From a virus: a stretch of DNA of 64,000 bases. A program made the position numbers and the translations under genes. Numbering within the stretch: the first letter of the stretch is position 1; every line of letters begins with the position of its first letter. Location of the stretch: positions 6,154 through 70,153 of IMG/VR virus record IMGVR_UViG_3300023174_000155; one strand, written 5' to 3'. The notes beneath the pieces are model-generated. The model searched no databases. It had not been told where the DNA came from and saw only the letters and a list, made by a program, of their open reading frames with translations. Below are positions 1-64,000 of this stretch, in pieces.

Positions 1-297
1 CATAAGCTCAGCAATAACAACACCATATACATAAGACAATTTTATCACAGCATCTGGTGATCTGACAAGGATTGCCCCCTCTACAACTATATAGTCTGAC
101 TTTAATTCATTTAACATTACAGACATTTTTATCTTGGCATCATATATTTTTTCGTATATATCATTGCCTTCCAGATTAATCTTACCCCACTTCAAAGGGA
201 GATCGTTTTCCATCAAACAGAAAGCAATAGAGTTGGTAGAGGCGTCTATCCCTAGAACTCTATTGGCCTGTGTTTTTTTTAAACTAGCTAACGTCAT
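1..297 (-). CDS. RuvC-like Holliday junction resolvase (3' end runs off the window; not in ORF track)
   Basis: Manual translation from ATG at 297: MTLASLKKTQANRVLGIDASTNSIAFCLM...DYIVVEG...; LGID and VVE motifs of the RNase H/RuvC fold; open to position 1. Confidence 0.8.
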   Translation of the reverse strand, partial: MTLASLKKTQANRVLGIDASTNSIAFCLMENDLPLKWGKINLEGNDIYEKIYDAKIKMSVMLNELKSDYIVVEGAILVRSPDAVIKLSYVYGVVIAELM

Positions 298-562
298 CAA
301 TCATGCCAATCAATTTATTTTTATTAGAAACATTAATCTTTTTTTCACAGGCTGAACATATAGTAGACTGATTGTACCTGCTCAACTTAATTTTACATTT
401 AGAACAGGCTCTGAATGCGCCATTCCTAATTGCTTTCTTTTCATAATACTTCTCCATAATTCTTCTGTTTGTTGCAACTCTGCAACATTCATCAGAACAA
501 TATTTTTGATTATGAGTCTTGGCATCGAAGTCTTTGGCACACTCCTTGTTACCACAAATCAT
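284..562 (-). CDS. Cys-rich zinc-finger protein
   Basis: CxxxxC...QKYCSxxC and two CxxC pairs; overlaps both neighbours. Confidence 0.7.
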   Translation of the reverse strand: MICGNKECAKDFDAKTHNQKYCSDECCRVATNRRIMEKYYEKKAIRNGAFRACSKCKIKLSRYNQSTICSACEKKINVSNKNKLIGMIDDVS

Positions 563-1350
563 ATCTTTGGTACCTCAAACTTTTCTATTTGAACTGTACC
601 AACTGGTGTTTCTTTTGCATAACATTCTTTTTTAATTGGGCAATATGTGCAAGGCATCTTTGACTTAGTTGCACCAATTGGACGCATAGGAAGATCCCCA
701 TCTTGAAAATTATCCCAAACTTCTTGCATCCACAGAAAAGTATCTTCAATTATCTGAGTATTCTTTTCGTTCATAGATACTGGAATAATTAATATCTCTT
801 GAGTATTTTTATTTTCATATAGAAAGAAACCTTCTTTTGCATTTTTTAATTTCATATATGTAAGAAGCTGAAGCATGTGATTAGCAGATGACTTCATTTC
901 CGCTTGTCTTGTATCCCAAACTTCTTGCTTTGCAGTTTTAATTTCTCCAATTACCGTCTCGCCATCATATTCCATAATCAAATCAATAAAACCTCTAATA
1001 GGAGGATACTCATTAACAATCTCTTCTTCTTCCGCTCTCCACTCAGGCATAGTCTTGATTAAATTCTGAAGTCTTTCATGAGCCTGTGTGCCTTGAGCCA
1101 TATTAGCAACAGCAACTGCATCATTATCGTCAATAAACATAGCACCACTAAATGCCATATACCAATATCTTGGGCATGTTCCATGTCCATAGCCTAAAGA
1201 ACTTGGGCTAAATGACTTCTTTGTCATCTCACCATCTGCACGTTTTGTATTTCTATATGACTCATCAAGCAAGGCAGCAAAGCGTTCTGGATCAAAAAAC
1301 TTGCCTGTGTGCTTTTTAAATTTAAGATTTTTTACTATATCTCTACCCAT
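559..1350 (-). CDS. Cas4-like PD-(D/E)xK exonuclease
   Basis: FSPSS...CPRYW, RGFIDL...GEIKT, QL..Y and C-terminal CxxCPxxxxC (four-Cys Fe-S pattern). Confidence 0.85.
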   Translation of the reverse strand: MGRDIVKNLKFKKHTGKFFDPERFAALLDESYRNTKRADGEMTKKSFSPSSLGYGHGTCPRYWYMAFSGAMFIDDNDAVAVANMAQGTQAHERLQNLIKTMPEWRAEEEEIVNEYPPIRGFIDLIMEYDGETVIGEIKTAKQEVWDTRQAEMKSSANHMLQLLTYMKLKNAKEGFFLYENKNTQEILIIPVSMNEKNTQIIEDTFLWMQEVWDNFQDGDLPMRPIGATKSKMPCTYCPIKKECYAKETPVGTVQIEKFEVPKI

Positions 1351-1688
1351 TATGAATTGTATCTAACGACATACTTAAGTGCATCTACAAGTTTGTCTAT
1401 GGACTCCTTTACTGAGTAATATACGTTCTTCTTATTGTTGTTCACTGTTCCCGCTTTATCTTTAGCAATTGTTGAATATACTGATGACATAACTGCAAAT
1501 TTAGTGGACATTGCTTGAAGCTCCATAATAAGCATAGGTGCTTTTGCAGATGGGACATCTGGATTCATTAATAATTTTACCACAATAGCCAGAGCTTTAT
1601 CTAAATGCTCATCCTTCATAAATTCATGCAGATCATTAAACTCTGTAATATCACTTATTAACTCTAATGTATTTTTATCCTGTGTCAT
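1350..1688 (-). CDS. hypothetical helical protein (start corrected to MTQDK)
   Basis: ATG at 1688 forms an ATGA overlap with the upstream small gene; TAATG overlap with the Cas4-like gene. Confidence 0.7.
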   Translation of the reverse strand: MTQDKNTLELISDITEFNDLHEFMKDEHLDKALAIVVKLLMNPDVPSAKAPMLIMELQAMSTKFAVMSSVYSTIAKDKAGTVNNNKKNVYYSVKESIDKLVDALKYVVRYNS

Positions 1689-1846
1689 GAAAGAATCCTT
1701 TGAACTAAACCGTATCCCATCCATAAACCAAATATTCCCATTAGACCAGCAAATACTGGTGGTGCTGGTACTGGAAGCTTAAATATACTAAATACCGCTC
1801 CTACTCCCATGCCTGTTAACGTTGTTAAAAAAACTTCTTTAATCAT
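1685..1846 (-). CDS. small two-TM membrane protein, XapX/DUF1427-like (53 aa; not in ORF track)
   Basis: MIKEVFLTTLTGMGVGAVFSIFKLPVPAPPVFAGLMGIFGLWMGYGLVQRILS; two hydrophobic helices joined by LPVPAPP; GGAGG upstream; fills the gap with overlaps on both sides. Confidence 0.8.
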   Translation of the reverse strand: MIKEVFLTTLTGMGVGAVFSIFKLPVPAPPVFAGLMGIFGLWMGYGLVQRILS

Positions 1847-2144
1847 GATTGTCCTCCCAAAATTGGATCAGATCTTCTAGAACTGCCCATTCAATAATTC
1901 CAAGACGAACCTTGGATTCTTTGCCAATAATAATTTTTAATGCTGGGTGCATATCTCTATTTACTTTAAATGTATCTGTACAAATTTTTGCCCAGTTATC
2001 TTTATTTAAATTAAATGATGTCCCTGCCTCTTTGTAATCAACTAGAAATTGATTCCATTGTGCATCACCTTTTTGATAATCTCCACGACCACTATTTTTT
2101 TGTGCTTTGGCACCGTCACGTTTTACTTCAGATCTTTCTGACAT
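1839..2144 (-). CDS. PD-(D/E)xK nuclease, Hjc-like resolvase
   Basis: SE..E, NSGRG..QKGD, LVDYK, W.KI motifs. Confidence 0.65.
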   Translation of the reverse strand: MSERSEVKRDGAKAQKNSGRGDYQKGDAQWNQFLVDYKEAGTSFNLNKDNWAKICTDTFKVNRDMHPALKIIIGKESKVRLGIIEWAVLEDLIQFWEDNHD

Positions 2145-2332
2145 TAATTAACCTTAAATATTGTTTCATGACCTTTTGAACATCGCCATGACATTACAAA
2201 ATCTATTGGATCCCAAAAAGCTCCAGTTACATCTTCATCACATTTAGAACATGGCCTAATGCCTTGAATTTTTTCTAAATTATATTGTTTTTCTTTAATT
2301 GGTTTATCAAAAAATTCATTAAGATCTGGCAT
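2144..2332 (-). CDS. small zinc-ribbon protein
   Basis: CSKC...W.CSKGH; coupled to neighbours. Confidence 0.65.
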   Translation of the reverse strand: MPDLNEFFDKPIKEKQYNLEKIQGIRPCSKCDEDVTGAFWDPIDFVMSWRCSKGHETIFKVN

Positions 2333-3323
2333 TTATTTCTCCTTGTAAGTTGTCTACAACATCTGGATTTTCCTTCAAATATGCTACAGCTTTTGCACGT
2401 CCTTGAAAACGTTCTCCATTTACTGTATACCATGCTCCACCCTTTTCTACTATCCCGCACATTTCTGCAACGTCAAGTGTTTCTCCGACTCTATCTACAC
2501 CAAGAGTTTCCCCTTGGTAGTAAAAATCATACTGTCCCGATAAATTTGGGGGGCCGAGTTTGTTGTAATCAATAATCCAATTAACTGGTCGTCCAACTCT
2601 TTGTTCAATGATTTTGTCGCCAACTTTAATCCCAGCTTTAATAGCATTCGCCTCAGCTTCAGACGACCAGAGTTTAATGACAGTGGAAGAAAAGAACTTG
2701 ACTGCCATGCCACCTGTGGGGATGTGACTAGCATGCATAGATCCAAACTGATTTCGTTGTTGTGAGATGAGAACAAGTAGTGTGTTTTTGTTTGCATAAT
2801 TTAACATCTTGACTGCGTGGGTCATATCCTTTGCTTCTGCGCCGATTTGCTTAGTGTCTTGCAAATCTTTCATTTCATTTCCGTCTTTTTCAAAATATAT
2901 TCCTGGAAGCAAGGCGGATATGGAGTCAACAACAATTACATCAACACCAGCTTCCATTAACTTAACGCCAACATCTACCATGTCATTTACAGTTTTAGCC
3001 TGAGAGTAAATAAGAGAAGATGAATCTACCCCCAACTGCTCTGCCCATTTTTGATCATATGACGCTTCAGCATCAATCCAAGCGCATGTCTTTCCCTCTT
3101 TTTGAGCTAACGCTATCATCTGTAAACAGAAAGAAGATTTTCCAGCAGACTTGTTGCCCCAAACTAGGACTTGTCTCCCATATCCCAAGCCACCCTTTAA
3201 TGCCATATTAAGTCCAATGCTGGGAGTTAATTGTTTTTCAACAACAACGTTCTGTGCAGACTGAACTCTTGCTCTTGTTTTTGGATCTAGCTTTGCTAAT
3301 ATATTATCAATTATAATTGTCAT
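2319..3323 (-). CDS. recA: RecA/UvsX-family recombinase
   Basis: Walker A GNKSAGKS, WIDAE, VVDS, GG.A.KF..S, GAWY motifs. Confidence 0.95.
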   Translation of the reverse strand: MTIIIDNILAKLDPKTRARVQSAQNVVVEKQLTPSIGLNMALKGGLGYGRQVLVWGNKSAGKSSFCLQMIALAQKEGKTCAWIDAEASYDQKWAEQLGVDSSSLIYSQAKTVNDMVDVGVKLMEAGVDVIVVDSISALLPGIYFEKDGNEMKDLQDTKQIGAEAKDMTHAVKMLNYANKNTLLVLISQQRNQFGSMHASHIPTGGMAVKFFSSTVIKLWSSEAEANAIKAGIKVGDKIIEQRVGRPVNWIIDYNKLGPPNLSGQYDFYYQGETLGVDRVGETLDVAEMCGIVEKGGAWYTVNGERFQGRAKAVAYLKENPDVVDNLQGEINARS

Positions 3324-3343
3324 TTAAACTCTTTCTTTCTCAT

Positions 3344-3352
3344 AGTATAGCA
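3344..3352 (-). promoter_or_regulatory. extended -10 promoter (TGCTATACT) for recA operon
   Basis: TGnTATACT about 20 nt upstream of the recA start in a short intergenic gap. Confidence 0.6.
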
Positions 3353-3700
3353 TTAAAATAAATTGCCGTGAAGTCTTGGACGTTCCTTATTAATGTTCAT
3401 TTTATTATTTAAGACTTCATCAATTGAATGTTCTAGTAGATTAAAACTCATCATTGCAGCATATAAATCTAAAAGCCTAATAATTACATCAGCCATTTCT
3501 TCTACAGTATTTTCACTACCCTTATTTTTTCGAATTGCTTCCAACACTTCTGTTACTTCTGAGTGTACTAGGGCAAGTTTATTTCCAATTACATTGTAAT
3601 TTATTTCTTCGTCCCAGAATCCTTTTTCCTTTGCTGTCTCATGCAACACAGCTGCCAATGCATCCAGACCGTAATCTGTTACCATATCAAACGCTTCCAT
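3353..3700 (-). CDS. mazG: MazG-like NTP pyrophosphohydrolase
   Basis: KLALVHSEVTEVLEA...EEMADVIIRLLD acidic helix motifs. Confidence 0.85.
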   Translation of the reverse strand: MEAFDMVTDYGLDALAAVLHETAKEKGFWDEEINYNVIGNKLALVHSEVTEVLEAIRKNKGSENTVEEMADVIIRLLDLYAAMMSFNLLEHSIDEVLNNKMNINKERPRLHGNLF

Positions 3701-3884
3701 CTTCTATTTCCTTTAAGCTAAATGTAAATGAAGACTTTTCTTCATTATAAAATACTGCAATTTCTCTACTGTCTGATGCAGCATTTAAAAACGTTGTCGT
3801 CTTAACATCCACACTTTTGATTGTATCTAATATTGCTATAAGCAGTTGTCCTAAATTTAGGTCTACTGGTAATTCTTCTGTCAT
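3687..3884 (-). CDS. hypothetical protein
   Basis: 65 aa ORF with GGAGG RBS and ATGA-type overlap. Confidence 0.6.
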   Translation of the reverse strand: MTEELPVDLNLGQLLIAILDTIKSVDVKTTTFLNAASDSREIAVFYNEEKSSFTFSLKEIEDGSV

Positions 3885-4111
3885 TTATCCTCCACGAATA
3901 TATCTATCTTGCCATTTGATTTAAGCCAATCAAATGTTGCCATTAGGTGTTCTCTTGTTTCACAAGTTTCGCAACCGTCATATAAATCATATGGCTCCCA
4001 ATCCTCTGGGACCACATCATCATATAAATAGCTCATGCACATTGATCTATGATCACTTATGAATGTTTCAAGTCTCTTTGCTTCTTCGGTTGTTAAGACG
4101 ACCTCAATCAT
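3881..4111 (-). CDS. hypothetical protein (H/C possible metal ligands)
   Basis: 76 aa, H..C and CxxC; overlaps dnaE stop. Confidence 0.6.
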   Translation of the reverse strand: MIEVVLTTEEAKRLETFISDHRSMCMSYLYDDVVPEDWEPYDLYDGCETCETREHLMATFDWLKSNGKIDIFVEDK

Positions 4112-7100
4112 TTTATTTCCTTTACATTTAATGTGCCGTCATCAAGTTTAGCAAGCACAACCTTACATTTCATTCCTTCTCTCATTTTAGCTAGAGACAT
4201 TTTATAAAGTGTTGGAAAAACAATTGCTCTTGTTAGTTCTTTTTGAGCATTTGACAACACAATATGGCTCATCATTTTGCCAGCTTTAGTTTTATAGTTA
4301 GTAAAGTTAACTACAATATATTCATCTTCTTCTAAATCATATTCTTTTCTATAAAGATAGTCTACAAATAAATCGGCAGCATTAGGATCAATTTCTTTTA
4401 CATTAACGTATCTAGCAATACGGTTATCTCCAACTAATATAAAATACATTTGATTGGGTTCGATTTGAGTATCTTCATGATGAAATAAACCAATGGTGCC
4501 TGTCTCATCAACTAACTCTACTCTTGCCCACCCGTTTCCACGCTTAATACTTTTAACCATACCAAACATAACAAACGAACCTAGATCGTCAAAATCATCG
4601 ATAGGTCTAGCCTGAGCTTTAATTCTAGGAGGTATGCCAGCCAAATTAAATGTTGGTATACCTAAATACTCATAATAGTTATCTTTTTCATCACCAGTTC
4701 GTGGATTATCTTCAAAAGCTGCACCACCGATAGAGTTTAAAGCTGCTATTGCTCTGCTATTAATCCCACTTCCCTTTTTAGAAGCCTTGTCAATAAAATC
4801 GGCATAGTCAATAAAAGGCCTCTTATCCATAATCTTATTAGCAATGCTATCTGATATAAACTTGACTTCAGCCAAACCAAATCTAATTCCATCATCTTGT
4901 AATGAAAAGTATATGTCTGATTCGTTAATGTGTGGAAGCATAATACGTAAACCTAAACGTTTAGCTTCAATTAAATATTCTGTTCTTGCGTCCTTGTCAT
5001 TTTCATTTTTAAGAATTGAAAACATGAACTCAAGAGGATAATAGGACTTAAGCCAAGCAGTATAATAACTAAGCATAGAGTAAGCAACAGCATGGGAGCG
5101 GTTGAAAGAATAACCAGCATGAGCCTCAAAGTCATGCCAAAGTTGCTCTGCTTTTTTCTGACTAATTTGTTTTGAAGCCCCAGCAATAAACTGATCTTTG
5201 AATTGGTCAAATTCTTTTGCATCTTTTTTCTTTCCAATAATCTTGCGGACCTTATCAGCCTCTGACCAAGACATACCTCCTAGGTGTACGCATGCCTGCA
5301 TAACCTGCTCTTGATATATAATAACACCATATGTGTTCTCAGTAAACTGCTTCATTATTTTATGGCTATAATCAACAGCTTCTCTGCCATGCTTGCGATT
5401 AATATAAGCAGCACCTACTGTGTTCATGGCTCCTGGACGTACCAATGCATTAGAAGCAACTAAGTCTTCAAATTTATCCACACCCATTTTCATCAATAAA
5501 TTTGTATATGGTGTAGCTTCAGCTTGGAATACACCCTTCGTATATCCCTCGCTTAACATCTGATAAACTTTTGGGTCATCCATTGTAAGAGAGGAAAGAT
5601 TAATTTCTTTTTTATGCCTCTTTTTAATTGACTCTAATGTGTCTGAAATAACTGAAAGAGTTTTTAACCCCAAAGCATCAAGCTTGATTAGACCAATATC
5701 TGCTACGGTATCCATATCGTATGCGACAACTGGGATTCGGCCAGATACCTTATCCTGTGCGTCTTCCCTTGATTCAACTGGAGCATACTTTCTTAAATCG
5801 TCCTTGGCTACAACAACACCAGCAGCATGTACACCAACTGATCTAATGCGTCCACGTAACCTTTCTGCAAGCCAGACAACTTCTGGATACCTTAATCTAA
5901 ATTCTTTTGTATTTGGGGATTCCATAAAGTCTTCAAATGTATCTACTGGCTTTAATGCACGATTTACTTCCTGCAGCGGTACCATAAATACACGAGAAGC
6001 ATCACGAACCACACCCTTATCTTTGAAATAAGTGTAGGTGGAAATAGAAGCAACATGCTTAAATTTCTTTTTTAAATACTCTTTAACTTCCTTGCGTCTG
6101 CGGTCTTCAAAGTCTGTATCAATATCTGGAAAGTCATTTCTTTCTGGATTAATAAATCGAAAAAAAAGCAAGTCATATTTAATTGGATCAACATCTGTAA
6201 TGCCAAGGGCGTAGCAGACAAGTGAGCCTGCTGCAGAACCACGTCCAGGGCCCACACGGATACCAGTACCCTTTGCCCAATTAATCATATCTCCAACAAC
6301 CAAGAAATATGATGCAAAATTCTTTGAGGCAATTACGGAAAGCTCTTCCTCCATACGTGCCATATAAATATCATCTGAGGCCTTCCCAAGGCTCTCTAAG
6401 CCCTTTACAGCCAGTTCCCTTAGTCTTTCATCAGCATCAGTCTTTGGGACGGGCAAAAGGTCTAAGCCCTGATAGAAATCATAATCTTCTACCTTATTAG
6501 CAATTTCCATAGTATTATCAAATATGTCTGTTCGATTAATTAAAGCCTTTTTAAAATCAGCCTCAATTTCTTCACGGCTTTGAATAAATAGATTATAATT
6601 CTGGAATGAAATTCTACGATCTGGATAAAGATAATTAAATCTATCTAACATATTTTTCATGTTCCTAGACATGTCAAAATCCATTTCCTTATCGGCCTTT
6701 GGAGATGTAGATAATATGAGTAAGGCTTCTTCTAGGATTCTATCTTCTTCTTTAGCAAAGTGGGCATCGCCTGTTGCCACCGCCTTAATTTTAAGTTCAT
6801 CTGCTAACTCAAGTAGCTTTGAATTTATTTCATGCGGATTATGAGATTGCACCTCAATGTAAAAATCGTCACAAAAAGTCTTACTAAAATCCTTGAGTAT
6901 AAGCTTGGCTTCTGAGAATTCGCCTTTCTCAATAGACTTAGAAATAAGTCCATTAAGGCAACCAGAAAGGACAATAATACCTTCTGCATATTCTTTTAAC
7001 ACCTCTCTATCAATACGTGGCTTATGATAAAAGCCTTCGTTCCAAGCAAGTTCCTGTAAAATATTTATATTCTCAAGACCCTTCTTATTCTTTGCAAGAA

Positions 7101-7383
7101 GGATGATGTGGTTGTAAGCCTGAATTGACTTATCTGTTTTAGATGAACGATCAAATCTATCAGTTGGGGAGATGTAAGCCTCAACTCCAAGAATTGGCTT
7201 GATGCCCAATTCTTTTGCTGCTATTTGCATTTCACGATGTGAAGATAATGTGCCGTGATCTGTGATTGCAATTGCAGTTTGCCCAGCATCTTTTGCAGCA
7301 CGAACAAGTTCGAGAGGAGAGTTAAGTCCATCCATAAGGCTATAATAACTATGGCAATGAAGGTGAGTAAAATTATTTTGCAT
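4108..7383 (-). CDS. dnaE: DNA polymerase III alpha subunit
   Basis: PHP domain (HLHCHS..S.MDG, ITDHG), GRGSAAGS, PDIDTD catalytic motif, HAAGVV, YSFNRSH, OB folds. Confidence 0.97.
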   Translation of the reverse strand: MQNNFTHLHCHSYYSLMDGLNSPLELVRAAKDAGQTAIAITDHGTLSSHREMQIAAKELGIKPILGVEAYISPTDRFDRSSKTDKSIQAYNHIILLAKNKKGLENINILQELAWNEGFYHKPRIDREVLKEYAEGIIVLSGCLNGLISKSIEKGEFSEAKLILKDFSKTFCDDFYIEVQSHNPHEINSKLLELADELKIKAVATGDAHFAKEEDRILEEALLILSTSPKADKEMDFDMSRNMKNMLDRFNYLYPDRRISFQNYNLFIQSREEIEADFKKALINRTDIFDNTMEIANKVEDYDFYQGLDLLPVPKTDADERLRELAVKGLESLGKASDDIYMARMEEELSVIASKNFASYFLVVGDMINWAKGTGIRVGPGRGSAAGSLVCYALGITDVDPIKYDLLFFRFINPERNDFPDIDTDFEDRRRKEVKEYLKKKFKHVASISTYTYFKDKGVVRDASRVFMVPLQEVNRALKPVDTFEDFMESPNTKEFRLRYPEVVWLAERLRGRIRSVGVHAAGVVVAKDDLRKYAPVESREDAQDKVSGRIPVVAYDMDTVADIGLIKLDALGLKTLSVISDTLESIKKRHKKEINLSSLTMDDPKVYQMLSEGYTKGVFQAEATPYTNLLMKMGVDKFEDLVASNALVRPGAMNTVGAAYINRKHGREAVDYSHKIMKQFTENTYGVIIYQEQVMQACVHLGGMSWSEADKVRKIIGKKKDAKEFDQFKDQFIAGASKQISQKKAEQLWHDFEAHAGYSFNRSHAVAYSMLSYYTAWLKSYYPLEFMFSILKNENDKDARTEYLIEAKRLGLRIMLPHINESDIYFSLQDDGIRFGLAEVKFISDSIANKIMDKRPFIDYADFIDKASKKGSGINSRAIAALNSIGGAAFEDNPRTGDEKDNYYEYLGIPTFNLAGIPPRIKAQARPIDDFDDLGSFVMFGMVKSIKRGNGWARVELVDETGTIGLFHHEDTQIEPNQMYFILVGDNRIARYVNVKEIDPNAADLFVDYLYRKEYDLEEDEYIVVNFTNYKTKAGKMMSHIVLSNAQKELTRAIVFPTLYKMSLAKMREGMKCKVVLAKLDDGTLNVKEIK

Positions 7384-7873
7384 TCCGCCTTAGCTTTCTC
7401 TTTTGTTCTGCGTGACATGTTTTGCACACAGTATATCCATATGGATTTATATATCCTACTTTACCATAATCATGCCCTTTCGGGCAATAAATTTTGGTAT
7501 TCCTTGGCATCTTTCTTTCTATACTTTTGTATTCTTGGATGTCTTCAATAACTTTTAAAACTTGATCATATTTTTTACCTGTTAAGATCGGTAAGATTTT
7601 TAATAATATTGTTTCTGCATCGTCATTAGATGCAACATACTGATAAACTTCTTTATCTCCACGGGTTTTTGTATGCGGACCTAATACTGAACCAACTCCA
7701 AATATTTTATAAAAAGTATCAAGGGGAGTTCTATCGTAGTACTGAGTAATTTTTAAACTTATATACTGATAGTCTGCTTTTACTTTTCTTTTAGTTTTTG
7801 CAATTCCAGCATATCCTTCTCCTTGAAAAAATCCAGCAGCCCAATATAAATCTGATTTATTTATTTTATCCAT
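7373..7873 (-). mobile_element. free-standing single-motif LAGLIDADG homing endonuclease with C-terminal Zn finger
   Basis: YWAAGFFQGEG motif, I.Q...L......FGVG.V, LP.L..K; C-terminal CPKGH...CKTC. Confidence 0.8.
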
Positions 7874-7879
7874 AAGTCA

Positions 7880-7907
7880 ATTATAGCATAGTAATGGTGT
7901 ATGTCAA
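7880..7907 (-). promoter_or_regulatory. consensus sigma70/SigA promoter, leaderless
   Basis: TTGACA-16 nt-TATAAT with TG extension; ATG at 7873 lies 6 nt downstream. Confidence 0.85.
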
Positions 7908-7910
7908 ACT

Positions 7911-7937
7911 TATGGCAGGGGCTTTGCCCCTGCCATA
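7911..7937 (-). terminator. hairpin terminator after ssb
   Basis: perfect 12-bp stem TATGGCAGGGGC/GCCCCTGCCATA, 3-nt loop, followed by AGTTT on the minus strand. Confidence 0.75.
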
Positions 7938-7943
7938 GCTTAA

Positions 7944-8621
7944 TTACCAGTCTAAGCTGCTACTTGTAGCAGTTGATGCCTGATTCTCTCCGCCTGAAGG
8001 TTCTCCTGAAAAGAATCCCTCTTGTTCTGTGTAAGGTAGGTCTCTTACAGCAGATGTTTCAAGTGCATACAATTCTAATGATGAGTAATCAAATTCTGAC
8101 TCATCTTTAGCAAGTGGGATAATTGTATAACTTGTATCTGTTTTTGTACCACTTCGCTTAATGCGCCACATCAAATTTGTAATGCTTCCCATTTCGCCAG
8201 CATACTCAATTAATGTTGGAGTAACAGTCTTTCCGCTGCTACCCTGTGATAAAATTGCAACGTACGGATCTTCTTTGCCATCATCTACTAGAACATTAAT
8301 GTAAAGTCGTGAACGACCCTTCCATCCTGCCTTAAAGTCCTTGCGATGTTGTTCACAACCCCAGCACTTGCCCTGATCTTCCATAGTACAGAGTGCCTTA
8401 CGTCGGTAATCTTTTGGATTTGTATGTTCAACGGCAATAAAACCTAAGCCGTTCTTTTCATTATAACTTGGCGAATCAGGATCAAGCTCCTGTAGAAATC
8501 TAATCTTAACGCTTTCGCCGTCTTCTAGCTTTACCCAACGACCCTTTGTAGAATCTGACTCGTTGTACGAAGGCTTATCTAGTGCCTTATTTAAATCTTT
8601 TAGTCCTTTAACGATACCCAT
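7944..8621 (-). CDS. single-stranded DNA-binding protein (gp32-like)
   Basis: KL.DGES..IRFL, H...C...CxxC Zn site, R.G.KTDTSY, acidic tail ending DW; AAGGAG RBS; TGATATAAT upstream. Confidence 0.8.
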   Translation of the reverse strand: MGIVKGLKDLNKALDKPSYNESDSTKGRWVKLEDGESVKIRFLQELDPDSPSYNEKNGLGFIAVEHTNPKDYRRKALCTMEDQGKCWGCEQHRKDFKAGWKGRSRLYINVLVDDGKEDPYVAILSQGSSGKTVTPTLIEYAGEMGSITNLMWRIKRSGTKTDTSYTIIPLAKDESEFDYSSLELYALETSAVRDLPYTEQEGFFSGEPSGGENQASTATSSSLDW

Positions 8622-8672
8622 TTTATCTCCTTATGTAGTTGATGGTATAAATCCATCTGTATTACTATTATA

Positions 8673-9671
8673 TCATTTATCCCAAGATCTGTATTCTATA
8701 TCGGATACAGCATTTTTAATACAGGCTTTAATCTCTTCATCAGTCATATCGCCAGCATCTTTTGCATCATGTGGATATATCTTACCATATCCATAAGAAG
8801 CCCACAAGATGTCTTTTGTTCTAAGTTTATTGGCTATACTTAAACCTAATTCTCTTCCAGCAAGATCTGCATCTGTCATAATTGTTATTCTATTAAAATA
8901 TCTATTTAGTATTTGTTGCTGCTCTTTAGACAAAAACCCACCCAATGTTGCAACAACATTTGGAAAACCAGCCTGATGAATTCTAATTGCGTCAAAGCTG
9001 GACTCAACTACTATGACATGGTCTCCAATTTTTTTAGCCCTATGCACATTAAACATTGTCTTGCTCTTTGGAAGGTTGGTGCTATTCTTAAATGACTTAC
9101 CCTCAATTGATCTTCCAACAATTCCTATTGGCATTCCGTCTGGACTATGTACTGGAACAGTGACCATGCCAGTGTTTTTAGAATATCCTAAATTAAAATC
9201 AATAATAGACTGGTTAAATATACTTCTAGATTTAAAGTAATTCTTTCCTTCTGATACTTCAATCAATTCCGCATGCAGCCTATCTAATGTCTCTTGTGAA
9301 AATTCTTCAAACATAGGCTTATCTTCCATTGCATCTGCTAGCAATTCATCAAAATTTTCTAAGGACTCTGTTTCTTTTGCAGATATAAATCTCATTGCCT
9401 CAAAGTCATTCTTGTGTGTTACTCTTTTAATTAGTTCTAGTAGGGTGCCAGCCTCACCACATGAAGGATTAAAACAAATAAATGCACCCTTCTCACGACT
9501 TACGCTAAAACTTGATGTGTGTCTATTAGAATGGAATGGGCAATAGCACAAGTAATCGTTTGAAGTTTCTCCAACTATATCTAAACCAAGTTCTTTTAAG
9601 ATTGATTTGATGTGGGCTGGAGAATATTGCGTGGAATCAATTTCCCTTGTGTTATACCCTCTGATTGCCAT
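8673..9671 (-). CDS. dnaG: DNA primase (CHC2 Zn finger + TOPRIM)
   Basis: CPFH...CF..C zinc finger, VVES.FD, D.D.AG, KDAGD; probable start MAIRG at 9671. Confidence 0.9.
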   Translation of the reverse strand: MAIRGYNTREIDSTQYSPAHIKSILKELGLDIVGETSNDYLCYCPFHSNRHTSSFSVSREKGAFICFNPSCGEAGTLLELIKRVTHKNDFEAMRFISAKETESLENFDELLADAMEDKPMFEEFSQETLDRLHAELIEVSEGKNYFKSRSIFNQSIIDFNLGYSKNTGMVTVPVHSPDGMPIGIVGRSIEGKSFKNSTNLPKSKTMFNVHRAKKIGDHVIVVESSFDAIRIHQAGFPNVVATLGGFLSKEQQQILNRYFNRITIMTDADLAGRELGLSIANKLRTKDILWASYGYGKIYPHDAKDAGDMTDEEIKACIKNAVSDIEYRSWDK

Positions 9672-9898
9672 GCCTTCTTCTTTCCTACATAAACGCCATG
9701 AAGGGTCATTAAGAACTTCCATGTCTCACCTGTGAATTCTATCGAAAATGCTGGGTCTATGTCAAGTACCTTGACATAACCTTTTGATCTCATGTCATGA
9801 GTTAATAAATTTTCGTACTGTGGTCTTAAACTAATTAGCTGTGCATTGTCATAAAAATCAACATTTATTTGAAATCTTTTAATTCTTCTGTGAGTCAT
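9596..9898 (-). CDS. conserved-looking hypothetical between helicase and primase
   Basis: open frame MTHRRIKRF...GY..VLDIDP.F...L.L.GVYVG overlapping both neighbours. Confidence 0.65.
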   Translation of the reverse strand: MTHRRIKRFQINVDFYDNAQLISLRPQYENLLTHDMRSKGYVKVLDIDPAFSIEFTGETWKFLMTLHGVYVGKKKAWQSEGITQGKLIPRNILQPTSNQS

Positions 9899-11123
9899 TT
9901 TGGAATGGATTCTCATAAATCTCTTTGACGATACCTCTATTGATATCCCAATCTAGATATAAACCGAACTCATGACCGTGGCGATTTTTTCTTGACACCA
10001 CCTCAATCATATTTGTTCCTGGATATCTGTGAACAGCCATAGCCATATCAGCATCATACTCAATAGCCTTTGACCAGGCAACCTGACTCATCATAGGAGG
10101 ATTGTCTTGATCAGATATGTCATCAGCAGTTGCTGCAGTAATATCAATGATAGGAATATTATTTGATACTGCAAGTAATTTAAACTCACGAGAAATATTA
10201 CGGTTGCGTTCTACTTCTGAATTGCTTCTCTTGTTGTCATTAAACAACTGATGATAATCAAGAATGACTAGGTCTGGCTTATGCTGATCGATCTTACCTT
10301 GAATTGTTGCTGGTGTTACTTCTGTATTACCTTCATTTGAAACAAGGATGAAACTATTTTTATTTTCAAACTTCTTTGTACTCCATGAACGAAAATCATC
10401 AATATTAATATCGCCCTTAGAAAAATCGCTAGCTTTAAATAAACCAGAACCAAGCATTGTGTAAATACGATCACGCATATTTTCTGGAGACATTTCAAGA
10501 GACACAATCATTGGCTTGAAGCCTTGCTCCCAAGCTTTACATGCTAAATATGATGTGAACCATGTCTTACCACGGCCTGGCCAACCAATCGCTACAATTA
10601 AATGTCCTGGAGCCATTCCTGTTGGATATGCTAAATCAATTGCTTCGAATCCAGTTTTAATTCCTGGAGAGCCACCCATTTCATCAGAGCGTGCTTTGAG
10701 TGCATCCATATGTCTAATTGCTGACTCTGCATCAGTAATATCTAAATCACGAACATTGTTTGTAAACCTACTTAAGTTTGCCAACTGGCTTTGCATTTCT
10801 GCAAGCACTCTTGAAGCAGCATCTTCTTTAAGCATTGATCCGCTTTTAATTAAAATGCTCTTTAGTCTATTTGATAAAAATTCATTCTTTAATTTATCAA
10901 GGTAGTATCCAGTTTCTGCTTTTACTTCTACTGGCTCAAAGTCTTTAAACTTTTCAATTAGTACGCCAGCTTCTGGTACTGCTTTAAACTTATAATAATA
11001 TGACTTAAGCCCTTCCCAGATATCTCTATGGGAAGTAAATAGTTCATCTACGTTGTCTGCTAATAATGTGCTTATGTCTTTATTCTTACATACGGCAGAA
11101 ATTAGTGTTGCTTCTGTATTCAT
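9879..11123 (-). CDS. dnaB: DnaB-like replicative helicase
   Basis: TGF..ID, Walker A GWPGRGKT, SLEM, ILDY..L, IEYDAD, KNRHG. Confidence 0.95.
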   Translation of the reverse strand: MNTEATLISAVCKNKDISTLLADNVDELFTSHRDIWEGLKSYYYKFKAVPEAGVLIEKFKDFEPVEVKAETGYYLDKLKNEFLSNRLKSILIKSGSMLKEDAASRVLAEMQSQLANLSRFTNNVRDLDITDAESAIRHMDALKARSDEMGGSPGIKTGFEAIDLAYPTGMAPGHLIVAIGWPGRGKTWFTSYLACKAWEQGFKPMIVSLEMSPENMRDRIYTMLGSGLFKASDFSKGDINIDDFRSWSTKKFENKNSFILVSNEGNTEVTPATIQGKIDQHKPDLVILDYHQLFNDNKRSNSEVERNRNISREFKLLAVSNNIPIIDITAATADDISDQDNPPMMSQVAWSKAIEYDADMAMAVHRYPGTNMIEVVSRKNRHGHEFGLYLDWDINRGIVKEIYENPFQNDSQKN

Positions 11124-11443
11124 TCTATTCCGCCATTCTCAACCATCTTCTTCGTTTCTTCTAATAACAAACGACGTCTTTCTTTATCTTTTTGAGCTTC
11201 AATCTCTACAATATCCATTCTATCAAAGTTATAGAAAAAAAATTGCATTGGGTGCCCGCCCTTTGGCAATGAAAAATAATATACTAAAAGTTCCTTTGCA
11301 CGATCAAATCCTACACTATCTATTACATCTTGCATAGCCCACTTCTCACGAAATTTATTTATTTGTGGTGTGCGACCATATTTTTCTTTATATAAAGATT
11401 GATATAGGCTGATCAAAACGTAGGGTTCTTTTTTATTTTCCAC
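11120..11443 (-). CDS. hypothetical protein (possible helicase partner)
   Basis: 107 aa ORF overlapping dnaB start. Confidence 0.6.
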   Translation of the reverse strand: MENKKEPYVLISLYQSLYKEKYGRTPQINKFREKWAMQDVIDSVGFDRAKELLVYYFSLPKGGHPMQFFFYNFDRMDIVEIEAQKDKERRRLLLEETKKMVENGGIE

Positions 11444-11636
11444 GCTTTAATTCTTCCTCCACCTCACGAGTTTTTTCAATAAGCTTATCTTCTACAAACT
11501 TATATACTCTTTCAGTGGCAGACTCAACATTTTCGCCAAGGCGCAAATCATCCTCTACTCCTATGCCTATCTTAATACTTTCATAGTTACCTAGGTTCCT
11601 TGTAAAGGATAGGTCTACTTTTACTTTTGTTGTCAT
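11433..11636 (-). CDS. hypothetical protein
   Basis: probable start MTTKV at 11636 (TAATG overlap); T.NLGNYES motif typical of small phage proteins. Confidence 0.65.
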   Translation of the reverse strand: MTTKVKVDLSFTRNLGNYESIKIGIGVEDDLRLGENVESATERVYKFVEDKLIEKTREVEEELKRGK

Positions 11637-12118
11637 TACTCCGCCTTCCATACAGGTACAAACTTTCCATCTTCTGTCTTAGTATACAATATAGTATTGT
11701 GTTTGAGAATAGCCAACAATTCAGTTTTTGAAGGCAATTTTGAAGAGTGCCCATCATCTAAAATAAATTGATGTAATTCTAATATGTCTTTTTGATTAAA
11801 CATATATTTAGACCATTTGCTATCTGGATTTCCAATCGGATAAACTCTATGAGGCACCCTGATCTTTCCTTCAAGTATGTAGTCTTCAATAGTTACTTTG
11901 TGCTTTCCTAGTATTTCCCCGACCTGAGCCGTTGTAAAAGCATTCTCCATGTATTTAATTACTTGAGAATAAGAATACATAACACGTTTTTTATCTGGAT
12001 AGCACCATGCAACAAGTTCATCCCTAGATCTTGATGACTTTAATACTTTATGTATCTTGTCATTTAAGAAGAAATAGAGAAACTTTTTCGGTGTTGGAGT
12101 TCTCTGTTGTCTAGCCAT
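11636..12118 (-). CDS. helix-turn-helix DNA-binding protein (MerR/excisionase-like)
   Basis: FTTAQVGEILGKHKVTIEDYILEGKI HTH signature. Confidence 0.75.
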   Translation of the reverse strand: MARQQRTPTPKKFLYFFLNDKIHKVLKSSRSRDELVAWCYPDKKRVMYSYSQVIKYMENAFTTAQVGEILGKHKVTIEDYILEGKIRVPHRVYPIGNPDSKWSKYMFNQKDILELHQFILDDGHSSKLPSKTELLAILKHNTILYTKTEDGKFVPVWKAE

Positions 12119-12249
12119 TTTGCAAGCGCATTCGTTTCCTTATTAATCATCCATCTTTTTCCACACATAACGCAGAATAGCTCCATATGTAGTTTCTGTG
12201 AGAATACTCTATCAATGAATACTCTGCCGTCACACTTCTTACATCTCAT
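12064..12249 (-). CDS. small zinc-ribbon protein
   Basis: CKKC...CVMCG. Confidence 0.7.
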   Translation of the reverse strand: MRCKKCDGRVFIDRVFSQKLHMELFCVMCGKRWMINKETNALAKWLDNRELQHRKSFSISS

Positions 12250-13052
12250 TATAGACTAAACAACTTTCCATCAACTATGCATGTATAATTTGGAGATACA
12301 TGAATCATTTGAACGTGTGGATACTCTCCGTTTTCAATGTGTGCAATAGCAAAACCTTTTTGCCAGTCATGATGTTGAGTATATTTCATTCCTGGTCCCT
12401 TTTCATCACACATGTGACCAATCTCATATCCACGTAAAGTCTCACCTTCTCCATTATTTCTAAGTTCATATGTTACCATATGTGAAGCAATTCTGTGTGA
12501 GTGCCCTCTAATTAGTGAAACCTGCATGTCTTCCATATCTTTTCTTACAGACCCTGTTGCTGAAATTGAAAGTCCGTGGTGAACGTGGATATCTCCAAAT
12601 CGTTTCTCTGGCAATTCGTTATAGTAGATATAATCGTAGCCTAATGAATCTAAAGACCATAATGATTCTGGTGTAACATCATTTAAATAGTCTGGAAGCT
12701 TTGCATCGACATAATTAAAAATTCTAACATCGTGATTTCCAAGTGCTGAAAATAATTGTGCGTCTGGCAGCATCTCTCTTGTCTTGGCATAAAAATCTCT
12801 AGCGCCTTTTGCCTCATGCCTCATCATTGGAACAATCAAGTCGCGGCTATCATCTTTATGCAATTGCATAAACTCAGCAGAACGTCCCTCTGTATACTTA
12901 CTGTAACAAGCTTGATCGTCTGTATCTCCAAGGTAGTCTACTACATCTGGTTTAAACCACTTCATTACTTTAAACCAAAGAGCAATCATCTTATCGTCTT
13001 GGTACGGGAATTGCTGATCGGATGATAGCATCCACTTTAAATCGTTTGACAT
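12249..13052 (-). CDS. calcineurin-like metallophosphoesterase
   Basis: SDQQ, GDTDD, GNHD, HHG, GHSH motifs. Confidence 0.85.
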   Translation of the reverse strand: MSNDLKWMLSSDQQFPYQDDKMIALWFKVMKWFKPDVVDYLGDTDDQACYSKYTEGRSAEFMQLHKDDSRDLIVPMMRHEAKGARDFYAKTREMLPDAQLFSALGNHDVRIFNYVDAKLPDYLNDVTPESLWSLDSLGYDYIYYNELPEKRFGDIHVHHGLSISATGSVRKDMEDMQVSLIRGHSHRIASHMVTYELRNNGEGETLRGYEIGHMCDEKGPGMKYTQHHDWQKGFAIAHIENGEYPHVQMIHVSPNYTCIVDGKLFSL

Positions 13053-13070
13053 TAAATTACCTTAATAATT

Positions 13071-13094
13071 AAAAAAGCCACGAATACGTGACTT
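13071..13094 (-). terminator. intrinsic terminator
   Basis: AAGUCACG-UAUU-CGUGGCUU stem (one G-U) followed by a U run on the minus strand. Confidence 0.7.
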
Positions 13095-13096
13095 AG

Positions 13097-13135
13097 ATGT
13101 TACAGTAATTGTAACATATGATTACTGATTGTCAA
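13097..13135 (-). promoter_or_regulatory. promoter TTGACA-16-TACAAT with overlapping 8-bp inverted repeat
   Basis: -35 at 13130-13135, TG-extended -10 at 13108-13113; ATGTTACA-N5-TGTAACAT at 13097-13117. Confidence 0.75.
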
Positions 13136-13138
13136 TCC

Positions 13139-13564
13139 TTAAGACTGAACCATTTGTACTGCAATAAATGTTACATTGAATGTGCTTTTAGAAGAGTTAA
13201 CATTTGATACCCATAGCTTTGGTGAAGCTGTAGCAGCACCAGCAACTGAAAGAGTTACTGAGTCTCCAGTTCCAAGTCCGCCAGACAAAGAAACAACAAT
13301 GCGTGGTGGATTAGAAGAAACATTGCTAAAGCCAGTACCTAGATCTAAATCAAAAGACTTTGTGGTTCCTTTTGAAACACCAGTACATTCTATAGTTCCA
13401 GCATTTGTAATTGCCTTAAATGAAGATGTTTGTCCATCTAGCGTTGAGTTAAATAAATTATTAGCAGTAGCATAAGTATTTACAATGTTTTCCTGCAGCT
13501 TATTTAATTTATTTGGATCTAGAGGTTCACCCTCATTAAATGTAATTGTCTCAAACGTTGGCAT
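13139..13564 (-). CDS. small tail fibre/tip accessory protein
   Basis: F.EGEPLD..KLN.L N-terminus; H-lectin-like beta C-terminus; end of tail operon. Confidence 0.55.
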   Translation of the reverse strand: MPTFETITFNEGEPLDPNKLNKLQENIVNTYATANNLFNSTLDGQTSSFKAITNAGTIECTGVSKGTTKSFDLDLGTGFSNVSSNPPRIVVSLSGGLGTGDSVTLSVAGAATASPKLWVSNVNSSKSTFNVTFIAVQMVQS

Positions 13565-13953
13565 TATAGATCTTCTCCTAATTCATGCATACTTGTTTCA
13601 AAGGCACTTACTTCTACTACCTGTGATCTATCCAAACCATATTTATTAAATGTATCTGGATCAACAATATGTCTTTTCTTATTTTGTGATATTAAATATA
13701 GTTTACCATCTGCTATGTTTTTTATCAAGGTGCCGTCTCTGAATCCCAACTTACCTGCTAGCTTCATTCCAGCCAAAGCAGACTCTGTTGCTTCTACGGT
13801 AGTAAACAGCCAAGACTTTGCAGCCCTGTCTGATATAAGCTTAAACCTCTTGCCGTCTTTAATCCAGTAAATTCCTTTATCGGTTTTTACTGCAATACCT
13901 GACGGAAAAATGGTGGGGCTAGTTACTATCTTCTGTGGCTTCTTCTTGAACAT
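13564..13953 (-). CDS. hypothetical protein with two internal repeats (start corrected to MFKKK)
   Basis: two G..vK...G..Y.I...K...I.D repeats. Confidence 0.6.
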   Translation of the reverse strand: MFKKKPQKIVTSPTIFPSGIAVKTDKGIYWIKDGKRFKLISDRAAKSWLFTTVEATESALAGMKLAGKLGFRDGTLIKNIADGKLYLISQNKKRHIVDPDTFNKYGLDRSQVVEVSAFETSMHELGEDL

Positions 13954-14074
13954 CTTTTTCCATAAGCTGAGTAAGCTCTGCCCGTAGTATTGCAATCTGA
14001 GTTTCATAATTTGCTACAATCTCTCCAATGCGTTGCTGAAGGGCGGTGATAATTAATTCTGCCTTTGTTGACAT
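13919..14074 (-). CDS. small coiled-coil protein (51 aa; not in ORF track)
   Basis: MSTKAELIITALQQRIGEIVANYETQIAILRAELTQLMEKDVQEEATEDSN. Confidence 0.7.
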   Translation of the reverse strand: MSTKAELIITALQQRIGEIVANYETQIAILRAELTQLMEKDVQEEATEDSN

Positions 14075-14107
14075 TATTATTCCAATCTATTAGTACTAAG
14101 GATAACA

Positions 14108-16381
14108 TTATCCTTCTAGGGCGTCAAGTCTTGCTGATAATTGTTGAATGGCTTTAATCATGGCAAGCGGAAGTCTGTCATATTTAACTGAGTATACTTC
14201 CTCGTCTTTATATGTTATTAAAACATCTGCTCCAGGAATTTCATCAACTTCTTCTGCAATCAAACCATATACCTTAACTTCTGGATCCTCTACAATATCT
14301 GGCTTATAATTAAATTTAACTGGCCTTAAAGAATTAATAATATTTAAATAATCAACATTTTCAATATCTTCTATATTTTCTTTAAACTGTCTTGATGAAA
14401 CAGATGTTACCTTATAAAGTCTTCCAACAACTGAAGTTCCACCGACTCCTATTAATGCAATGTTATCATTTGAGGTGCTATAAGAACCCTTTGTGCCAAC
14501 TGTGCTTACAGTTAAAACTCCCTGAGATGCAATATTTCCACTAGCATCAATGATATCTCCTGCACCAGTTTTAATTGATGCAGATGACATTTCTATAGAA
14601 CCGCCAGATCCAAGATACACAGTTCCTCCACGCATTCTTAAATCAGATCCATAAGTTAAATCAATTGCATTTGATCCAGCAGATTGTTTAAAAATAACGC
14701 TATTCATTGCCATGTTTCCATTAGATGAATTTAAATAGTAGTCTCCAGAGATATTATCAATATTGCTTAAATAAGTTGAGCCTAAATACCATCCACCAAT
14801 TCTGCCAGCTGTAGACGTAACTGTTCCAGTAAAAGAACCAGATGTTGCTGTAATTGCTCCAGTTATATTTGCATTTGTTGCATATAGACTTCCGTCGTCA
14901 TAAACTTTAAATTGTCCTGAAGATCCAGCTTGTATTCTTAAAGTTGCATCTCCAGTTTTTCCAGCAGAATATAAAAAAACATTTCCGCTAGGTGAAGATA
15001 TTGAGTCTGTATTTATTGTCCACCCAGAAATTGTGCTTGACGCTAATCCAAGAGTAAATTTACCAGATGCGGTTGATCCTCCGTTTGAGCTATGATATAC
15101 GCCAAGTGTGGGACTAATAATAACTGCGTTAGTAGTAGACGATCCAGCTCTAATTATTCCACTGCTATCTAATTTAAATGTGCCGCCAGAATTTTGTATA
15201 CCATCTGCTGCAATTGTAATGCCACCAATACTTCCGCCAGATGCAGTTATTGTTCCACTAAATGATCCTGTTGCGGCAGATAGGGCTCCTGCAAAAGTTC
15301 CTGTTGCTGCAGATAAGGCTCCGCTAAATGTACCATCTCCAACAACTGTAAGCTTGTCTCCATTATAACTAAGAACTGGATTTGCAACTCCGCCAGTACC
15401 ATAAATAATAAATGGATCGCCAGTTCCAGATAACTTAATATGTTTTCCAGATGTGCTTCCAACTGTTATTGTTGAGCCAGAAGACAAAGTTCCTGTAGCA
15501 ATTTTATCTGCATTTATTGTAACTATATCTCCGCTGGTTACCTGACCAATTCTTACTGGATTTCCGCTTGCCGAAACTGCTGTTGATGTATCAGTACCAT
15601 TTGTGGTTGCAATTTTTACATAATAATCTACTCCATATGTTAAAGCAGTTCCATTTACAACCGTCCCAACACCAATATTTAAAGTATTTTGTCCGTTAGC
15701 AAAATTTAATACATCTACTTGATTAGATGATGATGGAGTAAATCCAGCAGAAGTGCCAACATAAACTTTTGCAGCATTAAAGCCAAATGGCTGATCTGCT
15801 CCAGTTGAAGTTTTACCGTTCCATGACAACTGAATTGCTCCAAGAACAGAGGAGACTGTTGGAGTAGATGGAGTTACTGAGGATTCGGCAGCTGGTGCTG
15901 CAGAAGTTACAGTAACAGTTCTTGCTGTACTATATAAAGACTCTGATCCATTTACTGTTAATATTTTTAATTGAACTATGTATGTTCCAGCAACTGCTGC
16001 AAATGTTTGTGTGCCAGCCTGTTTAAAAAATCCAGCAGGCTTTGTGCCATCTCCAAATGTTGTTCCAGATATATGAACATTTACTCTATCAAAATTAGAT
16101 GCATTGGCAGATAAAGCATTTTTTCCATCCCATGTTACTTTGATAAATCCTGCTCCACCAACAACATCTCCAACTGCTAAATTAGGTTCTGATGGAATTG
16201 TTGCATATTCACTGACAAATGTTTTTACTGAGCTCCATGCACCCAATGTACCATTTTTATTTTTCCATCTAAATTGAAGTGGATATGCAGTGCCTAAATC
16301 TAAATCTGTAATAGTAACTAAAAAATAATTACCATCATCTTTAGACTCTGATGTATCTTTTAATAGGTCTTCATATGCCAT
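14108..16381 (-). CDS. tail fibre/spike with FN3 domains and C-terminal intramolecular chaperone (peptidase S74)
   Basis: FN3-like N-terminus, beta-helix-type GG..I repeats, SSRQFKENI...L.PV.F.YK...GLIAEEV...coiled-coil end. Confidence 0.85.
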   Translation of the reverse strand: MAYEDLLKDTSESKDDGNYFLVTITDLDLGTAYPLQFRWKNKNGTLGAWSSVKTFVSEYATIPSEPNLAVGDVVGGAGFIKVTWDGKNALSANASNFDRVNVHISGTTFGDGTKPAGFFKQAGTQTFAAVAGTYIVQLKILTVNGSESLYSTARTVTVTSAAPAAESSVTPSTPTVSSVLGAIQLSWNGKTSTGADQPFGFNAAKVYVGTSAGFTPSSSNQVDVLNFANGQNTLNIGVGTVVNGTALTYGVDYYVKIATTNGTDTSTAVSASGNPVRIGQVTSGDIVTINADKIATGTLSSGSTITVGSTSGKHIKLSGTGDPFIIYGTGGVANPVLSYNGDKLTVVGDGTFSGALSAATGTFAGALSAATGSFSGTITASGGSIGGITIAADGIQNSGGTFKLDSSGIIRAGSSTTNAVIISPTLGVYHSSNGGSTASGKFTLGLASSTISGWTINTDSISSPSGNVFLYSAGKTGDATLRIQAGSSGQFKVYDDGSLYATNANITGAITATSGSFTGTVTSTAGRIGGWYLGSTYLSNIDNISGDYYLNSSNGNMAMNSVIFKQSAGSNAIDLTYGSDLRMRGGTVYLGSGGSIEMSSASIKTGAGDIIDASGNIASQGVLTVSTVGTKGSYSTSNDNIALIGVGGTSVVGRLYKVTSVSSRQFKENIEDIENVDYLNIINSLRPVKFNYKPDIVEDPEVKVYGLIAEEVDEIPGADVLITYKDEEVYSVKYDRLPLAMIKAIQQLSARLDALEG

Positions 16382-16382
16382 A

Positions 16383-17537
16383 TTAGAAATCCAAATCTAA
16401 AATGTATTCTACGTCTATTGGTCTTCCCTTTATTTTTGTTAATGGAGTAGCCAATGTTGATCTGCTAATAATTCCAAATGTTGGGTCAAACGTATCTTCA
16501 TCATTTATTCTTAATCCGTCCGCTCCAATTGATGTTACATTTCCAGATGTTGGTGTAATTATAATACCAATTTTATTAATATTTGTTTTATCTGGTGAAT
16601 TAACTGCTCCTGCAAATACCGTACTCATTAAAATATCTGGAACAATTTTATATCCAAGTCCTGTTTGTGGAGTAATTGTAATTTCATAATATTTTGTAGC
16701 TTCGCTATAAAATCTAATCTTAATGCTCTGAACATCTGCTTCTGGTTTATCATATGCAAATGTAATTGAATCATTAACACTATATCCTGAAAAATCAATT
16801 GGGTTAATATTTTGTGTATACTCCATAGCAGAAGTACCATTAGATTCTAAAACAATTACATTGTCTCCAATTTTTTGTCCAGTTGTTGAAACTGGTGGAT
16901 GATCCCCATTTGCATCAGTCCAATCAAATGCATCATTAAAATCTGCAAGGTACTTGCTATCAAAGTTGTTTACTGAACTTCTTGCCGATGGATATAAACC
17001 AATTTCTGAAATAATACCAGAAACATCCTGTGGAATTGTTGTTTTATATACAACTGAATATGTTGTTGTTGCACCAGATGTTTGAATATCTGTACTTGCC
17101 AATTGAATAGGAAGTCTATAAAATTCAAATCCTAATCTTGTATCTCCATCTGTAGCTTTTTTAAATGCCCGTCCCGATGTTGATCCAGAAACTGCAGTTC
17201 CAGTTGCTGCATTTGTTACCGTAAATTGAGTTGTAGTAGCAGAAGCAACTGTTACATTTGTTAAATTAAATGCAGACGTTGAAAGACCATAAATGCTTAC
17301 AGTATTTCCAGCAGTAAAATAATTATTTGCTGTATATGTAACTGTGCCTGCTGCTGCAGAGGCTGCAGTTACAAGTGCTTCCTTGCGGTCTACGCCAAAA
17401 GCTAAATCTTTATTAGCATTAGCAATGTTGCCTGCAATAAAATTAGTTAAAAATCTTTTGCCAAACTTGGTCACAACATTGGATGAACGGCATATTTCTT
17501 TGCCATCCTGATAGAATATATAGGTTCCTTTAATCAT
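16383..17537 (-). CDS. minor tail protein
   Basis: N.VT..GK, EIGLY motifs; internal Thr/Ala-rich beta insert; position in tail-tip cluster. Confidence 0.7.
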   Translation of the reverse strand: MIKGTYIFYQDGKEICRSSNVVTKFGKRFLTNFIAGNIANANKDLAFGVDRKEALVTAASAAAGTVTYTANNYFTAGNTVSIYGLSTSAFNLTNVTVASATTTQFTVTNAATGTAVSGSTSGRAFKKATDGDTRLGFEFYRLPIQLASTDIQTSGATTTYSVVYKTTIPQDVSGIISEIGLYPSARSSVNNFDSKYLADFNDAFDWTDANGDHPPVSTTGQKIGDNVIVLESNGTSAMEYTQNINPIDFSGYSVNDSITFAYDKPEADVQSIKIRFYSEATKYYEITITPQTGLGYKIVPDILMSTVFAGAVNSPDKTNINKIGIIITPTSGNVTSIGADGLRINDEDTFDPTFGIISRSTLATPLTKIKGRPIDVEYILDLDF

Positions 17538-17959
17538 AGCTTTTCGGAAGGATTATAAATCCTTGCGTCTACCCCCTCAATGTTTGCTTTGTCTTTACTT
17601 GTATTTGTTACCTTAATAACAAGTTTTGCTTTTTCTACTTTAGTTACTGGATCATAATATTTTGTTGAACTAACTAATTCAATATCTGTTAAATTAGGAA
17701 CATCTGGTAATTCAATAGGTACAATTTGTGTTTTATTGCCTGTCGCATCATTTATTGTTCCAGTTGGTGTTGATGCAAAAGCGCTTGCAAATGGAGATCC
17801 TGGACTAAATTTAGTATACTGTATCTTACCGCCATCTTTAACTAAAAATTGTGATGGGTCATAAAAAGATATAAATTCATCATTTGTAGTTACAACAATT
17901 GGTGCTCCACGAACAATGGCCGCTTTGGAAACTCTAGACAAATTATCTTTTTTGCTCAT
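17534..17959 (-). CDS. putative minor tail protein
   Basis: position; leaderless promoter TGGTATAAT 6 nt upstream. Confidence 0.55.
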   Translation of the reverse strand: MSKKDNLSRVSKAAIVRGAPIVVTTNDEFISFYDPSQFLVKDGGKIQYTKFSPGSPFASAFASTPTGTINDATGNKTQIVPIELPDVPNLTDIELVSSTKYYDPVTKVEKAKLVIKVTNTSKDKANIEGVDARIYNPSEKL

Positions 17960-17983
17960 TTTTTTATTATACCATTTGGTCGA

Positions 17984-19714
17984 CTATAAAGTTCGGCAAG
18001 TGATAGAGGTCTCCAATCCTGCATTATATCTATGCGTAACTCTAGTTACAATTAATTTTTCTGTTCCAGCAAAACCCTGATACAAATATTTTATAGTGAT
18101 TAAATCTCCTACTGATATAAAAGGATTTCCAAACACATCCATAGATACCACCTTGCCTCTATTTACAACAGTATTTTTAATCCAGTCCGCTAATGACTCA
18201 ACATCAGTTAAATTTTGAAGCCACATTGATTGAAATTGAATTGGTTCTTTAGATGTATAATCAGATACTTCTTCTGTTGTATATTCTAGATCTCCAGACA
18301 TTCCTAGCGTATTTCCAAAAATATAAAAGTATGAACTTTCATTATCTGATAAGGGGATTGTTGTAGAGGTATTATTTAATAGGTATGCTTCTGCTGAAAA
18401 ATTAGATATTTTTGATGCCAATATTTTAGCGTATGGGTTTCCGCCAGTTGTCCACTTTACTGGGAATGTTGGTCTACTGTCAAACTTAACTTTAGCCGTT
18501 GTAATTTCTCTAACAACCGTTCCAAATTCATCAACCATAGTTTTCTTTTTATCATACTCATCGCCTTCAAGTGAGGCGTTGTATAGAGTTTCTCCAAATG
18601 CTACATCTACGACATCATTAGAAAATTGTCCTTCGTAAAAATTAATTTTATAAGCAGCATCATTATATCTTGCTGTATCTATATCTGTTCCATAAACATA
18701 ATCAAATGCTGCTGTTCCTCTTGTAGCCATTAGAGCAACACGTTTTGTTGGATGAATAATTTCATCTAATCCCGTACCAGTAGTGCTATCTGTTGCCATT
18801 ATTTTAAAACCATTAACATATGCAATTATTTCTACATTTAAATTCTTTACTTTAACCTTAACATCAATTGAATATGAGGTTGCTCCATATACTCCGCCAA
18901 ATGTGCTAGTTGTGCTTTTTTGAGAATCTGCTAAAACTTTTATTTTTGTGCCATTAGTTTTAATTATTCTAATTGATTTTCTATCCTGTGAAGCAGATAA
19001 GCTGGTTGATTCTACTACAACAAAATAGCCAGAGGTTGCTTCCTGATTAACAAAAAATCCTAGACCTGCACCTGGAGTTGAGTCTTTAATTGATTCCATA
19101 AATACAGTTGTTCCAAAAGAAAAATAAGACTCTGCATTATTTTTCATGGCTTGATCTACAGAATAAGTTCCAGTCAAAAATGTTTTTGTTTGTGTTGGAA
19201 GAGTAATTGCTTCAAATTCTCTACTTGATACGGCAAACTGATCTTTTACTTTTGTATTATTTGTTATTGTTAAGTATGACTTGCCCTGACCAATATTTTT
19301 AGGGTCCAGTGTTGTTCCTATAACCTTACCATTAAATGTGCTAGATGCCAATTCAATTTGTGTAGATAAAAGATTGCCATAAGTTGTATTTCTTTTTGCT
19401 TGAACTGTAAACAAATACCTTCTTTCAGCAGTTAGTCCACCCAATGTAAATAACAATTCGTCTGAACTGTTTGCAATTGCTTGTGTGGATATTATTGGTG
19501 CACCGTCATTTGATCCATTATCTAGCAATTTTTGTGCAGTTATTTCAACGCTTGTTGGCTGAACGCTTGTTTCAAGTTTTGAAAATGATATTTCTACTTC
19601 TGTAGAGCCCGTTTGATTTACAACTAGACTTGATATTAGTAAAGACGTTGATGAGCCAACAGGTAAACTTGAGGTTTCTTTATATTGATAATCTACATCA
19701 TATGCGCCTGGCAT
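17984..19714 (-). CDS. minor tail protein (FN3 + lectin-like + tail-tip C-terminus)
   Basis: LTAERRYLFTVQA FN3 motif; C-terminal FGNP.I.VGD.I.I.Y motif of tail-tip proteins. Confidence 0.7.
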   Translation of the reverse strand: MPGAYDVDYQYKETSSLPVGSSTSLLISSLVVNQTGSTEVEISFSKLETSVQPTSVEITAQKLLDNGSNDGAPIISTQAIANSSDELLFTLGGLTAERRYLFTVQAKRNTTYGNLLSTQIELASSTFNGKVIGTTLDPKNIGQGKSYLTITNNTKVKDQFAVSSREFEAITLPTQTKTFLTGTYSVDQAMKNNAESYFSFGTTVFMESIKDSTPGAGLGFFVNQEATSGYFVVVESTSLSASQDRKSIRIIKTNGTKIKVLADSQKSTTSTFGGVYGATSYSIDVKVKVKNLNVEIIAYVNGFKIMATDSTTGTGLDEIIHPTKRVALMATRGTAAFDYVYGTDIDTARYNDAAYKINFYEGQFSNDVVDVAFGETLYNASLEGDEYDKKKTMVDEFGTVVREITTAKVKFDSRPTFPVKWTTGGNPYAKILASKISNFSAEAYLLNNTSTTIPLSDNESSYFYIFGNTLGMSGDLEYTTEEVSDYTSKEPIQFQSMWLQNLTDVESLADWIKNTVVNRGKVVSMDVFGNPFISVGDLITIKYLYQGFAGTEKLIVTRVTHRYNAGLETSITCRTL

Positions 19715-21750
19715 TATTTCTTACCTCCAGTTGTCCATGTTATAGTTCTTCCTGTCCATTGACTTAAAGCGTCTGTTGCAGTTGCGCTATGAAATGCTGC
19801 AGTTGTTCCAAGCGCTGCTCTTGATTTTACACGAACTCTATTAGTTGGCTTAAAGTATGCGCTTTCTGGTCTTGTAGGATCTTGAAATCCTGGTTTTGAT
19901 AAATATCTATATTTACTTACATCTGATTGTGATTCTATCCATACAGGAATCCATGTGGGGGTTGAGCTTGAATCATTTTTATCAACATACTGATATTGCA
20001 ATGCGTCAAATTCAAATATTTCTGAATCAATTAATAGGTAGCCATTAAAATTAAATATAGATTGATATTGGCTATAGTTGTCAATTGTTTTTGTTTCAAT
20101 TTGAAGTCCTGGATATGTGGTTGCATTAGTTAGATTATTTAAATCTGCAACACTGGTTGCAGCTTGAATTGGATACTTAAGTCCACCCGCCGAAAGAAAT
20201 GTTGTTGGTGATTCCCAAAGTGGTCCAGAGCTTTGAACATAATTAGATTTGAGAGGGGTTTTCCAAATAATCTTTACTTGGTTTCCAGAGGCAATTTCAT
20301 CTTGACTAAAAGAAATTATATTTGGCAATGCTGATCCTTCTGCTTCGCTATAGAATGACCATGTAGAAGATCTTGTTGAGTCATAAATGTAATCTCTGCT
20401 ATAAAATTGCAAGATACCTTCATCATCAAAGAATGCATTCATTTGAATGTCTCTGCACAATATTTGTATTGCTTCCCAAACTGTTTGATTGTCTTCTGTC
20501 CACCAATAGTTTACAATTGGTACGGACGTATCTGGTGACTTTAAGTTAAAATTGTAATCAACAAAACCAATTGAATCTAGCAGCCTTCTTATAATTGCTG
20601 TTACTGGGAAGTCTTCACATAATATATCTGGGCAAAGCGTTTCCATTAAATACTTTGCTCCATCTAAAGCAACTACCCTAACGTCTCCATATTCTGAAAT
20701 AGACCAGTTGTCAACATAATAAATGCCTTGCTCAACTTTATCGTATTTATCAGATCCAGAAGTTATTGCTCCATTTGAATGAAATACTTTAATGTATGGC
20801 TTTAGTTCTGCATATTTAAACATATATATCTTGTCTGTATCAAATGATGCAGACAGTCTATTATATGGAAGTGTCTGTAGGGTTGTTTGGTTATATTTAG
20901 ATAGATTTAAATCTATGTTGTTTGCTGTAACTGTTCCAACTGGCAATATGTCTGATGGATTAGATGAAGATTCTTTAGTAATGTCTAATGAAACTATGTC
21001 TGAAGATATGTCCTTTATCCATCTAGCTGATACTTCAATAATAGCTATTACTTTTCCGTTTCCTGGATTTGTTGCTTGAACACGAATTGATTTAATAGCT
21101 TGTGGTGTTGCATATGTAATTGGCTCTGTTGGTGCCGTCGCTGACCAAGATGAGCCGCCGTAGTAAAGGGTTACCAGACCGCTTGCTGGTGTGCTTGTAG
21201 GGCCAAGCACCTGTGTTGAGTTATCAGACTTTGTAATAGTAATTGTATACGTTGTTGGAAGTTGATTGTATTTATCAAATTTGACTATAATTTTATTTGC
21301 TACAGCATTTTTGTTTCCAGTTACTGGGTTGGAGGCCTGCTTATATGTTACTGTTAAATCTGCGGCGGCATTCTTGGGAGCTACCCAATATTTATAAGTT
21401 GTGCTAATTCCAGGATAATAAACTCTAGGCTGTGTGTTTGGATACTGCAATGTTCTAAAAGCAGAAAATGTTGTTGTGTCGCTTGGAAGGGCAATAAAAT
21501 ATTTAATGCCTGGTCCTGAAGGTCTAAATGGCTTTATTACAGAATCAACTGGGAAAAGCTTTTTAAATGGATTTACTTTAATTGGTGTTGTTGATAAATA
21601 ATTTATACCACCAATATAATCTTCCTTTGTTGCAGTTGTACTTGCAGTAATACCATCAATCATAGAATTCATATTATATTCAATGGTACATCCTACATCA
21701 GTTCTTACTGTTGTATTATTGTAAAATACATTTTCAAGATTTGTAGGCAA
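19714..21750 (-). CDS. minor tail protein (hub/Tal-like)
   Basis: G.YYVD.W, WE.IQ.LC......FFD..G.L.F motifs; follows distal tail gene; TTG start. Confidence 0.7.
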   Translation of the reverse strand: MPTNLENVFYNNTTVRTDVGCTIEYNMNSMIDGITASTTATKEDYIGGINYLSTTPIKVNPFKKLFPVDSVIKPFRPSGPGIKYFIALPSDTTTFSAFRTLQYPNTQPRVYYPGISTTYKYWVAPKNAAADLTVTYKQASNPVTGNKNAVANKIIVKFDKYNQLPTTYTITITKSDNSTQVLGPTSTPASGLVTLYYGGSSWSATAPTEPITYATPQAIKSIRVQATNPGNGKVIAIIEVSARWIKDISSDIVSLDITKESSSNPSDILPVGTVTANNIDLNLSKYNQTTLQTLPYNRLSASFDTDKIYMFKYAELKPYIKVFHSNGAITSGSDKYDKVEQGIYYVDNWSISEYGDVRVVALDGAKYLMETLCPDILCEDFPVTAIIRRLLDSIGFVDYNFNLKSPDTSVPIVNYWWTEDNQTVWEAIQILCRDIQMNAFFDDEGILQFYSRDYIYDSTRSSTWSFYSEAEGSALPNIISFSQDEIASGNQVKIIWKTPLKSNYVQSSGPLWESPTTFLSAGGLKYPIQAATSVADLNNLTNATTYPGLQIETKTIDNYSQYQSIFNFNGYLLIDSEIFEFDALQYQYVDKNDSSSTPTWIPVWIESQSDVSKYRYLSKPGFQDPTRPESAYFKPTNRVRVKSRAALGTTAAFHSATATDALSQWTGRTITWTTGGKK

Positions 21751-21752
21751 GA

Positions 21753-22226
21753 TTAGACCTCTTCCATTGAAAGAGATATATTCCAGTGTGCTTGAACTCC
21801 ACGCTTGACTAGATCAAATGAGCAATCTGTAAATGAAACTGTAAAGGTTTCATATCCAGAAGATACCTGGCTTGATCCATTTTTTGCATAATTGATGCGT
21901 ATGTCAAACGTGCCTTGTCCAAGAGTGCTGTTATAAAATGTTCTTAGATCCTCAGCTCCCCAATATCCATCAACTGTTGCTGTTCTATATGATGGTACTA
22001 GATCCCATGAAACATTAAACGCTTCTTTATCTGCAACAAAAAACTTGCGTAAAGTTCCATTTGCCATTCTTCTTGATTGTTCAATTCTATTATGATTTAT
22101 TGTAAATTGACCACGATTATGATCTGTTACTGTATTCCATTTTGTAGTTCCATCCCCGCCATTTGCGGTTGCATCTACTCCGTATATTTGAAGGAGTGCA
22201 CCTTTAGGTAATGTCATTGCTGCCAT
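21753..22226 (-). CDS. distal tail protein (Dit-like)
   Basis: directly after the tape measure gene; RMANGTLR, W..VP, SL..EEV. Confidence 0.7.
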   Translation of the reverse strand: MAAMTLPKGALLQIYGVDATANGGDGTTKWNTVTDHNRGQFTINHNRIEQSRRMANGTLRKFFVADKEAFNVSWDLVPSYRTATVDGYWGAEDLRTFYNSTLGQGTFDIRINYAKNGSSQVSSGYETFTVSFTDCSFDLVKRGVQAHWNISLSMEEV

Positions 22227-25200
22227 TAGTAGTTTCTCCCCCTTCCAATTGTTGCTTCACGCAATTTCATCTTTCTTTCAATTGCATTTGCTACATCATC
22301 TGCAGACAAATCTGTTCCATTAAGTGTAACGTTAATATTATACAGGGAGTTTGAAGAAGTTGCCATACCCCCATTATTATATTTAACTCTTCCTCCCATT
22401 GAATATGCTGGAACATTATAAACTGGGCCACCCATAGCCATTTTATTAATTCTATCAAGCATAGGCATTCCTACTGACTTTACAGATTTAGCATTTATTA
22501 CATATTCACCATTTGAAAGCATTGCAGGAATTGAATCAGATGTTCCATTTCCTGCTCCACTTATGTATCCGCCCATAGCCTTTTTAAATACTGCTCTTAA
22601 TTTAATTCCAGCTGGTGTGGTGATATCATACTTCTTTCCCATATTATCATAAATATAGGTTATTCCGCCAATCTTTTCTACTGTTCCGCCTGGCTTGCCC
22701 ATAACATCAACTGATCCTTGATATCTAGACTGACCAGTTGTTTTTCCAGTTGTTGTAACCTTTGAATTAGTATTTCCAGTAAACACATTTACTGCATCAA
22801 CAAAAGTTTCAACCGCCTTTGAGAACTTGTCATTTGATTCAGCTCTACCTAAAGTTGATGCGCTTAAGTTTTCAAACATAGACTGATACTTATCTTTAGT
22901 TACTGTTACGCTTCCAGTTCCTGGAGATCCCTCGTATGTCTTTGTTCCAGTAATATACTGTTTTTCCATTTGTGTTGCAGCCTGTGCAAGGCCAGTATCT
23001 TTGCTAGATTTAGCAGCATTAAATGATGCCGCTAATGCCTTTTGTGCATCTGGAGTAAACTTGCCACCATATTTAGCAACAATTCTAATAATTTCTGCTT
23101 CAAAATCTTTTGCTGACTGTGTGTCTTCTACAGCTCTTGCTGCTCCAGCCGCTGCGCCTGATGCAGCCTTTGACTTAGCATCTTTTTGATTTTGAAGTCT
23201 TTCTATTTCATCTTCTAGTTTTTTTCTTTCAGCATCAAATTTATCATTAATTGATTTTCTTGCTAGCTCTCTTTCCCTGTCTGATCTAATCTTTTGAATA
23301 TTAAGTTGTTCTTGAGCAGCCTGTGCCATATCTCCAGAAGCAAGTGCTTCCTGATATTTAATCTGTGCCTGTTTTATAGATGTTTCAAAACTTTGTGAGC
23401 GTTCTTGAAGATCAAGTATCTCTAATCTTTTTTTTCTTTCTTCTTCTAAAGCATCAATAAGTTTTTGATTTTTCTTTATAGCATTATCATAATAAGAGCT
23501 ATCTTGTTTTGCTGAGGCTTTTACAATATCCTGTAGTCTACCTTGATTTTTAACTCTTGTGGCAACTAATTTACCTATTGCAGTTTCTGATACAACTGAA
23601 GTGGCCGCATCTTTTACCTTTTGATATCCAGCAGCAACTGATATAGCTTCAGCACCAGTCATTGCGCCAATATCCATAACATCACTTAAACCAGCTGCAA
23701 CTAATTGATACTTAGAAAATATGCTTAATATAGATTCTGACTTGCCTAAAATAGAAGCCATTTCAAGATTTTGCATTTTATAAGCTTCTAAGTTTTGATC
23801 ATTAATCTTTGCTGTAGCTCCTGTAGATCCCTTAATTTTTTCAATTGTTTCTGCTAAAGCTTCTGTTTCTGTTTTAACTTTTCCATTTTTGTCTTTAATA
23901 GTAGTAAGAGAATCTTTATATGAATTTAGTCCATTAAGTACAACATCCATTCCAACATTAAACTCTTCTGCATTAAATGTTTTAGCCCCTTCAATAACTT
24001 TTCCAAGTTTTTCAACTTGGCTTGTTGCGGCACTTGCCCTATCTGTGATTTCTTTAAAGCCAGATGATGTTATTGCTCCAAGCGATTGCTTTGCTTTATT
24101 TGAAGCGGCAACAAGTGTATAGATTGTATTTGTAGCTTCTTCTACGCTCATGCCCATAGCTACATATTGTGCCTTCATTGATGTGGCTAATTCATTAACT
24201 TGTGATGTATCTGCATTATTAAATAGGTCTACAGTTTCTTTTGCACTAGTCTTAGCTTTTTCAATTCCATCTTTTAATTGTTGAATTGTAAGTGTAAGTC
24301 CAGGTATACCGCTTTTTGTAAATGAATTATATGAAGACTCAATTTTAGCTTTATTTAACTCAAGCTGGGTATTCATATCCTTAATTCTGTCGGATATAGA
24401 TGTATATTGAATTCCTACTTCTGCAAGCTGCTCTTTTGTCCCGCCAAACATTGCACGGTTAACTTTACCAGCATTTTCAGCATCTTTTCTAAATTTATTA
24501 ATAAGCATTACTGCTGCTGTAAGTCCACCAATTACTGCACCAGGAATTGTTAATCTACCTAGAATGCTTGCTACTTTAGCTACAGAAGGTATTAGGCTAC
24601 CAAATCCTTTCATGGCTGTCATCATTGGAATAATGTTTGATGCAACTGATATTGCCATACCAGTAGGTCCACCAACCATCTGTCCTGCAATTCCACCAGC
24701 TAAACCAATTCCCATTTGTGCACCAATTCCCATTGGTCTTCCAGACATGTTAGAAACAATTCCTTTGCCATAAGGATTTTTTAATCCTGCGGTAAATGCT
24801 CCAACTGCTCCGCCATCTTGGTATCCTGGAATTATTCCTCCTGCATTTCTAGGAACAAATAGCTCTGGACCATTTTCTCCAACAAGGTAAGGTCTTCCAG
24901 CATTTACTGGACCACCCATTGCACGAGCACCATCTACAACTGTTTCTAATTGCAGTCTTCCATTTTCTGCATTAACAATTCTAAACTTTCCGCCAAATAT
25001 AGATTCTTTTTCTGATCTTGAATTGTTTGTTAGCTTTTGTCCAAATGGTGCCGCAAATTTTGCTTGTGGGAAAATTTCTGAAGCTGGCACAACATTTCTA
25101 TTTTTTACTAAAGCTTCTAATAAAATTGATTTACCTTCAGTGTCTGCTCTAAATCCTGGAGCAAACATTGAGGCAACGCCTCTGTCTGAACTCCATGAAG

Positions 25201-28200
25201 AGCGACGCATAATAAATTCTTTTCCAATTAAACCTGAATAATCTCCAGTTGCTCTTGCTTGTGTAAGAGCATCTAAAATATTTTGTGGCAGTGGGTTTGA
25301 TCTATTATTACTTAAACGAACTCCTCTATAAAGATTTCCGCTAAATTTCTTTGACAAAGACTTCACAGCTTCTGTAGCACCTGGAGTATTTAATATTCCA
25401 TAGTTGCCTTCCATGTATTGGCGAAGTATATATTTACCACGATCTTCTAATGTTCCAACTGGGAATCCTGGAACCTGTGCCATACGTGCAAACTGTGGAT
25501 CGTTATAACTAATTTCTCTAGTTCTTGCAAATGGATCTTTTTCAAATGGATCATACTGTGCCTTTGATCCAACATGCATTGCTCTACCAATTTGTAATGG
25601 ACCATGTAGTGGGTCTTGGTTTCCTAATGTATATTGCATTCCTTGTGGATAGAATTGCTTCTTTGGTTTCCATTTAGAAGTTAGTCTACTAATTACTGAT
25701 GAAGATAATGATGGAATTCCGCCTCCACGAATATATCCTTGAACCATTCCGCCCATATTGTACTTTCCATTTTGTGCTGGAACTGGAATACTTCTTCCGC
25801 CTTGAGATGTAACCGCTCCGCCCATCATTGGTACCATTCCACCAGCATTCATTCCAACCCAGTTGTTTGTTGAAGCTTTAAAATTAGATGTAATTGATTC
25901 TTCTGATGAATCAAATACTATTTTTGCAAAATCTTGTTCGTTTATTGTTCCACGCTTAGATAGTATCTTATAGTTTATTTTGTTTGCAGTTGCCGATAAT
26001 ATATTTTTTACTACTGATGTGGGCAACCCTAATTCATGTTGTAAATGCATTGCAAGGTCGGTTAGGTTTCCTGGTCCAACTTTTACCCAGTCTGCAGATG
26101 TTGCAGTTTGATCGTTTAATTTTTCATTAAAATGTTGTGATCCTCTAACGGACATTGCTGGAAGCGCTCTATATTTTTTATTTGGATCTATTTTGCCTGT
26201 TGCCCCTAAAGCAATTAAATCAGACCCAAGTAAGTCTGGTGTAGATGCTGTTCCAGTTGGCATTCCATGTGTGTTTAAAAATTCTTGGCTCACTGCATGA
26301 ATATTTACTTCTGACTGTCTTTTATCAATTTTGCCGTCTGCGCCACGAACTCTCTTTAATGGCCTTGCCCCATATAATCTAGAAACTTCTCTGCCAGCCT
26401 TAGATTTAAAAAACCTAGATGAAGAAAAATCAGAATACCCATATCCACCTGGTCTTGCTCCAGGTGTTGAAAATGCATTGAACCCGCTTGTTCTTTGATG
26501 ACCCCTGCTGCTCATTGTGACGCCTCTAGAGGCACCTACTGCAATCATTTTATTTCTTAGGCTTGCAATAACTCCGCCAAGGTTTTTATTTTGTACTGGG
26601 ACAATCATTGCCTGACCGTCATTGAGAGCTCTCATTCCATCAGGATCTTGTTGTGCAATACCCTTTTTAATTACAAACTCTCCTGGAGTAAGCATTGCTG
26701 GAACTGTATCTGTGTTTCCAAATCCTGGAACTTGATCTCCATTATTGAAAAATACATTTCCACCCATTTTAAATCTTTTTGGTCTAGTTGTTTCTATTGA
26801 GTATGGTGCACCAAAAGTTTTAACTCCTAGGGCTCCCGCAATTTTATTAATAAGACCTCTATTTCTTGGTCTTGTAAGCTCTTTCATGTTAGCTTTTCCA
26901 GTTACTGGATCAAATGCTGGTTGATCTACAATTGGAAGTTGAGTTAAATTAATTGTTCTTCCTTGTGCGGTAGCAATACCTGTTGCGGCTTGGCCCATCA
27001 TTGCTTCAATCTGTTGATTTAATGAAATAATCCTTGCTCTTGCTTGATCAACATTTATTTTAGATGCTTGAAGTTCTGCAACTATTTGTGCTGACTCTGC
27101 TGCCGCCAATGAAGTTATTCTTGACATTTCTGGAAGTAGTGCTTGATATGAATCAGATAATGAAGTTGTAATTAAACCAGTTGCTGCAATTTCTTTTTTA
27201 AGCAATGCTATTTCTTGTTGTGATTGCATTGCTAATGCACCAGTCATTGAATGGAATTTAGCAGCTTCTTCTGCAACAATTCCTGTTGAAACTCCACGTA
27301 TTGCACTTGCTCCTGCAACCTTTGGTAAATCTCCAGACATATACATCTGCGGATTATTGCTAATCTTTTGATTAACTAACGGTGCTCCTGGAACAACACC
27401 AAATATTGTTTGTGCAGATTTTTCTTCTGCTGTCATTCTGCTTAATGGATTTAAATGAGAGAAAGATCTAGTGTCTCTTTCGCTTATTAAAGGATGATTT
27501 GGAACAACTTCTCTTCCGCCTCCAACTACAGTATTTCCAGCAACTGTGGAAATTACTGGTCTTGCTGATATTGTTCCAGAACTTGCTTTTCTACTTAATT
27601 CATCTAATTCTAAATTTAAATTAGCTAGCGCTTGTCCTAAAATATTTGCTGCTTTAGCATCACTATAGAATGTTGTTTCCATAAGATTTCCAGCTTTTTG
27701 AGCTGCTAAAATTTCAGGAGTTAATAATTTCCATCCTTCTCCGCCTTTAAATAATGCCTTAAAATGTGCAATTCCCTTAACAATGTATCCAAAGAAGTTT
27801 GCAAGTACACCAGTTAACATAATTGCAGGACCTGCTAATGCTGTTAAGCCTCCAACTAATGTCAAAATCTTTTTAATTGGGTCTGGAAGCTTATTGTTAA
27901 ATTCAATTACTTTGTCAATTAAGTTAATAAAGAATGTTTGAATATTAAGAAACGCATCTCCAACTCCTGCAAGATCTGCTTTTAATCCTTCTAATGCTCT
28001 ACGATATTTACCAGAAGCCGATTCTGTGATTTGTGATAATTCTCGTCCAGCTACATTTGCTAAATCTGATGCACTAGAATTCATTAAATCTAAAACTTGT
28101 AGCGTCTGGCTTCCCTGTTTTCCTAAGTTATCAAATAAAGCTGACAATCTAGCAAACTGGAACTTTCCAAATAGCTGTTCAATTGCTTTTGATTTAGTTA

Positions 28201-29479
28201 ATGGATCAAGTGTGTCTAGCGCTTTTTGTAATTCTAAAATTGTTCCTGTTAAATTTCCAGCATTGCTTGTTACAATTCCACCTAAATCTATTCCAAATCC
28301 TGCGAACATTTCCTTTGCAACTTTAGTTGGGTTAATGAGAGATGCTAAAGATGACTTAATTGCATTTGCACCTTCTGATGCATTGATTCCGCCTTCCTTC
28401 ATAGCCGTTAAATAAAGAGCTAGGTCTTGTATGCTTCCGCCCAAAGACTTTACAACTGGTCCAGCTTTTGGAATTGCTTCAACTAAATCTGCAAGGCTTG
28501 TTGAGGTTTGGTTTTCAACTGCGTTCAGGAAGTTAATCGACTCAGAAAGCTCTTGTGTATTTTGATTAAATGCTGTTTGAATTGCAAGCGTCGCCTTCAT
28601 TGCTTCTTGACGATCAACTTCTCCAAGTACCGCTAATCTTGTTGTTTCTCTAGTTGAGTTAAGAAGGTCTTCTCCTTGCTTTCCAGTTGCCGCAATATCA
28701 GCAGCTAAAGCTATAGTTTCTGTATAAGATGCACCGTATTGTTGTGCTAAATCTTTTGCTGTTGCTGCAACTTCTTTTCTAATTTTTCCTAGCTCTACAG
28801 CAGAAGTTTGTGCGACACCACCATAAACTTTAGTAAGTCTAACTAGTTGTTCGTCTGCAACTCTAAATGCATCTGCTGCTGCTTTGCCGAATGCTGCGAT
28901 TGGAATAGTAAGTCCAACAGTTAACTGACGTCCTGCCCACTGAGTATTCTTACCCCAGTTAATTAATTGCACTCCACCATCTTGAATTACTTTGTTCATT
29001 ATTTGCATTTCTTGCTTAAGCAATGCAGCCTTATTCTTTGTTACGTCCAGTCCTCTTGGAACCTGTACGTTAAATTGCATTAACCCTTCAGCATTTCTGC
29101 CTAATGGTTGAAGAATAGAATTTTGTAATTGAACTTGTTGTTTTGCTAAATCTCTAATTAAGCCGCCTGCAGTTTTTGAATGATTTTGCCATGTGGCATA
29201 ATAGTCTCTTAATTTAAGTTTTCCAGAATCTAAATTTTTTCCAAACTTGTCAACATCTGAAGATAGGCTTACAAAATGTGTAGAAAATTGTCCTGTGCTT
29301 CTTAATGTTGCAGCAAAATTCTGTTGAATTTTGGCTGCTTGTAATGCAAGTGCCTTGTCAGTTGTTGTAAGAGTTTGTTTTAATTGGGCAAGATTAGTAG
29401 TGACCTTATTGACATTTGCAATTAGATCTGAAAAGTCAGCATTAGCGACTATATTCGTGACTATGTTTTCATCAGCCAT
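22226..29479 (-). CDS. tape measure protein with internal cargo domains including an ADP-ribosyltransferase
   Basis: 2417 aa after tail chaperones; helical TMP domain, hydrophobic segments, DTVPAML.PGEFV, LVGE.GPELFVP and DSIPAMLSNGEYV motifs; LYRG/SSWSS/ExE at aa about 1383-1492. Confidence 0.92.
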   Translation of the reverse strand: MADENIVTNIVANADFSDLIANVNKVTTNLAQLKQTLTTTDKALALQAAKIQQNFAATLRSTGQFSTHFVSLSSDVDKFGKNLDSGKLKLRDYYATWQNHSKTAGGLIRDLAKQQVQLQNSILQPLGRNAEGLMQFNVQVPRGLDVTKNKAALLKQEMQIMNKVIQDGGVQLINWGKNTQWAGRQLTVGLTIPIAAFGKAAADAFRVADEQLVRLTKVYGGVAQTSAVELGKIRKEVAATAKDLAQQYGASYTETIALAADIAATGKQGEDLLNSTRETTRLAVLGEVDRQEAMKATLAIQTAFNQNTQELSESINFLNAVENQTSTSLADLVEAIPKAGPVVKSLGGSIQDLALYLTAMKEGGINASEGANAIKSSLASLINPTKVAKEMFAGFGIDLGGIVTSNAGNLTGTILELQKALDTLDPLTKSKAIEQLFGKFQFARLSALFDNLGKQGSQTLQVLDLMNSSASDLANVAGRELSQITESASGKYRRALEGLKADLAGVGDAFLNIQTFFINLIDKVIEFNNKLPDPIKKILTLVGGLTALAGPAIMLTGVLANFFGYIVKGIAHFKALFKGGEGWKLLTPEILAAQKAGNLMETTFYSDAKAANILGQALANLNLELDELSRKASSGTISARPVISTVAGNTVVGGGREVVPNHPLISERDTRSFSHLNPLSRMTAEEKSAQTIFGVVPGAPLVNQKISNNPQMYMSGDLPKVAGASAIRGVSTGIVAEEAAKFHSMTGALAMQSQQEIALLKKEIAATGLITTSLSDSYQALLPEMSRITSLAAAESAQIVAELQASKINVDQARARIISLNQQIEAMMGQAATGIATAQGRTINLTQLPIVDQPAFDPVTGKANMKELTRPRNRGLINKIAGALGVKTFGAPYSIETTRPKRFKMGGNVFFNNGDQVPGFGNTDTVPAMLTPGEFVIKKGIAQQDPDGMRALNDGQAMIVPVQNKNLGGVIASLRNKMIAVGASRGVTMSSRGHQRTSGFNAFSTPGARPGGYGYSDFSSSRFFKSKAGREVSRLYGARPLKRVRGADGKIDKRQSEVNIHAVSQEFLNTHGMPTGTASTPDLLGSDLIALGATGKIDPNKKYRALPAMSVRGSQHFNEKLNDQTATSADWVKVGPGNLTDLAMHLQHELGLPTSVVKNILSATANKINYKILSKRGTINEQDFAKIVFDSSEESITSNFKASTNNWVGMNAGGMVPMMGGAVTSQGGRSIPVPAQNGKYNMGGMVQGYIRGGGIPSLSSSVISRLTSKWKPKKQFYPQGMQYTLGNQDPLHGPLQIGRAMHVGSKAQYDPFEKDPFARTREISYNDPQFARMAQVPGFPVGTLEDRGKYILRQYMEGNYGILNTPGATEAVKSLSKKFSGNLYRGVRLSNNRSNPLPQNILDALTQARATGDYSGLIGKEFIMRRSSWSSDRGVASMFAPGFRADTEGKSILLEALVKNRNVVPASEIFPQAKFAAPFGQKLTNNSRSEKESIFGGKFRIVNAENGRLQLETVVDGARAMGGPVNAGRPYLVGENGPELFVPRNAGGIIPGYQDGGAVGAFTAGLKNPYGKGIVSNMSGRPMGIGAQMGIGLAGGIAGQMVGGPTGMAISVASNIIPMMTAMKGFGSLIPSVAKVASILGRLTIPGAVIGGLTAAVMLINKFRKDAENAGKVNRAMFGGTKEQLAEVGIQYTSISDRIKDMNTQLELNKAKIESSYNSFTKSGIPGLTLTIQQLKDGIEKAKTSAKETVDLFNNADTSQVNELATSMKAQYVAMGMSVEEATNTIYTLVAASNKAKQSLGAITSSGFKEITDRASAATSQVEKLGKVIEGAKTFNAEEFNVGMDVVLNGLNSYKDSLTTIKDKNGKVKTETEALAETIEKIKGSTGATAKINDQNLEAYKMQNLEMASILGKSESILSIFSKYQLVAAGLSDVMDIGAMTGAEAISVAAGYQKVKDAATSVVSETAIGKLVATRVKNQGRLQDIVKASAKQDSSYYDNAIKKNQKLIDALEEERKKRLEILDLQERSQSFETSIKQAQIKYQEALASGDMAQAAQEQLNIQKIRSDRERELARKSINDKFDAERKKLEDEIERLQNQKDAKSKAASGAAAGAARAVEDTQSAKDFEAEIIRIVAKYGGKFTPDAQKALAASFNAAKSSKDTGLAQAATQMEKQYITGTKTYEGSPGTGSVTVTKDKYQSMFENLSASTLGRAESNDKFSKAVETFVDAVNVFTGNTNSKVTTTGKTTGQSRYQGSVDVMGKPGGTVEKIGGITYIYDNMGKKYDITTPAGIKLRAVFKKAMGGYISGAGNGTSDSIPAMLSNGEYVINAKSVKSVGMPMLDRINKMAMGGPVYNVPAYSMGGRVKYNNGGMATSSNSLYNINVTLNGTDLSADDVANAIERKMKLREATIGRGRNY

Positions 29480-29488
29480 TTATATATG

Positions 29489-29860
29489 CTACCCCTTTTC
29501 GTATCCTAATCCCGCTCCAATTCCAAATCCTGCACTTGCTGCTAGTTGTCCTTGTAATGAAACTATGTCATCACCACTAGCATTTATACCAAGTGCCCGT
29601 CTTTGTACATCTTCAAAGGAAGGACCTTCTTCTTCTTGGCTATCTTTTCCTAAGTCTATACCTTGGATTGACGCTAAGAATCTTCTTTTCTCTGACTCAG
29701 TCTTTTGCATTGATTTCAAAGTTTGAATCAGTTCTGGCATTGAAAGACTGTCTTCTAGTTCTTCGTAATTCTTCCAGTGTCCTAAAAGAAAAACTTCACC
29801 CTCTAATGCGGCTAAATCTAGTTCTGACCAGCCAGAACCGCTGCCGCTAGAAGGTTTGGG
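29489..29860 (-). CDS. tail assembly chaperone, frameshifted C-terminal part (gpGT-like)
   Basis: -1 frame open from slippery site: KPSSGSGSGWSELDLAALEGEVFLLGHWKNYEELEDSLSMPEL... Confidence 0.85.
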   Translation of the reverse strand, partial: PKPSSGSGSGWSELDLAALEGEVFLLGHWKNYEELEDSLSMPELIQTLKSMQKTESEKRRFLASIQGIDLGKDSQEEEGPSFEDVQRRALGINASGDDIVSLQGQLAASAGFGIGAGLGYEKG

Positions 29861-30150
29861 TCGTCCATCTTAATCCCACCGCATACTTCAAGGATGCGAT
29901 TGATTGTGGGTACGTCTAGTGCATCTTCTAATGCATCTCTATCTGCTACCAATTCTGGTAACTGCTTTTCTAGTGCAACTGCACATGCGTCAATAAGGAT
30001 ATCTAATGTTTCATCTTCTGACTTTGTATCTGCGGTCTTGCTAATCGCAGTCATAAATTTTCTTAACTCTTTAATTGTAAGAGGCTTTAATTTTACCTTA
30101 GCCCCATTTTGTAATTCAATTTCTTCTACGTCGTAGATTTTAGTAGCCAA
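29818..30150 (-). CDS. tail assembly chaperone (gpG-like)
   Basis: between major tail and TMP; AGGAGG RBS, TTG start. Confidence 0.85.
   Translation of the reverse strand: MATKIYDVEEIELQNGAKVKLKPLTIKELRKFMTAISKTADTKSEDETLDILIDACAVALEKQLPELVADRDALEDALDVPTINRILEVCGGIKMDDPNLLAAAVLAGQN
29854..29860 (-). other. programmed -1 frameshift heptamer C CCA AAC
   Basis: X XXY YYZ in correct phase; -1 frame joins the 29489-29740 ORF. Confidence 0.85.
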
Positions 30151-30176
30151 TTTATCCTCCTAGGATTGTCTTAATT

Positions 30177-30205
30177 ATTATAACAAAACACGCTTACTAA
30201 TACAA
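30177..30205 (-). promoter_or_regulatory. promoter TTGTAT-17-TATAAT (TG extended)
   Basis: just downstream of the major tail terminator, upstream of chaperone/TMP genes. Confidence 0.7.
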
Positions 30206-30210
30206 GCAGA

Positions 30211-30234
30211 AAACCCCCAAATTAATGGGGGTTT
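30211..30234 (-). terminator. terminator after major tail gene
   Basis: AAACCCCCA-loop-TGGGGGTTT 9-bp stem; a second AT-rich hairpin at 30241-30258. Confidence 0.75.
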
Positions 30235-30259
30235 CCGACAATCTAAATAAATTTAGATA

Positions 30260-30967
30260 TTATGAGTAAACTCGATCAATAATTTTTCCGTACTCTGAAC
30301 CAGCGTATGCTGACTCTGGTAGTAGACGGAATGTTACTGGGAATGTTGTTGGAGTGTTACGTGCCAACGAGAATTGTGACTGCTGTACAGAAAGAACACG
30401 ACGTGCATAATATACACGCTCATTCTTTGTGTAAGATGCCACTGAATAATCTGGAGCTGGTCCAACTGCACAGAGCTGACGCTCTACTGGTGCTGAAAGA
30501 AGTGCTCCTGCTGCAAGACCCAATTGCTTAGGTGTTGAAGATGTTGGATCTGCAGATGTTAATGTCTGATCTGCTGTAACTGTTGTTACTGATCCACCTG
30601 AAATTGTTCCTGGCTGCCCAAAAACTGCAAGTACGTTCTCAAGAACGCCTTCTGCCATTTCTGTTGCAATCATAACTTCCATAGACTCCTTGAATAGCTT
30701 TGCGCTATCAAGAAGCTGATCTACTGTTACATTTCCATAAGTTGGGTTGTATGTAATCTGAAGACCATTGTTTGTGTATCCAACATTCTTCCACTTAGCT
30801 GTTGCTGCATCTAATGTTGTAGTATAAGATGCTGATGAAGAAAATGCTTCCTTATTTGAACCCGCTGTTGGGTCTAATGAAGAATCTCCTGTTGTAGCAA
30901 CGCTAAGGAATAATGGTGATGCACCAACGATAATATTCTTTGCGTTATTTGGCGCTGAAATTGCCAT
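30260..30967 (-). CDS. major tail protein
   Basis: NIIVGA, W..VGYT..G, VDQL.D, PVTFRLLP; strong AGGAGG RBS; position. Confidence 0.85.
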   Translation of the reverse strand: MAISAPNNAKNIIVGASPLFLSVATTGDSSLDPTAGSNKEAFSSSASYTTTLDAATAKWKNVGYTNNGLQITYNPTYGNVTVDQLLDSAKLFKESMEVMIATEMAEGVLENVLAVFGQPGTISGGSVTTVTADQTLTSADPTSSTPKQLGLAAGALLSAPVERQLCAVGPAPDYSVASYTKNERVYYARRVLSVQQSQFSLARNTPTTFPVTFRLLPESAYAGSEYGKIIDRVYS

Positions 30968-31044
30968 ATGTTTTACCTCCTGTTATTTCAAAATCATAAA
31001 TAAATCTATCAAAAGCTGGCTAGGCTGTCTTTCCTCTTAGTACA

Positions 31045-31073
31045 ATAATAGGCCTTTTTTAGTAAAAAGGCAA
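31045..31073 (-). promoter_or_regulatory. promoter TTGCCT-17-TATTAT with palindromic spacer
   Basis: TTTGCCTTTTTA shared with the 37286-37314 promoter. Confidence 0.6.
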
Positions 31074-31074
31074 A

Positions 31075-31584
31075 CTAAATGAATCTGCCGTTTGCCCCAG
31101 ACAATCTTGAATATTTAATTTCTAAAACAATGTCTGCTGATAGAAAACCTTCCATTTCTTGGGATGGCTCTGTTGGGGATATGTCGGCTATGAAGATACT
31201 ATAGAATTGAAATTTATCCGATAAATCTACCCAATTGTTTACATCTCTGGCTGACTCATCTACTCTTCTAAATTCATCTGTCATAAAGTTTCTAATCTCA
31301 TTTATCTCAGAGACATCTGTTGAATAGATGGTAAATAGGATTTGCTCACAGCATATAGCCCATAAGTCCTCATATGACATTCCTATCTTGTCATATACAA
31401 TATGCTTCTTGCCACTTAAAAATTGATTTAATTCCGCTACTTGTTGGACGGGAATAATAGGAACTGTAATATCGCCTATATTCTCACTATAGTAATCATC
31501 TTCATTAAATATATCTGTATCTTTTAACCGCTTCCAAATATACTTACGTAATTCCAGCATTGCGTCTAATTTATAATTAACCAT
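31075..31584 (-). CDS. tail terminator-like protein
   Basis: position before major tail; PIIPVQQ, I.YD motifs. Confidence 0.65.
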   Translation of the reverse strand: MVNYKLDAMLELRKYIWKRLKDTDIFNEDDYYSENIGDITVPIIPVQQVAELNQFLSGKKHIVYDKIGMSYEDLWAICCEQILFTIYSTDVSEINEIRNFMTDEFRRVDESARDVNNWVDLSDKFQFYSIFIADISPTEPSQEMEGFLSADIVLEIKYSRLSGANGRFI

Positions 31585-32363
31585 TATGCACCTCCAAATG
31601 CTGAAGTTAAAGCAAAGTTTGCCTGTGATCTCACAGTATTAGCAGAGAATGAATATTTAACTCTTTTAATGTCGATGGGAATACTTAGTGCTTTACTAAT
31701 TGAACTATTAAACATCTTTTGGAATCCCGATTTTTTAATTGATAGGTTAACTAAATTGCCTGTAAAGAAATGTTTGTATGCTATCTTAAAGGTGTCTTTT
31801 ACTCTTATCCCCCCAGGCTTTGTAACGGTCACTGCAGCCCCTTTGGGCATAAATACGGTAGAACCATCAACCTCAAAAACAAGTCGCTCTGCGGACCTTG
31901 GGCGGATTACTACGGGTATACCAGATTCCATGACTGCTGCTTTATTTGCAAATACATGTCTGTGCTTTCCCTTGCCTGTTGGAACCAATGATTTAGATAA
32001 TTTAAAATTATATCCTAGTCTAAATGACAATCCATCTTGTGATAACTTATTTATTTCAAATAATCTTGCCTCTGAGTTTCCAGTTTTTTTCCATTCATAG
32101 ACATGATGAAATGCTATCGGTGCAGTTCTTGCCTTGGCATCTATATAGGCACCAAAATCTTCATTAATTTGATTAAATATCATTGTATTAAATTTACTTT
32201 GAAAGTTTTTATTAGAAGTAAGCTTTGCCATAACATGAGCCTGATAATATACGGTAGCAGAAATTTGGGCAACAGTTGAATCTTTTAGTATAGATGTATT
32301 TAATCCAGTCATTAATGATTCTAATCCACTGGCTACAGATACTAATGCTGTACTAGATTCCAA
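31584..32363 (-). CDS. neck/tail completion protein
   Basis: HHVYEW, F.NKA.VME.G motifs; position. Confidence 0.6.
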   Translation of the reverse strand: MESSTALVSVASGLESLMTGLNTSILKDSTVAQISATVYYQAHVMAKLTSNKNFQSKFNTMIFNQINEDFGAYIDAKARTAPIAFHHVYEWKKTGNSEARLFEINKLSQDGLSFRLGYNFKLSKSLVPTGKGKHRHVFANKAAVMESGIPVVIRPRSAERLVFEVDGSTVFMPKGAAVTVTKPGGIRVKDTFKIAYKHFFTGNLVNLSIKKSGFQKMFNSSISKALSIPIDIKRVKYSFSANTVRSQANFALTSAFGGA

Positions 32364-32778
32364 TTACCTGATTCTCCGATCTTTTAGCTGTGGTGCTATG
32401 TGCAATAACTGTTCCAAATGGATCAAGTATTGGTGTGACACCAATAACCTCAAATACGGTTGGAGACTCTGAAGGATAATTTAATTCTTTCCAGATATAG
32501 TTATTATTCTTGTCTCTAATTGCTGTAATCTTATGTCTGATATTTAACTTTTCTACAGTTCTAATTTGTATCATTTGTTCATTAGTATACTTATTAGTCA
32601 TAACTTGTCTGTCCCCGCCTCTTGATGTTGCAGAGTTGCTGATTATTCCCTTAGCACTACAATTTAATGTAGTTCTATATTGAAATTCTTTTATCATGGC
32701 ACCAGTATCTGGATCTTGTGTGTCTGCTTGTACGTAAACATCCAGCAGCATTGGCAATACTGATGTTGCAATATCCAT
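32353..32778 (-). CDS. head-to-tail stopper
   Basis: beta-rich 141 aa; QDPDTG, FEV.G..P..DPFG; position after adaptor. Confidence 0.65.
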   Translation of the reverse strand: MDIATSVLPMLLDVYVQADTQDPDTGAMIKEFQYRTTLNCSAKGIISNSATSRGGDRQVMTNKYTNEQMIQIRTVEKLNIRHKITAIRDKNNNYIWKELNYPSESPTVFEVIGVTPILDPFGTVIAHSTTAKRSENQVIGI

Positions 32779-32779
32779 T

Positions 32780-33766
32780 TTAGAATGCTACCATTCCATT
32801 AATTACATATGGTGTTAATAGCTGATCTGCGTAAAGATTTCCAGTTCCTCTGTGTGCATCTTCCATGTAGTCAAATTTCCAGTCAAATGTACTTATACTC
32901 TTTACATACTTGTTTCTCCAAGCAGTATCTTTTTCAAAGAACTGCTGAATTAAAATAATACATGCTTCTTCTACGTTGTCTGGTACCGATGACCAACCAA
33001 AGCGTCCTGAAACAGAATATCTAAAATCTTTTTTAAATGCTCCTGCAAATCCTCTATCATTAATTGACGGTGGGATTAAACCATTAGCTGTGTAAGTTAC
33101 ATTGTCCATCAGGTCTTGTCTATTTACTCTAATGCCAAAATTAGATTCAGATATAATTGGATCATACACCCAGTTGCTAACATTATTAATATTATCTACT
33201 AAAAGAACATCATTCTCATACACTTCATGTATTTCATATATTCTAAATGGAAGAGGCAAGATATCGGATCCATGACCATAAAGAATTTGAGTATCATCAT
33301 ATAAATAGAAGAACTGTGCAGTAAATGATTCAATCAATTTACGTGCATACTTTTCTGCCATTTGTAATTCATGATATGTTTTATAGTTTGGATCACTAAC
33401 ATCTGTACCTATATTTAAATCTTCAATAACTTCAGCTAAGTTTGCATATGGAGTTACAACATCTGTATATGTAGTATGTGACCCAGCAGAACCAGAAACT
33501 GTATAAGACCAAACAATCTTAAACTTTCTATTCCTGCGACAGAATGATATTGGCAAAACAATTTGATATGTTCCCGCATCTGATTCTAATTTTGTTGCAG
33601 TTATTGTTGTTTGTACTGTTCCTGGTGGGACGGTTGGATTAATTGTTGCATCTTCTGTAATATCATATAAAGTTGCAACTACGCTTCCATCGGCATCGAC
33701 AATTTCTCCGCCCCAAAAGATTTTTGTCTTAATTGGTGAAGTTTGATCAATATATATCTCTGCCAT
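32780..33766 (-). CDS. head-to-tail adaptor with N-terminal Ig-like domain
   Basis: PY..L.E, AR..IE..T.Q.F, G.FGW..VP..V..A, TGN...D.LL..Y. Confidence 0.75.
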   Translation of the reverse strand: MAEIYIDQTSPIKTKIFWGGEIVDADGSVVATLYDITEDATINPTVPPGTVQTTITATKLESDAGTYQIVLPISFCRRNRKFKIVWSYTVSGSAGSHTTYTDVVTPYANLAEVIEDLNIGTDVSDPNYKTYHELQMAEKYARKLIESFTAQFFYLYDDTQILYGHGSDILPLPFRIYEIHEVYENDVLLVDNINNVSNWVYDPIISESNFGIRVNRQDLMDNVTYTANGLIPPSINDRGFAGAFKKDFRYSVSGRFGWSSVPDNVEEACIILIQQFFEKDTAWRNKYVKSISTFDWKFDYMEDAHRGTGNLYADQLLTPYVINGMVAF

Positions 33767-33781
33767 TATTTACGTTTTAGA

Positions 33782-34177
33782 TTAGCTATAGAAGTCTTGT
33801 GCTTCCTTTGGTGTAGCTGGTCTAAAACCCTCCTCTTTATCAAAGATCGCTTGTGCTTTGTCTGATGACATTGCTACAAATGGGTGCTCTTTGGTGAATG
33901 TGTGTCCCATAATATCATAACGGAAATTAGGTCTAGTCATTCTAACAAGAACCATGTCTTCTGTCAGTTTTTGATTTTTGTCAAATCTAGGGGCGACTTC
34001 TGTTTCTTCCGCCTCTTCCTCAATCTTCTTAATTGTTTGTTCATATACTGCCCAGGTTACGCCTTCTTCTGATAGGGCTGCAATAATATCGTTTTTATTT
34101 TTTAGGCTAGTTGTTTCAACTGCAAAGTCCTCTGCAATTTTCTTTAGTTCTGCTACCTTTAGGGTGTCAAATGACAT
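33782..34177 (-). CDS. hypothetical protein with Rho-N/HeH-like N-terminus
   Basis: LKVAELKKIA......KNDIIAAL; F.KEHPF, FR.ATP.E; TGCTATAAT promoter and AAGGAG upstream. Confidence 0.65.
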   Translation of the reverse strand: MSFDTLKVAELKKIAEDFAVETTSLKNKNDIIAALSEEGVTWAVYEQTIKKIEEEAEETEVAPRFDKNQKLTEDMVLVRMTRPNFRYDIMGHTFTKEHPFVAMSSDKAQAIFDKEEGFRPATPKEAQDFYS

Positions 34178-34224
34178 CTTATATTCTCCTTTTTCTAGGT
34201 CAATTAATTATAGCATTAGAGCCA

Positions 34225-34827
34225 TTATTTGGAAAGAGTTTTAATTGGAATTTTTATAGCATCTTCTATATGCCAGCCAAGTTGCTCAACACGCTGCCAT
34301 AACATCTTATACGAAGGCTTGCAGCGTTCATCTTTAGACCATTGAAATAGGGTTTTAGACTCTCCAAAGGCTTTATAAAACTTAGAGTCTTTTTTAGGCT
34401 TATACTGCCTACCGCCTTCTCCAGATTTAATAGAAATAGCATCTTCAGAATGCCAGCCTAATCTAAGTCTTCTTTGTAGTGTAGAGTACTCAACCTTGCA
34501 TCTTTTATCATCAATCCACTCGCTTAAAGTTTTAGTTTCACCAAAGGCAGTTAGGTATGTGTTATTTGATTTATTGTTATTATTCTGTTTTCTTGTTACA
34601 AACCTACAATTCGAAGGACTATAGTCTCCGTCATTATCTATTCTATCAAGAAACAAATCTGACTGAATACCATTATCTATACACCAACTATAAAATTTAT
34701 TAAAGTCATGCCAGTCCTTGCAAACCTTGATTCCCCTTACACCATAATCTACGTAACTTAGATTTTCTGGATCTTCGCACCTAGATAACATTTTAACCCA
34801 ACGTGATCTTAATTCATGCTTTTTCAC
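34225..34827 (-). mobile_element. free-standing HNH-like homing endonuclease
   Basis: W..M..RC, YG.RGIKVC..W, LDRIDNDGDY.P.NCR; two tandem AFGE.KTL..W..D.RC...GW..EDA DNA-binding repeats; GTG start with AGGAG. Confidence 0.8.
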
Positions 34828-34844
34828 AGTTTCTCCTAAAATGA

Positions 34845-34878
34845 ATAATGGGCCTAGTTTCCTAGACCCATTATATCA
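34845..34878 (-). terminator. hairpin after capsid gene containing a TGATATAAT -10 element
   Basis: AUAAUGGGUCUAG-GAAA-CUAGGCCCAUUAU 13-bp stem (one G-U); -10 at 34870-34878. Confidence 0.7.
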
Positions 34879-34897
34879 TAAAGCCGATTGCTATGTA

Positions 34898-35947
34898 TTA
34901 GCTAGCGACTTTTACATTTTTTACTACCACCCAAGCATCAGCTTGTTCGATCTGGACGCCAACACGAGTATACATTGTGTACTCAATTGAGTCCTTGCGT
35001 GGCCAGAAGAAACGGTAAACAGTTACATCACGCTTAATTCCAACAACAACGTTGTTAGGGAATGTCAAGTGGATATCACCGTGTGAGCCTGATGTTCCTG
35101 AATAGTCACCAGTCTGTGTTTCTGGAAGAAGTGGAACTTCAACAATTGGAATACCAAATGCGTAAGGTGCTACGTAACCTGCTGGTCCTGAGACTGGCTG
35201 TACATCACCACGGATGATGCTTGAAGCAATATCCTGTGGAATTGTCTGGTTAGTACCAATGCTGTTTGCATATAGGAAATCTTGGATCAAGTTTGATCCA
35301 ACTAAGAAACGAAGATCAGCACGACGCTGCTTGTACTTACGTGGCAAAGCCTTTAGTGCAGAGTTAAATGATGCACGAGTAACCGCTGCTCCACCGTTAT
35401 CTACAACACGTCCATATGTCTTAGCCTTCTTAACTACACCGTTAAATGCCTTATATAGTGCATCTCCTGTAAGAGATGTATCACCATTTAGAAGAACATC
35501 TTCAATGTCATTTCCTGCTTGTGTTGCCATCATTCTGGCAATATGATCTTCTAGATCTGGACCTTCAATGTTGTCTTCTAGAGACTCTGTTGAAAGTTCC
35601 CAATCCAAACGAAGCTTCTTTGTTGTCAAAGAAATCTTTGAGAAAGAGACTGCTGAGTTGCCACCAGTTGTATCAGCTTCGGTTGCTAGAACCATAAGCT
35701 TTTCTCCTACTGACATGCGATCAATTTCTGTTGTATCTGCTTTCATTCTTACTGTACGGGCGACTTTACCAATTACGGTTGCGTCGAACATATAGTCAAG
35801 GAAGCGAGCCGACTGCTCTGGGTTAAGGAGTCCACCTTCACCCTCAGAGCCGATGTGTACTCCGCTAGTAGCTACTGCGGAACCTGTCATGTTAGCTGTA
35901 ACGTGTGTGTTAGATGCTACTGACTTTTCTAATAATTCATTGCTCAT
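34898..35947 (-). CDS. major capsid protein (HK97 fold)
   Basis: GGLLNPEQ..RF, L...K.RL.WE.S.E.LEDNIEG, D.E...LNGD; follows protease/scaffold. Confidence 0.92.
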   Translation of the reverse strand: MSNELLEKSVASNTHVTANMTGSAVATSGVHIGSEGEGGLLNPEQSARFLDYMFDATVIGKVARTVRMKADTTEIDRMSVGEKLMVLATEADTTGGNSAVSFSKISLTTKKLRLDWELSTESLEDNIEGPDLEDHIARMMATQAGNDIEDVLLNGDTSLTGDALYKAFNGVVKKAKTYGRVVDNGGAAVTRASFNSALKALPRKYKQRRADLRFLVGSNLIQDFLYANSIGTNQTIPQDIASSIIRGDVQPVSGPAGYVAPYAFGIPIVEVPLLPETQTGDYSGTSGSHGDIHLTFPNNVVVGIKRDVTVYRFFWPRKDSIEYTMYTRVGVQIEQADAWVVVKNVKVAS

Positions 35948-35967
35948 ATATTTTCACCTACCTTTGT

Positions 35968-37278
35968 TTATCTAATTAATTCGTTTACGGAACCGAGGAA
36001 AGAACCGTTCCATTTTGATTTCTTTATTGTACTTACTTCCTGAGACCCGCCAAGGTCTGAGGACTTCTTAATTGCAGTCTCACCTTCTACTGCATCGACA
36101 CGCTTTTGTACGCCATCAATCGTGTTTCTGATATCTTCAACAGCCTTTGAAAGGACTGCGTGTTGTTCTGCTAACTCTGTGATTCGGCCATCAATGCTCT
36201 TGCTGAAAGTTTCAACTGTTTCTGTAACAGTCTTAACCTGCGCTGCATTTGCATCTGTAGCCTTGCTTAGAGTTTCTGAGAAAAAGCCTTTAAGATCGCC
36301 CAACATCTTTGCAAAATCAGGTTCATCAACCTCAACTTCTGATACGTCGGCTGCTTTTTCCAGAGTTTCAGCAGAAGCGTCTGCTACTGCATCTTCTGCA
36401 GGAGCTTCTTCAGCAGCTGGTGTTTCTTCAACAACAGGTGCTTCTTCAACAACAGTCTCTTCAACTGTAGTATTTTCTGTATTTTCTGACACTTCATTAC
36501 CTCCTTCTGCGTTTGCCTGTTTTGCAATTGTTTGTGTTTCAGGCAACGTGGATCTTGACTTGTATAAATCAAGAATTCTATCTATCTCTTTTGACTTGTT
36601 TACATCTGATGATTCTACCCAACCGATTAAAGTTGCTGGCTTACCAGAAATTGGTGAATCTAATGTCTTGTCTGTTGATACAAAAACAGAGTTACTTTCT
36701 TCGCAATAGAAAATATTTTCTGTAATTACATCAGCCGCCATACCTTTAAATATCATCTGTCCATTCATCTTTTCAATTGATAAGATATTGCACAGTTCAT
36801 TTGCTGGTGAATCTACAATTGAAAGTTCAACTAGCTCATAGTCTTTAATGAAACGAACTGTCTCACCATTTGATTTGTTAACTTCATTATCTGACTCTAG
36901 AATTTTTCCGCCGATTGAAAATCCTGCTAGGGTGCCATCTAGAACTTTTTCCCATGTATCCTGTGCGCCTTTTGAAATATAAGATGTAACATAGACACCG
37001 TTATAAAAAGCTTTTGAAATTGGGTCATAAAAAGTTTCTGGCTTAAATGATACAACCTTGCCAACTGCAAGTGGTTGATGCATTTCTCTTAGATTCCCAC
37101 GGAATCTTTCAAATGCCTTCATGCTGGCTTCTGCTGTAACTACATCTCCTGTTTGATCAACATTATCTAATGTTGCAAAACCTGAAACAGTTCTCTTTTC
37201 ACGATTTACTTTTGTGAATGGTACTGATAGATGGAGGTTATTTCCATTTGAAGACCAGTTAGATTTTTCAATGTTCAT
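35968..37278 (-). CDS. prohead maturation protease fused to acidic scaffold (start corrected to MNIEK)
   Basis: V.G.A...D..GD, REMH, GFSIGG, ELS.VD.PAN; E/A-rich linker and coiled coil. Confidence 0.9.
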   Translation of the reverse strand: MNIEKSNWSSNGNNLHLSVPFTKVNREKRTVSGFATLDNVDQTGDVVTAEASMKAFERFRGNLREMHQPLAVGKVVSFKPETFYDPISKAFYNGVYVTSYISKGAQDTWEKVLDGTLAGFSIGGKILESDNEVNKSNGETVRFIKDYELVELSIVDSPANELCNILSIEKMNGQMIFKGMAADVITENIFYCEESNSVFVSTDKTLDSPISGKPATLIGWVESSDVNKSKEIDRILDLYKSRSTLPETQTIAKQANAEGGNEVSENTENTTVEETVVEEAPVVEETPAAEEAPAEDAVADASAETLEKAADVSEVEVDEPDFAKMLGDLKGFFSETLSKATDANAAQVKTVTETVETFSKSIDGRITELAEQHAVLSKAVEDIRNTIDGVQKRVDAVEGETAIKKSSDLGGSQEVSTIKKSKWNGSFLGSVNELIR

Positions 37279-37285
37279 ATGCTTA

Positions 37286-37314
37286 ATTTTATCTATTTGT
37301 AGATAAAAAGGCAA
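37286..37314 (-). promoter_or_regulatory. promoter TTGCCT-17-TAAAAT, leaderless, palindromic spacer
   Basis: -10 ends 7 nt before ATG 37278; TTTTATCTA-CAAA-TAGATAAAA inverted repeat. Confidence 0.65.
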
Positions 37315-37331
37315 ATAGTGGTTGAGTAAAG

Positions 37332-38915
37332 TTATTCAACCTGTCTGCCGTCGCCTTGAGCATTTCTTCCTTCACCTGAAATATCTGGTGAATTACCCTG
37401 TCTCTGTTGATCTCTGACACGGGTATTATTTGCCTGTGCTCTAATTTCAGCCTGCTGTTGTGGCTTTAATTGAACCATATCATCTCCTCCGTCCAAAGGA
37501 ATCATACCCTTTCTAATTCGGACTTCATTTGGAGTAATTACCTGCATTCTTAAATATCTTTCATCAATCTTAGATTGAGTATCCTCATCTGTAAGAGTCA
37601 ATTCATTGAATTTAAGTGAAAGAGCATCTGTCTTTTCTTCAATAATTTTATTAATCTTCTTTTCTAATGTCATTTGTGCTGGACGACAAACCTGCTCTTT
37701 AAATGTCTTATCAGCATCTCTTGCTACAGCTAAATTTACACCTTCTGGTGTTCCAATTTTATTAATTGGGACACGGTGAGCCAAAAGAATTTCATCTCTA
37801 TTTGCCTTGCGATAAAGATTAAATGAAGATTCTTGTGTACCAGCTTCAATTGGCTCCATCTTAAATTCAACCTTTTGGTCTGGGCTATCTGCTGGAAGCG
37901 GGATATATAGGGATCTGTGATTTTTTCCTCTTAAGCCTACCTGGAAAAATTCAAGCAATTTTCTTTCTGATTCTGGGGATAGCTTTGCTCCCTTTACTGT
38001 AATAATATATCTTGGGACAGCCTTATTTTCAAAGTAGTCTAGGTTATATTTACCAGCAAATTCATTTCCAGCCAACGCATTTTGTGCTGCAATAATATCT
38101 GGGATTCCATAATAATTATTTTGAGGAGTGTATTTCTTTAGGTGAATAACTTCGTTCGGTCTATCTTCTCCGCCTGCAATTGGGTTCTCTGTTTCAGTAT
38201 CTCCAAAGTTGCGGAAATAGACAGCCTTTCCATAAAGCAACTGAATAAATCCGTCACGCAAGCGACGGACACGCATTGTCTTTGAAGGTATATGCCCAAT
38301 GTATCCTATGTTACCTGAAGTTGTTCTGCTGATCTCAAGGTAGCCATTACCAGTTGCCTCTAAGTCTGTATATACTTTAATTAGTGTTTGTGTAAAAGTA
38401 TCTTCATCATTTGTTGAATCAAGCCATAGCTGAAGATCCTGCTTTAATTTATTAAGTTTTCTACGGGCTCTTTCTAGCTGCTTGTCATCTGTAATAGAAT
38501 CAAATGCATCATTTGTTTTTCTTGTTTCAGTAAAATCATATCCAAGTCCAACAATATTTGCTACCTTAGCATTAATTGCTGCATAATTGTAAGTTGAGAT
38601 TTCATAAATTCTTGAAAGGTATTCTTGATTATATGGTGGTTCGACAAGGTCGAACATTGCATATCCAGTAACCGCCTGCTGCAATAAATTCTGTTGTGTT
38701 CCAGTTCCTTCTGTACCTGAAAATGCCTTAGATAACTCTCTGCCCATCTTACGACGGAATGTAGAACTTAATCCAGATACCTTTCTTAATTCATCTTCTT
38801 GAATCGAAAAAGGATCTGAGTAATCTTTTTCTTTCTTTAATTGAAATAGATCAGATGCAGAAGAAATTTGAATTCTATCTGTTGACTCCGAATCGTTATC
38901 TTGAATAAACTCCAT
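37332..38915 (-). CDS. portal protein
   Basis: EPPY, D.E.TGN.YLE, NEVIH.K, YYG.P, F.N.A.P, I..AHRVP, TPNEVR. Confidence 0.93.
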   Translation of the reverse strand: MEFIQDNDSESTDRIQISSASDLFQLKKEKDYSDPFSIQEDELRKVSGLSSTFRRKMGRELSKAFSGTEGTGTQQNLLQQAVTGYAMFDLVEPPYNQEYLSRIYEISTYNYAAINAKVANIVGLGYDFTETRKTNDAFDSITDDKQLERARRKLNKLKQDLQLWLDSTNDEDTFTQTLIKVYTDLEATGNGYLEISRTTSGNIGYIGHIPSKTMRVRRLRDGFIQLLYGKAVYFRNFGDTETENPIAGGEDRPNEVIHLKKYTPQNNYYGIPDIIAAQNALAGNEFAGKYNLDYFENKAVPRYIITVKGAKLSPESERKLLEFFQVGLRGKNHRSLYIPLPADSPDQKVEFKMEPIEAGTQESSFNLYRKANRDEILLAHRVPINKIGTPEGVNLAVARDADKTFKEQVCRPAQMTLEKKINKIIEEKTDALSLKFNELTLTDEDTQSKIDERYLRMQVITPNEVRIRKGMIPLDGGDDMVQLKPQQQAEIRAQANNTRVRDQQRQGNSPDISGEGRNAQGDGRQVE

Positions 38916-38917
38916 AA

Positions 38918-39280
38918 TTATCTCCCTGGTCCACCTATTGCTGGATTCTTTTTATTGTAAGCCGCTAGCTCATCTTTGTAATTTCCAATATCAAATGGGT
39001 CAGGAACTAATCCTTGCTCAAGTCTTGCCTTCTGATATTCAAACTGTTCGTCATCAATCTTGCGCCTATTGGATAAAAATTTAGGCTGCCCAACATCAAT
39101 TCCAAAAGAAGAAACCTCTGCTGCTAAAGCCGCCATGTTTGCCTTATTACCTTTATGTGATGCTATTGATAAGTAATTACCCTCATCATCGCCAATCCAT
39201 CTTCCGTCTGGCATTTCCCACACATAGATTCCAAGGGTGGTTTCCTCAATTACTGTCTGACTGACCTTTTTAATCTCCAT
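38918..39280 (-). CDS. hypothetical protein upstream of portal
   Basis: G.YVW..PDG....D..GN.L; TGGTAAAAT 8 nt before ATG. Confidence 0.65.
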   Translation of the reverse strand: MEIKKVSQTVIEETTLGIYVWEMPDGRWIGDDEGNYLSIASHKGNKANMAALAAEVSSFGIDVGQPKFLSNRRKIDDEQFEYQKARLEQGLVPDPFDIGNYKDELAAYNKKNPAIGGPGR

Positions 39281-39343
39281 AGTATTTTATTTTACCATTC
39301 TTTGGTATCAAAGTCCAGCTTTTTGTCATGCTATGTGACAAAA

Positions 39344-41218
39344 TTATGAGTTTTGTATTACCAGCCAGTCATTATCATAGTAGTCTACAGAGTTTTCTGT
39401 CAGGGTGATGGACGGAGAATTGTCATCTAGCACTGTAGAAGTTGATCCATATATGTATAGATGATAATGCTCAGATGCTTTTGATGCTGTAAATTGGTCT
39501 GGGTATATAGCTAAATTTTGAAATAAGCCAGGAACTGAACCATATAAAGAATAATCAAATTTTAATTGTCCGCTAACTGCGCTAGCAAAAACAATTACAA
39601 CATGGTGTAACTGCCCTAATTTAAAAACATTTGAAATATTTGTCTCTGCTGTCTTATTTATATCATTTACGTAAATAGCAGATATATTGGTCTTGCTTAT
39701 AGTTCCAGTATTTCTCCATGAATAATTTGAGGCAGAATATGATCCGCTAGATATTGTTGATACCAGCCCACTATCTGTCAATGCATATGGAGTATAGAAA
39801 AACTCTAATGTTTTAACTGAAGATGTAGTATTAATATAGAATCCAGAATCTTGGATAGTCCTTATTCCATTTCTAGCATTTCTTGAAAGAATAGGATATT
39901 TATTGTTTCCAATTGTAATATCATATACTGAGACTCCTGCTACCCCCTCCAATGTAGAGATATAGCTGGAGCTATTTGAGGCGTATGCAATTTGATTATT
40001 ATAAAATTTAATTTGAAGAGTAGATATCTTAGGTAAATATTTGTTGCTATCTGGTGTTGATAAAGTTATCTTTAAATAGATTTGCTTATTGCCATTAAAA
40101 CTTGCAATAGTAAACTGTGGAATTGTTTGTCCATTTTGACATGTTCGATATGTTGTACCATCTACTGAAACTTCTACTGTTATTCCACTTGTTCCGTCCC
40201 ACTCAATCTTTGAAGAATCTAAAACGGCAGCATACGGCAAAGAAATATAATCTGTTAACACAACTGTTTTAGAACCAGTTGATTTTTTAATAGATAGGGA
40301 TTGCTCTGCATCATTATAATATAAATCATCAGTAATAAAATAATCCCATGATTTGTTTCCAGGGTATGAATAAATAAACTGTGTTGAAATATTTTCGTCA
40401 TACAACTCAAATAATTCTCCATTGTCTGGATCTACAATTTGAATTGGGGCAAGCCCTACATTTTTATTATAATGATTTTGAATTTGAGATTGAGATAGGC
40501 TATATCTATATACAGCAACGCTGTTTATTAGGAAGTAATCTCCTACATCTGTTGTTGGTCCGCTTGATAATCCTAGGGCGGTGTTGCTAAATTTAAAATT
40601 AGAAATACTTGATGTATTTACTAGAACTCCATCTATATAAAGAGAAAGTAATGTGGGGCTATATATGCCTACAATATGAATAACTTTTTCTGTATGGGGT
40701 AGAGTATATTCTACATATTCAGATTGTACTTTAAAAACAATATTTTCATTATCATAGAATATGCCAATAGCCTCATTTGCATCTGCCAAAATGCTTGTTA
40801 ATCCATTTGTAGTAAATACTGGATGTATCCAAGCTTCCAATGTAAAGTCATTATCTGAAGAATATATTGTTGCAAATTGGCTGATAGTTGCAGAAGCTGT
40901 ATAATCATTTAAAAAAGAATACTGTATAGAGTTTGTATTACCTATTTTTGTTGCTCTTGAATTACCAATTGTTATTGGAGTAATTTCTGTTATTGGATCC
41001 CCCGCATATAATGCATCATTTTCACATCCAGAGCTATCATATGCAGTATCTCCATAAATACTTGCGTAAGAAGTTATAAGGGTGTCATCTAAAATAGCTT
41101 GATATGTTGCATATGAGTTTTCAAGAGCTGTATAGTTTGCAACATCAACTGTTGTTATGTCATCTAAGGGATAATATCCAATAGGGTAATCAGAAAGAAC
41201 TATAGACTTATATGACAT
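39344..41218 (-). CDS. LamG/concanavalin-like jelly-roll virion protein
   Basis: Y...VL.D.P..YY.LD, FTLEAW, HIVG.Y....LYIDG, VAVY.Y.LS...I..HY. Confidence 0.8.
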   Translation of the reverse strand: MSYKSIVLSDYPIGYYPLDDITTVDVANYTALENSYATYQAILDDTLITSYASIYGDTAYDSSGCENDALYAGDPITEITPITIGNSRATKIGNTNSIQYSFLNDYTASATISQFATIYSSDNDFTLEAWIHPVFTTNGLTSILADANEAIGIFYDNENIVFKVQSEYVEYTLPHTEKVIHIVGIYSPTLLSLYIDGVLVNTSSISNFKFSNTALGLSSGPTTDVGDYFLINSVAVYRYSLSQSQIQNHYNKNVGLAPIQIVDPDNGELFELYDENISTQFIYSYPGNKSWDYFITDDLYYNDAEQSLSIKKSTGSKTVVLTDYISLPYAAVLDSSKIEWDGTSGITVEVSVDGTTYRTCQNGQTIPQFTIASFNGNKQIYLKITLSTPDSNKYLPKISTLQIKFYNNQIAYASNSSSYISTLEGVAGVSVYDITIGNNKYPILSRNARNGIRTIQDSGFYINTTSSVKTLEFFYTPYALTDSGLVSTISSGSYSASNYSWRNTGTISKTNISAIYVNDINKTAETNISNVFKLGQLHHVVIVFASAVSGQLKFDYSLYGSVPGLFQNLAIYPDQFTASKASEHYHLYIYGSTSTVLDDNSPSITLTENSVDYYDNDWLVIQNS

Positions 41219-42417
41219 TATCCACCTACCGCAGATTTAAGATATCTAACAATTACTATACCATTACCGCCTGCACCAGAAGGATTTCCATAAAATGCTA
41301 CACCAGCTCCTCCAGAGCCTGTTCCATTTGCTCCACCATTAGAAAATCCAGCGTTGTAGGTAGTATTTCCTCCGCCCCCATAACCTCCTGAGGCATTATA
41401 AGCTATTCCTGAAGCATATCCTCCAGAACCTGATCCTCCACCAGCATACCATCCATCTACGCCAGTAGAGGTTGCTGTTGCCCAGGCAGAATATGAAGAT
41501 ATACCATTTCCTCCCCAACCAAGTAATCCTCCCGCTGGGCCGTCCTGACCTGCGTTGGAGTATCCTCCGCCTCCTCCTGATCCAATACCACCATTAATTG
41601 GAGCTGATGAATCTCTATATCCTCTTCCTCCATTTTTACCTTGAGGTGAAGTACCAGAACCACCATTACTGTAACCAGAATTGCCGCTAGCTCCTCCACC
41701 ACCTCCTGATCCACCAGACTTTCCTGCTTCGGATGGTGTTGTTGTTGGACTTCCTCCTCCACCACCGCCAGTTGTACTAACATTATTTCCTAGAGAAGAT
41801 GAACCGCCATTTTGACCTTGATCATTAGAAGAAAGCGCTCCAGTTCCAACAGTAACCACTAATGTTCCAAGAACTGAAGACTGTGATCCTGTTGCTACAC
41901 CTCCAGCGCCTCCTCCGCCACCAAATCCTGAACCACCACTACCTCCAGCTGCTATAACTAAATATTCAATATCTAGGGCAACAGATGAAACTGCAAAATT
42001 TCCGCTACTTGTAAATGTCCTATAGTAATATGTGGAATCTGAAGATAGTGTTCCGCCAGTTACTGTTGCTGTAGCAAGTGGTGTGACTGAGCTTGATGAA
42101 GAGCTTTCATTGCTTGTTCCAAATGCATTTGTGGCAGTCATTGTAAATGTATATGCCTGATTGGCTACAAATGTTCCACCAACTGTAATAGATCCATCTA
42201 AATCTGTATTAGTATATGTAAGAGATAGTGATGGTGATGATGTTATAGAGATTGTTGTTATTGGTGACCCATTAGCATTACCTAATGTGTAATTTAAAGT
42301 TATTGATGTGTTATTTATTCTAGAAACAGAAGTAATTGATGGAGCAGATGGTTTATTTGCTCCCACCTTTACTAAGCCTCTTGCAGATAAACTAGCTAGC
42401 GATTGGAATAATGGCAT
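41218..42417 (-). CDS. FN3 + glycine-rich-domain fibre protein
   Basis: YTFTMTATN FN3; EYLVIAAGG.GG...GG.GIVIVRY Gly-rich domain. Confidence 0.8.
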   Translation of the reverse strand: MPLFQSLASLSARGLVKVGANKPSAPSITSVSRINNTSITLNYTLGNANGSPITTISITSSPSLSLTYTNTDLDGSITVGGTFVANQAYTFTMTATNAFGTSNESSSSSSVTPLATATVTGGTLSSDSTYYYRTFTSSGNFAVSSVALDIEYLVIAAGGSGGSGFGGGGGAGGVATGSQSSVLGTLVVTVGTGALSSNDQGQNGGSSSLGNNVSTTGGGGGGSPTTTPSEAGKSGGSGGGGGASGNSGYSNGGSGTSPQGKNGGRGYRDSSAPINGGIGSGGGGGYSNAGQDGPAGGLLGWGGNGISSYSAWATATSTGVDGWYAGGGSGSGGYASGIAYNASGGYGGGGNTTYNAGFSNGGANGTGSGGAGVAFYGNPSGAGGNGIVIVRYLKSAVGG

Positions 42418-42431
42418 TTATCTTCCGCCCC

Positions 42432-43709
42432 CTATGCGTATTTAGTTTGTGATCCGAATACAGTATATGTTGCAGATGCTGTTTTAAGTATTGTATAAAT
42501 ATAAGAGTCTATTGATGAGGCATTGCCAACTGTTGGTGCAGTTCCATTTAACCACTTTATACTACCTTGAGTAGACCCATCAATTTGAAATGTTGATGGA
42601 TAAGATGCTGTTGAGGCTCCAGTTGTATTTAAAAATGCAACTGTAATTGATTGTCCAGTAGATAATAATGAATTAAGAGTTGTTCCTGAACTTCCTCTAA
42701 CATTTAAAGTAAATGCACTTGTTGAGCCTGTTGTATAATACCAAACACTGGAGGTGGTAACATCCATATTTATTGTAGCTGATGTTGCTGCTGCAACTAC
42801 ATTTGCTGTTTCAATTAATCCAATTACTGCTGAGTTTGTTTGTATTGTACCTTGGGTTCCCGTTGTGCCTTGAGTTCCAGTAGTACCCTGTGTTCCAGTT
42901 GAGCCTTGTGAGCCAGTCGTACCTTGTGCACCAGTCGTACCTTGTGTTCCAGTTGTGCCAGTTGTACCCTGTGTTCCAGTCGCACCTTGTGCACCAGTTG
43001 TACCAGTAGTTCCTTGTGCACCAGTAGTTCCTTGTGCTCCAGTTGTTCCGTTTGTACCCTGTGTGCCTGTTGTACCCTGTGTTCCAGTCGCACCTTGTGC
43101 ACCAGTTGTACCAGTAGTTCCTTGTGCACCAGTAGTTCCTTGTGAACCAGCTGTACCTTGTGAACCTTGAATTGGGCCAACATTTGTCCATTCTGCTCCA
43201 GTCCAAACATACAAGTTCCCAGAAATTGTATAAGCATCTCCAAGTGTTCCTGTTGGATGCGCTGCTTGTAATGCACCTAAATTTGCATACGTTCCAAGAA
43301 TACTTACTCCAGTTCCAGCAATTCCTTGTACGCCCGTTGTGCCTTGTGTACCTGTTGTACCTTGTGAACCAGTTGTACCTTGTGTACCTGTTGTACCTTG
43401 TGAACCAGTTGTACCCTGAACGCCTTGTGTACCTTGTGTTCCAGTCGTACCTTGTGTACCTTGTGCTCCAGTTGTTCCTTGAGAACCAGTAGTTCCCTGA
43501 GAACCTACTGCACCTTGTGTTCCAGTTGTACCTTGTAAACCCCGTGTTCCCTGAACGCCTTGTACACCTTGTGTTCCAGTAGTTCCTTGAGGTCCAGGGT
43601 TTGCTGTTAAATATGTGTCTACATTTTGTGCAAGTAGTTGAATGTCCGCAGGAATATCTGGCGGATCTGAATAAGCGGGAAAACTAAAACCCTTTGATGT
43701 TGAGCCCAT
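42432..43709 (-). CDS. Thr-rich collagen-like fibre protein with C-terminal adaptor domain
   Basis: two (G-x-Q-G-T-T)n blocks; C-terminal KW..G.AP..GN.S.ID.Y domain; leaderless TGGTATAAT promoter. Confidence 0.85.
   Translation of the reverse strand: MGSTSKGFSFPAYSDPPDIPADIQLLAQNVDTYLTANPGPQGTTGTQGVQGVQGTRGLQGTTGTQGAVGSQGTTGSQGTTGAQGTQGTTGTQGTQGVQGTTGSQGTTGTQGTTGSQGTTGTQGTTGVQGIAGTGVSILGTYANLGALQAAHPTGTLGDAYTISGNLYVWTGAEWTNVGPIQGSQGTAGSQGTTGAQGTTGTTGAQGATGTQGTTGTQGTNGTTGAQGTTGAQGTTGTTGAQGATGTQGTTGTTGTQGTTGAQGTTGSQGSTGTQGTTGTQGTTGTQGTIQTNSAVIGLIETANVVAAATSATINMDVTTSSVWYYTTGSTSAFTLNVRGSSGTTLNSLLSTGQSITVAFLNTTGASTASYPSTFQIDGSTQGSIKWLNGTAPTVGNASSIDSYIYTILKTASATYTVFGSQTKYA
42961..43144. repeat. 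exact 76-bp direct repeat in collagen-coding region
   Basis: 42961-43036 identical to 43069-43144. Confidence 0.85.
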
Positions 43710-43760
43710 TTTAAAATTATACCACCTTAAATGTTATGACAGTCATATTTATGCGTAAAC

Positions 43761-45056
43761 CTATTGAATATAAACCTTTTCTGAGACCCATAATTGGTAC
43801 CCCATAAAATTAATAAGCTCAATTCCAAACTCACTTTCTTCAACTACTTTTAAATATTTTTCATGATAAGGATATTTGCATAGGAACAGCTTATTGTGGC
43901 CAATTGCAAATGGGACCAGGGTAGGGAATGTTCGTAGATATTCTACTAGACCATCCATTACTCCAAGCCAGTGGGGATGAGTAATATCATCTAAAATTAC
44001 TATGCCTGTATCGCTAACATATTTTTCTGCCAACTTTAGGTCATTAAGAGTATGTGTCTTTGTGTGTCCACCATCTATAGAAAAGTATCTAATAGATCCT
44101 GGCTTTATTAAAGAGGAAATTTCTGACTGAGTTTTGCCTGAAGTTGAATCACCCTTAATTATATTAACTTTCTTACCTTTAAAATTGTCATATTTTTTTA
44201 AATTTTCTTTAAACATATCAGTAGATCCCTGACCACCATTAGAGTCACTATTAAGATGTTGATCTTCAAATATATCTATAGCGTATGAGTTTTCTTCGGT
44301 ATCAATCATATTTCTAAGAAGAAGGAAGAAACGACCCATATAAACTCCAATTTCTGCTACCCCTCCTTCTTTATTCCAATCAACATTGAGTGTTTTCATA
44401 AATTCTGGAAGTGTTCTTACAACCCATCCAGGAACTTTAGCAAAACCATCATTGAGATATTTATCGTAATCTGACTCAATGATATCTTCACCAATCCCCA
44501 TAAAATCTAAATTTGTTTTAACTGATGAAGAATACATTTTAGGCATTGCTATCTTAGAAAGTTTAGTAAACAATTCTTGGCTTTCATCTTGTCTTCCTAC
44601 CCACCAAGCACATACAGCTTTTTGAAATGTTAAACAAAAATCTCCTGGATAATCAACACCTATTGGAAGTGGTGCATGATTTCCTGATAATTTATAAAGA
44701 CCTACTTCTGCATAGGTATATGCTTGTTGCCAATTCTTATTTCGTTCACTATAACGAGAAAGTAAAAACCATGCTTCTGGTCTTCCTGGTTGATATGCAG
44801 CGGCTTTTAAGAAAAGATTTTCTACTGTAGCCTGTCTATTCTTTTGATTTTCAAAACAATTTGCTGACTTTAATAATGATGCATATACATACTCTGGATG
44901 TGAATAGTAACCATATTCTGCCGCCCTTAAATAAAATGAAATAGCGGCAGCTGTTTGTCCTACAAGTTCATACTCTGTAGCAATGCTAAAACAAAGTTTT
45001 GGGTCAAAAGGGTCCTTGCTTAGTTTTTCAACTAATTCATTTATAACCTCAAACAT
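43761..45056 (-). CDS. TPR domain + class I SAM methyltransferase (Methyltransf_24-like)
   Basis: TPR with P.R.EAWF.L; AEIGVYMGR, AIDIF, GDS, SIDGGH, ILDD. Confidence 0.85.
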   Translation of the reverse strand: MFEVINELVEKLSKDPFDPKLCFSIATEYELVGQTAAAISFYLRAAEYGYYSHPEYVYASLLKSANCFENQKNRQATVENLFLKAAAYQPGRPEAWFLLSRYSERNKNWQQAYTYAEVGLYKLSGNHAPLPIGVDYPGDFCLTFQKAVCAWWVGRQDESQELFTKLSKIAMPKMYSSSVKTNLDFMGIGEDIIESDYDKYLNDGFAKVPGWVVRTLPEFMKTLNVDWNKEGGVAEIGVYMGRFFLLLRNMIDTEENSYAIDIFEDQHLNSDSNGGQGSTDMFKENLKKYDNFKGKKVNIIKGDSTSGKTQSEISSLIKPGSIRYFSIDGGHTKTHTLNDLKLAEKYVSDTGIVILDDITHPHWLGVMDGLVEYLRTFPTLVPFAIGHNKLFLCKYPYHEKYLKVVEESEFGIELINFMGYQLWVSEKVYIQ

Positions 45057-46047
45057 TTATAGCCTCTGCAATCATATTATCTATTACATCTCCTGGTACC
45101 CTTAGAACAAAAGCTGCATTATCTACATAGCCAAATGTTACGAGAAGGTCGTCCTCTAATTGTGCGGCTCCAGCACAAAATTCTATTTGCCCATCTAGAA
45201 AGGACCAGCATTCTGTGGACATTCCCTGAAGAATAAACTTGTCATCCCATACACACAATCTATGTCGATAGGTAGCATTTTTCTGCTTCATATAATTTTT
45301 ATATAAAACAACTTCATGTGTAATAGCGATGTACTTATCTTTCCATCTAATAACCTGGGATCCACCACGCTGATCAGAATTAATGGCATTGCCTTCTTCG
45401 TGAGACACTTGCTCACATTTGGCTTCTTTAGGATCAGCTTTAACTACCTCTGTAGGTGATGTCCATTTAATATATTGAAATTCTTTATCTAAAATTGGCA
45501 TCCAGTTTTTTTCACAATAAGATGTTTCATCTATTGGTGCTGGAATTCTAATACGAGATATTTCTTCTGCCGTCCAATTTTCTTTATCAATCTTTAATTC
45601 TGATAATTCCATACGACCAACTCCGTTAGTTGTTGTATCTCTGCGAACTCCTGTTGCATAGTATTTGCCATCCCATTTAACAAGTCTTGCATCTTCTAAT
45701 CCGACAAATGTCCATATGGGGGTAACATCTAATTTAGTAGTATCAATCAATGTCCAGTTAATTATATTTAAATCTTTATCAAGTAGGCAAAGGTAGTTGG
45801 CAGTTACTAGTCTTTGATCTTCTTCTGGATGTAAATATGCTAATGGTCCCCATACGCTAGGAAATCTTTGATCATTTTCAGAGTGATATAAAGTATAGTT
45901 TATGTGTCTCAATATACATAGGATATCTCCATCATCATCTATAAAGATAGAGGGATTCATTAATCCTGTCCCGCCCGTTTCTTCGGCGGGAATAATAAGA
46001 GGAACTAATTTTCCCCCATTAGATATTGATTTTTGTACTAGATTCAT
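45049..46047 (-). CDS. five-bladed beta-propeller glycosidase/phosphorylase/mannosyltransferase-like (GH130-related)
   Basis: NPSI, R..NY, GLEDARL, EKNWMP, RGG, Y.HR, IEFCAG, FG..D; leaderless promoter TTTACA-17-TAGAAT. Confidence 0.8.
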   Translation of the reverse strand: MNLVQKSISNGGKLVPLIIPAEETGGTGLMNPSIFIDDDGDILCILRHINYTLYHSENDQRFPSVWGPLAYLHPEEDQRLVTANYLCLLDKDLNIINWTLIDTTKLDVTPIWTFVGLEDARLVKWDGKYYATGVRRDTTTNGVGRMELSELKIDKENWTAEEISRIRIPAPIDETSYCEKNWMPILDKEFQYIKWTSPTEVVKADPKEAKCEQVSHEEGNAINSDQRGGSQVIRWKDKYIAITHEVVLYKNYMKQKNATYRHRLCVWDDKFILQGMSTECWSFLDGQIEFCAGAAQLEDDLLVTFGYVDNAAFVLRVPGDVIDNMIAEAINV

Positions 46048-46089
46048 AGTACCTATTCTACTATTTAAAGCAATTATTGTAAATGCTTA

Positions 46090-46422
46090 TTAATCTGCTA
46101 TTTCCCAATTACATGTATCTTCATTAAGGGTCCAGGAAACTTCTTTTGTACTGCCCTCATTTTCTGGATCTGGAATTGTAGTGGGAGGCATAGGTGGTAT
46201 AAAAGCATCTCTTGCTGAGTCATAAGTATACCCAATGTTTGCATAGTTTTTTCTAAAATTATTATTATAGGAGGTTTGTACCCATATTCCTCCAAGATGT
46301 TCAAGGTGTTTTAATCCAAGAGATTCTTGTTCAATATTATTTTCATCAAAAAGTACCTCATTAGCAACTGATGTTACTCTTAAAACAACATTATTATCAT
46401 TAAGTTCTGCGAAATGTGCCAT
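46090..46422 (-). CDS. fibre chaperone-like protein (MAHFA type)
   Basis: MAHFAEL...W.QTSYN..FRKNYA.IG..YD...DAFI.P; TAATG-coupled to Gly-rich gene. Confidence 0.7.
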   Translation of the reverse strand: MAHFAELNDNNVVLRVTSVANEVLFDENNIEQESLGLKHLEHLGGIWVQTSYNNNFRKNYANIGYTYDSARDAFIPPMPPTTIPDPENEGSTKEVSWTLNEDTCNWEIAD

Positions 46423-48422
46423 TAGAATGTTATGCTCCCGTTTCCATTAAATGTATATGTTCTATATCCGCCGCCAGTATTTACTGTTGGAGAACCATTA
46501 GTTGATGTTGCTACTGCAAAACTAGATGGATAGCGTAAAACTACACGACCACTACCTCCGCTGCCTCCTTCACCACTGCTTCCTCCAGCGAAAGATCTAC
46601 CTGCTCCGCCTCCGCCTGATCCTGAGTTTGCAGAGGCAGAGTTTCCACTACCTTGTGTTATGCCCGTATCACCACTCTGTGAATTACCCGTTCCGCCATT
46701 ACCAGCGTTTGCGCCTCCGCTTGAGCCACCGCTTGAGCCCTGCCAGCCGCCGCCACCGCCGCCACCTGCATATGCTACTCCGTCAAAACCAGTAAAACTT
46801 CCTCCACCGTTACCGCCAGTCCCTGTATTTGCAGTACCTCCAGCATTACTTTTTCCACCTCCACCGCCAGCACCGCGACTGGCATCTGCACTTCCACCGC
46901 CATTTGAACCTTCTCCAGCTACTCCAGAACCTCCTGCTACAAAACCTGGATTATTGCTACCTCCAGCACCTCCTCCAGAGCCTCCATTTGAACCAGCTGC
47001 AGTACTTCCCGCTCCACCGCCAGTTGTATTTATATTACTAAAAGAAGAACCAGAACCAGGAGAAGTCTGTGCGCTAGCACCAGCACCTACTACTATGTTG
47101 TAAGTTGTTCCAGCAGTAATAGAAAAAGCATTTGCTGTTTTTAATCCACCAGCACCTCCACCACCACCAGCATTTGCATTTGCACCAGATCCACCACCAG
47201 CAAGAACTATGTAATCAACTGTTGTTGTTTTTGGAACTACAGGAGTTACGCTGTTAGAAGCAGATGAAGCAGCGGATGTTCCGTTAACATTTGTTGCTGT
47301 TGCTGTAAATGTATAAAATGTTCCCGCCGTTAGTCCTGAAACTGTAAGTGGAGATGATGCACCTGTTGCAGTAATATTTCCAGGAGAAGAGGTTACGGTA
47401 AATGAAGTTATTGTTTGACCTCCTGTTGCATTGGCAGTAAATGGCACAATGATTGTTGTACCTGTTCCTCCATCTGTTGCTGTTCCAATTGTTGGGGCTT
47501 GTGGAACTGTTGAAGGCGTTAATGAAGATGAAGCAGAAGTTGCAGTTGAATTTCCATTATCATTAGTTGCAATTGCAGTAAAAGTATATAATGTACCAGA
47601 TGTTAATCCAGTAACTGTTACAGGGCTAGAACCAGTGCCTGTTAAAGATCCAGGAGATGAGGTTACTGTATAGCTAGTAATTGATTTTCCACCAGTTCCA
47701 TTTGCTGTTAATGGAACCGAAGCAGAAGTTGTACCACCAAAGGGTCTACCAGTTACATTTGTTGGAGTTCCAATTGTAGGAGTTTGTGGGACTGTTGTTG
47801 CGGTTATTGAATTAGATGCTGTTGATGCAAGTGCGTTACCGTAGCCGTTTGTTGCTGTTACTGTAAATGTATAAGATGTTCCAGACTGAAGTCCCGTTAC
47901 AGTAACTGGAGAAGATGAGCCTGATGCAGAATATCCTCCAGATGTTGAAGCTACTGTATATGTAGATGCTAATCCTCCACCAGCATTCGGTGTAAATGTA
48001 ACAATTGCTGATCCATTATTATATGCTCTAGACGTTCCAACATCTGTTGCAGTTCCTATTGTTGCTGTGAGAGGAATAACTCCTAGCTGTGACCAGCCAG
48101 CTGCAGTATAAACTTCAATATAGCCAGTTTGGGTGTTTGAATATATATCACCTAATGCAGGAGAACCTGGACGAGATGCAGTATTACCTACCGAATATGT
48201 TCCAGGTAGCCCTGCTAATGTTGCGGGGGCATAAGTAGTACCAGCAGATGAATATAATATTTGTCCTGATGTAGGAGAGGTTGTTGTTCCTGTTCCGCCA
48301 TATTGTGTAGCAATTGAAGAAGTTGAATCTACATTTCCAGAAGCGTCGGAAACAAGGGGGCCAGCAGAAGTAATACCTGCTACCTGCAGCTTATTTTTAA
48401 CCTTAAAATCTTTGTTTGCCAA
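46422..48422 (-). CDS. fibre protein: DFKVK N-terminus, three FN3 domains, Gly-rich domain
   Basis: MANKDFKVKNKL; three GL..GT.YTFT..ATN repeats; YIVLAGGG...GGSG.VVLRY. Confidence 0.85.
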   Translation of the reverse strand: MANKDFKVKNKLQVAGITSAGPLVSDASGNVDSTSSIATQYGGTGTTTSPTSGQILYSSAGTTYAPATLAGLPGTYSVGNTASRPGSPALGDIYSNTQTGYIEVYTAAGWSQLGVIPLTATIGTATDVGTSRAYNNGSAIVTFTPNAGGGLASTYTVASTSGGYSASGSSSPVTVTGLQSGTSYTFTVTATNGYGNALASTASNSITATTVPQTPTIGTPTNVTGRPFGGTTSASVPLTANGTGGKSITSYTVTSSPGSLTGTGSSPVTVTGLTSGTLYTFTAIATNDNGNSTATSASSSLTPSTVPQAPTIGTATDGGTGTTIIVPFTANATGGQTITSFTVTSSPGNITATGASSPLTVSGLTAGTFYTFTATATNVNGTSAASSASNSVTPVVPKTTTVDYIVLAGGGSGANANAGGGGGAGGLKTANAFSITAGTTYNIVVGAGASAQTSPGSGSSFSNINTTGGGAGSTAAGSNGGSGGGAGGSNNPGFVAGGSGVAGEGSNGGGSADASRGAGGGGGKSNAGGTANTGTGGNGGGSFTGFDGVAYAGGGGGGGWQGSSGGSSGGANAGNGGTGNSQSGDTGITQGSGNSASANSGSGGGGAGRSFAGGSSGEGGSGGSGRVVLRYPSSFAVATSTNGSPTVNTGGGYRTYTFNGNGSITF

Positions 48423-48482
48423 TTTGGTTCACTATCCCCTTATTGATATAGGATAATTATAGCATAATGGGATTATTAGGCT

Positions 48483-48782
48483 TTAAAATGCTGTATCTGG
48501 CTCTTTTTTAGATGTTATTATAACAGCCTTTGTTCCGTCCCAACGTACACGCCCCTTGCATCCAACATTAAACTTTTTAACTTCTCCTTCATAGGAAATT
48601 TGATCATGAATATATCCATGAATTTCAAATCCGCTTGCAAGTAGCTCCACACCATTTATATAAACTCTCCAGACCAGAGGACTGTCTTTTTCTGCCTTAG
48701 TATTAAAACGTACAATGATATCATCATATGGACGAAGCCACCTGTCTTTTGCAATTTTTAAAACATAACTTAATTTACTCAT
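48483..48782 (-). CDS. hypothetical protein
   Basis: 99 aa; VRFNTK....LVWRV; overlaps kinase stop. Confidence 0.6.
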   Translation of the reverse strand: MSKLSYVLKIAKDRWLRPYDDIIVRFNTKAEKDSPLVWRVYINGVELLASGFEIHGYIHDQISYEGEVKKFNVGCKGRVRWDGTKAVIITSKKEPDTAF

Positions 48783-49537
48783 ATACCAATTTCCTTGCGT
48801 TTTTGCGTGGCAGAAATAGCATGAATGTCTGCCCCCAAATCTACTTGTTCAATCTTATATCCTACGTCTCTTCCATATACAATATTTGTAATATTAGGCA
48901 GTCTTAGTACTAATGCACCATCCATAAAGTCATCCTTAGCAATATACTCTTTTACCTGATCAAATGTTAACGGGTCTTTAGGACTTGTGTTATATGTATT
49001 ACGTACTCCAAGAAGAACTTGTTCTGTTCTGTTTCCCGCCTCTTTATATAATGCGTGATGGCCTTCATGCCATGGCTGATATCTTCCAAGCATTAGTGTT
49101 GTTGGAGCGGACCAATCATGAAGATTAAACTTTTTAATTATATATGAAGCTTTACCTTCGGCATCTAAGTTATGACTAATAAAAGATGCATCAAATTCTG
49201 TAGGACGCTCAAACATTTTATTTGTATCTTCAAAGCGTCCCTCTGCTAATGTATCCATAAATATCAAAATGTTTGGTTTGCCAAATGCTGCACGAGTTAG
49301 GCTTGTTGGGCAAATAAAATCTACAATTACTGTATGCCCTTGCCCATCTAGCATACGTGCAATTTCACCCAATCTACGTGCATGCTCAATTCTATCTTCA
49401 ATTGTAAATCCAAGATCTGAATTAATTGTTGAACGAACATAGTCTGCATTTAAATGAATAGCATTAATACGTTCTTTAAGGGCGGTAGCAAGGGTCGTCT
49501 TACCACTTCCTGGAAGTCCCATAATCTGTATAATCAT
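48779..49537 (-). CDS. cysC: adenylylsulfate (APS) kinase fused to HIGH-type nucleotidyltransferase
   Basis: GLPGSGKTT, NAD.VR.....DLGF..EDR, DFICP, FE.P; then LGRYQPWHEGH, DP.....V, GR.VGY, ISAT..R. Confidence 0.85.
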   Translation of the reverse strand: MIIQIMGLPGSGKTTLATALKERINAIHLNADYVRSTINSDLGFTIEDRIEHARRLGEIARMLDGQGHTVIVDFICPTSLTRAAFGKPNILIFMDTLAEGRFEDTNKMFERPTEFDASFISHNLDAEGKASYIIKKFNLHDWSAPTTLMLGRYQPWHEGHHALYKEAGNRTEQVLLGVRNTYNTSPKDPLTFDQVKEYIAKDDFMDGALVLRLPNITNIVYGRDVGYKIEQVDLGADIHAISATQKRKEIGI

Positions 49538-50259
49538 TAACGATATTCCTTTGTCTGTCTATATTGGGTCTTATATGAGTCAAAGAAGCGTGTTCTAAGC
49601 TTTGTTGTGACCTTATTTGATTCCGCCACATCTTCATTTTTGCCAATAGACATCTGCCAGTCTTCTCTTTGAAAAGGAATAACCTGAGCTACAGCTGTTC
49701 CTGCTGGAATTATGCCCTCAAAATTAACATCATTTAAAACAAAAGGAAAATTAACGGGAGCAGAATAGGTATCTGTATCTACGACACCTGGCAAAATAGT
49801 AAAATCTGAAGGTCTATGAAATGGCTGTACAAATAAAACTGAGTATCCTGGTGGTGTTTTAATTGCCCATGGATTAATCCATTTAGGATATGACTCTTGA
49901 TGACCATTTCTATTTGGATGATTTGGTGCTTGATCTACTGGATGAAAGGCAATCAATCCAAAATTTGCCCACTCATACCATGGTCTCTTACCCATCGAAT
50001 CACCATTGTCGTCAAATGTTTCTCTTTGTGATATAAATACATCTGCTGGAGTTTTAATGATATATCCTGCATTCATTACATCAAATACTGGCATACAACG
50101 TTTAATTGTTCCTGTTGTGTTTCCATCTCCAGATGGCTTCTTTTCGCCGCCAATATACGACTCTAAATCTTTATACCAATCTGGTATGTTTTTAAAAGCT
50201 GGCTCTGGAGGAAATATTTCTTCAATCCCCATCATATTTGTAAAAATTATATCTGCCAT
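49537..50259 (-). CDS. dUTPase-like fold protein (DUF6065-like), copy 1
   Basis: P.WYK, T.K.C.PVFD.M.AGY, NPW.IKTP.G.S, G.VDTD.Y, GT...Q.IPF.R..W. Confidence 0.65.
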   Translation of the reverse strand: MADIIFTNMMGIEEIFPPEPAFKNIPDWYKDLESYIGGEKKPSGDGNTTGTIKRCMPVFDVMNAGYIIKTPADVFISQRETFDDNGDSMGKRPWYEWANFGLIAFHPVDQAPNHPNRNGHQESYPKWINPWAIKTPPGYSVLFVQPFHRPSDFTILPGVVDTDTYSAPVNFPFVLNDVNFEGIIPAGTAVAQVIPFQREDWQMSIGKNEDVAESNKVTTKLRTRFFDSYKTQYRQTKEYR

Positions 50260-50330
50260 TTTATATCCTTAAACTAGGGTCATACAATAGTACTATCATA
50301 GCATTTTATATGTAATAATGTCTAGTTTAT

Positions 50331-50876
50331 TTAAGAGCTAGCCTTTAATAAATTATTATATATAGCTAGGCACTCTTTAAAGCTTTCTGTATTTACCAAT
50401 GTCTCTTTAATCATAGAAACATCATTAATAACTGGTAAAGGAAGATTTTTATTTTTTTTGTCTTCTATCATATATCTTTTTATTTCTTCATTGCTAACAT
50501 TATAGACGCTTTCAATATGTATGGACTCTTTAACTTTATTTTTTATATAATCTAAATCTTGTGTAAACCTGTCAAAATCCATAAGAGTCACTTTATTTAA
50601 ATTTAATAGCACTTTATTGTAAAATCTAATATAATATTTAATATCTAATTCTATTTCACAATTTGATGGATAATTATTCCAGGAAGCTATACTATCTAAT
50701 GGGTTTCTAAATGGTATAAATAGATGATTAAATTTATCTATTGTTGAAGCACTATGAAAAACTTTGTAGGGGGTGCTTTCTGGATAATATAAAGACCTAA
50801 AAGAATAATTTAAATATGTATTGCCACTTCTTGGAAAACCTACTGTTATGAATTTTTCTTTATGGTAATTGCTCAT
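50331..50876 (-). CDS. sulfotransferase-domain protein
   Basis: 5'-PSB loop VGFPRSGNTYL and 3'-PB motif FRNPLDSIASW. Confidence 0.75.
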   Translation of the reverse strand: MSNYHKEKFITVGFPRSGNTYLNYSFRSLYYPESTPYKVFHSASTIDKFNHLFIPFRNPLDSIASWNNYPSNCEIELDIKYYIRFYNKVLLNLNKVTLMDFDRFTQDLDYIKNKVKESIHIESVYNVSNEEIKRYMIEDKKNKNLPLPVINDVSMIKETLVNTESFKECLAIYNNLLKASS

Positions 50877-51225
50877 CTAGCTCTTGCCAGTTTAGCGTTT
50901 CATTATTCCATACCCAAGATCCGCTATCTGGTTTTGCAAATGGTGGAACCCAAGTCTCTAATTCTTCATCAACAATCCATCCACGATTTGGACATGATTC
51001 AATAAAAATATCTTTGTTAGGCAAATATGCAAAACCCACTCCTGCATATCTTCTTCTAATTGTTCCGTTGTAAGATGTTTGAATCCAGTTACCGCCCAAT
51101 AATGATTGGCAAAATTCAATACCTTTAGCCTCTGATTCAATACCATCAACTAGTAGTTCGTCATTATGTACAACAATAACATTAGTTACAATATTGTTTT
51201 CGTTTAATTGTGCAAAGTGTGCCAT
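50860..51225 (-). CDS. fibre chaperone-like protein (MAHFA type; start corrected to 51225)
   Basis: paralogue of 46090-46422; TAATG coupling. Confidence 0.7.
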   Translation of the reverse strand: MAHFAQLNENNIVTNVIVVHNDELLVDGIESEAKGIEFCQSLLGGNWIQTSYNGTIRRRYAGVGFAYLPNKDIFIESCPNRGWIVDEELETWVPPFAKPDSGSWVWNNETLNWQELDEQLP

Positions 51226-52991
51226 TAGAATGTTACGCTCCCGCTTCCAGTCCATGTATAGGTTCTATATCCTCCAGTATTAGTTACTGATGGAGAACCT
51301 GTTACTGCATTAGGTGCAGCATAATTAGACGCATACCTTATTTTAACTATACCTGAACCTCCAGCACCACCTGATCTGCTATTGCCACTACCAAGGCCAC
51401 CGCCTCCACCGCCTAATTGTGCAGATCCTGATGTTGCATTACTAGATTGTGATCCTGCTCCTGCACCACCACCACCAGAGCCTCCGTTGCCTCCTGGATT
51501 ATTACTTTTACCGCCGCCGCCGCCTCCTGCACGAACTACTCCATCAAATCCTGCTTTACCATTTCCTCCATCACCTTGTGAAGCAGCGTTTGTGGCGCCG
51601 CCACCTGCGCCACCGCCGTAATTATTTGTTCCATAAGAACCACTTGTTCCTTGGCCTGCAATTCCTGTTCCAAAATCTCCTCCTCCATAAAACTGAGGAG
51701 ATGCACTACCACCGCCAGATCCACCGTTTGCACCGTGTCCACCTGCCCAATAAATACTTCCGTAGTTATCTGCGCCTGCATATCTATCTCCACCGCCACC
51801 GCCTCCGCCAGTAGCTGACAAAAGATTACCGAATGAAGATGAGTTTCCTGATCCTCCAGAATTTGCAGCAGCACCCGTGCCTGTATATCCATCCTTGGTT
51901 CCAGCTGTTCCTCCAGTTCCAACAACAATATCATAACGTCCAGGAGAAACTGCCTGAGAAGCACCAACTAGCATTCCGCCAGCACCTCCTCCACCGCCAC
52001 CTCCACCGCCGTTATAAACTGGTGCTCCGCCGCCTCCGCCTGCTAGAACTATATATTCTATGCTTGGTGTTACTGGGAAAGGCATTGTTAGTGAGCTATA
52101 TGCAACAGATGCTGCAGAATCTCCATTAGCATTTACAGCTTTTATGTAAAAAGTATAAGAGGCTCCAGGTGTAAGTTCAGCAATTGAAAGTGGGCTAGTA
52201 GTTTGAGCTGGTGAAAGTGCTGTATAGTTTGTTCCGTCAGTTGAATACTTATAGTTTGTTATTGTTGAGCCACCAGTGGCACCAGCCGTAAATGTCAAAC
52301 TTGCGGTAGTTGTATTCGTTGCAGTTGCTGTTCCAGGTGTTGGTGTTTGTGGGACAGTAGTAGCGGTAATACTAGATGAAGCTGAAGATACTGTACTTAC
52401 TCCAATTGAATTTGTTGCTGTACCAGTAAATGTATATGAAGTAGCTGACTGTAATCCTGTTACAACTATTGGAGATGTTGCACCTGTTGCAGTAAATGAA
52501 CCTGGATTTGATGTAATTGTATAGCCTGTAATTGTTGATCCACCATCTGCTGCTGCTGTAGTAAATGCTACAGATGCTGATCCATTATTATATGCACGAG
52601 ATGTTCCAACATTTGTTGCAACAAGCGATGTTGGTGGTTGAGGAAATGTAGCAATTGATCCCCATGCTGTGCCTGTATAAAACTCTAATGTTCCAGATGT
52701 TGTATTTAATCTAATTGCTCCAGTTACTGGAGATGCTGGTCTTTCGGCGGTTGTTCCAGATGGTATAACAATTGAAGATCCTGTAAATGTAGGATTATTT
52801 GCAACTGCTGCTGCCGCCCAAGATGTTGATGTTCCGTCTGTTTGTAAAAATTTATTTGCTTGAGATGTTTGAACTGGTAATATTGCATTTAAAGCATTAC
52901 TAGCAGACGTTTGTCCTGTTCCGCCCTCTGTTAAAGGAAGGGGGGTTCCAAGATCAAGACCTGCTTTTACTTTAAAATCTTTATCTGCCAA
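51225..52991 (-). CDS. fibre protein: DFKVK N-terminus, two FN3 domains, Gly-rich domain
   Basis: MADKDFKVKAGL; P.GTTAERP....G.IR.N; paralogue of 46422-48422. Confidence 0.85.
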   Translation of the reverse strand: MADKDFKVKAGLDLGTPLPLTEGGTGQTSASNALNAILPVQTSQANKFLQTDGTSTSWAAAAVANNPTFTGSSIVIPSGTTAERPASPVTGAIRLNTTSGTLEFYTGTAWGSIATFPQPPTSLVATNVGTSRAYNNGSASVAFTTAAADGGSTITGYTITSNPGSFTATGATSPIVVTGLQSATSYTFTGTATNSIGVSTVSSASSSITATTVPQTPTPGTATATNTTTASLTFTAGATGGSTITNYKYSTDGTNYTALSPAQTTSPLSIAELTPGASYTFYIKAVNANGDSAASVAYSSLTMPFPVTPSIEYIVLAGGGGGAPVYNGGGGGGGGGAGGMLVGASQAVSPGRYDIVVGTGGTAGTKDGYTGTGAAANSGGSGNSSSFGNLLSATGGGGGGGDRYAGADNYGSIYWAGGHGANGGSGGGSASPQFYGGGDFGTGIAGQGTSGSYGTNNYGGGAGGGATNAASQGDGGNGKAGFDGVVRAGGGGGGKSNNPGGNGGSGGGGAGAGSQSSNATSGSAQLGGGGGGLGSGNSRSGGAGGSGIVKIRYASNYAAPNAVTGSPSVTNTGGYRTYTWTGSGSVTF

Positions 52992-53016
52992 TTAAATTCA
53001 CCTTTTCTAATTTATT

Positions 53017-53343
53017 TTATTCTGTTGGTGCTGGAATATCAAACTCGTCCCATGAAACTGTTTCTTCATTCCATAGATAGAATTTGCCTTCTGTGACTGG
53101 CATAGCAATAGGTGCTTCCCAATCTCCCGCTTCATTTAAAATCCAAGAAGCAAACGGCTTAGGAAGAATAAATCTTGTTCCGTCCCAAGTTCCACCAATT
53201 GCTGTTTTTTGTGTTGCAAGTATAATGTGATCTAAATCAAATTCCGTCTTAAATTGATTTAATAGCTCTTCTGTTGGTTCATCAAATACTGCAACATTTG
53301 TTACATTGCCGTCCTTAATAAACGCATAATTTGTTTCAGCCAT
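53017..53343 (-). CDS. fibre chaperone-like protein
   Basis: YA.I....V.N, IG..WDG..F..P.PF.SW, W.AP...P..G..Y.W.E....W; AGGAGG RBS and TGATATAAT promoter. Confidence 0.7.
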   Translation of the reverse strand: MAETNYAFIKDGNVTNVAVFDEPTEELLNQFKTEFDLDHIILATQKTAIGGTWDGTRFILPKPFASWILNEAGDWEAPIAMPVTEGKFYLWNEETVSWDEFDIPAPTE

Positions 53344-53393
53344 TTTAATACCTCCTAAAGTATCATTATATCAAAATATACTATATAATGCTA

Positions 53394-53522
53394 TTATTCA
53401 GTTATTTCTGTATATTCTGTTCCACATATATCACAATTTGTAAACCATTGTGGGTCAGTGGCTGTGCGGTATTCAGAATACTGTTTACCACACTGGTTAC
53501 AATTATATTTATATTCTGCCAT
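53394..53522 (-). CDS. small FmdB-like zinc-ribbon protein (42 aa; not in ORF track)
   Basis: MAEYKYNCNQCGKQYSEYRTATDPQWFTNCDICGTEYTEITE. Confidence 0.7.
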   Translation of the reverse strand: MAEYKYNCNQCGKQYSEYRTATDPQWFTNCDICGTEYTEITE

Positions 53523-53530
53523 TTTTATTC

Positions 53531-54232
53531 CTATCTATACGTTTTTTTGGTCCAAGACATTTTTTTGTATCTATCAAAAAATCTTGTAGTAAATTTGCGA
53601 GCATATACTAGCATATCTTGTTTATCTTTTTCTGTTCCTAGTTCTGACTTCCAGTCTTGTCTTTTGAATGGAATGATCTGTACTAAAGGGGTTCCTGCTT
53701 CTATTACTCCCTCAAAATTTGGGTCTCTTAATTTTAAGAATAAATTAAACGGTAATGGATATTTATCAGTATCTACAATACCACTAGAACAAATAATTGG
53801 TCCAGGCTCATGGTGCTGGGGCTCCATAACCATAATTGACCAGCCTTTTGGAGTTTTAATGCTCCATGGATGAAGAATTCTTACTGCATAGTTTATATCT
53901 CTAAAATATGGATGATTTTGAGTTTGCTCCATTGACTGAAAAGCTATGGCTTCCATTGATCCCCATCTAAAATATGGTCCTGTTGGGGTTTGAGTTACAT
54001 AAATATCATATGGAGTTTCCATAATATATCCCGCAGTCATCATATCAAATACTGGTAGACATTTTTTTACTGATGTATTTGGAAGACCATTATCGTTTAG
54101 TTTTTGTTTACCGCTAGGATTAAGATATGCTTGTGCATCTTTATACCACTTTGGAATAAAGTTTGATGCTGGACTAGGCTTATTTAGCACACCTTCTGGA
54201 TTATCAATATCTGTAAATTTAATAATTGCGAT
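53531..54232 (-). CDS. dUTPase-like fold protein (DUF6065-like), copy 2; probable ATC start
   Basis: paralogue of 49537-50259; AAGGGG-8 nt-ATC GCA ATT ATT AAA TTT ACA matches the paralogue N-terminus MADIIFT. Confidence 0.65.
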   Translation of the reverse strand: MAIIKFTDIDNPEGVLNKPSPASNFIPKWYKDAQAYLNPSGKQKLNDNGLPNTSVKKCLPVFDMMTAGYIMETPYDIYVTQTPTGPYFRWGSMEAIAFQSMEQTQNHPYFRDINYAVRILHPWSIKTPKGWSIMVMEPQHHEPGPIICSSGIVDTDKYPLPFNLFLKLRDPNFEGVIEAGTPLVQIIPFKRQDWKSELGTEKDKQDMLVYARKFTTRFFDRYKKMSWTKKTYR

Positions 54233-54264
54233 TTTTAATACCCCTTAAATTGTATTTTCTTTAT

Positions 54265-54570
54265 TTAAATTTCTAACCAGATTTGTGTTTCTTCTTGCCA
54301 CTCATAATTTTTGCCATCTTGTGGTTTGCGTTTTCCAACAGGTGCACGCCACAATTCTACTTCTTCATCCCATACCCAAGACTTATAAGGTTTTTCAGGG
54401 CGTGCAGATTTTGCAGTCTGTGTTTCTGCATTCCAAATTTGACCAGGTGAAACCGCTACATCAGATGATATTGGATTACCACCTAGAAATGATTGAGCAG
54501 TTTCAAAATCATCTGCAATAATTACATTACCAATAACTGATTCATCATTAATCGTAAACCAATTAGCCAT
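54265..54570 (-). CDS. fibre chaperone-like protein
   Basis: PY.SW.WDE....W.AP....PQDG..Y.W.E....W; GGAG RBS. Confidence 0.7.
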   Translation of the reverse strand: MANWFTINDESVIGNVIIADDFETAQSFLGGNPISSDVAVSPGQIWNAETQTAKSARPEKPYKSWVWDEEVELWRAPVGKRKPQDGKNYEWQEETQIWLEI

Positions 54571-54739
54571 TTGTATCTCCTTTTATAAATTGTTTTCCGT
54601 TCCATTTATCGCCAACTGTAATAATTCCAATTTCTTTTGTCATTGGAATAAACTCACAATCAGGATATTCTTTTTTAGCATCTTCTAGTGTACCTACAAA
54701 ATACCAAACAACAATTGAATTTTTAATAACAGCATACAT
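54563..54739 (-). CDS. small chaperone-like protein (58 aa; not in ORF track)
   Basis: MYAVIKNSIVVWYFVG...VGDKWNGKQF; resembles N-half of neighbouring chaperones. Confidence 0.6.
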   Translation of the reverse strand: MYAVIKNSIVVWYFVGTLEDAKKEYPDCEFIPMTKEIGIITVGDKWNGKQFIKGDTNG

Positions 54740-54740
54740 T

Positions 54741-55484
54741 TTAGTAATATACTAAAACGCAACCAGCACCACCTGCACCTGTTACGCCAAAAGCAGATCC
54801 GCAACCATTATTATTGGAACCGCCTGCACCACCGCCACCACCACCTGCACCACCTGCACCACCTGTTGCTGTGCCAGGGTTATTTTGATTTCCTGGTCCA
54901 CCATTGCCGCCATTGCCTAACATACCAGCACCGCCACCACGGCCGCCAGAGGCTCCTGAGGCATTGTTTCCTGCTGAACCTCCATTAAAACCATATACAG
55001 AGTTTCCAGGAGCGCCATTTCCTTGCCCACCGCCAGCCGCTATACCACTTTGGGCGGGATTATTGCCATCTGAACTCTTTGAAAAATTACCTGCTGTAGG
55101 CTGAAAAGTATTACCTGTATTACTAGTTATTGAGTTTCCTTGTCCAAAAACACCACCACCTGATTGAATATTTCCAAAAATACTAGGGGTAGCAGAACCG
55201 CCAATTTGAACAACAGCCCTTACAGGAGTCATACCAAACTGAACAAGTCCGCTAGTGCCAGCCAAACCATTAGAGTTGCTACTACCACCGCCGCCACCCA
55301 TAACAACAGCATAAACAAATACTTGACCAGCATTAGTTGCAAAGTTGTTAGTTGATGAAGTAATTGTATGTCGAAGAGTATAAGAAGGTGTTATTGCTGC
55401 AATTCCTGCTGCAGTTGGTGCTGCTACCGCTGCTGCAATTGTTGCAGCTGAAGGTGGTTGAAAACTTGATAAATTAATTGGCAT
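54741..55484 (-). CDS. glycine-rich-domain fibre tip protein (start corrected to MPINL)
   Basis: VYAVVMGGGGG...GAGGAGCVLVYY; TAATG coupling. Confidence 0.75.
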   Translation of the reverse strand: MPINLSSFQPPSAATIAAAVAAPTAAGIAAITPSYTLRHTITSSTNNFATNAGQVFVYAVVMGGGGGSSNSNGLAGTSGLVQFGMTPVRAVVQIGGSATPSIFGNIQSGGGVFGQGNSITSNTGNTFQPTAGNFSKSSDGNNPAQSGIAAGGGQGNGAPGNSVYGFNGGSAGNNASGASGGRGGGAGMLGNGGNGGPGNQNNPGTATGGAGGAGGGGGGAGGSNNNGCGSAFGVTGAGGAGCVLVYY

Positions 55485-56077
55485 TAAAACATTCTCCATC
55501 CATATGTTGAACCTGTATATACAAAATAAACTACTCCGCCATTAACATCTATTATAGCATTATCTGCTATTCCATTAATTAAATTTGCATTTCTTAAAAT
55601 TGTAATATTATTTGTTGCCGCCGTATTTTTTGCATCAAATATTTGAATTTCTGCTCCATCTGCAGGTGAAGCAGGTAGAGTTAATGATCTTGCTGCTGTT
55701 GTATCTACTAAATATCTTGTTCCAGAAACTAATGTAATATTTGAATTAATTGAAGAATTTGTAATAGCTTCTGGGCCTGTGGCACCAGTTGTACCTTGTG
55801 CGCCAGTTGTTCCTTGTGCGCCAGTTGTGCCTTGAGTGCCAGTTGCGCCTTGTGTACCAGTTGTTCCAGTTGTACCTTGTGCGCCAGTTGTGCCTTGAGT
55901 GCCAGTAGTTCCTTGTGCACCAGTTGTTCCTTGGGCCCCTGTGGTCCCCTGTGGGCCCGTAGAGCCTTGTGTACCAGTTGCCCCTTGAGTTCCAGTGGTT
56001 CCTTGTGCGCCAACAGTTGAGGCGGTGCCAACAGTCTGCCAAGCATTTCCATCCCATACTTTAATTAATTTAGCCAT
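55484..56077 (-). CDS. short collagen-like protein with T4 gp9/gp10-like C-terminal domain
   Basis: (GxQGTT)n; Y.VDT.....LTLPASP..G..I.I.DA....TNNIT...GW. Confidence 0.75.
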
Positions 56078-56213
56078 TATTCTCCTCTAAATGCTTAAGG
56101 TATCTTTGGTAGTCTGAATTGGCTGGGTCAATAGGAATTGACCAACCATCCGAACGTTGAAGGCAAGCCAAGTTGCCATCACGGTCAAAGATTTGTGTAT
56201 ATGTATATTCCAT
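56070..56213 (-). CDS. small fibre chaperone-like protein (47 aa; not in ORF track)
   Basis: [47 protein letters not shown]; IP.DPAN.DYQ.YL motif; GGAG RBS. Confidence 0.7.
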
Positions 56214-56286
56214 TTTACAACTCCGCACTTAGAACCACAATCTTGACAAGTATCCATAGGTTAATTATACCACTGGATGGTTGCCA

Positions 56287-56436
56287 TTAGTTGCTCCCTA
56301 GTACTGCTTTAATTTCGGCTTCTGTTTTAATATCATCTGTCAACCAAACAATATCTTCAATATTATCTCCAGCCAAAGACCATTCTTTAGCACCTAAATC
56401 ATTAAGTGCTTTTACAATATCTTTATGTGTAATCAT
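56287..56436 (-). CDS. small XkdW-like fibre chaperone (49 aa; not in ORF track)
   Basis: MITHKDIVKALNDLGAKEWSLAGDNIEDIVW...TEAEIKA; TAATG-coupled to upstream fibre. Confidence 0.65.
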   Translation of the reverse strand: MITHKDIVKALNDLGAKEWSLAGDNIEDIVWLTDDIKTEAEIKAVLGSN

Positions 56437-57008
56437 TAGTAAGTCTCCAATGTGCTAAATACGCTGTTATAACCTGAATTTGTACCGTAAACAGTAATAC
56501 TTGTACCATCAGTTTTCATTTGTAATTTAAACGCTGTTGATGATGCAGCATTATTTTCCACGTACCAAACCATTGTGATTGTTGATGGTTGTGCTCCATT
56601 GTAAGGAACATATGTTGCATTTTCCAAAAGACTTGTAGCACCAGCAAAGGCTTTAATAGAAACAGGACAACCCGTGCCGACTGTCACCGTGATAGTCACT
56701 TTTATTTCAATTTTATTTGTTCCTGATACTGGCGTGCGAGTTATTGAATAACCTGTCATATCTGTAAAAGTAGTTGATGTAGTTGTAAAATTGTTTGCAT
56801 ATTTTGATACAGTTAAAACTGGAGTTGTTACCGTTGTTGGTGTTGCCCAAGCAGGTAGACCACCAGATACTGTAAGTACCTGACCAGTAGTACCAATACC
56901 TAAACGAGCAGGTGTATTAGCAGCAGAAGCATAAAGCGTATCACCTGTTGTTGTTAATTTTGTTTCTTGAATACCTGAAAAAGGTACTGGATAAATACTT
57001 GAATTCAT
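56436..57008 (-). CDS. short fibre/receptor-binding protein
   Basis: GD.LYA....TPARL.IG..GQVLTV.GG.PAW stalk plus C-terminal beta-sandwich. Confidence 0.7.
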   Translation of the reverse strand: MNSSIYPVPFSGIQETKLTTTGDTLYASAANTPARLGIGTTGQVLTVSGGLPAWATPTTVTTPVLTVSKYANNFTTTSTTFTDMTGYSITRTPVSGTNKIEIKVTITVTVGTGCPVSIKAFAGATSLLENATYVPYNGAQPSTITMVWYVENNAASSTAFKLQMKTDGTSITVYGTNSGYNSVFSTLETY

Positions 57009-57310
57009 TATGAAATCTCCAATCCACTAATATGAAATGAAACAGTGACTGCACTTGCAAATCCAGCAATAATCTTAGTTGTTGTTAAAACTTGTTTCAA
57101 GTTAAAAGTTGCTGTTGAATTAGCAGCAATTGACACTGTTTTAAATAAATCTACACCATCAAGTGTAATTGTAAATGTTGCTGCTGATGCTGCAGAATTA
57201 CATACTGCAATATCTGTTATAACAGTAGTTGTGCTTGATGGTACTGTATACAGTGTTGTAGATGATGTTGCTGCTGCTGTACGAGCCAGCGCTTTTGCTG
57301 TATTTGCCAT
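57008..57310 (-). CDS. small beta-sandwich fibre adaptor
   Basis: TTLYTVP..TT.VI..I.VCN...SGLEI. Confidence 0.65.
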   Translation of the reverse strand: MANTAKALARTAAATSSTTLYTVPSSTTTVITDIAVCNSAASAATFTITLDGVDLFKTVSIAANSTATFNLKQVLTTTKIIAGFASAVTVSFHISGLEIS

Positions 57311-57939
57311 TAGTATGCCCCCATAATTAATGCTATATCTTGATTAGCATTTAAATTTGTTATTTCTGCCTGTGTATATGTATTTACTGAGTTTAAATTA
57401 GTTACTGTTACTACTTCTATTATATCATTAACCGCCGCCCCAGATGCTAGGGTAATTGTATTTGAATTAGAAGTTGTATAGTCGGTGGTGCGAAGTAATA
57501 ACATTCCATTAAAGAATACCTGCTCATATCCATCTATAAATGAGACGGTAGTAGTAAATACTGTTTGTGCTGCAGTAGCAGTAAATGCCTGTCTGCGAAT
57601 AATATTTGTATCAAATGATACATCTGTAGAATCGGAATCTACCCAGATTTGTCCAGTAACTGGAGAAGATGGTTCATCTGGCTGATATGCTGGAGCAAGT
57701 ACTGTATTCCATTGTGTGGTTGTACCATTTGTCTGTAAGTACTTATTTGTATTGCTTGTTTGGAGCGGTAGCAGGGCATTTAAGGCGTTTCCAGCTGTTG
57801 TCTGTCCTGTTCCACCCTCTGAAATTGCTAGGGTCGCAGAAGAGCTTATAGCGCCAGATGAATCAGTTTTTACAATTCCCGCTGTAGATAGGGCGGGAAT
57901 AACTAATCCATTCTTTACCTTAAAGTCTTTATTAGACAT
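57310..57939 (-). CDS. fibre protein with DFKVKNGL N-terminus
   Basis: MSNKDFKVKNGL; GGTGQT.A.NALNA.LP.QT shared with 51225-52991; FTATA.QT.F...NG.LL...DYT domain. Confidence 0.7.
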   Translation of the reverse strand: MSNKDFKVKNGLVIPALSTAGIVKTDSSGAISSSATLAISEGGTGQTTAGNALNALLPLQTSNTNKYLQTNGTTTQWNTVLAPAYQPDEPSSPVTGQIWVDSDSTDVSFDTNIIRRQAFTATAAQTVFTTTVSFIDGYEQVFFNGMLLLRTTDYTTSNSNTITLASGAAVNDIIEVVTVTNLNSVNTYTQAEITNLNANQDIALIMGAY

Positions 57940-57949
57940 TAGTTACCCC

Positions 57950-60634
57950 TTAAAGTGCTACTTTGCTGAATTTAACCGTTACATTTGTAGTTGAAGCATC
58001 TGTTACAGTTACCTGTAATATTGCATTTGTTGAAGATACTGAAGCGGCTACAACTACACCTGTCATTGTTCCGCCAGTTTCTGTAATTGCAAACTCTGTC
58101 ATATCTACAGAAGTTCCATCATCTTGAACAATAACCTTAGATGTTCTAATCTTTGAACCCTGTCTTAATGAAACCATATATTCAATTGATGTAAAGTCTG
58201 CTAAAGCTGTTGTATCAATAGTTGTTGCAGTATTTCCAGTAATTGTTGCTGTTCCAGTTACAATTGGAACTACCAAGGTTGCCCATGATGCTGATGTTCC
58301 ATTTGTAGTAAGGTACTTACCTGAATTTCCAGTCTGTGAAGGAAGAGCATCTACTGTTGCCCATGAAACATCAGTTCCATTAGATGTTAAATACTTTCCA
58401 CTTGCTGAAGCTTGTGATGGAAGAACTGCATTTGCTGCACCTGCTTGAGTTGTAGCTCCAGTTCCTCCCTTATTAAGAGCAATTGCTGATGCAGACCATG
58501 TACCTGTAGTAACTGTTCCTAATGTAGTAATATCATTATCACCAGTATATGTTCCTGCAGCTACCGCTGTTAAAGTTGAGTTATATGCTTGAACATCTGT
58601 ACCAATTGCTAGTCCAAGTGATGTTCTAGCATCTGATGCTGTTGTAGCATTTGTTCCACCATTTGCAATTGGTAAAGTTCCAGTTACACCAGTTGTAAGA
58701 GGAAGACCTGTTGCATTTGTAAGCACACCAGATGTTGGAGTTCCAAGAGCTGGGGTTACAAGAGTAGGAGATGTAGCAAATACTAGTGAGCCTGTTCCAG
58801 TTTCATCTGTTACTGCACTTATAAGATTTGCAGAAGATGGTGTTCCAAGGAATGTTGCAACTCCTGTTCCAAGAGATGTAATTCCTGTTCCACCATTTGC
58901 TACTGGCAAAGTTCCACTTACATCATTTGCAAGACGTACCGTTAGTGTATTATCTGCGCCTGAAATTGTCTTATTTGTTAATGTCTGAGCAGTTGTTTTA
59001 TCTACTGTTGTAGCTGTGTCAATTGTTAATGTTCCTGGTGTTGACTCTGTTAAACCAGTTCCAGCAATAATTGATTGTCCTGTGTTAAACTGAGTATAAG
59101 TAATATTTGAGGTACCTATTGTTATTGTACCTATAGTATTCATTATATAGCCGTACCCGCCATTGGTTGCTCCATTTTGAACAAATGTAAAGTCTCCGTA
59201 TGCAATTTCTCCAGATGGAGTATTATCTGCATCTGTTGCACGAGTTAATACCCATGGAGCAGATACTGAACCTACAGTTGTTAATGTATAAATACCATTT
59301 TGCTTTGCATCTGTTTGATTCTTAACAAGAATTCTATCTCCAACTGTAAATGAATTATGACCATCTAAAGTTGTCCAAGCACGGTTTGTATCAGCAGTAA
59401 GAGTTGCTCCAAATCCACTTGTTCCATTTGAATAGTTTGCAGATAAATTTCCAGTTGTAGCAACATGTACTGCGGCATGGAAGTTTAATCCTGCTGTAAT
59501 ATTATCTACATATGCCTTAGTTGCTGCATGATTTGAGTTCTCTGGTGATCCTGATAGTGTTAAAAATCCTGTTAAAGTTCCGCCTGATAATGGTAATTTA
59601 TCATTTAATTGAGTCTGAATTCCAGATGTAACTCCATCCAAATATCCAATCTCTGTATCTGAAACATTTGCAACTCTTAACTGAATATTTGTTGAGTCTA
59701 CAGTAATTGTATTTGATGCATCATTATAAACTAAACCTGTTCCAAGGATATTTCCTACTGCATCCTGTGCTCTTTCATCTGTAAAATATTTATTTGTTGA
59801 ACCTTCTGAAATATCATCTGATCCTAATGTGCGGGATCCACCTAAAGATACTGATGTTCCATTAATTGTAATTGCTGAATTTGAAAGTTTATTATTTGCA
59901 ATTGATCCTGCAAGTTTTGAATTTGTAACTGCAGAATCTTTAATTTCAGCTGTGTCTACTGCATCATCTGCTAATTTAGCATTTGTTACAGAATTTGCTG
60001 CCAACATTGTTGCAGAAACTGAGCCTGTATCTGCATTTGTAATAAGTGTTCCAGTAATATCTGGAATTGTAATTGTACGGTCTGCTGTAGGCTCTCCTAC
60101 AGTTAATGTTGTCTCATATGAATCTGCTACTGCACCTTCAAAAACAATGCTTGAATCAGATAAATATAATCCAGAAACTGTTGGATTTGTTAAAGTCTTA
60201 TTTGTTAGTGTATTTGTTGAATCTGCCAATACTACTGTACCAGTAGCGTCTGGGAATGTAATTGTTCTATCTGCTGTAGGATCTGTAAATACTACAGTTG
60301 TTTCATTTGTATTATCTGTTGTTCCTTCTACAATAAATCCTGGACCTAGAATTAATGCATTTCCGCTTGCATCCATTTCTACTAGCCCGCCTTTTACTCC
60401 TACATCTGTTGTTGGAACATAATCTCCAAGGGAGTTTGCCAATCCTGCTGGGGTAATATTAGAATATGATGAAATGCTATTCCATGCTGTTCCAACTGTT
60501 GGGGCTGTTACTGCAGGACCAATTTTAAATTTGCCTGTGTCTGTTTCTATTCCCATTTCACCTGGATATAGTAGTGGATTATTTGAGCTCCAGTTACCTG
60601 ATGTGTCTCTTCTTAATTGAATTCTAATTGCCAT
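57950..60634 (-). CDS. long modular fibre protein (start corrected to MAIRI)
   Basis: IQLRRDT..NW...NP.L..GE.G.ETDTGKFKIG N-terminus; PTADRTIT.PD, TLTNKT, ATKAYVD, LP.ANGGT repeats; C-terminal beta domain. Confidence 0.85.
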   Translation of the reverse strand: MAIRIQLRRDTSGNWSSNNPLLYPGEMGIETDTGKFKIGPAVTAPTVGTAWNSISSYSNITPAGLANSLGDYVPTTDVGVKGGLVEMDASGNALILGPGFIVEGTTDNTNETTVVFTDPTADRTITFPDATGTVVLADSTNTLTNKTLTNPTVSGLYLSDSSIVFEGAVADSYETTLTVGEPTADRTITIPDITGTLITNADTGSVSATMLAANSVTNAKLADDAVDTAEIKDSAVTNSKLAGSIANNKLSNSAITINGTSVSLGGSRTLGSDDISEGSTNKYFTDERAQDAVGNILGTGLVYNDASNTITVDSTNIQLRVANVSDTEIGYLDGVTSGIQTQLNDKLPLSGGTLTGFLTLSGSPENSNHAATKAYVDNITAGLNFHAAVHVATTGNLSANYSNGTSGFGATLTADTNRAWTTLDGHNSFTVGDRILVKNQTDAKQNGIYTLTTVGSVSAPWVLTRATDADNTPSGEIAYGDFTFVQNGATNGGYGYIMNTIGTITIGTSNITYTQFNTGQSIIAGTGLTESTPGTLTIDTATTVDKTTAQTLTNKTISGADNTLTVRLANDVSGTLPVANGGTGITSLGTGVATFLGTPSSANLISAVTDETGTGSLVFATSPTLVTPALGTPTSGVLTNATGLPLTTGVTGTLPIANGGTNATTASDARTSLGLAIGTDVQAYNSTLTAVAAGTYTGDNDITTLGTVTTGTWSASAIALNKGGTGATTQAGAANAVLPSQASASGKYLTSNGTDVSWATVDALPSQTGNSGKYLTTNGTSASWATLVVPIVTGTATITGNTATTIDTTALADFTSIEYMVSLRQGSKIRTSKVIVQDDGTSVDMTEFAITETGGTMTGVVVAASVSSTNAILQVTVTDASTTNVTVKFSKVAL

Positions 60635-60635
60635 T

Positions 60636-60935
60636 TTATGCTGTTCCCCCATCTATTGAATCATTAAATTCTGTTGTTGCTCCACCACCATTTATTGAAA
60701 CTACATAGTCAGTATTTGCTGCGTAATTTCCATAATCAACGGTTCTAATGTCACCGTCTGTGTAGTGTGTATGGCCCAAAATTGCTTTTGGGCCAGCCAC
60801 ATCATACCAAACTTCTCCGTTATATGCTTTAATAGTTCTTTCTTCTGTATTATAATACATTTGCCCAGTTATTGGATTAGCTGGCGGTGTAGCCATATTA
60901 ACCAATACTATCGGAGTTAAGAACTTTTTGGCCAT
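60636..60935 (-). CDS. small fibre-associated protein
   Basis: P.NP..GQ.YYNT.....YNG..W and terminal IDGG motif. Confidence 0.65.
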   Translation of the reverse strand: MAKKFLTPIVLVNMATPPANPITGQMYYNTEERTIKAYNGEVWYDVAGPKAILGHTHYTDGDIRTVDYGNYAANTDYVVSINGGGATTEFNDSIDGGTA

Positions 60936-60938
60936 GTT

Positions 60939-63911
60939 TTATGCCTGTACTACTACTCTGTATGTTTCTCCTGAAACAGGAGCTACAGCAAATCCGATTG
61001 TTACAGCAGATGTAGTTATTCTTGTAATATCTGTCTCAACCTTAGCACCTGTTGCAACTTCATAAACAGCAACTTGAATATCTAATGTATCAAGACCGTG
61101 TGTAATTGCAAATTCCGTTGCGCTAAATGGGTTTGTTGGTGTAATAGTAGCTGCATACTTTCGTACAACAACTGCTGTATTAATTGCTACATCATCAGCA
61201 TTTACAGTAATGCCTGTTCCAGCGCCAACATTAAATGTTGTTCCAGATTGTGTAAGACCAGAACCTGCTGTAAATGCTCCAGCTCCTGAGAACTGTGTAA
61301 ACGTTAATGCTGTTGTCCCTAGTGTTATTGCATCATCTGTTGTAAGAACCCAGCCTGTGTTTCCATTTACTGTACCTTCTGATACAAATGTAAACATTCC
61401 TGCTGTAACTTCTGCACTTAGATTTGCATCTTCTGCACGATCTGGTGCTCCAGAAGCCTTGACAACATAAATACCGTTTTCAGAACCAGTTGATTGATTC
61501 TTAACAAGAACACGGTCACCAGTAGCAAGAGTTACTCCATCAAGAATGTCTCCATTTTCAAGTTCTGAAGCTAATGTTAATGGTGCTGTAGTTGCTACAC
61601 GAACTGATGCTTTAACATCTAATCCGCTTGCAGTTGCATCTACATAAGCCTTAGTAGCAATTGTTGTAGTATCAACTGTTAGCTCACCTGTTCCGCCATT
61701 TAATGACAGACCTGAACCAACACTTAGGATTCCTGCATTAGTACCTTGAATACCCTGAGAACCTGTAGTTCCTTGAGCACCAGTTGTTCCCTGTGAACCT
61801 GTATTACCAGTTGTTCCCTGAGATCCTGTTGTACCTTGTGTGCCAGTAGTTCCTGTTGCACCCTGTGCTCCAGTAGTTCCTGTTGTACCCTGTGATCCTG
61901 TAGAACCAATTTCTCCTTGGCTTCCAGTTGTACCTTGTGCACCTGTAGAACCTTGAGCACCAGTTGTTCCTTGTGCACCAGTTGTTCCTGTTGTTCCCTG
62001 TGTACCAGTAGTACCCTGTGAACCAATTTCTCCCTGAGCACCAGTTGTTCCTTGTGCACCAGTTGTTCCTGTTGTTCCCTGTGTACCAGTTGTGCCTTGG
62101 GCTCCTGTAGTTCCTTGAGCACCAGTTGTGCCTTGGCTACCAGTTGTTCCTTGTGTACCTTGAGTTCCAGTATCACCTTTATCACCAACTCTTGCAAATG
62201 TTAAATATGCTGGATCGGTGTTCCCAAGTGATAAAGAACCAGAAACGTATGCAATTGGAACTGTGAAATATGCACCAGAATTTTCATTATGATTACCAAT
62301 AATCTGGAAGAACGCATAGTTAGCATTAGGCTCGTCTGCGCCTGATATCTTAATAGTTCCCTTAATGCCTGATGTTGAGTCATCAATAGTTTGTAAGAAT
62401 GAAGTAATGTTAGTTGCATTTCCATCGATATTATCAATGTAAAGTGCAGTTGCCGAAGCAATTGTTCCATTGTTAAATTTAAAATTACCTGCACCTGGAT
62501 CTGTGTTTGAAGTGCTAATTAAGAAGTCATAATTAAATGTTTCTCCACCAAATGCACCTGTAGCACCTTGAGAACCAGTAATTCCTTGTGTACCAGTCGT
62601 ACCTTGTGCACCAGTCGCACCTTGTGTTCCAGTTGTGCCCTGTGTACCAGTAGTACCCTGTGAACCAGTATTACCCTGTGAACCAACTTCTCCCTGGGCA
62701 CCAGTAGTTCCCTGTGAGCCTGTATTGCCAGTATTTCCTTGAATACCCTGTATACCTTGTGTTCCAGTAGTTCCTTGTGTTCCAGTAGTTCCTTGTGTTC
62801 CAGTTGTACCAGTGTTTCCTTGTGCACCTTGTGTACCAGTTGTTCCCTGGCTACCAGTAGAACCAATAGCGCCTTGTGAACCAACTTCTCCTTGAGCACC
62901 AGTTGATCCTTGTGCGCCAGTCGTACCTTGTGCACCAGTTGTGCCTTGTGAACCAGTATTACCAGTGGTTCCAGTAGTTCCCTGAGCACCAGTCGTACCC
63001 TGTACACCAGTTGCTCCATCTAGGTTAATTGACCAAACAGCAAATACTCCTGAGCCTCTAACATCATTAACATTTACAGTCAGAGTATTTGATCCTGAAT
63101 TATAGCTTACTACAGTTGCAGACATGTTATTATTTACATCGTAAGCAACTACTACGTCTTGACCTACTGAATATGAAAGATCTGGATCATTTAATACAAA
63201 ACTTACGTTATTTGCTACTTCAATTGTACGTGAAGTTGTAGAAGTTGTCTTGTATCTGTCAGAATGTCCTTGAACACCTTGTGCTCCGACTTCACCTTGA
63301 GCACCAGTAGATCCTTGAGCTCCAGTGTTTCCTTGAGTACCAGTTGTACCTTGTGAACCAGTAATTCCCTGTGATCCAACTTGTCCCTGTGTACCAGTGG
63401 TTCCTTGTGAACCTGTTGTACCCTGTGCACCAGTTGTGCCCTGAGTACCTGTTGTTCCCTGTGAACCAGTTTGTCCCTGTGCACCAGTAGCTCCTTGAGC
63501 ACCGTCTGCACCAATATAACCTGCAGTACCCTGTGCACCAGTATTACCTTGTGCACCAGTTGTACCCTGCGTACCAGTTGTACCCTGTGAACCAATAGCT
63601 CCTTGTGTACCTGTTGTGCCCTGTGAACCAATAGCGCCTTGTGTTCCAGTAGTTCCTTGTGCGCCTGTTGTTCCTTGTGAACCAGTTGTACCTGTTGTTC
63701 CTTGAGATCCTGTTGTACCAGTAGCACCTTGTGCACCTGTGCTGGTGTTAATCCATGCGCTACCATTCCATGATCGTAAATATCCTAAAACTGTGTCAAA
63801 GTAAATCTGTCCAACGACTGGTGAAGCTGGTGCCGTTGATAAATTTTGAATTCTTGCATTTAATAGCTCATTTTTATTGAGATCTATTCCTACCATATAC
63901 TTTCTTGCCAT
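60939..63911 (-). CDS. long Thr-rich collagen-like fibre protein with three collagen blocks
   Basis: three (G-x-Q-G-T-T)n blocks separated by globular domains; ATKAYVD...GDRVLVKNQ module; C-terminal THGL.T.D domain; AAGGAG RBS. Confidence 0.88.
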   Translation of the reverse strand: MARKYMVGIDLNKNELLNARIQNLSTAPASPVVGQIYFDTVLGYLRSWNGSAWINTSTGAQGATGTTGSQGTTGTTGSQGTTGAQGTTGTQGAIGSQGTTGTQGAIGSQGTTGTQGTTGAQGNTGAQGTAGYIGADGAQGATGAQGQTGSQGTTGTQGTTGAQGTTGSQGTTGTQGQVGSQGITGSQGTTGTQGNTGAQGSTGAQGEVGAQGVQGHSDRYKTTSTTSRTIEVANNVSFVLNDPDLSYSVGQDVVVAYDVNNNMSATVVSYNSGSNTLTVNVNDVRGSGVFAVWSINLDGATGVQGTTGAQGTTGTTGNTGSQGTTGAQGTTGAQGSTGAQGEVGSQGAIGSTGSQGTTGTQGAQGNTGTTGTQGTTGTQGTTGTQGIQGIQGNTGNTGSQGTTGAQGEVGSQGNTGSQGTTGTQGTTGTQGATGAQGTTGTQGITGSQGATGAFGGETFNYDFLISTSNTDPGAGNFKFNNGTIASATALYIDNIDGNATNITSFLQTIDDSTSGIKGTIKISGADEPNANYAFFQIIGNHNENSGAYFTVPIAYVSGSLSLGNTDPAYLTFARVGDKGDTGTQGTQGTTGSQGTTGAQGTTGAQGTTGTQGTTGTTGAQGTTGAQGEIGSQGTTGTQGTTGTTGAQGTTGAQGSTGAQGTTGSQGEIGSTGSQGTTGTTGAQGATGTTGTQGTTGSQGTTGNTGSQGTTGAQGTTGSQGIQGTNAGILSVGSGLSLNGGTGELTVDTTTIATKAYVDATASGLDVKASVRVATTAPLTLASELENGDILDGVTLATGDRVLVKNQSTGSENGIYVVKASGAPDRAEDANLSAEVTAGMFTFVSEGTVNGNTGWVLTTDDAITLGTTALTFTQFSGAGAFTAGSGLTQSGTTFNVGAGTGITVNADDVAINTAVVVRKYAATITPTNPFSATEFAITHGLDTLDIQVAVYEVATGAKVETDITRITTSAVTIGFAVAPVSGETYRVVVQA

Positions 63912-63923
63912 CTTTTTATCTCC

Positions 63924-64000
63924 TTAAGACAGGTACGCTGTCCCTGAAAATGGTTGAGCCATTGTCAGCGTTATTTGGTTAATACTATTATAATCTATTC
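63924..64000 (-). CDS. C-terminus of an upstream fibre-associated protein (partial)
   Basis: ...IDYNSINQITLTMAQPFSGTAYLS-stop. Confidence 0.55.
   Translation of the reverse strand, partial: IDYNSINQITLTMAQPFSGTAYLS

Follow-up and report, generated by a model that had tools for sequence, protein, structure and literature searches.

The tape measure protein (TMP) gene in the window, i.e. the whole 64,000-nucleotide stretch of viral DNA analysed here, is read by us, with moderate confidence, as carrying an in-frame cassette for a divergent ADP-ribosyltransferase (ART) of the R-S-E type, with its catalytic residues intact, that would be delivered by the virion to modify a host protein. Virion-delivered phage ARTs and enzyme domains inside TMPs are both already known, and the TMP ART is a variation on these.

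The tape measure gene and its setting

The gene is a single uninterrupted frame of 2417 aa (22226..29479; all coordinates below refer to the minus strand). Its identification as a TMP in an earlier, sequence-only reading is upheld by a match to PF10145 (PhageMin_Tail, E 2.9e-29), located by Pfam at aa 240-438 (28166..28762), by matches to PHROG TMP families (12 of 17 matched families bear this label, the best being phrog_10030, E 5.2e-123) and by the gene order, which runs portal, protease, major head protein, head-tail adaptor, Ig-domain protein, two small ORFs, TMP and minor tail protein. TMPs determine tail length and are ejected on infection. The Ig-domain protein upstream of the TMP is probably the tail tube, and the two small ORFs (83 and 110 aa; 29489..30150), which match the function-less families phrog_10474 and phrog_10504, would from their position be tail assembly chaperones. 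Downstream (19714..22226) lie a 157-aa ORF and a 678-aa minor tail protein (phrog_10359, E 6e-60). A scan of 10 ORFs between 19714 and 35947 yielded no match to a sheath family. The TMP N-terminus has 246 relatives in cultured phages, every one of them from a phage that infects Actinobacteria, in keeping with the actinophage background suggested previously; the phage is a long-tailed siphovirus, probably with an actinobacterial host. The 70-kb record, of approximately 65% completeness (CheckV), contains no WhiB gene.

Two hydrophobic stretches had been proposed within the TMP, and Kyte-Doolittle analysis places them at aa 537-571 (27767..27871; window 19, maximum 1.82) and aa 1636-1663 (nt 24574-24491). 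The first falls within the conserved N-terminal 980 aa of the protein; the second closes a segment (aa 1580-1663, 24491..24742) that is Gly/Met-rich from about aa 1580 and then hydrophobic, and that is also found in L070, L073 and L097. A Gly-rich junction motif (MGG...VPAMLTPGEFVI; aa 903-937, 26669..26773), common to sister TMPs and overlapped by a phrog_35029 match at aa 912-953, has counterparts that resemble it at aa 1519-1545 and aa 2301-2330. Between the first and second of these lies a middle module (aa 980-1239, 25763..26542) that is without a Pfam match and shares 28-31% identity with the ART-less TMPs L097 and L078. The downstream junction motif (AMGGPVNAGRPYLVGENGPELFVP; aa 1519-1545, 24845..24925), with phrog_30701 and phrog_1538 matches at aa 1515-1557, is 77% identical to that of L080, a TMP with a kinase cassette.

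Predicted fold and catalytic residues

An R-S-E type ART within the TMP was the central proposal of the sequence-only reading, and structure prediction agrees with it. The AF2 model of the region (pLDDT 79.8, pTM 0.74) contains a predicted ART catalytic fold at aa 1342-1516 (model residues 53-227; 24932..25456) that was matched to ARTs by Foldseek, VIA-align and BFVD. An ART fold comprises a split beta-sheet core and an N-terminal helical part. The Foldseek PDB matches listed are R-S-E ARTs throughout, with the exception of lymphostatin at rank 46, and include Vis (E 2.1e-5), Certhrax, Tre1, C3, HopU1, CDTa and ExoS, at TM-scores that are low (0.32-0.41) and rmsd values of 6-10 Å. In a second look with VIA-align the 50 rows listed were all ARTs (Z 7.7-9.1, 130-147 residues aligned, rmsd 2.8-4.9 Å), and in an independent VIA-align search of 48,161 PDB chains ranks 1-26 were occupied by chains that we take, from entry titles, to be ART-fold or ART-like, the first unrelated chain scoring Z 3.4. 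The best chain in that search gave Z 9.3 over 136 residues (rmsd 3.1), and the best rows overall aligned 136-148 residues at rmsd 3.1-3.7; VIA-align likeness is at the level of the fold, which alone shows no function. BFVD returned 51 matches at E <= 1e-3, of which those with names are phage ARTs, ModA and ModB included, or proteins of the virion with head-morphogenesis, portal or minor-capsid labels, about one-third of 50 rows being nameless.

The three motifs described from the sequence are present in order on the 2417-aa ORF, as LYRG (aa 1383-1386, nt 25333-25322), SSWSS (aa 1427-1431, nt 25201-25187) and SEKES (aa 1489-1493, nt 25015-25001), and in the AF2 model they are in register on the canonical ART secondary-structure elements. 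Arg1385 (codon 25325..25327), in a [Y/F/H]-R-G motif, lies on the first core strand (model strand 88-99); Ser1428-Trp-Ser1430 (25190..25198), an S-x-S/T motif, ends model strand 132-141 and is followed by helix 144-148; and Glu1490-Lys-Glu1492 (25004..25012), the ExE pair, begins the long model strand 203-216 after a 20-residue loop.

Conservation was assessed over 46 cluster representatives, in 44 of which the domain is present. Among the representatives covering each position, Arg1385 and Gly1386 are kept in 42/42, Ser1428 in 43/43 and both Glu1490 and Glu1492 in 44/44, position 1430 is Ser or Thr, and the representatives with invariant catalytic residues include some whose overall identity to the window is as low as 29%. 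Across 34 aligned relatives at 42-96% identity, R, G, S-S-W-S and E-x-E are all invariant. Since these residues are invariant among relatives, the motifs occur beyond chance. The serine motif as originally drawn needs amendment: Ser1428 stands, Ser1427 varies (S/A/R), and the conserved form is S1428-[W/F]-[S/T]1430. The loop before the ExE pair carries an invariant aromatic (F/Y, Phe1475 in the window); an ExE pair together with such a loop aromatic are features of protein-arginine-specific ARTs. The ART core is under purifying selection, with dN/dS of 0.13-0.23 (5 pairs) versus 0.085-0.18 for the TMP N-terminus.

Sequence searches place the domain at a distance from filed families. Pfam and PHROG returned nothing on the window's ART domain, PF03496 (ADPrib_exo_Tox) stayed below its gathering score in the relatives too (best E 0.083, in 2/34 relatives; DRAT reached E 0.1 in 1/34), a six-frame search of the whole record found no PF03496 match, and PDB sequence and profile searches with the domain gave nothing relevant. 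As no PF03496 match was obtained by score, we regard the domain as representing a divergent family with this fold that is not yet filed. T4 Alt, ModA and ModB are phage R-S-E type ARTs, as is predicted for the TMP domain; although ModA and ModB are among the BFVD fold matches, their sequence kinship to it is marginal. The hhalign probability was weak for ModB (29.8%), the alignment pairing LYRG with LYRG, S-W-S with S-F-T and E-K-E with E-Q-E, and was 0.15% for ModA and 18.5% for an 8-sequence Mod profile; Arg1385 was paired with the invariant Arg of Mod alignment A3 (A3 position 73). In the ESM Atlas a Mod_ADP_RT (PF26816) cluster scores 0.89, which serves as a lead only. Relatives of the domain were not found in 50,697 cultured phage records (tblastn) or in GTDB genomes.

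The cassette and its variable slot

The ART cassette spans approximately 280 aa (aa 1240-1519, 24923..25762), its blastp boundaries running from window aa 1240-1251 to 1519. It is a unit common to the window and to the other ART-bearing TMPs L068, L069, L113 and L075, which have a different middle upstream of it, and close TMP pairs are found with the middle swapped. At all 13 of 13 loci the domain is embedded in an ORF of 1763-3220 aa, and the ORF is at least 2000 aa long in 31 of the 44 domain-bearing representatives; almost all relatives of the domain lie within giant TMPs. Presence and absence could be decided for 50 of the closest 80 TMPs, and the ART is present in 9 and absent from 41. 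In some sister TMPs its slot is occupied by a protein-kinase-like, ATP-type domain; across IMG/VR the slot holds an ART in about 50 loci and the kinase-like domain in about 45. Conserved junction motifs bracket the slot, and the cassette ends some 60 aa before the Gly/Met-rich then hydrophobic segment. The TMP framework is conserved apart from one variable slot, and it is this slot that the ART cassette occupies. More tentatively, the TMP centre may be a cargo bay, a slot bracketed by Gly-rich junctions upstream of a membrane-active segment, into which enzymes acting in the cytoplasm are swapped.

Proposed delivery and alternative roles

In the mechanism that we propose, the ART domain would be packaged into virions within the TMP, would exit the tail along with it at infection and would get into the host cytoplasm, to which NAD+ is confined. 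There it would ADP-ribosylate a host protein ahead of phage gene expression, for the purpose of takeover or counter-defence; the ExE rule predicts arginine as its target residue. The predicted ART needs NAD+ and the kinase-like domain in the slot of the sisters would need ATP, which supports cytoplasmic cofactor use and argues that the TMP middle sees the cytoplasm. The two hydrophobic stretches, one on either side of the ART, might give a topology that opens it to the cytoplasm, as the sequence-only reading suggested. As a counterpoint to tail delivery, folded 20-kDa domains would have to fit the tail-tube lumen.

T4 Alt is packaged in the virion, and the TMP ART may work like it, from the tail instead of the head: Alt is a separate protein in the head, whereas the TMP ART is an in-frame part of a tail protein. 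According to PMC7824862, Alt acts on the RNA polymerase of the host as infection begins. In actinobacteriophages, MuF-VIP2 ART fusions such as gp4 of Microbacterium phage Percival are predicted virion components (PMC7302621); these likewise join an ART to an actinophage virion protein, but are head-internal (MuF/portal) and recognised as VIP2 by Pfam/CDD, whilst the TMP ART is in the tail and not recognised by Pfam. ART fusions to head-morphogenesis, portal and minor-capsid proteins also figure in the BFVD matches.

It is also conceivable, if fairly unlikely, that the ART modifies host or phage proteins, or the TMP and its chaperones, inside the producing cell while the tail tube is still open, and that it ends up in the virion incidentally. 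By gene order the TMP is a late structural protein, which would be translated in NAD+-rich cytoplasm. Serratia Tre1 (6dre/6drh) and the Listeria ART-ARH pair (8za7), to which the TMP ART is a fold match (Z 8.4-9.3 over 130-136 residues), are effectors delivered into a bacterial cell by a phage-tail-like or secretion machine, a delivery that for the TMP ART we infer, and they are paired with an immunity protein, whereas no macro or ARH antidote-like gene was found across the record here; that absence would be tolerable in a cell near lysis. Against a late role, however, a free enzyme would be simpler, and no internal start is apparent: within aa 1180-1345 none of the nine in-frame starts has a Shine-Dalgarno-like site, versus 10 of 20 gene starts in the window. 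A junction-bracketed slot near a hydrophobic segment, moreover, looks like delivery architecture, and known virion-linked phage ARTs are read as injected effectors (T4 Alt; MuF-VIP2, PMC7302621).

That the domain is an NAD+ binder or NADase, or modifies a substrate other than protein, for instance a small guanidino compound or the end of a nucleic acid, in place of a host protein arginine, we consider decidedly unlikely. NAD glycohydrolase side activity is found in many R-S-E enzymes, which counts for an NADase, as does the silence of the fold on function, and Vis, among the closest structural matches, was crystallised with agmatine (4xzk). Modification of protein arginine would nevertheless be favoured by the complete ExE pair and by the invariant aromatic at Phe1475 in the loop before it. 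Very improbable is a pseudoenzyme or structural spacer, with the ART fold retained for tail length or assembly. In its favour may be counted the 41 of 50 decidable sister TMPs without an ART, from which the ART is dispensable for tail building; R, S and ExE, however, would be superfluous in a spacer, and the invariance of the catalytic residues in 42-44 representatives, together with the dN/dS values of the core, speaks against it. Least probable of all is that the domain serves as a Trojan horse, toxic to eukaryotic grazers. PMC6802176 proposes this role for the VIP2-like ARTs encoded by 24 freshwater phages, and the sequence-only reading raised it for this locus, which lends it no support. 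Whilst actin-modifying toxins are among the structural matches, bacteria-targeting effectors match equally well (Tre1, Z 8.4-8.7), and the ART is locked within a structural tail protein without a binding or translocation (B) component or a secretion signal.

Under the favoured reading of virion delivery, the domain bears on a long-standing siphovirus question, namely the fate of the TMP after ejection, in periplasm, membrane or cytoplasm. Were the cargo bay true, the ART would be direct genetic evidence of a siphovirus TMP middle entering the host cytoplasm, and the tape measure would be an effector-delivery device comparable to the specialised VgrG/PAAR/Rhs effectors of type VI secretion. Host proteins that became ADP-ribosylated within minutes of adsorption, while phage genes are silent, would give a readout of TMP translocation, and the tail would form a second virion route for host-modifying enzymes beside the head. 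The putative TMP ART family would be overlooked by Pfam-based surveys of phage 'toxins'.

Polyvalent proteins (PMC5512222) offer a possible parallel in that several effector domains are delivered with DNA on one polypeptide; they also have a processing metallopeptidase, whereas in the TMP of the window the domains recognised include a single enzyme and, by Pfam, no peptidase. The main text of PMC5512222 contains 0 occurrences of 'tape measure', 'tape-measure' or 'TMP'. To our knowledge, the enzyme domains described in TMPs all act on the cell wall. Peptidoglycan hydrolases (Rpf-like, M23, CHAP) are embedded in TMPs such as those of mycobacteriophage TM4 and T5 (pb2). Like the ART, they are globular enzyme domains in frame within the TMP; unlike it, they act on the cell wall, cofactor-free and outside the cytoplasm, whereas the ART needs NAD+. 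In one sister ART-bearing TMP (L068), CHAP and LysM domains are present alongside the ART.

The ADP-ribosyltransferase domain and its predicted fold

The putative ADP-ribosyltransferase (ART) domain is carried by a single ORF of 2417 residues on the minus strand (22226..29479) that is, as judged by its sequence, a tape measure protein (TMP): residues 240-438 match PhageMin_Tail (Pfam, E 2.9e-29), and 12 PHROG TMP families match the ORF, the best with E 5.2e-123. The sequence-only reading had placed the three motifs of R-S-E mono-ADP-ribosyltransferases within this protein, between two hydrophobic stretches; the placements were borne out, with LYRG at residues 1383-1386, the Ser motif SSWSS at 1427-1431 and the ExE motif SEKES at 1489-1493, and both hydrophobic stretches proved real.

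Scanning the ART region (232/236 residues) against Pfam and PHROG gave no matches, and phmmer and two profile searches of PDB sequences with this region returned chance rows only. When 34 relatives were scanned singly, PF03496 scored no better than E 0.083, in two, and DRAT no better than E 0.1, in one; PF03496 found nothing across the entire 70-kb record, and the sole Pfam match among seven remote or short cluster representatives was PhageMin_Tail in P0046. Alignment to T4 ModB by hhalign was weak (probability 29.8%, E 5.6e-4), pairing LYRG with LYRG, S-W-S with S-F-T and E-K-E with E-Q-E, and the alignments to ModA and to the Mod profile were weaker than this. Among the neighbour clusters in the ESM Atlas, taken as leads only, were one at a score of 0.91 with PF03496 in 20% of its members and one at 0.89 with Mod_ADP_RT. 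The window ART is a divergent family outside the capture of Pfam, and this family forms part of the present finding.

Comparison of a predicted structure with known ARTs, which the sequence-only reading had proposed as a check, clearly returned an ART fold. The AlphaFold2 model, built from an alignment (A2) of 34 sequences comprising the window and IMG/VR translations, has a pLDDT of 79.8 and a pTM of 0.74, with low confidence in residues 1-52 and the final eight. Foldseek against the PDB listed R-S-E ARTs in every row except rank 46 (lymphostatin), the top match being Vis (E 2.1e-5), at low TM-scores (0.32-0.41). A second look with VIA-align gave ARTs in all 50 of the 50 rows listed (Z 7.7-9.1), with 130-147 residues aligned within model residues 53-227 at an rmsd of 2.8-4.9 Å. 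In a separate VIA-align run against 48,161 representative chains, ranks 1-26 were ART-fold or ART-like by their entry titles, led by a Listeria ART-ARH effector (Z 9.3, 136 residues aligned, rmsd 3.1), and the first unrelated chain appeared at Z 3.4; such a gap in Z between ART rows and the first unrelated chain is the criterion set by the notes of VIA-align itself. At E ≤ 1e-3, BFVD contributed 51 matches; those that carry a name are either ARTs of phages (Gordonia GMA2, ModA/ModB) or proteins in which an ART is fused to a head-morphogenesis, portal or minor-capsid protein, and none of the top 50 was named as a tape measure. R1385 lies on the first core strand of the model, S1428-x-S1430 closes a strand that is followed by a helix, and the ExE motif starts a long strand preceded by a loop, such that the motif residues are predicted to occupy canonical ART elements.

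A phmmer search of 1.84 billion representatives with the 236-residue region (E ≤ 1e-3) matched 46 proteins, 44 of which contain the domain by profile HMM scoring; two representatives, P0043 and P0047, have a short-repeat match only and no domain. Most of the domain-bearing representatives are long (at least 2000 residues in 31/44), and the five of fewer than 1000 residues may be fragments. The remotest with a recognised TMP domain, P0046, is 29% identical and has its ART at residues 767-993. When each position is scored in the sequences that reach it, R1385 and G1386 are invariant (42/42), as are S1428 (43/43) and both E1490 and E1492 (44/44); S1427 is variable, and W or F occurs at 1429 and S or T at 1430. 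In five pairs the ART core gave dN/dS values of 0.13-0.23 (Nei-Gojobori script), compared with 0.085-0.18 for the first 950 residues of the same proteins. A rival reading would make the domain a pseudoenzyme; the sequences and the model together point to an ART fold that lies in frame within the TMP, is under selection and keeps its catalytic residues, and its activity is predicted.

A variable slot in related tape measure proteins

Relatives of the TMP N-terminus are encoded on at least 590 IMG/VR stretches, of which the best 80 were classified. Presence or absence of the domain across related TMPs, also suggested earlier as a check, was scored: among these best 80 of at least 590, the ART is present in nine and absent from 41 ORFs of at least 1700 residues, and 30 are of insufficient length to decide. 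ART-bearing and ART-less TMPs have residues 1 to ~980 and ~1520 to the end in common and differ in their middles. The closest contrast is provided by two loci, L008 with the ART and L133 without it, whose TMPs are 92% identical over residues 1-973 and 69% identical over the C-terminal 946 residues, with no similarity detectable between their middles (580 and 390 residues, respectively). In ART-bearing TMPs with other upstream middles, similarity to the window starts at residues 1240-1251 and stops at residue 1519, and these limits define an ART module of ~280 residues, which is flanked by the Gly-rich motifs ...YNMGGMVQGY... and ...AMGGPVNAGRPYLVGENGPELFVP and followed ~60 residues downstream by a Gly/Met-rich hydrophobic segment.

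A FastTree phylogeny built from the N-terminal 950 residues (81 rows) requires at least eight changes of ART state, in a sample that is biased because L001-L063 were picked as ART carriers; the count stays at eight without L060, L061 and L086, short ORFs of doubtful state. These changes suggest that the cassette is patchily distributed among close relatives, eight not being a count of events.

Several further features of this region were observed. The Gly-rich motif occurs in three copies (26669-26773, 24845-24925 and about 22490-22579, minus strand), of the form MGG...[PA]ML..GE[FY]VI or GGPV...GENGPELFVP. These copies are spaced along the TMP and enclose the variable slot, and they might serve as joints for recombination, as hinges or as sites of processing. 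The ART module has at its N-terminal edge the peptide PLHGPLQIG (residues 1290-1298; 25586-25612, minus strand), which is almost invariant in the 34 relatives (its P, H, G, L, I and G do not vary), lies where model confidence is low, and is a candidate site for cleavage or docking. Residues 980-1239 (25763-26542, minus strand) form a module of ~260 residues with no Pfam match that also occurs, at 28-31% identity, in the ART-less TMPs of loci L097 and L078.

A different putative enzyme occupies the slot in L080, an ART-less sister locus whose TMP N-terminus is 75% identical to that of the window. Its insert of 468 residues (TMP residues 1233-1700; L080:4430-5833, plus strand) corresponds in position to window nt 24923-25762 and is conserved in 45 IMG/VR loci. 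With a model of this insert (pLDDT 67.6), VIA-align against the whole PDB gave kinases or kinase-like proteins in nearly all of the 50 rows listed, headed by CotH (Z 10.9), CtkA (10.1) and MavQ (9.8) and followed by PI4K, Fam20C and HipA, the match spanning model residues 12-279; Foldseek was weak (best E 5.9e-3, to CtkA). Pfam gave nothing relevant on 19 members of the cassette, and a PDB profile search with it gave nothing. The invariant residues of the 19-sequence alignment, G-x-G-G-x-Y, V-K-P, a Glu 11 residues on, D-K-D-L-x-x-x-N and D-V-G, are what we take to be the kinase Gly-loop, Lys, Glu, catalytic loop and DFG-like motifs. Structural alignment and conserved motifs thus point to a putative kinase-like domain, the core of which is present in two of the best 80 of at least 590 TMPs. 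The final ~150 residues of the insert are a separate module, also found in 12 other ART-less TMPs. A further locus, L068, encodes an ART-bearing sister TMP of 3819 residues in which CHAP (E 4.5e-6) and LysM (E 2.6e-12) domains lie downstream, within the C-terminal 2298 residues (L068:14564-21457, plus strand); since ART, CHAP and LysM are joined here in one TMP, some members are multi-enzyme tape measures.

Possible delivery, rival readings and precedents

TMPs occupy the tail lumen and exit at infection, arginine is the usual target of ExE-type R-S-E enzymes, and NAD+ is cytoplasmic. Beyond an ART fold in a swappable slot of the TMP, which the comparisons establish, we infer delivery and modification of the host: the cassette would be ejected along with the TMP, refold, enter the host cytoplasm near the membrane-active segment and modify a host protein ahead of phage gene expression, a tail-borne role equivalent to that played by T4 Alt from the head. 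The kinase-like cassette would need ATP, which points in the same direction, towards the cytoplasm, as an NAD+-using ART.

Action of the ART in the producing cell is a rival to such delivery, and several searches bear on a separately made or free-standing form. A Shine-Dalgarno-like site precedes none of nine internal in-frame starts, a weak negative that gives no sign, at the sequence level, of an internal ribosome-binding site for a free ART. Among 5.8 billion proteins of 113-426 residues, a profile search returned four short proteins only, namely P0012, already in the phmmer set, and three of 121-268 residues that span roughly half of the query and may be pieces; neither this search nor phmmer on representatives gave a clear case of a free-standing family. 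Searching 50,697 records of cultured phages by tblastn gave no relative of the cassette, and none of 55 pattern matches to profile A2 in GTDB (one genome per species) was confirmed. As to antidote genes, neither a Macro nor an ADP-ribosylglycohydrolase gene was found in the record, which is ~65% complete. The domain might otherwise be an NADase or use non-protein substrates, or serve as a toxin against grazers; modification of a host protein by the ejected cassette is the reading preferred here.

T4 Alt is a known virion-carried phage ART, and enzyme motifs within TMPs are already known; the window ART differs from Alt in residing in the tail (TMP) rather than the head. MuF-VIP2 fusions in actinophages are described as virion-carried ARTs (PMC7302621), and ART genes are reported from freshwater phages (PMC6802176). 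The available parts of PMC7302621, PMC7824862, PMC7354433, PMC12014285, PMC10684548 and PMC4524720 contain no description of an ART inside a TMP, full-text searches of the literature found none, and the main text of a survey of polyvalent proteins (PMC5512222) makes no mention of tape measures. Table S3 of PMC6802176, a list of ART-encoding phages, may bear on whether ARTs embedded in TMPs have been counted before. Virion ARTs and TMP enzymes are thus known, and their combination, of which we found no description, may have been annotated before.

Gene neighbourhood and likely host

The source record, to which the 64-kb window belongs, comprises 70,153 bases (~65% complete by CheckV), and the window has a GC content of 34-44% with nearly all long ORFs on the minus strand. 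From the head end, the gene run consists of a portal (37332-38915), a prohead protease, the major head protein (34898-35947), a head-tail adaptor and a probable tail tube protein with an Ig domain; two small ORFs then precede the TMP, after which come a 157-residue ORF and the gene for a minor tail protein (19714-21750). No sheath family was matched among the 10 ORFs scanned in this tail-gene region, and the neighbourhood fits a siphovirus.

Among cultured phages, 246 records match the first 600 residues of the TMP, with identities of 33-35%, and the hosts of all 246 are Actinobacteria (Streptomyces 127, Gordonia 104, Rhodococcus 8, Tsukamurella 6 and Nocardia 1). An actinobacterial host is put no higher than likely because these N-terminal relatives are all actinophages but neither a WhiB gene nor a tRNA was found in the ~65% complete record.

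Elsewhere in the window, on the minus strand, a 990-residue ORF (60939-63911) contains nine stretches of collagen triple-helix repeats (E 1.5e-69) and two ORFs (46422-48422 and 51225-52991) contain fibronectin type III and glycine-rich domains, all three being probably fibre or decoration proteins. A Mtd_N domain (major tropism determinant N-terminal; E 1.3e-9) opens a 900-residue ORF (57950-60652, minus strand), and a complete DnaE-type DNA polymerase III alpha subunit with PHP, NTPase, finger and HhH domains is encoded at 4108-7383 (minus strand).
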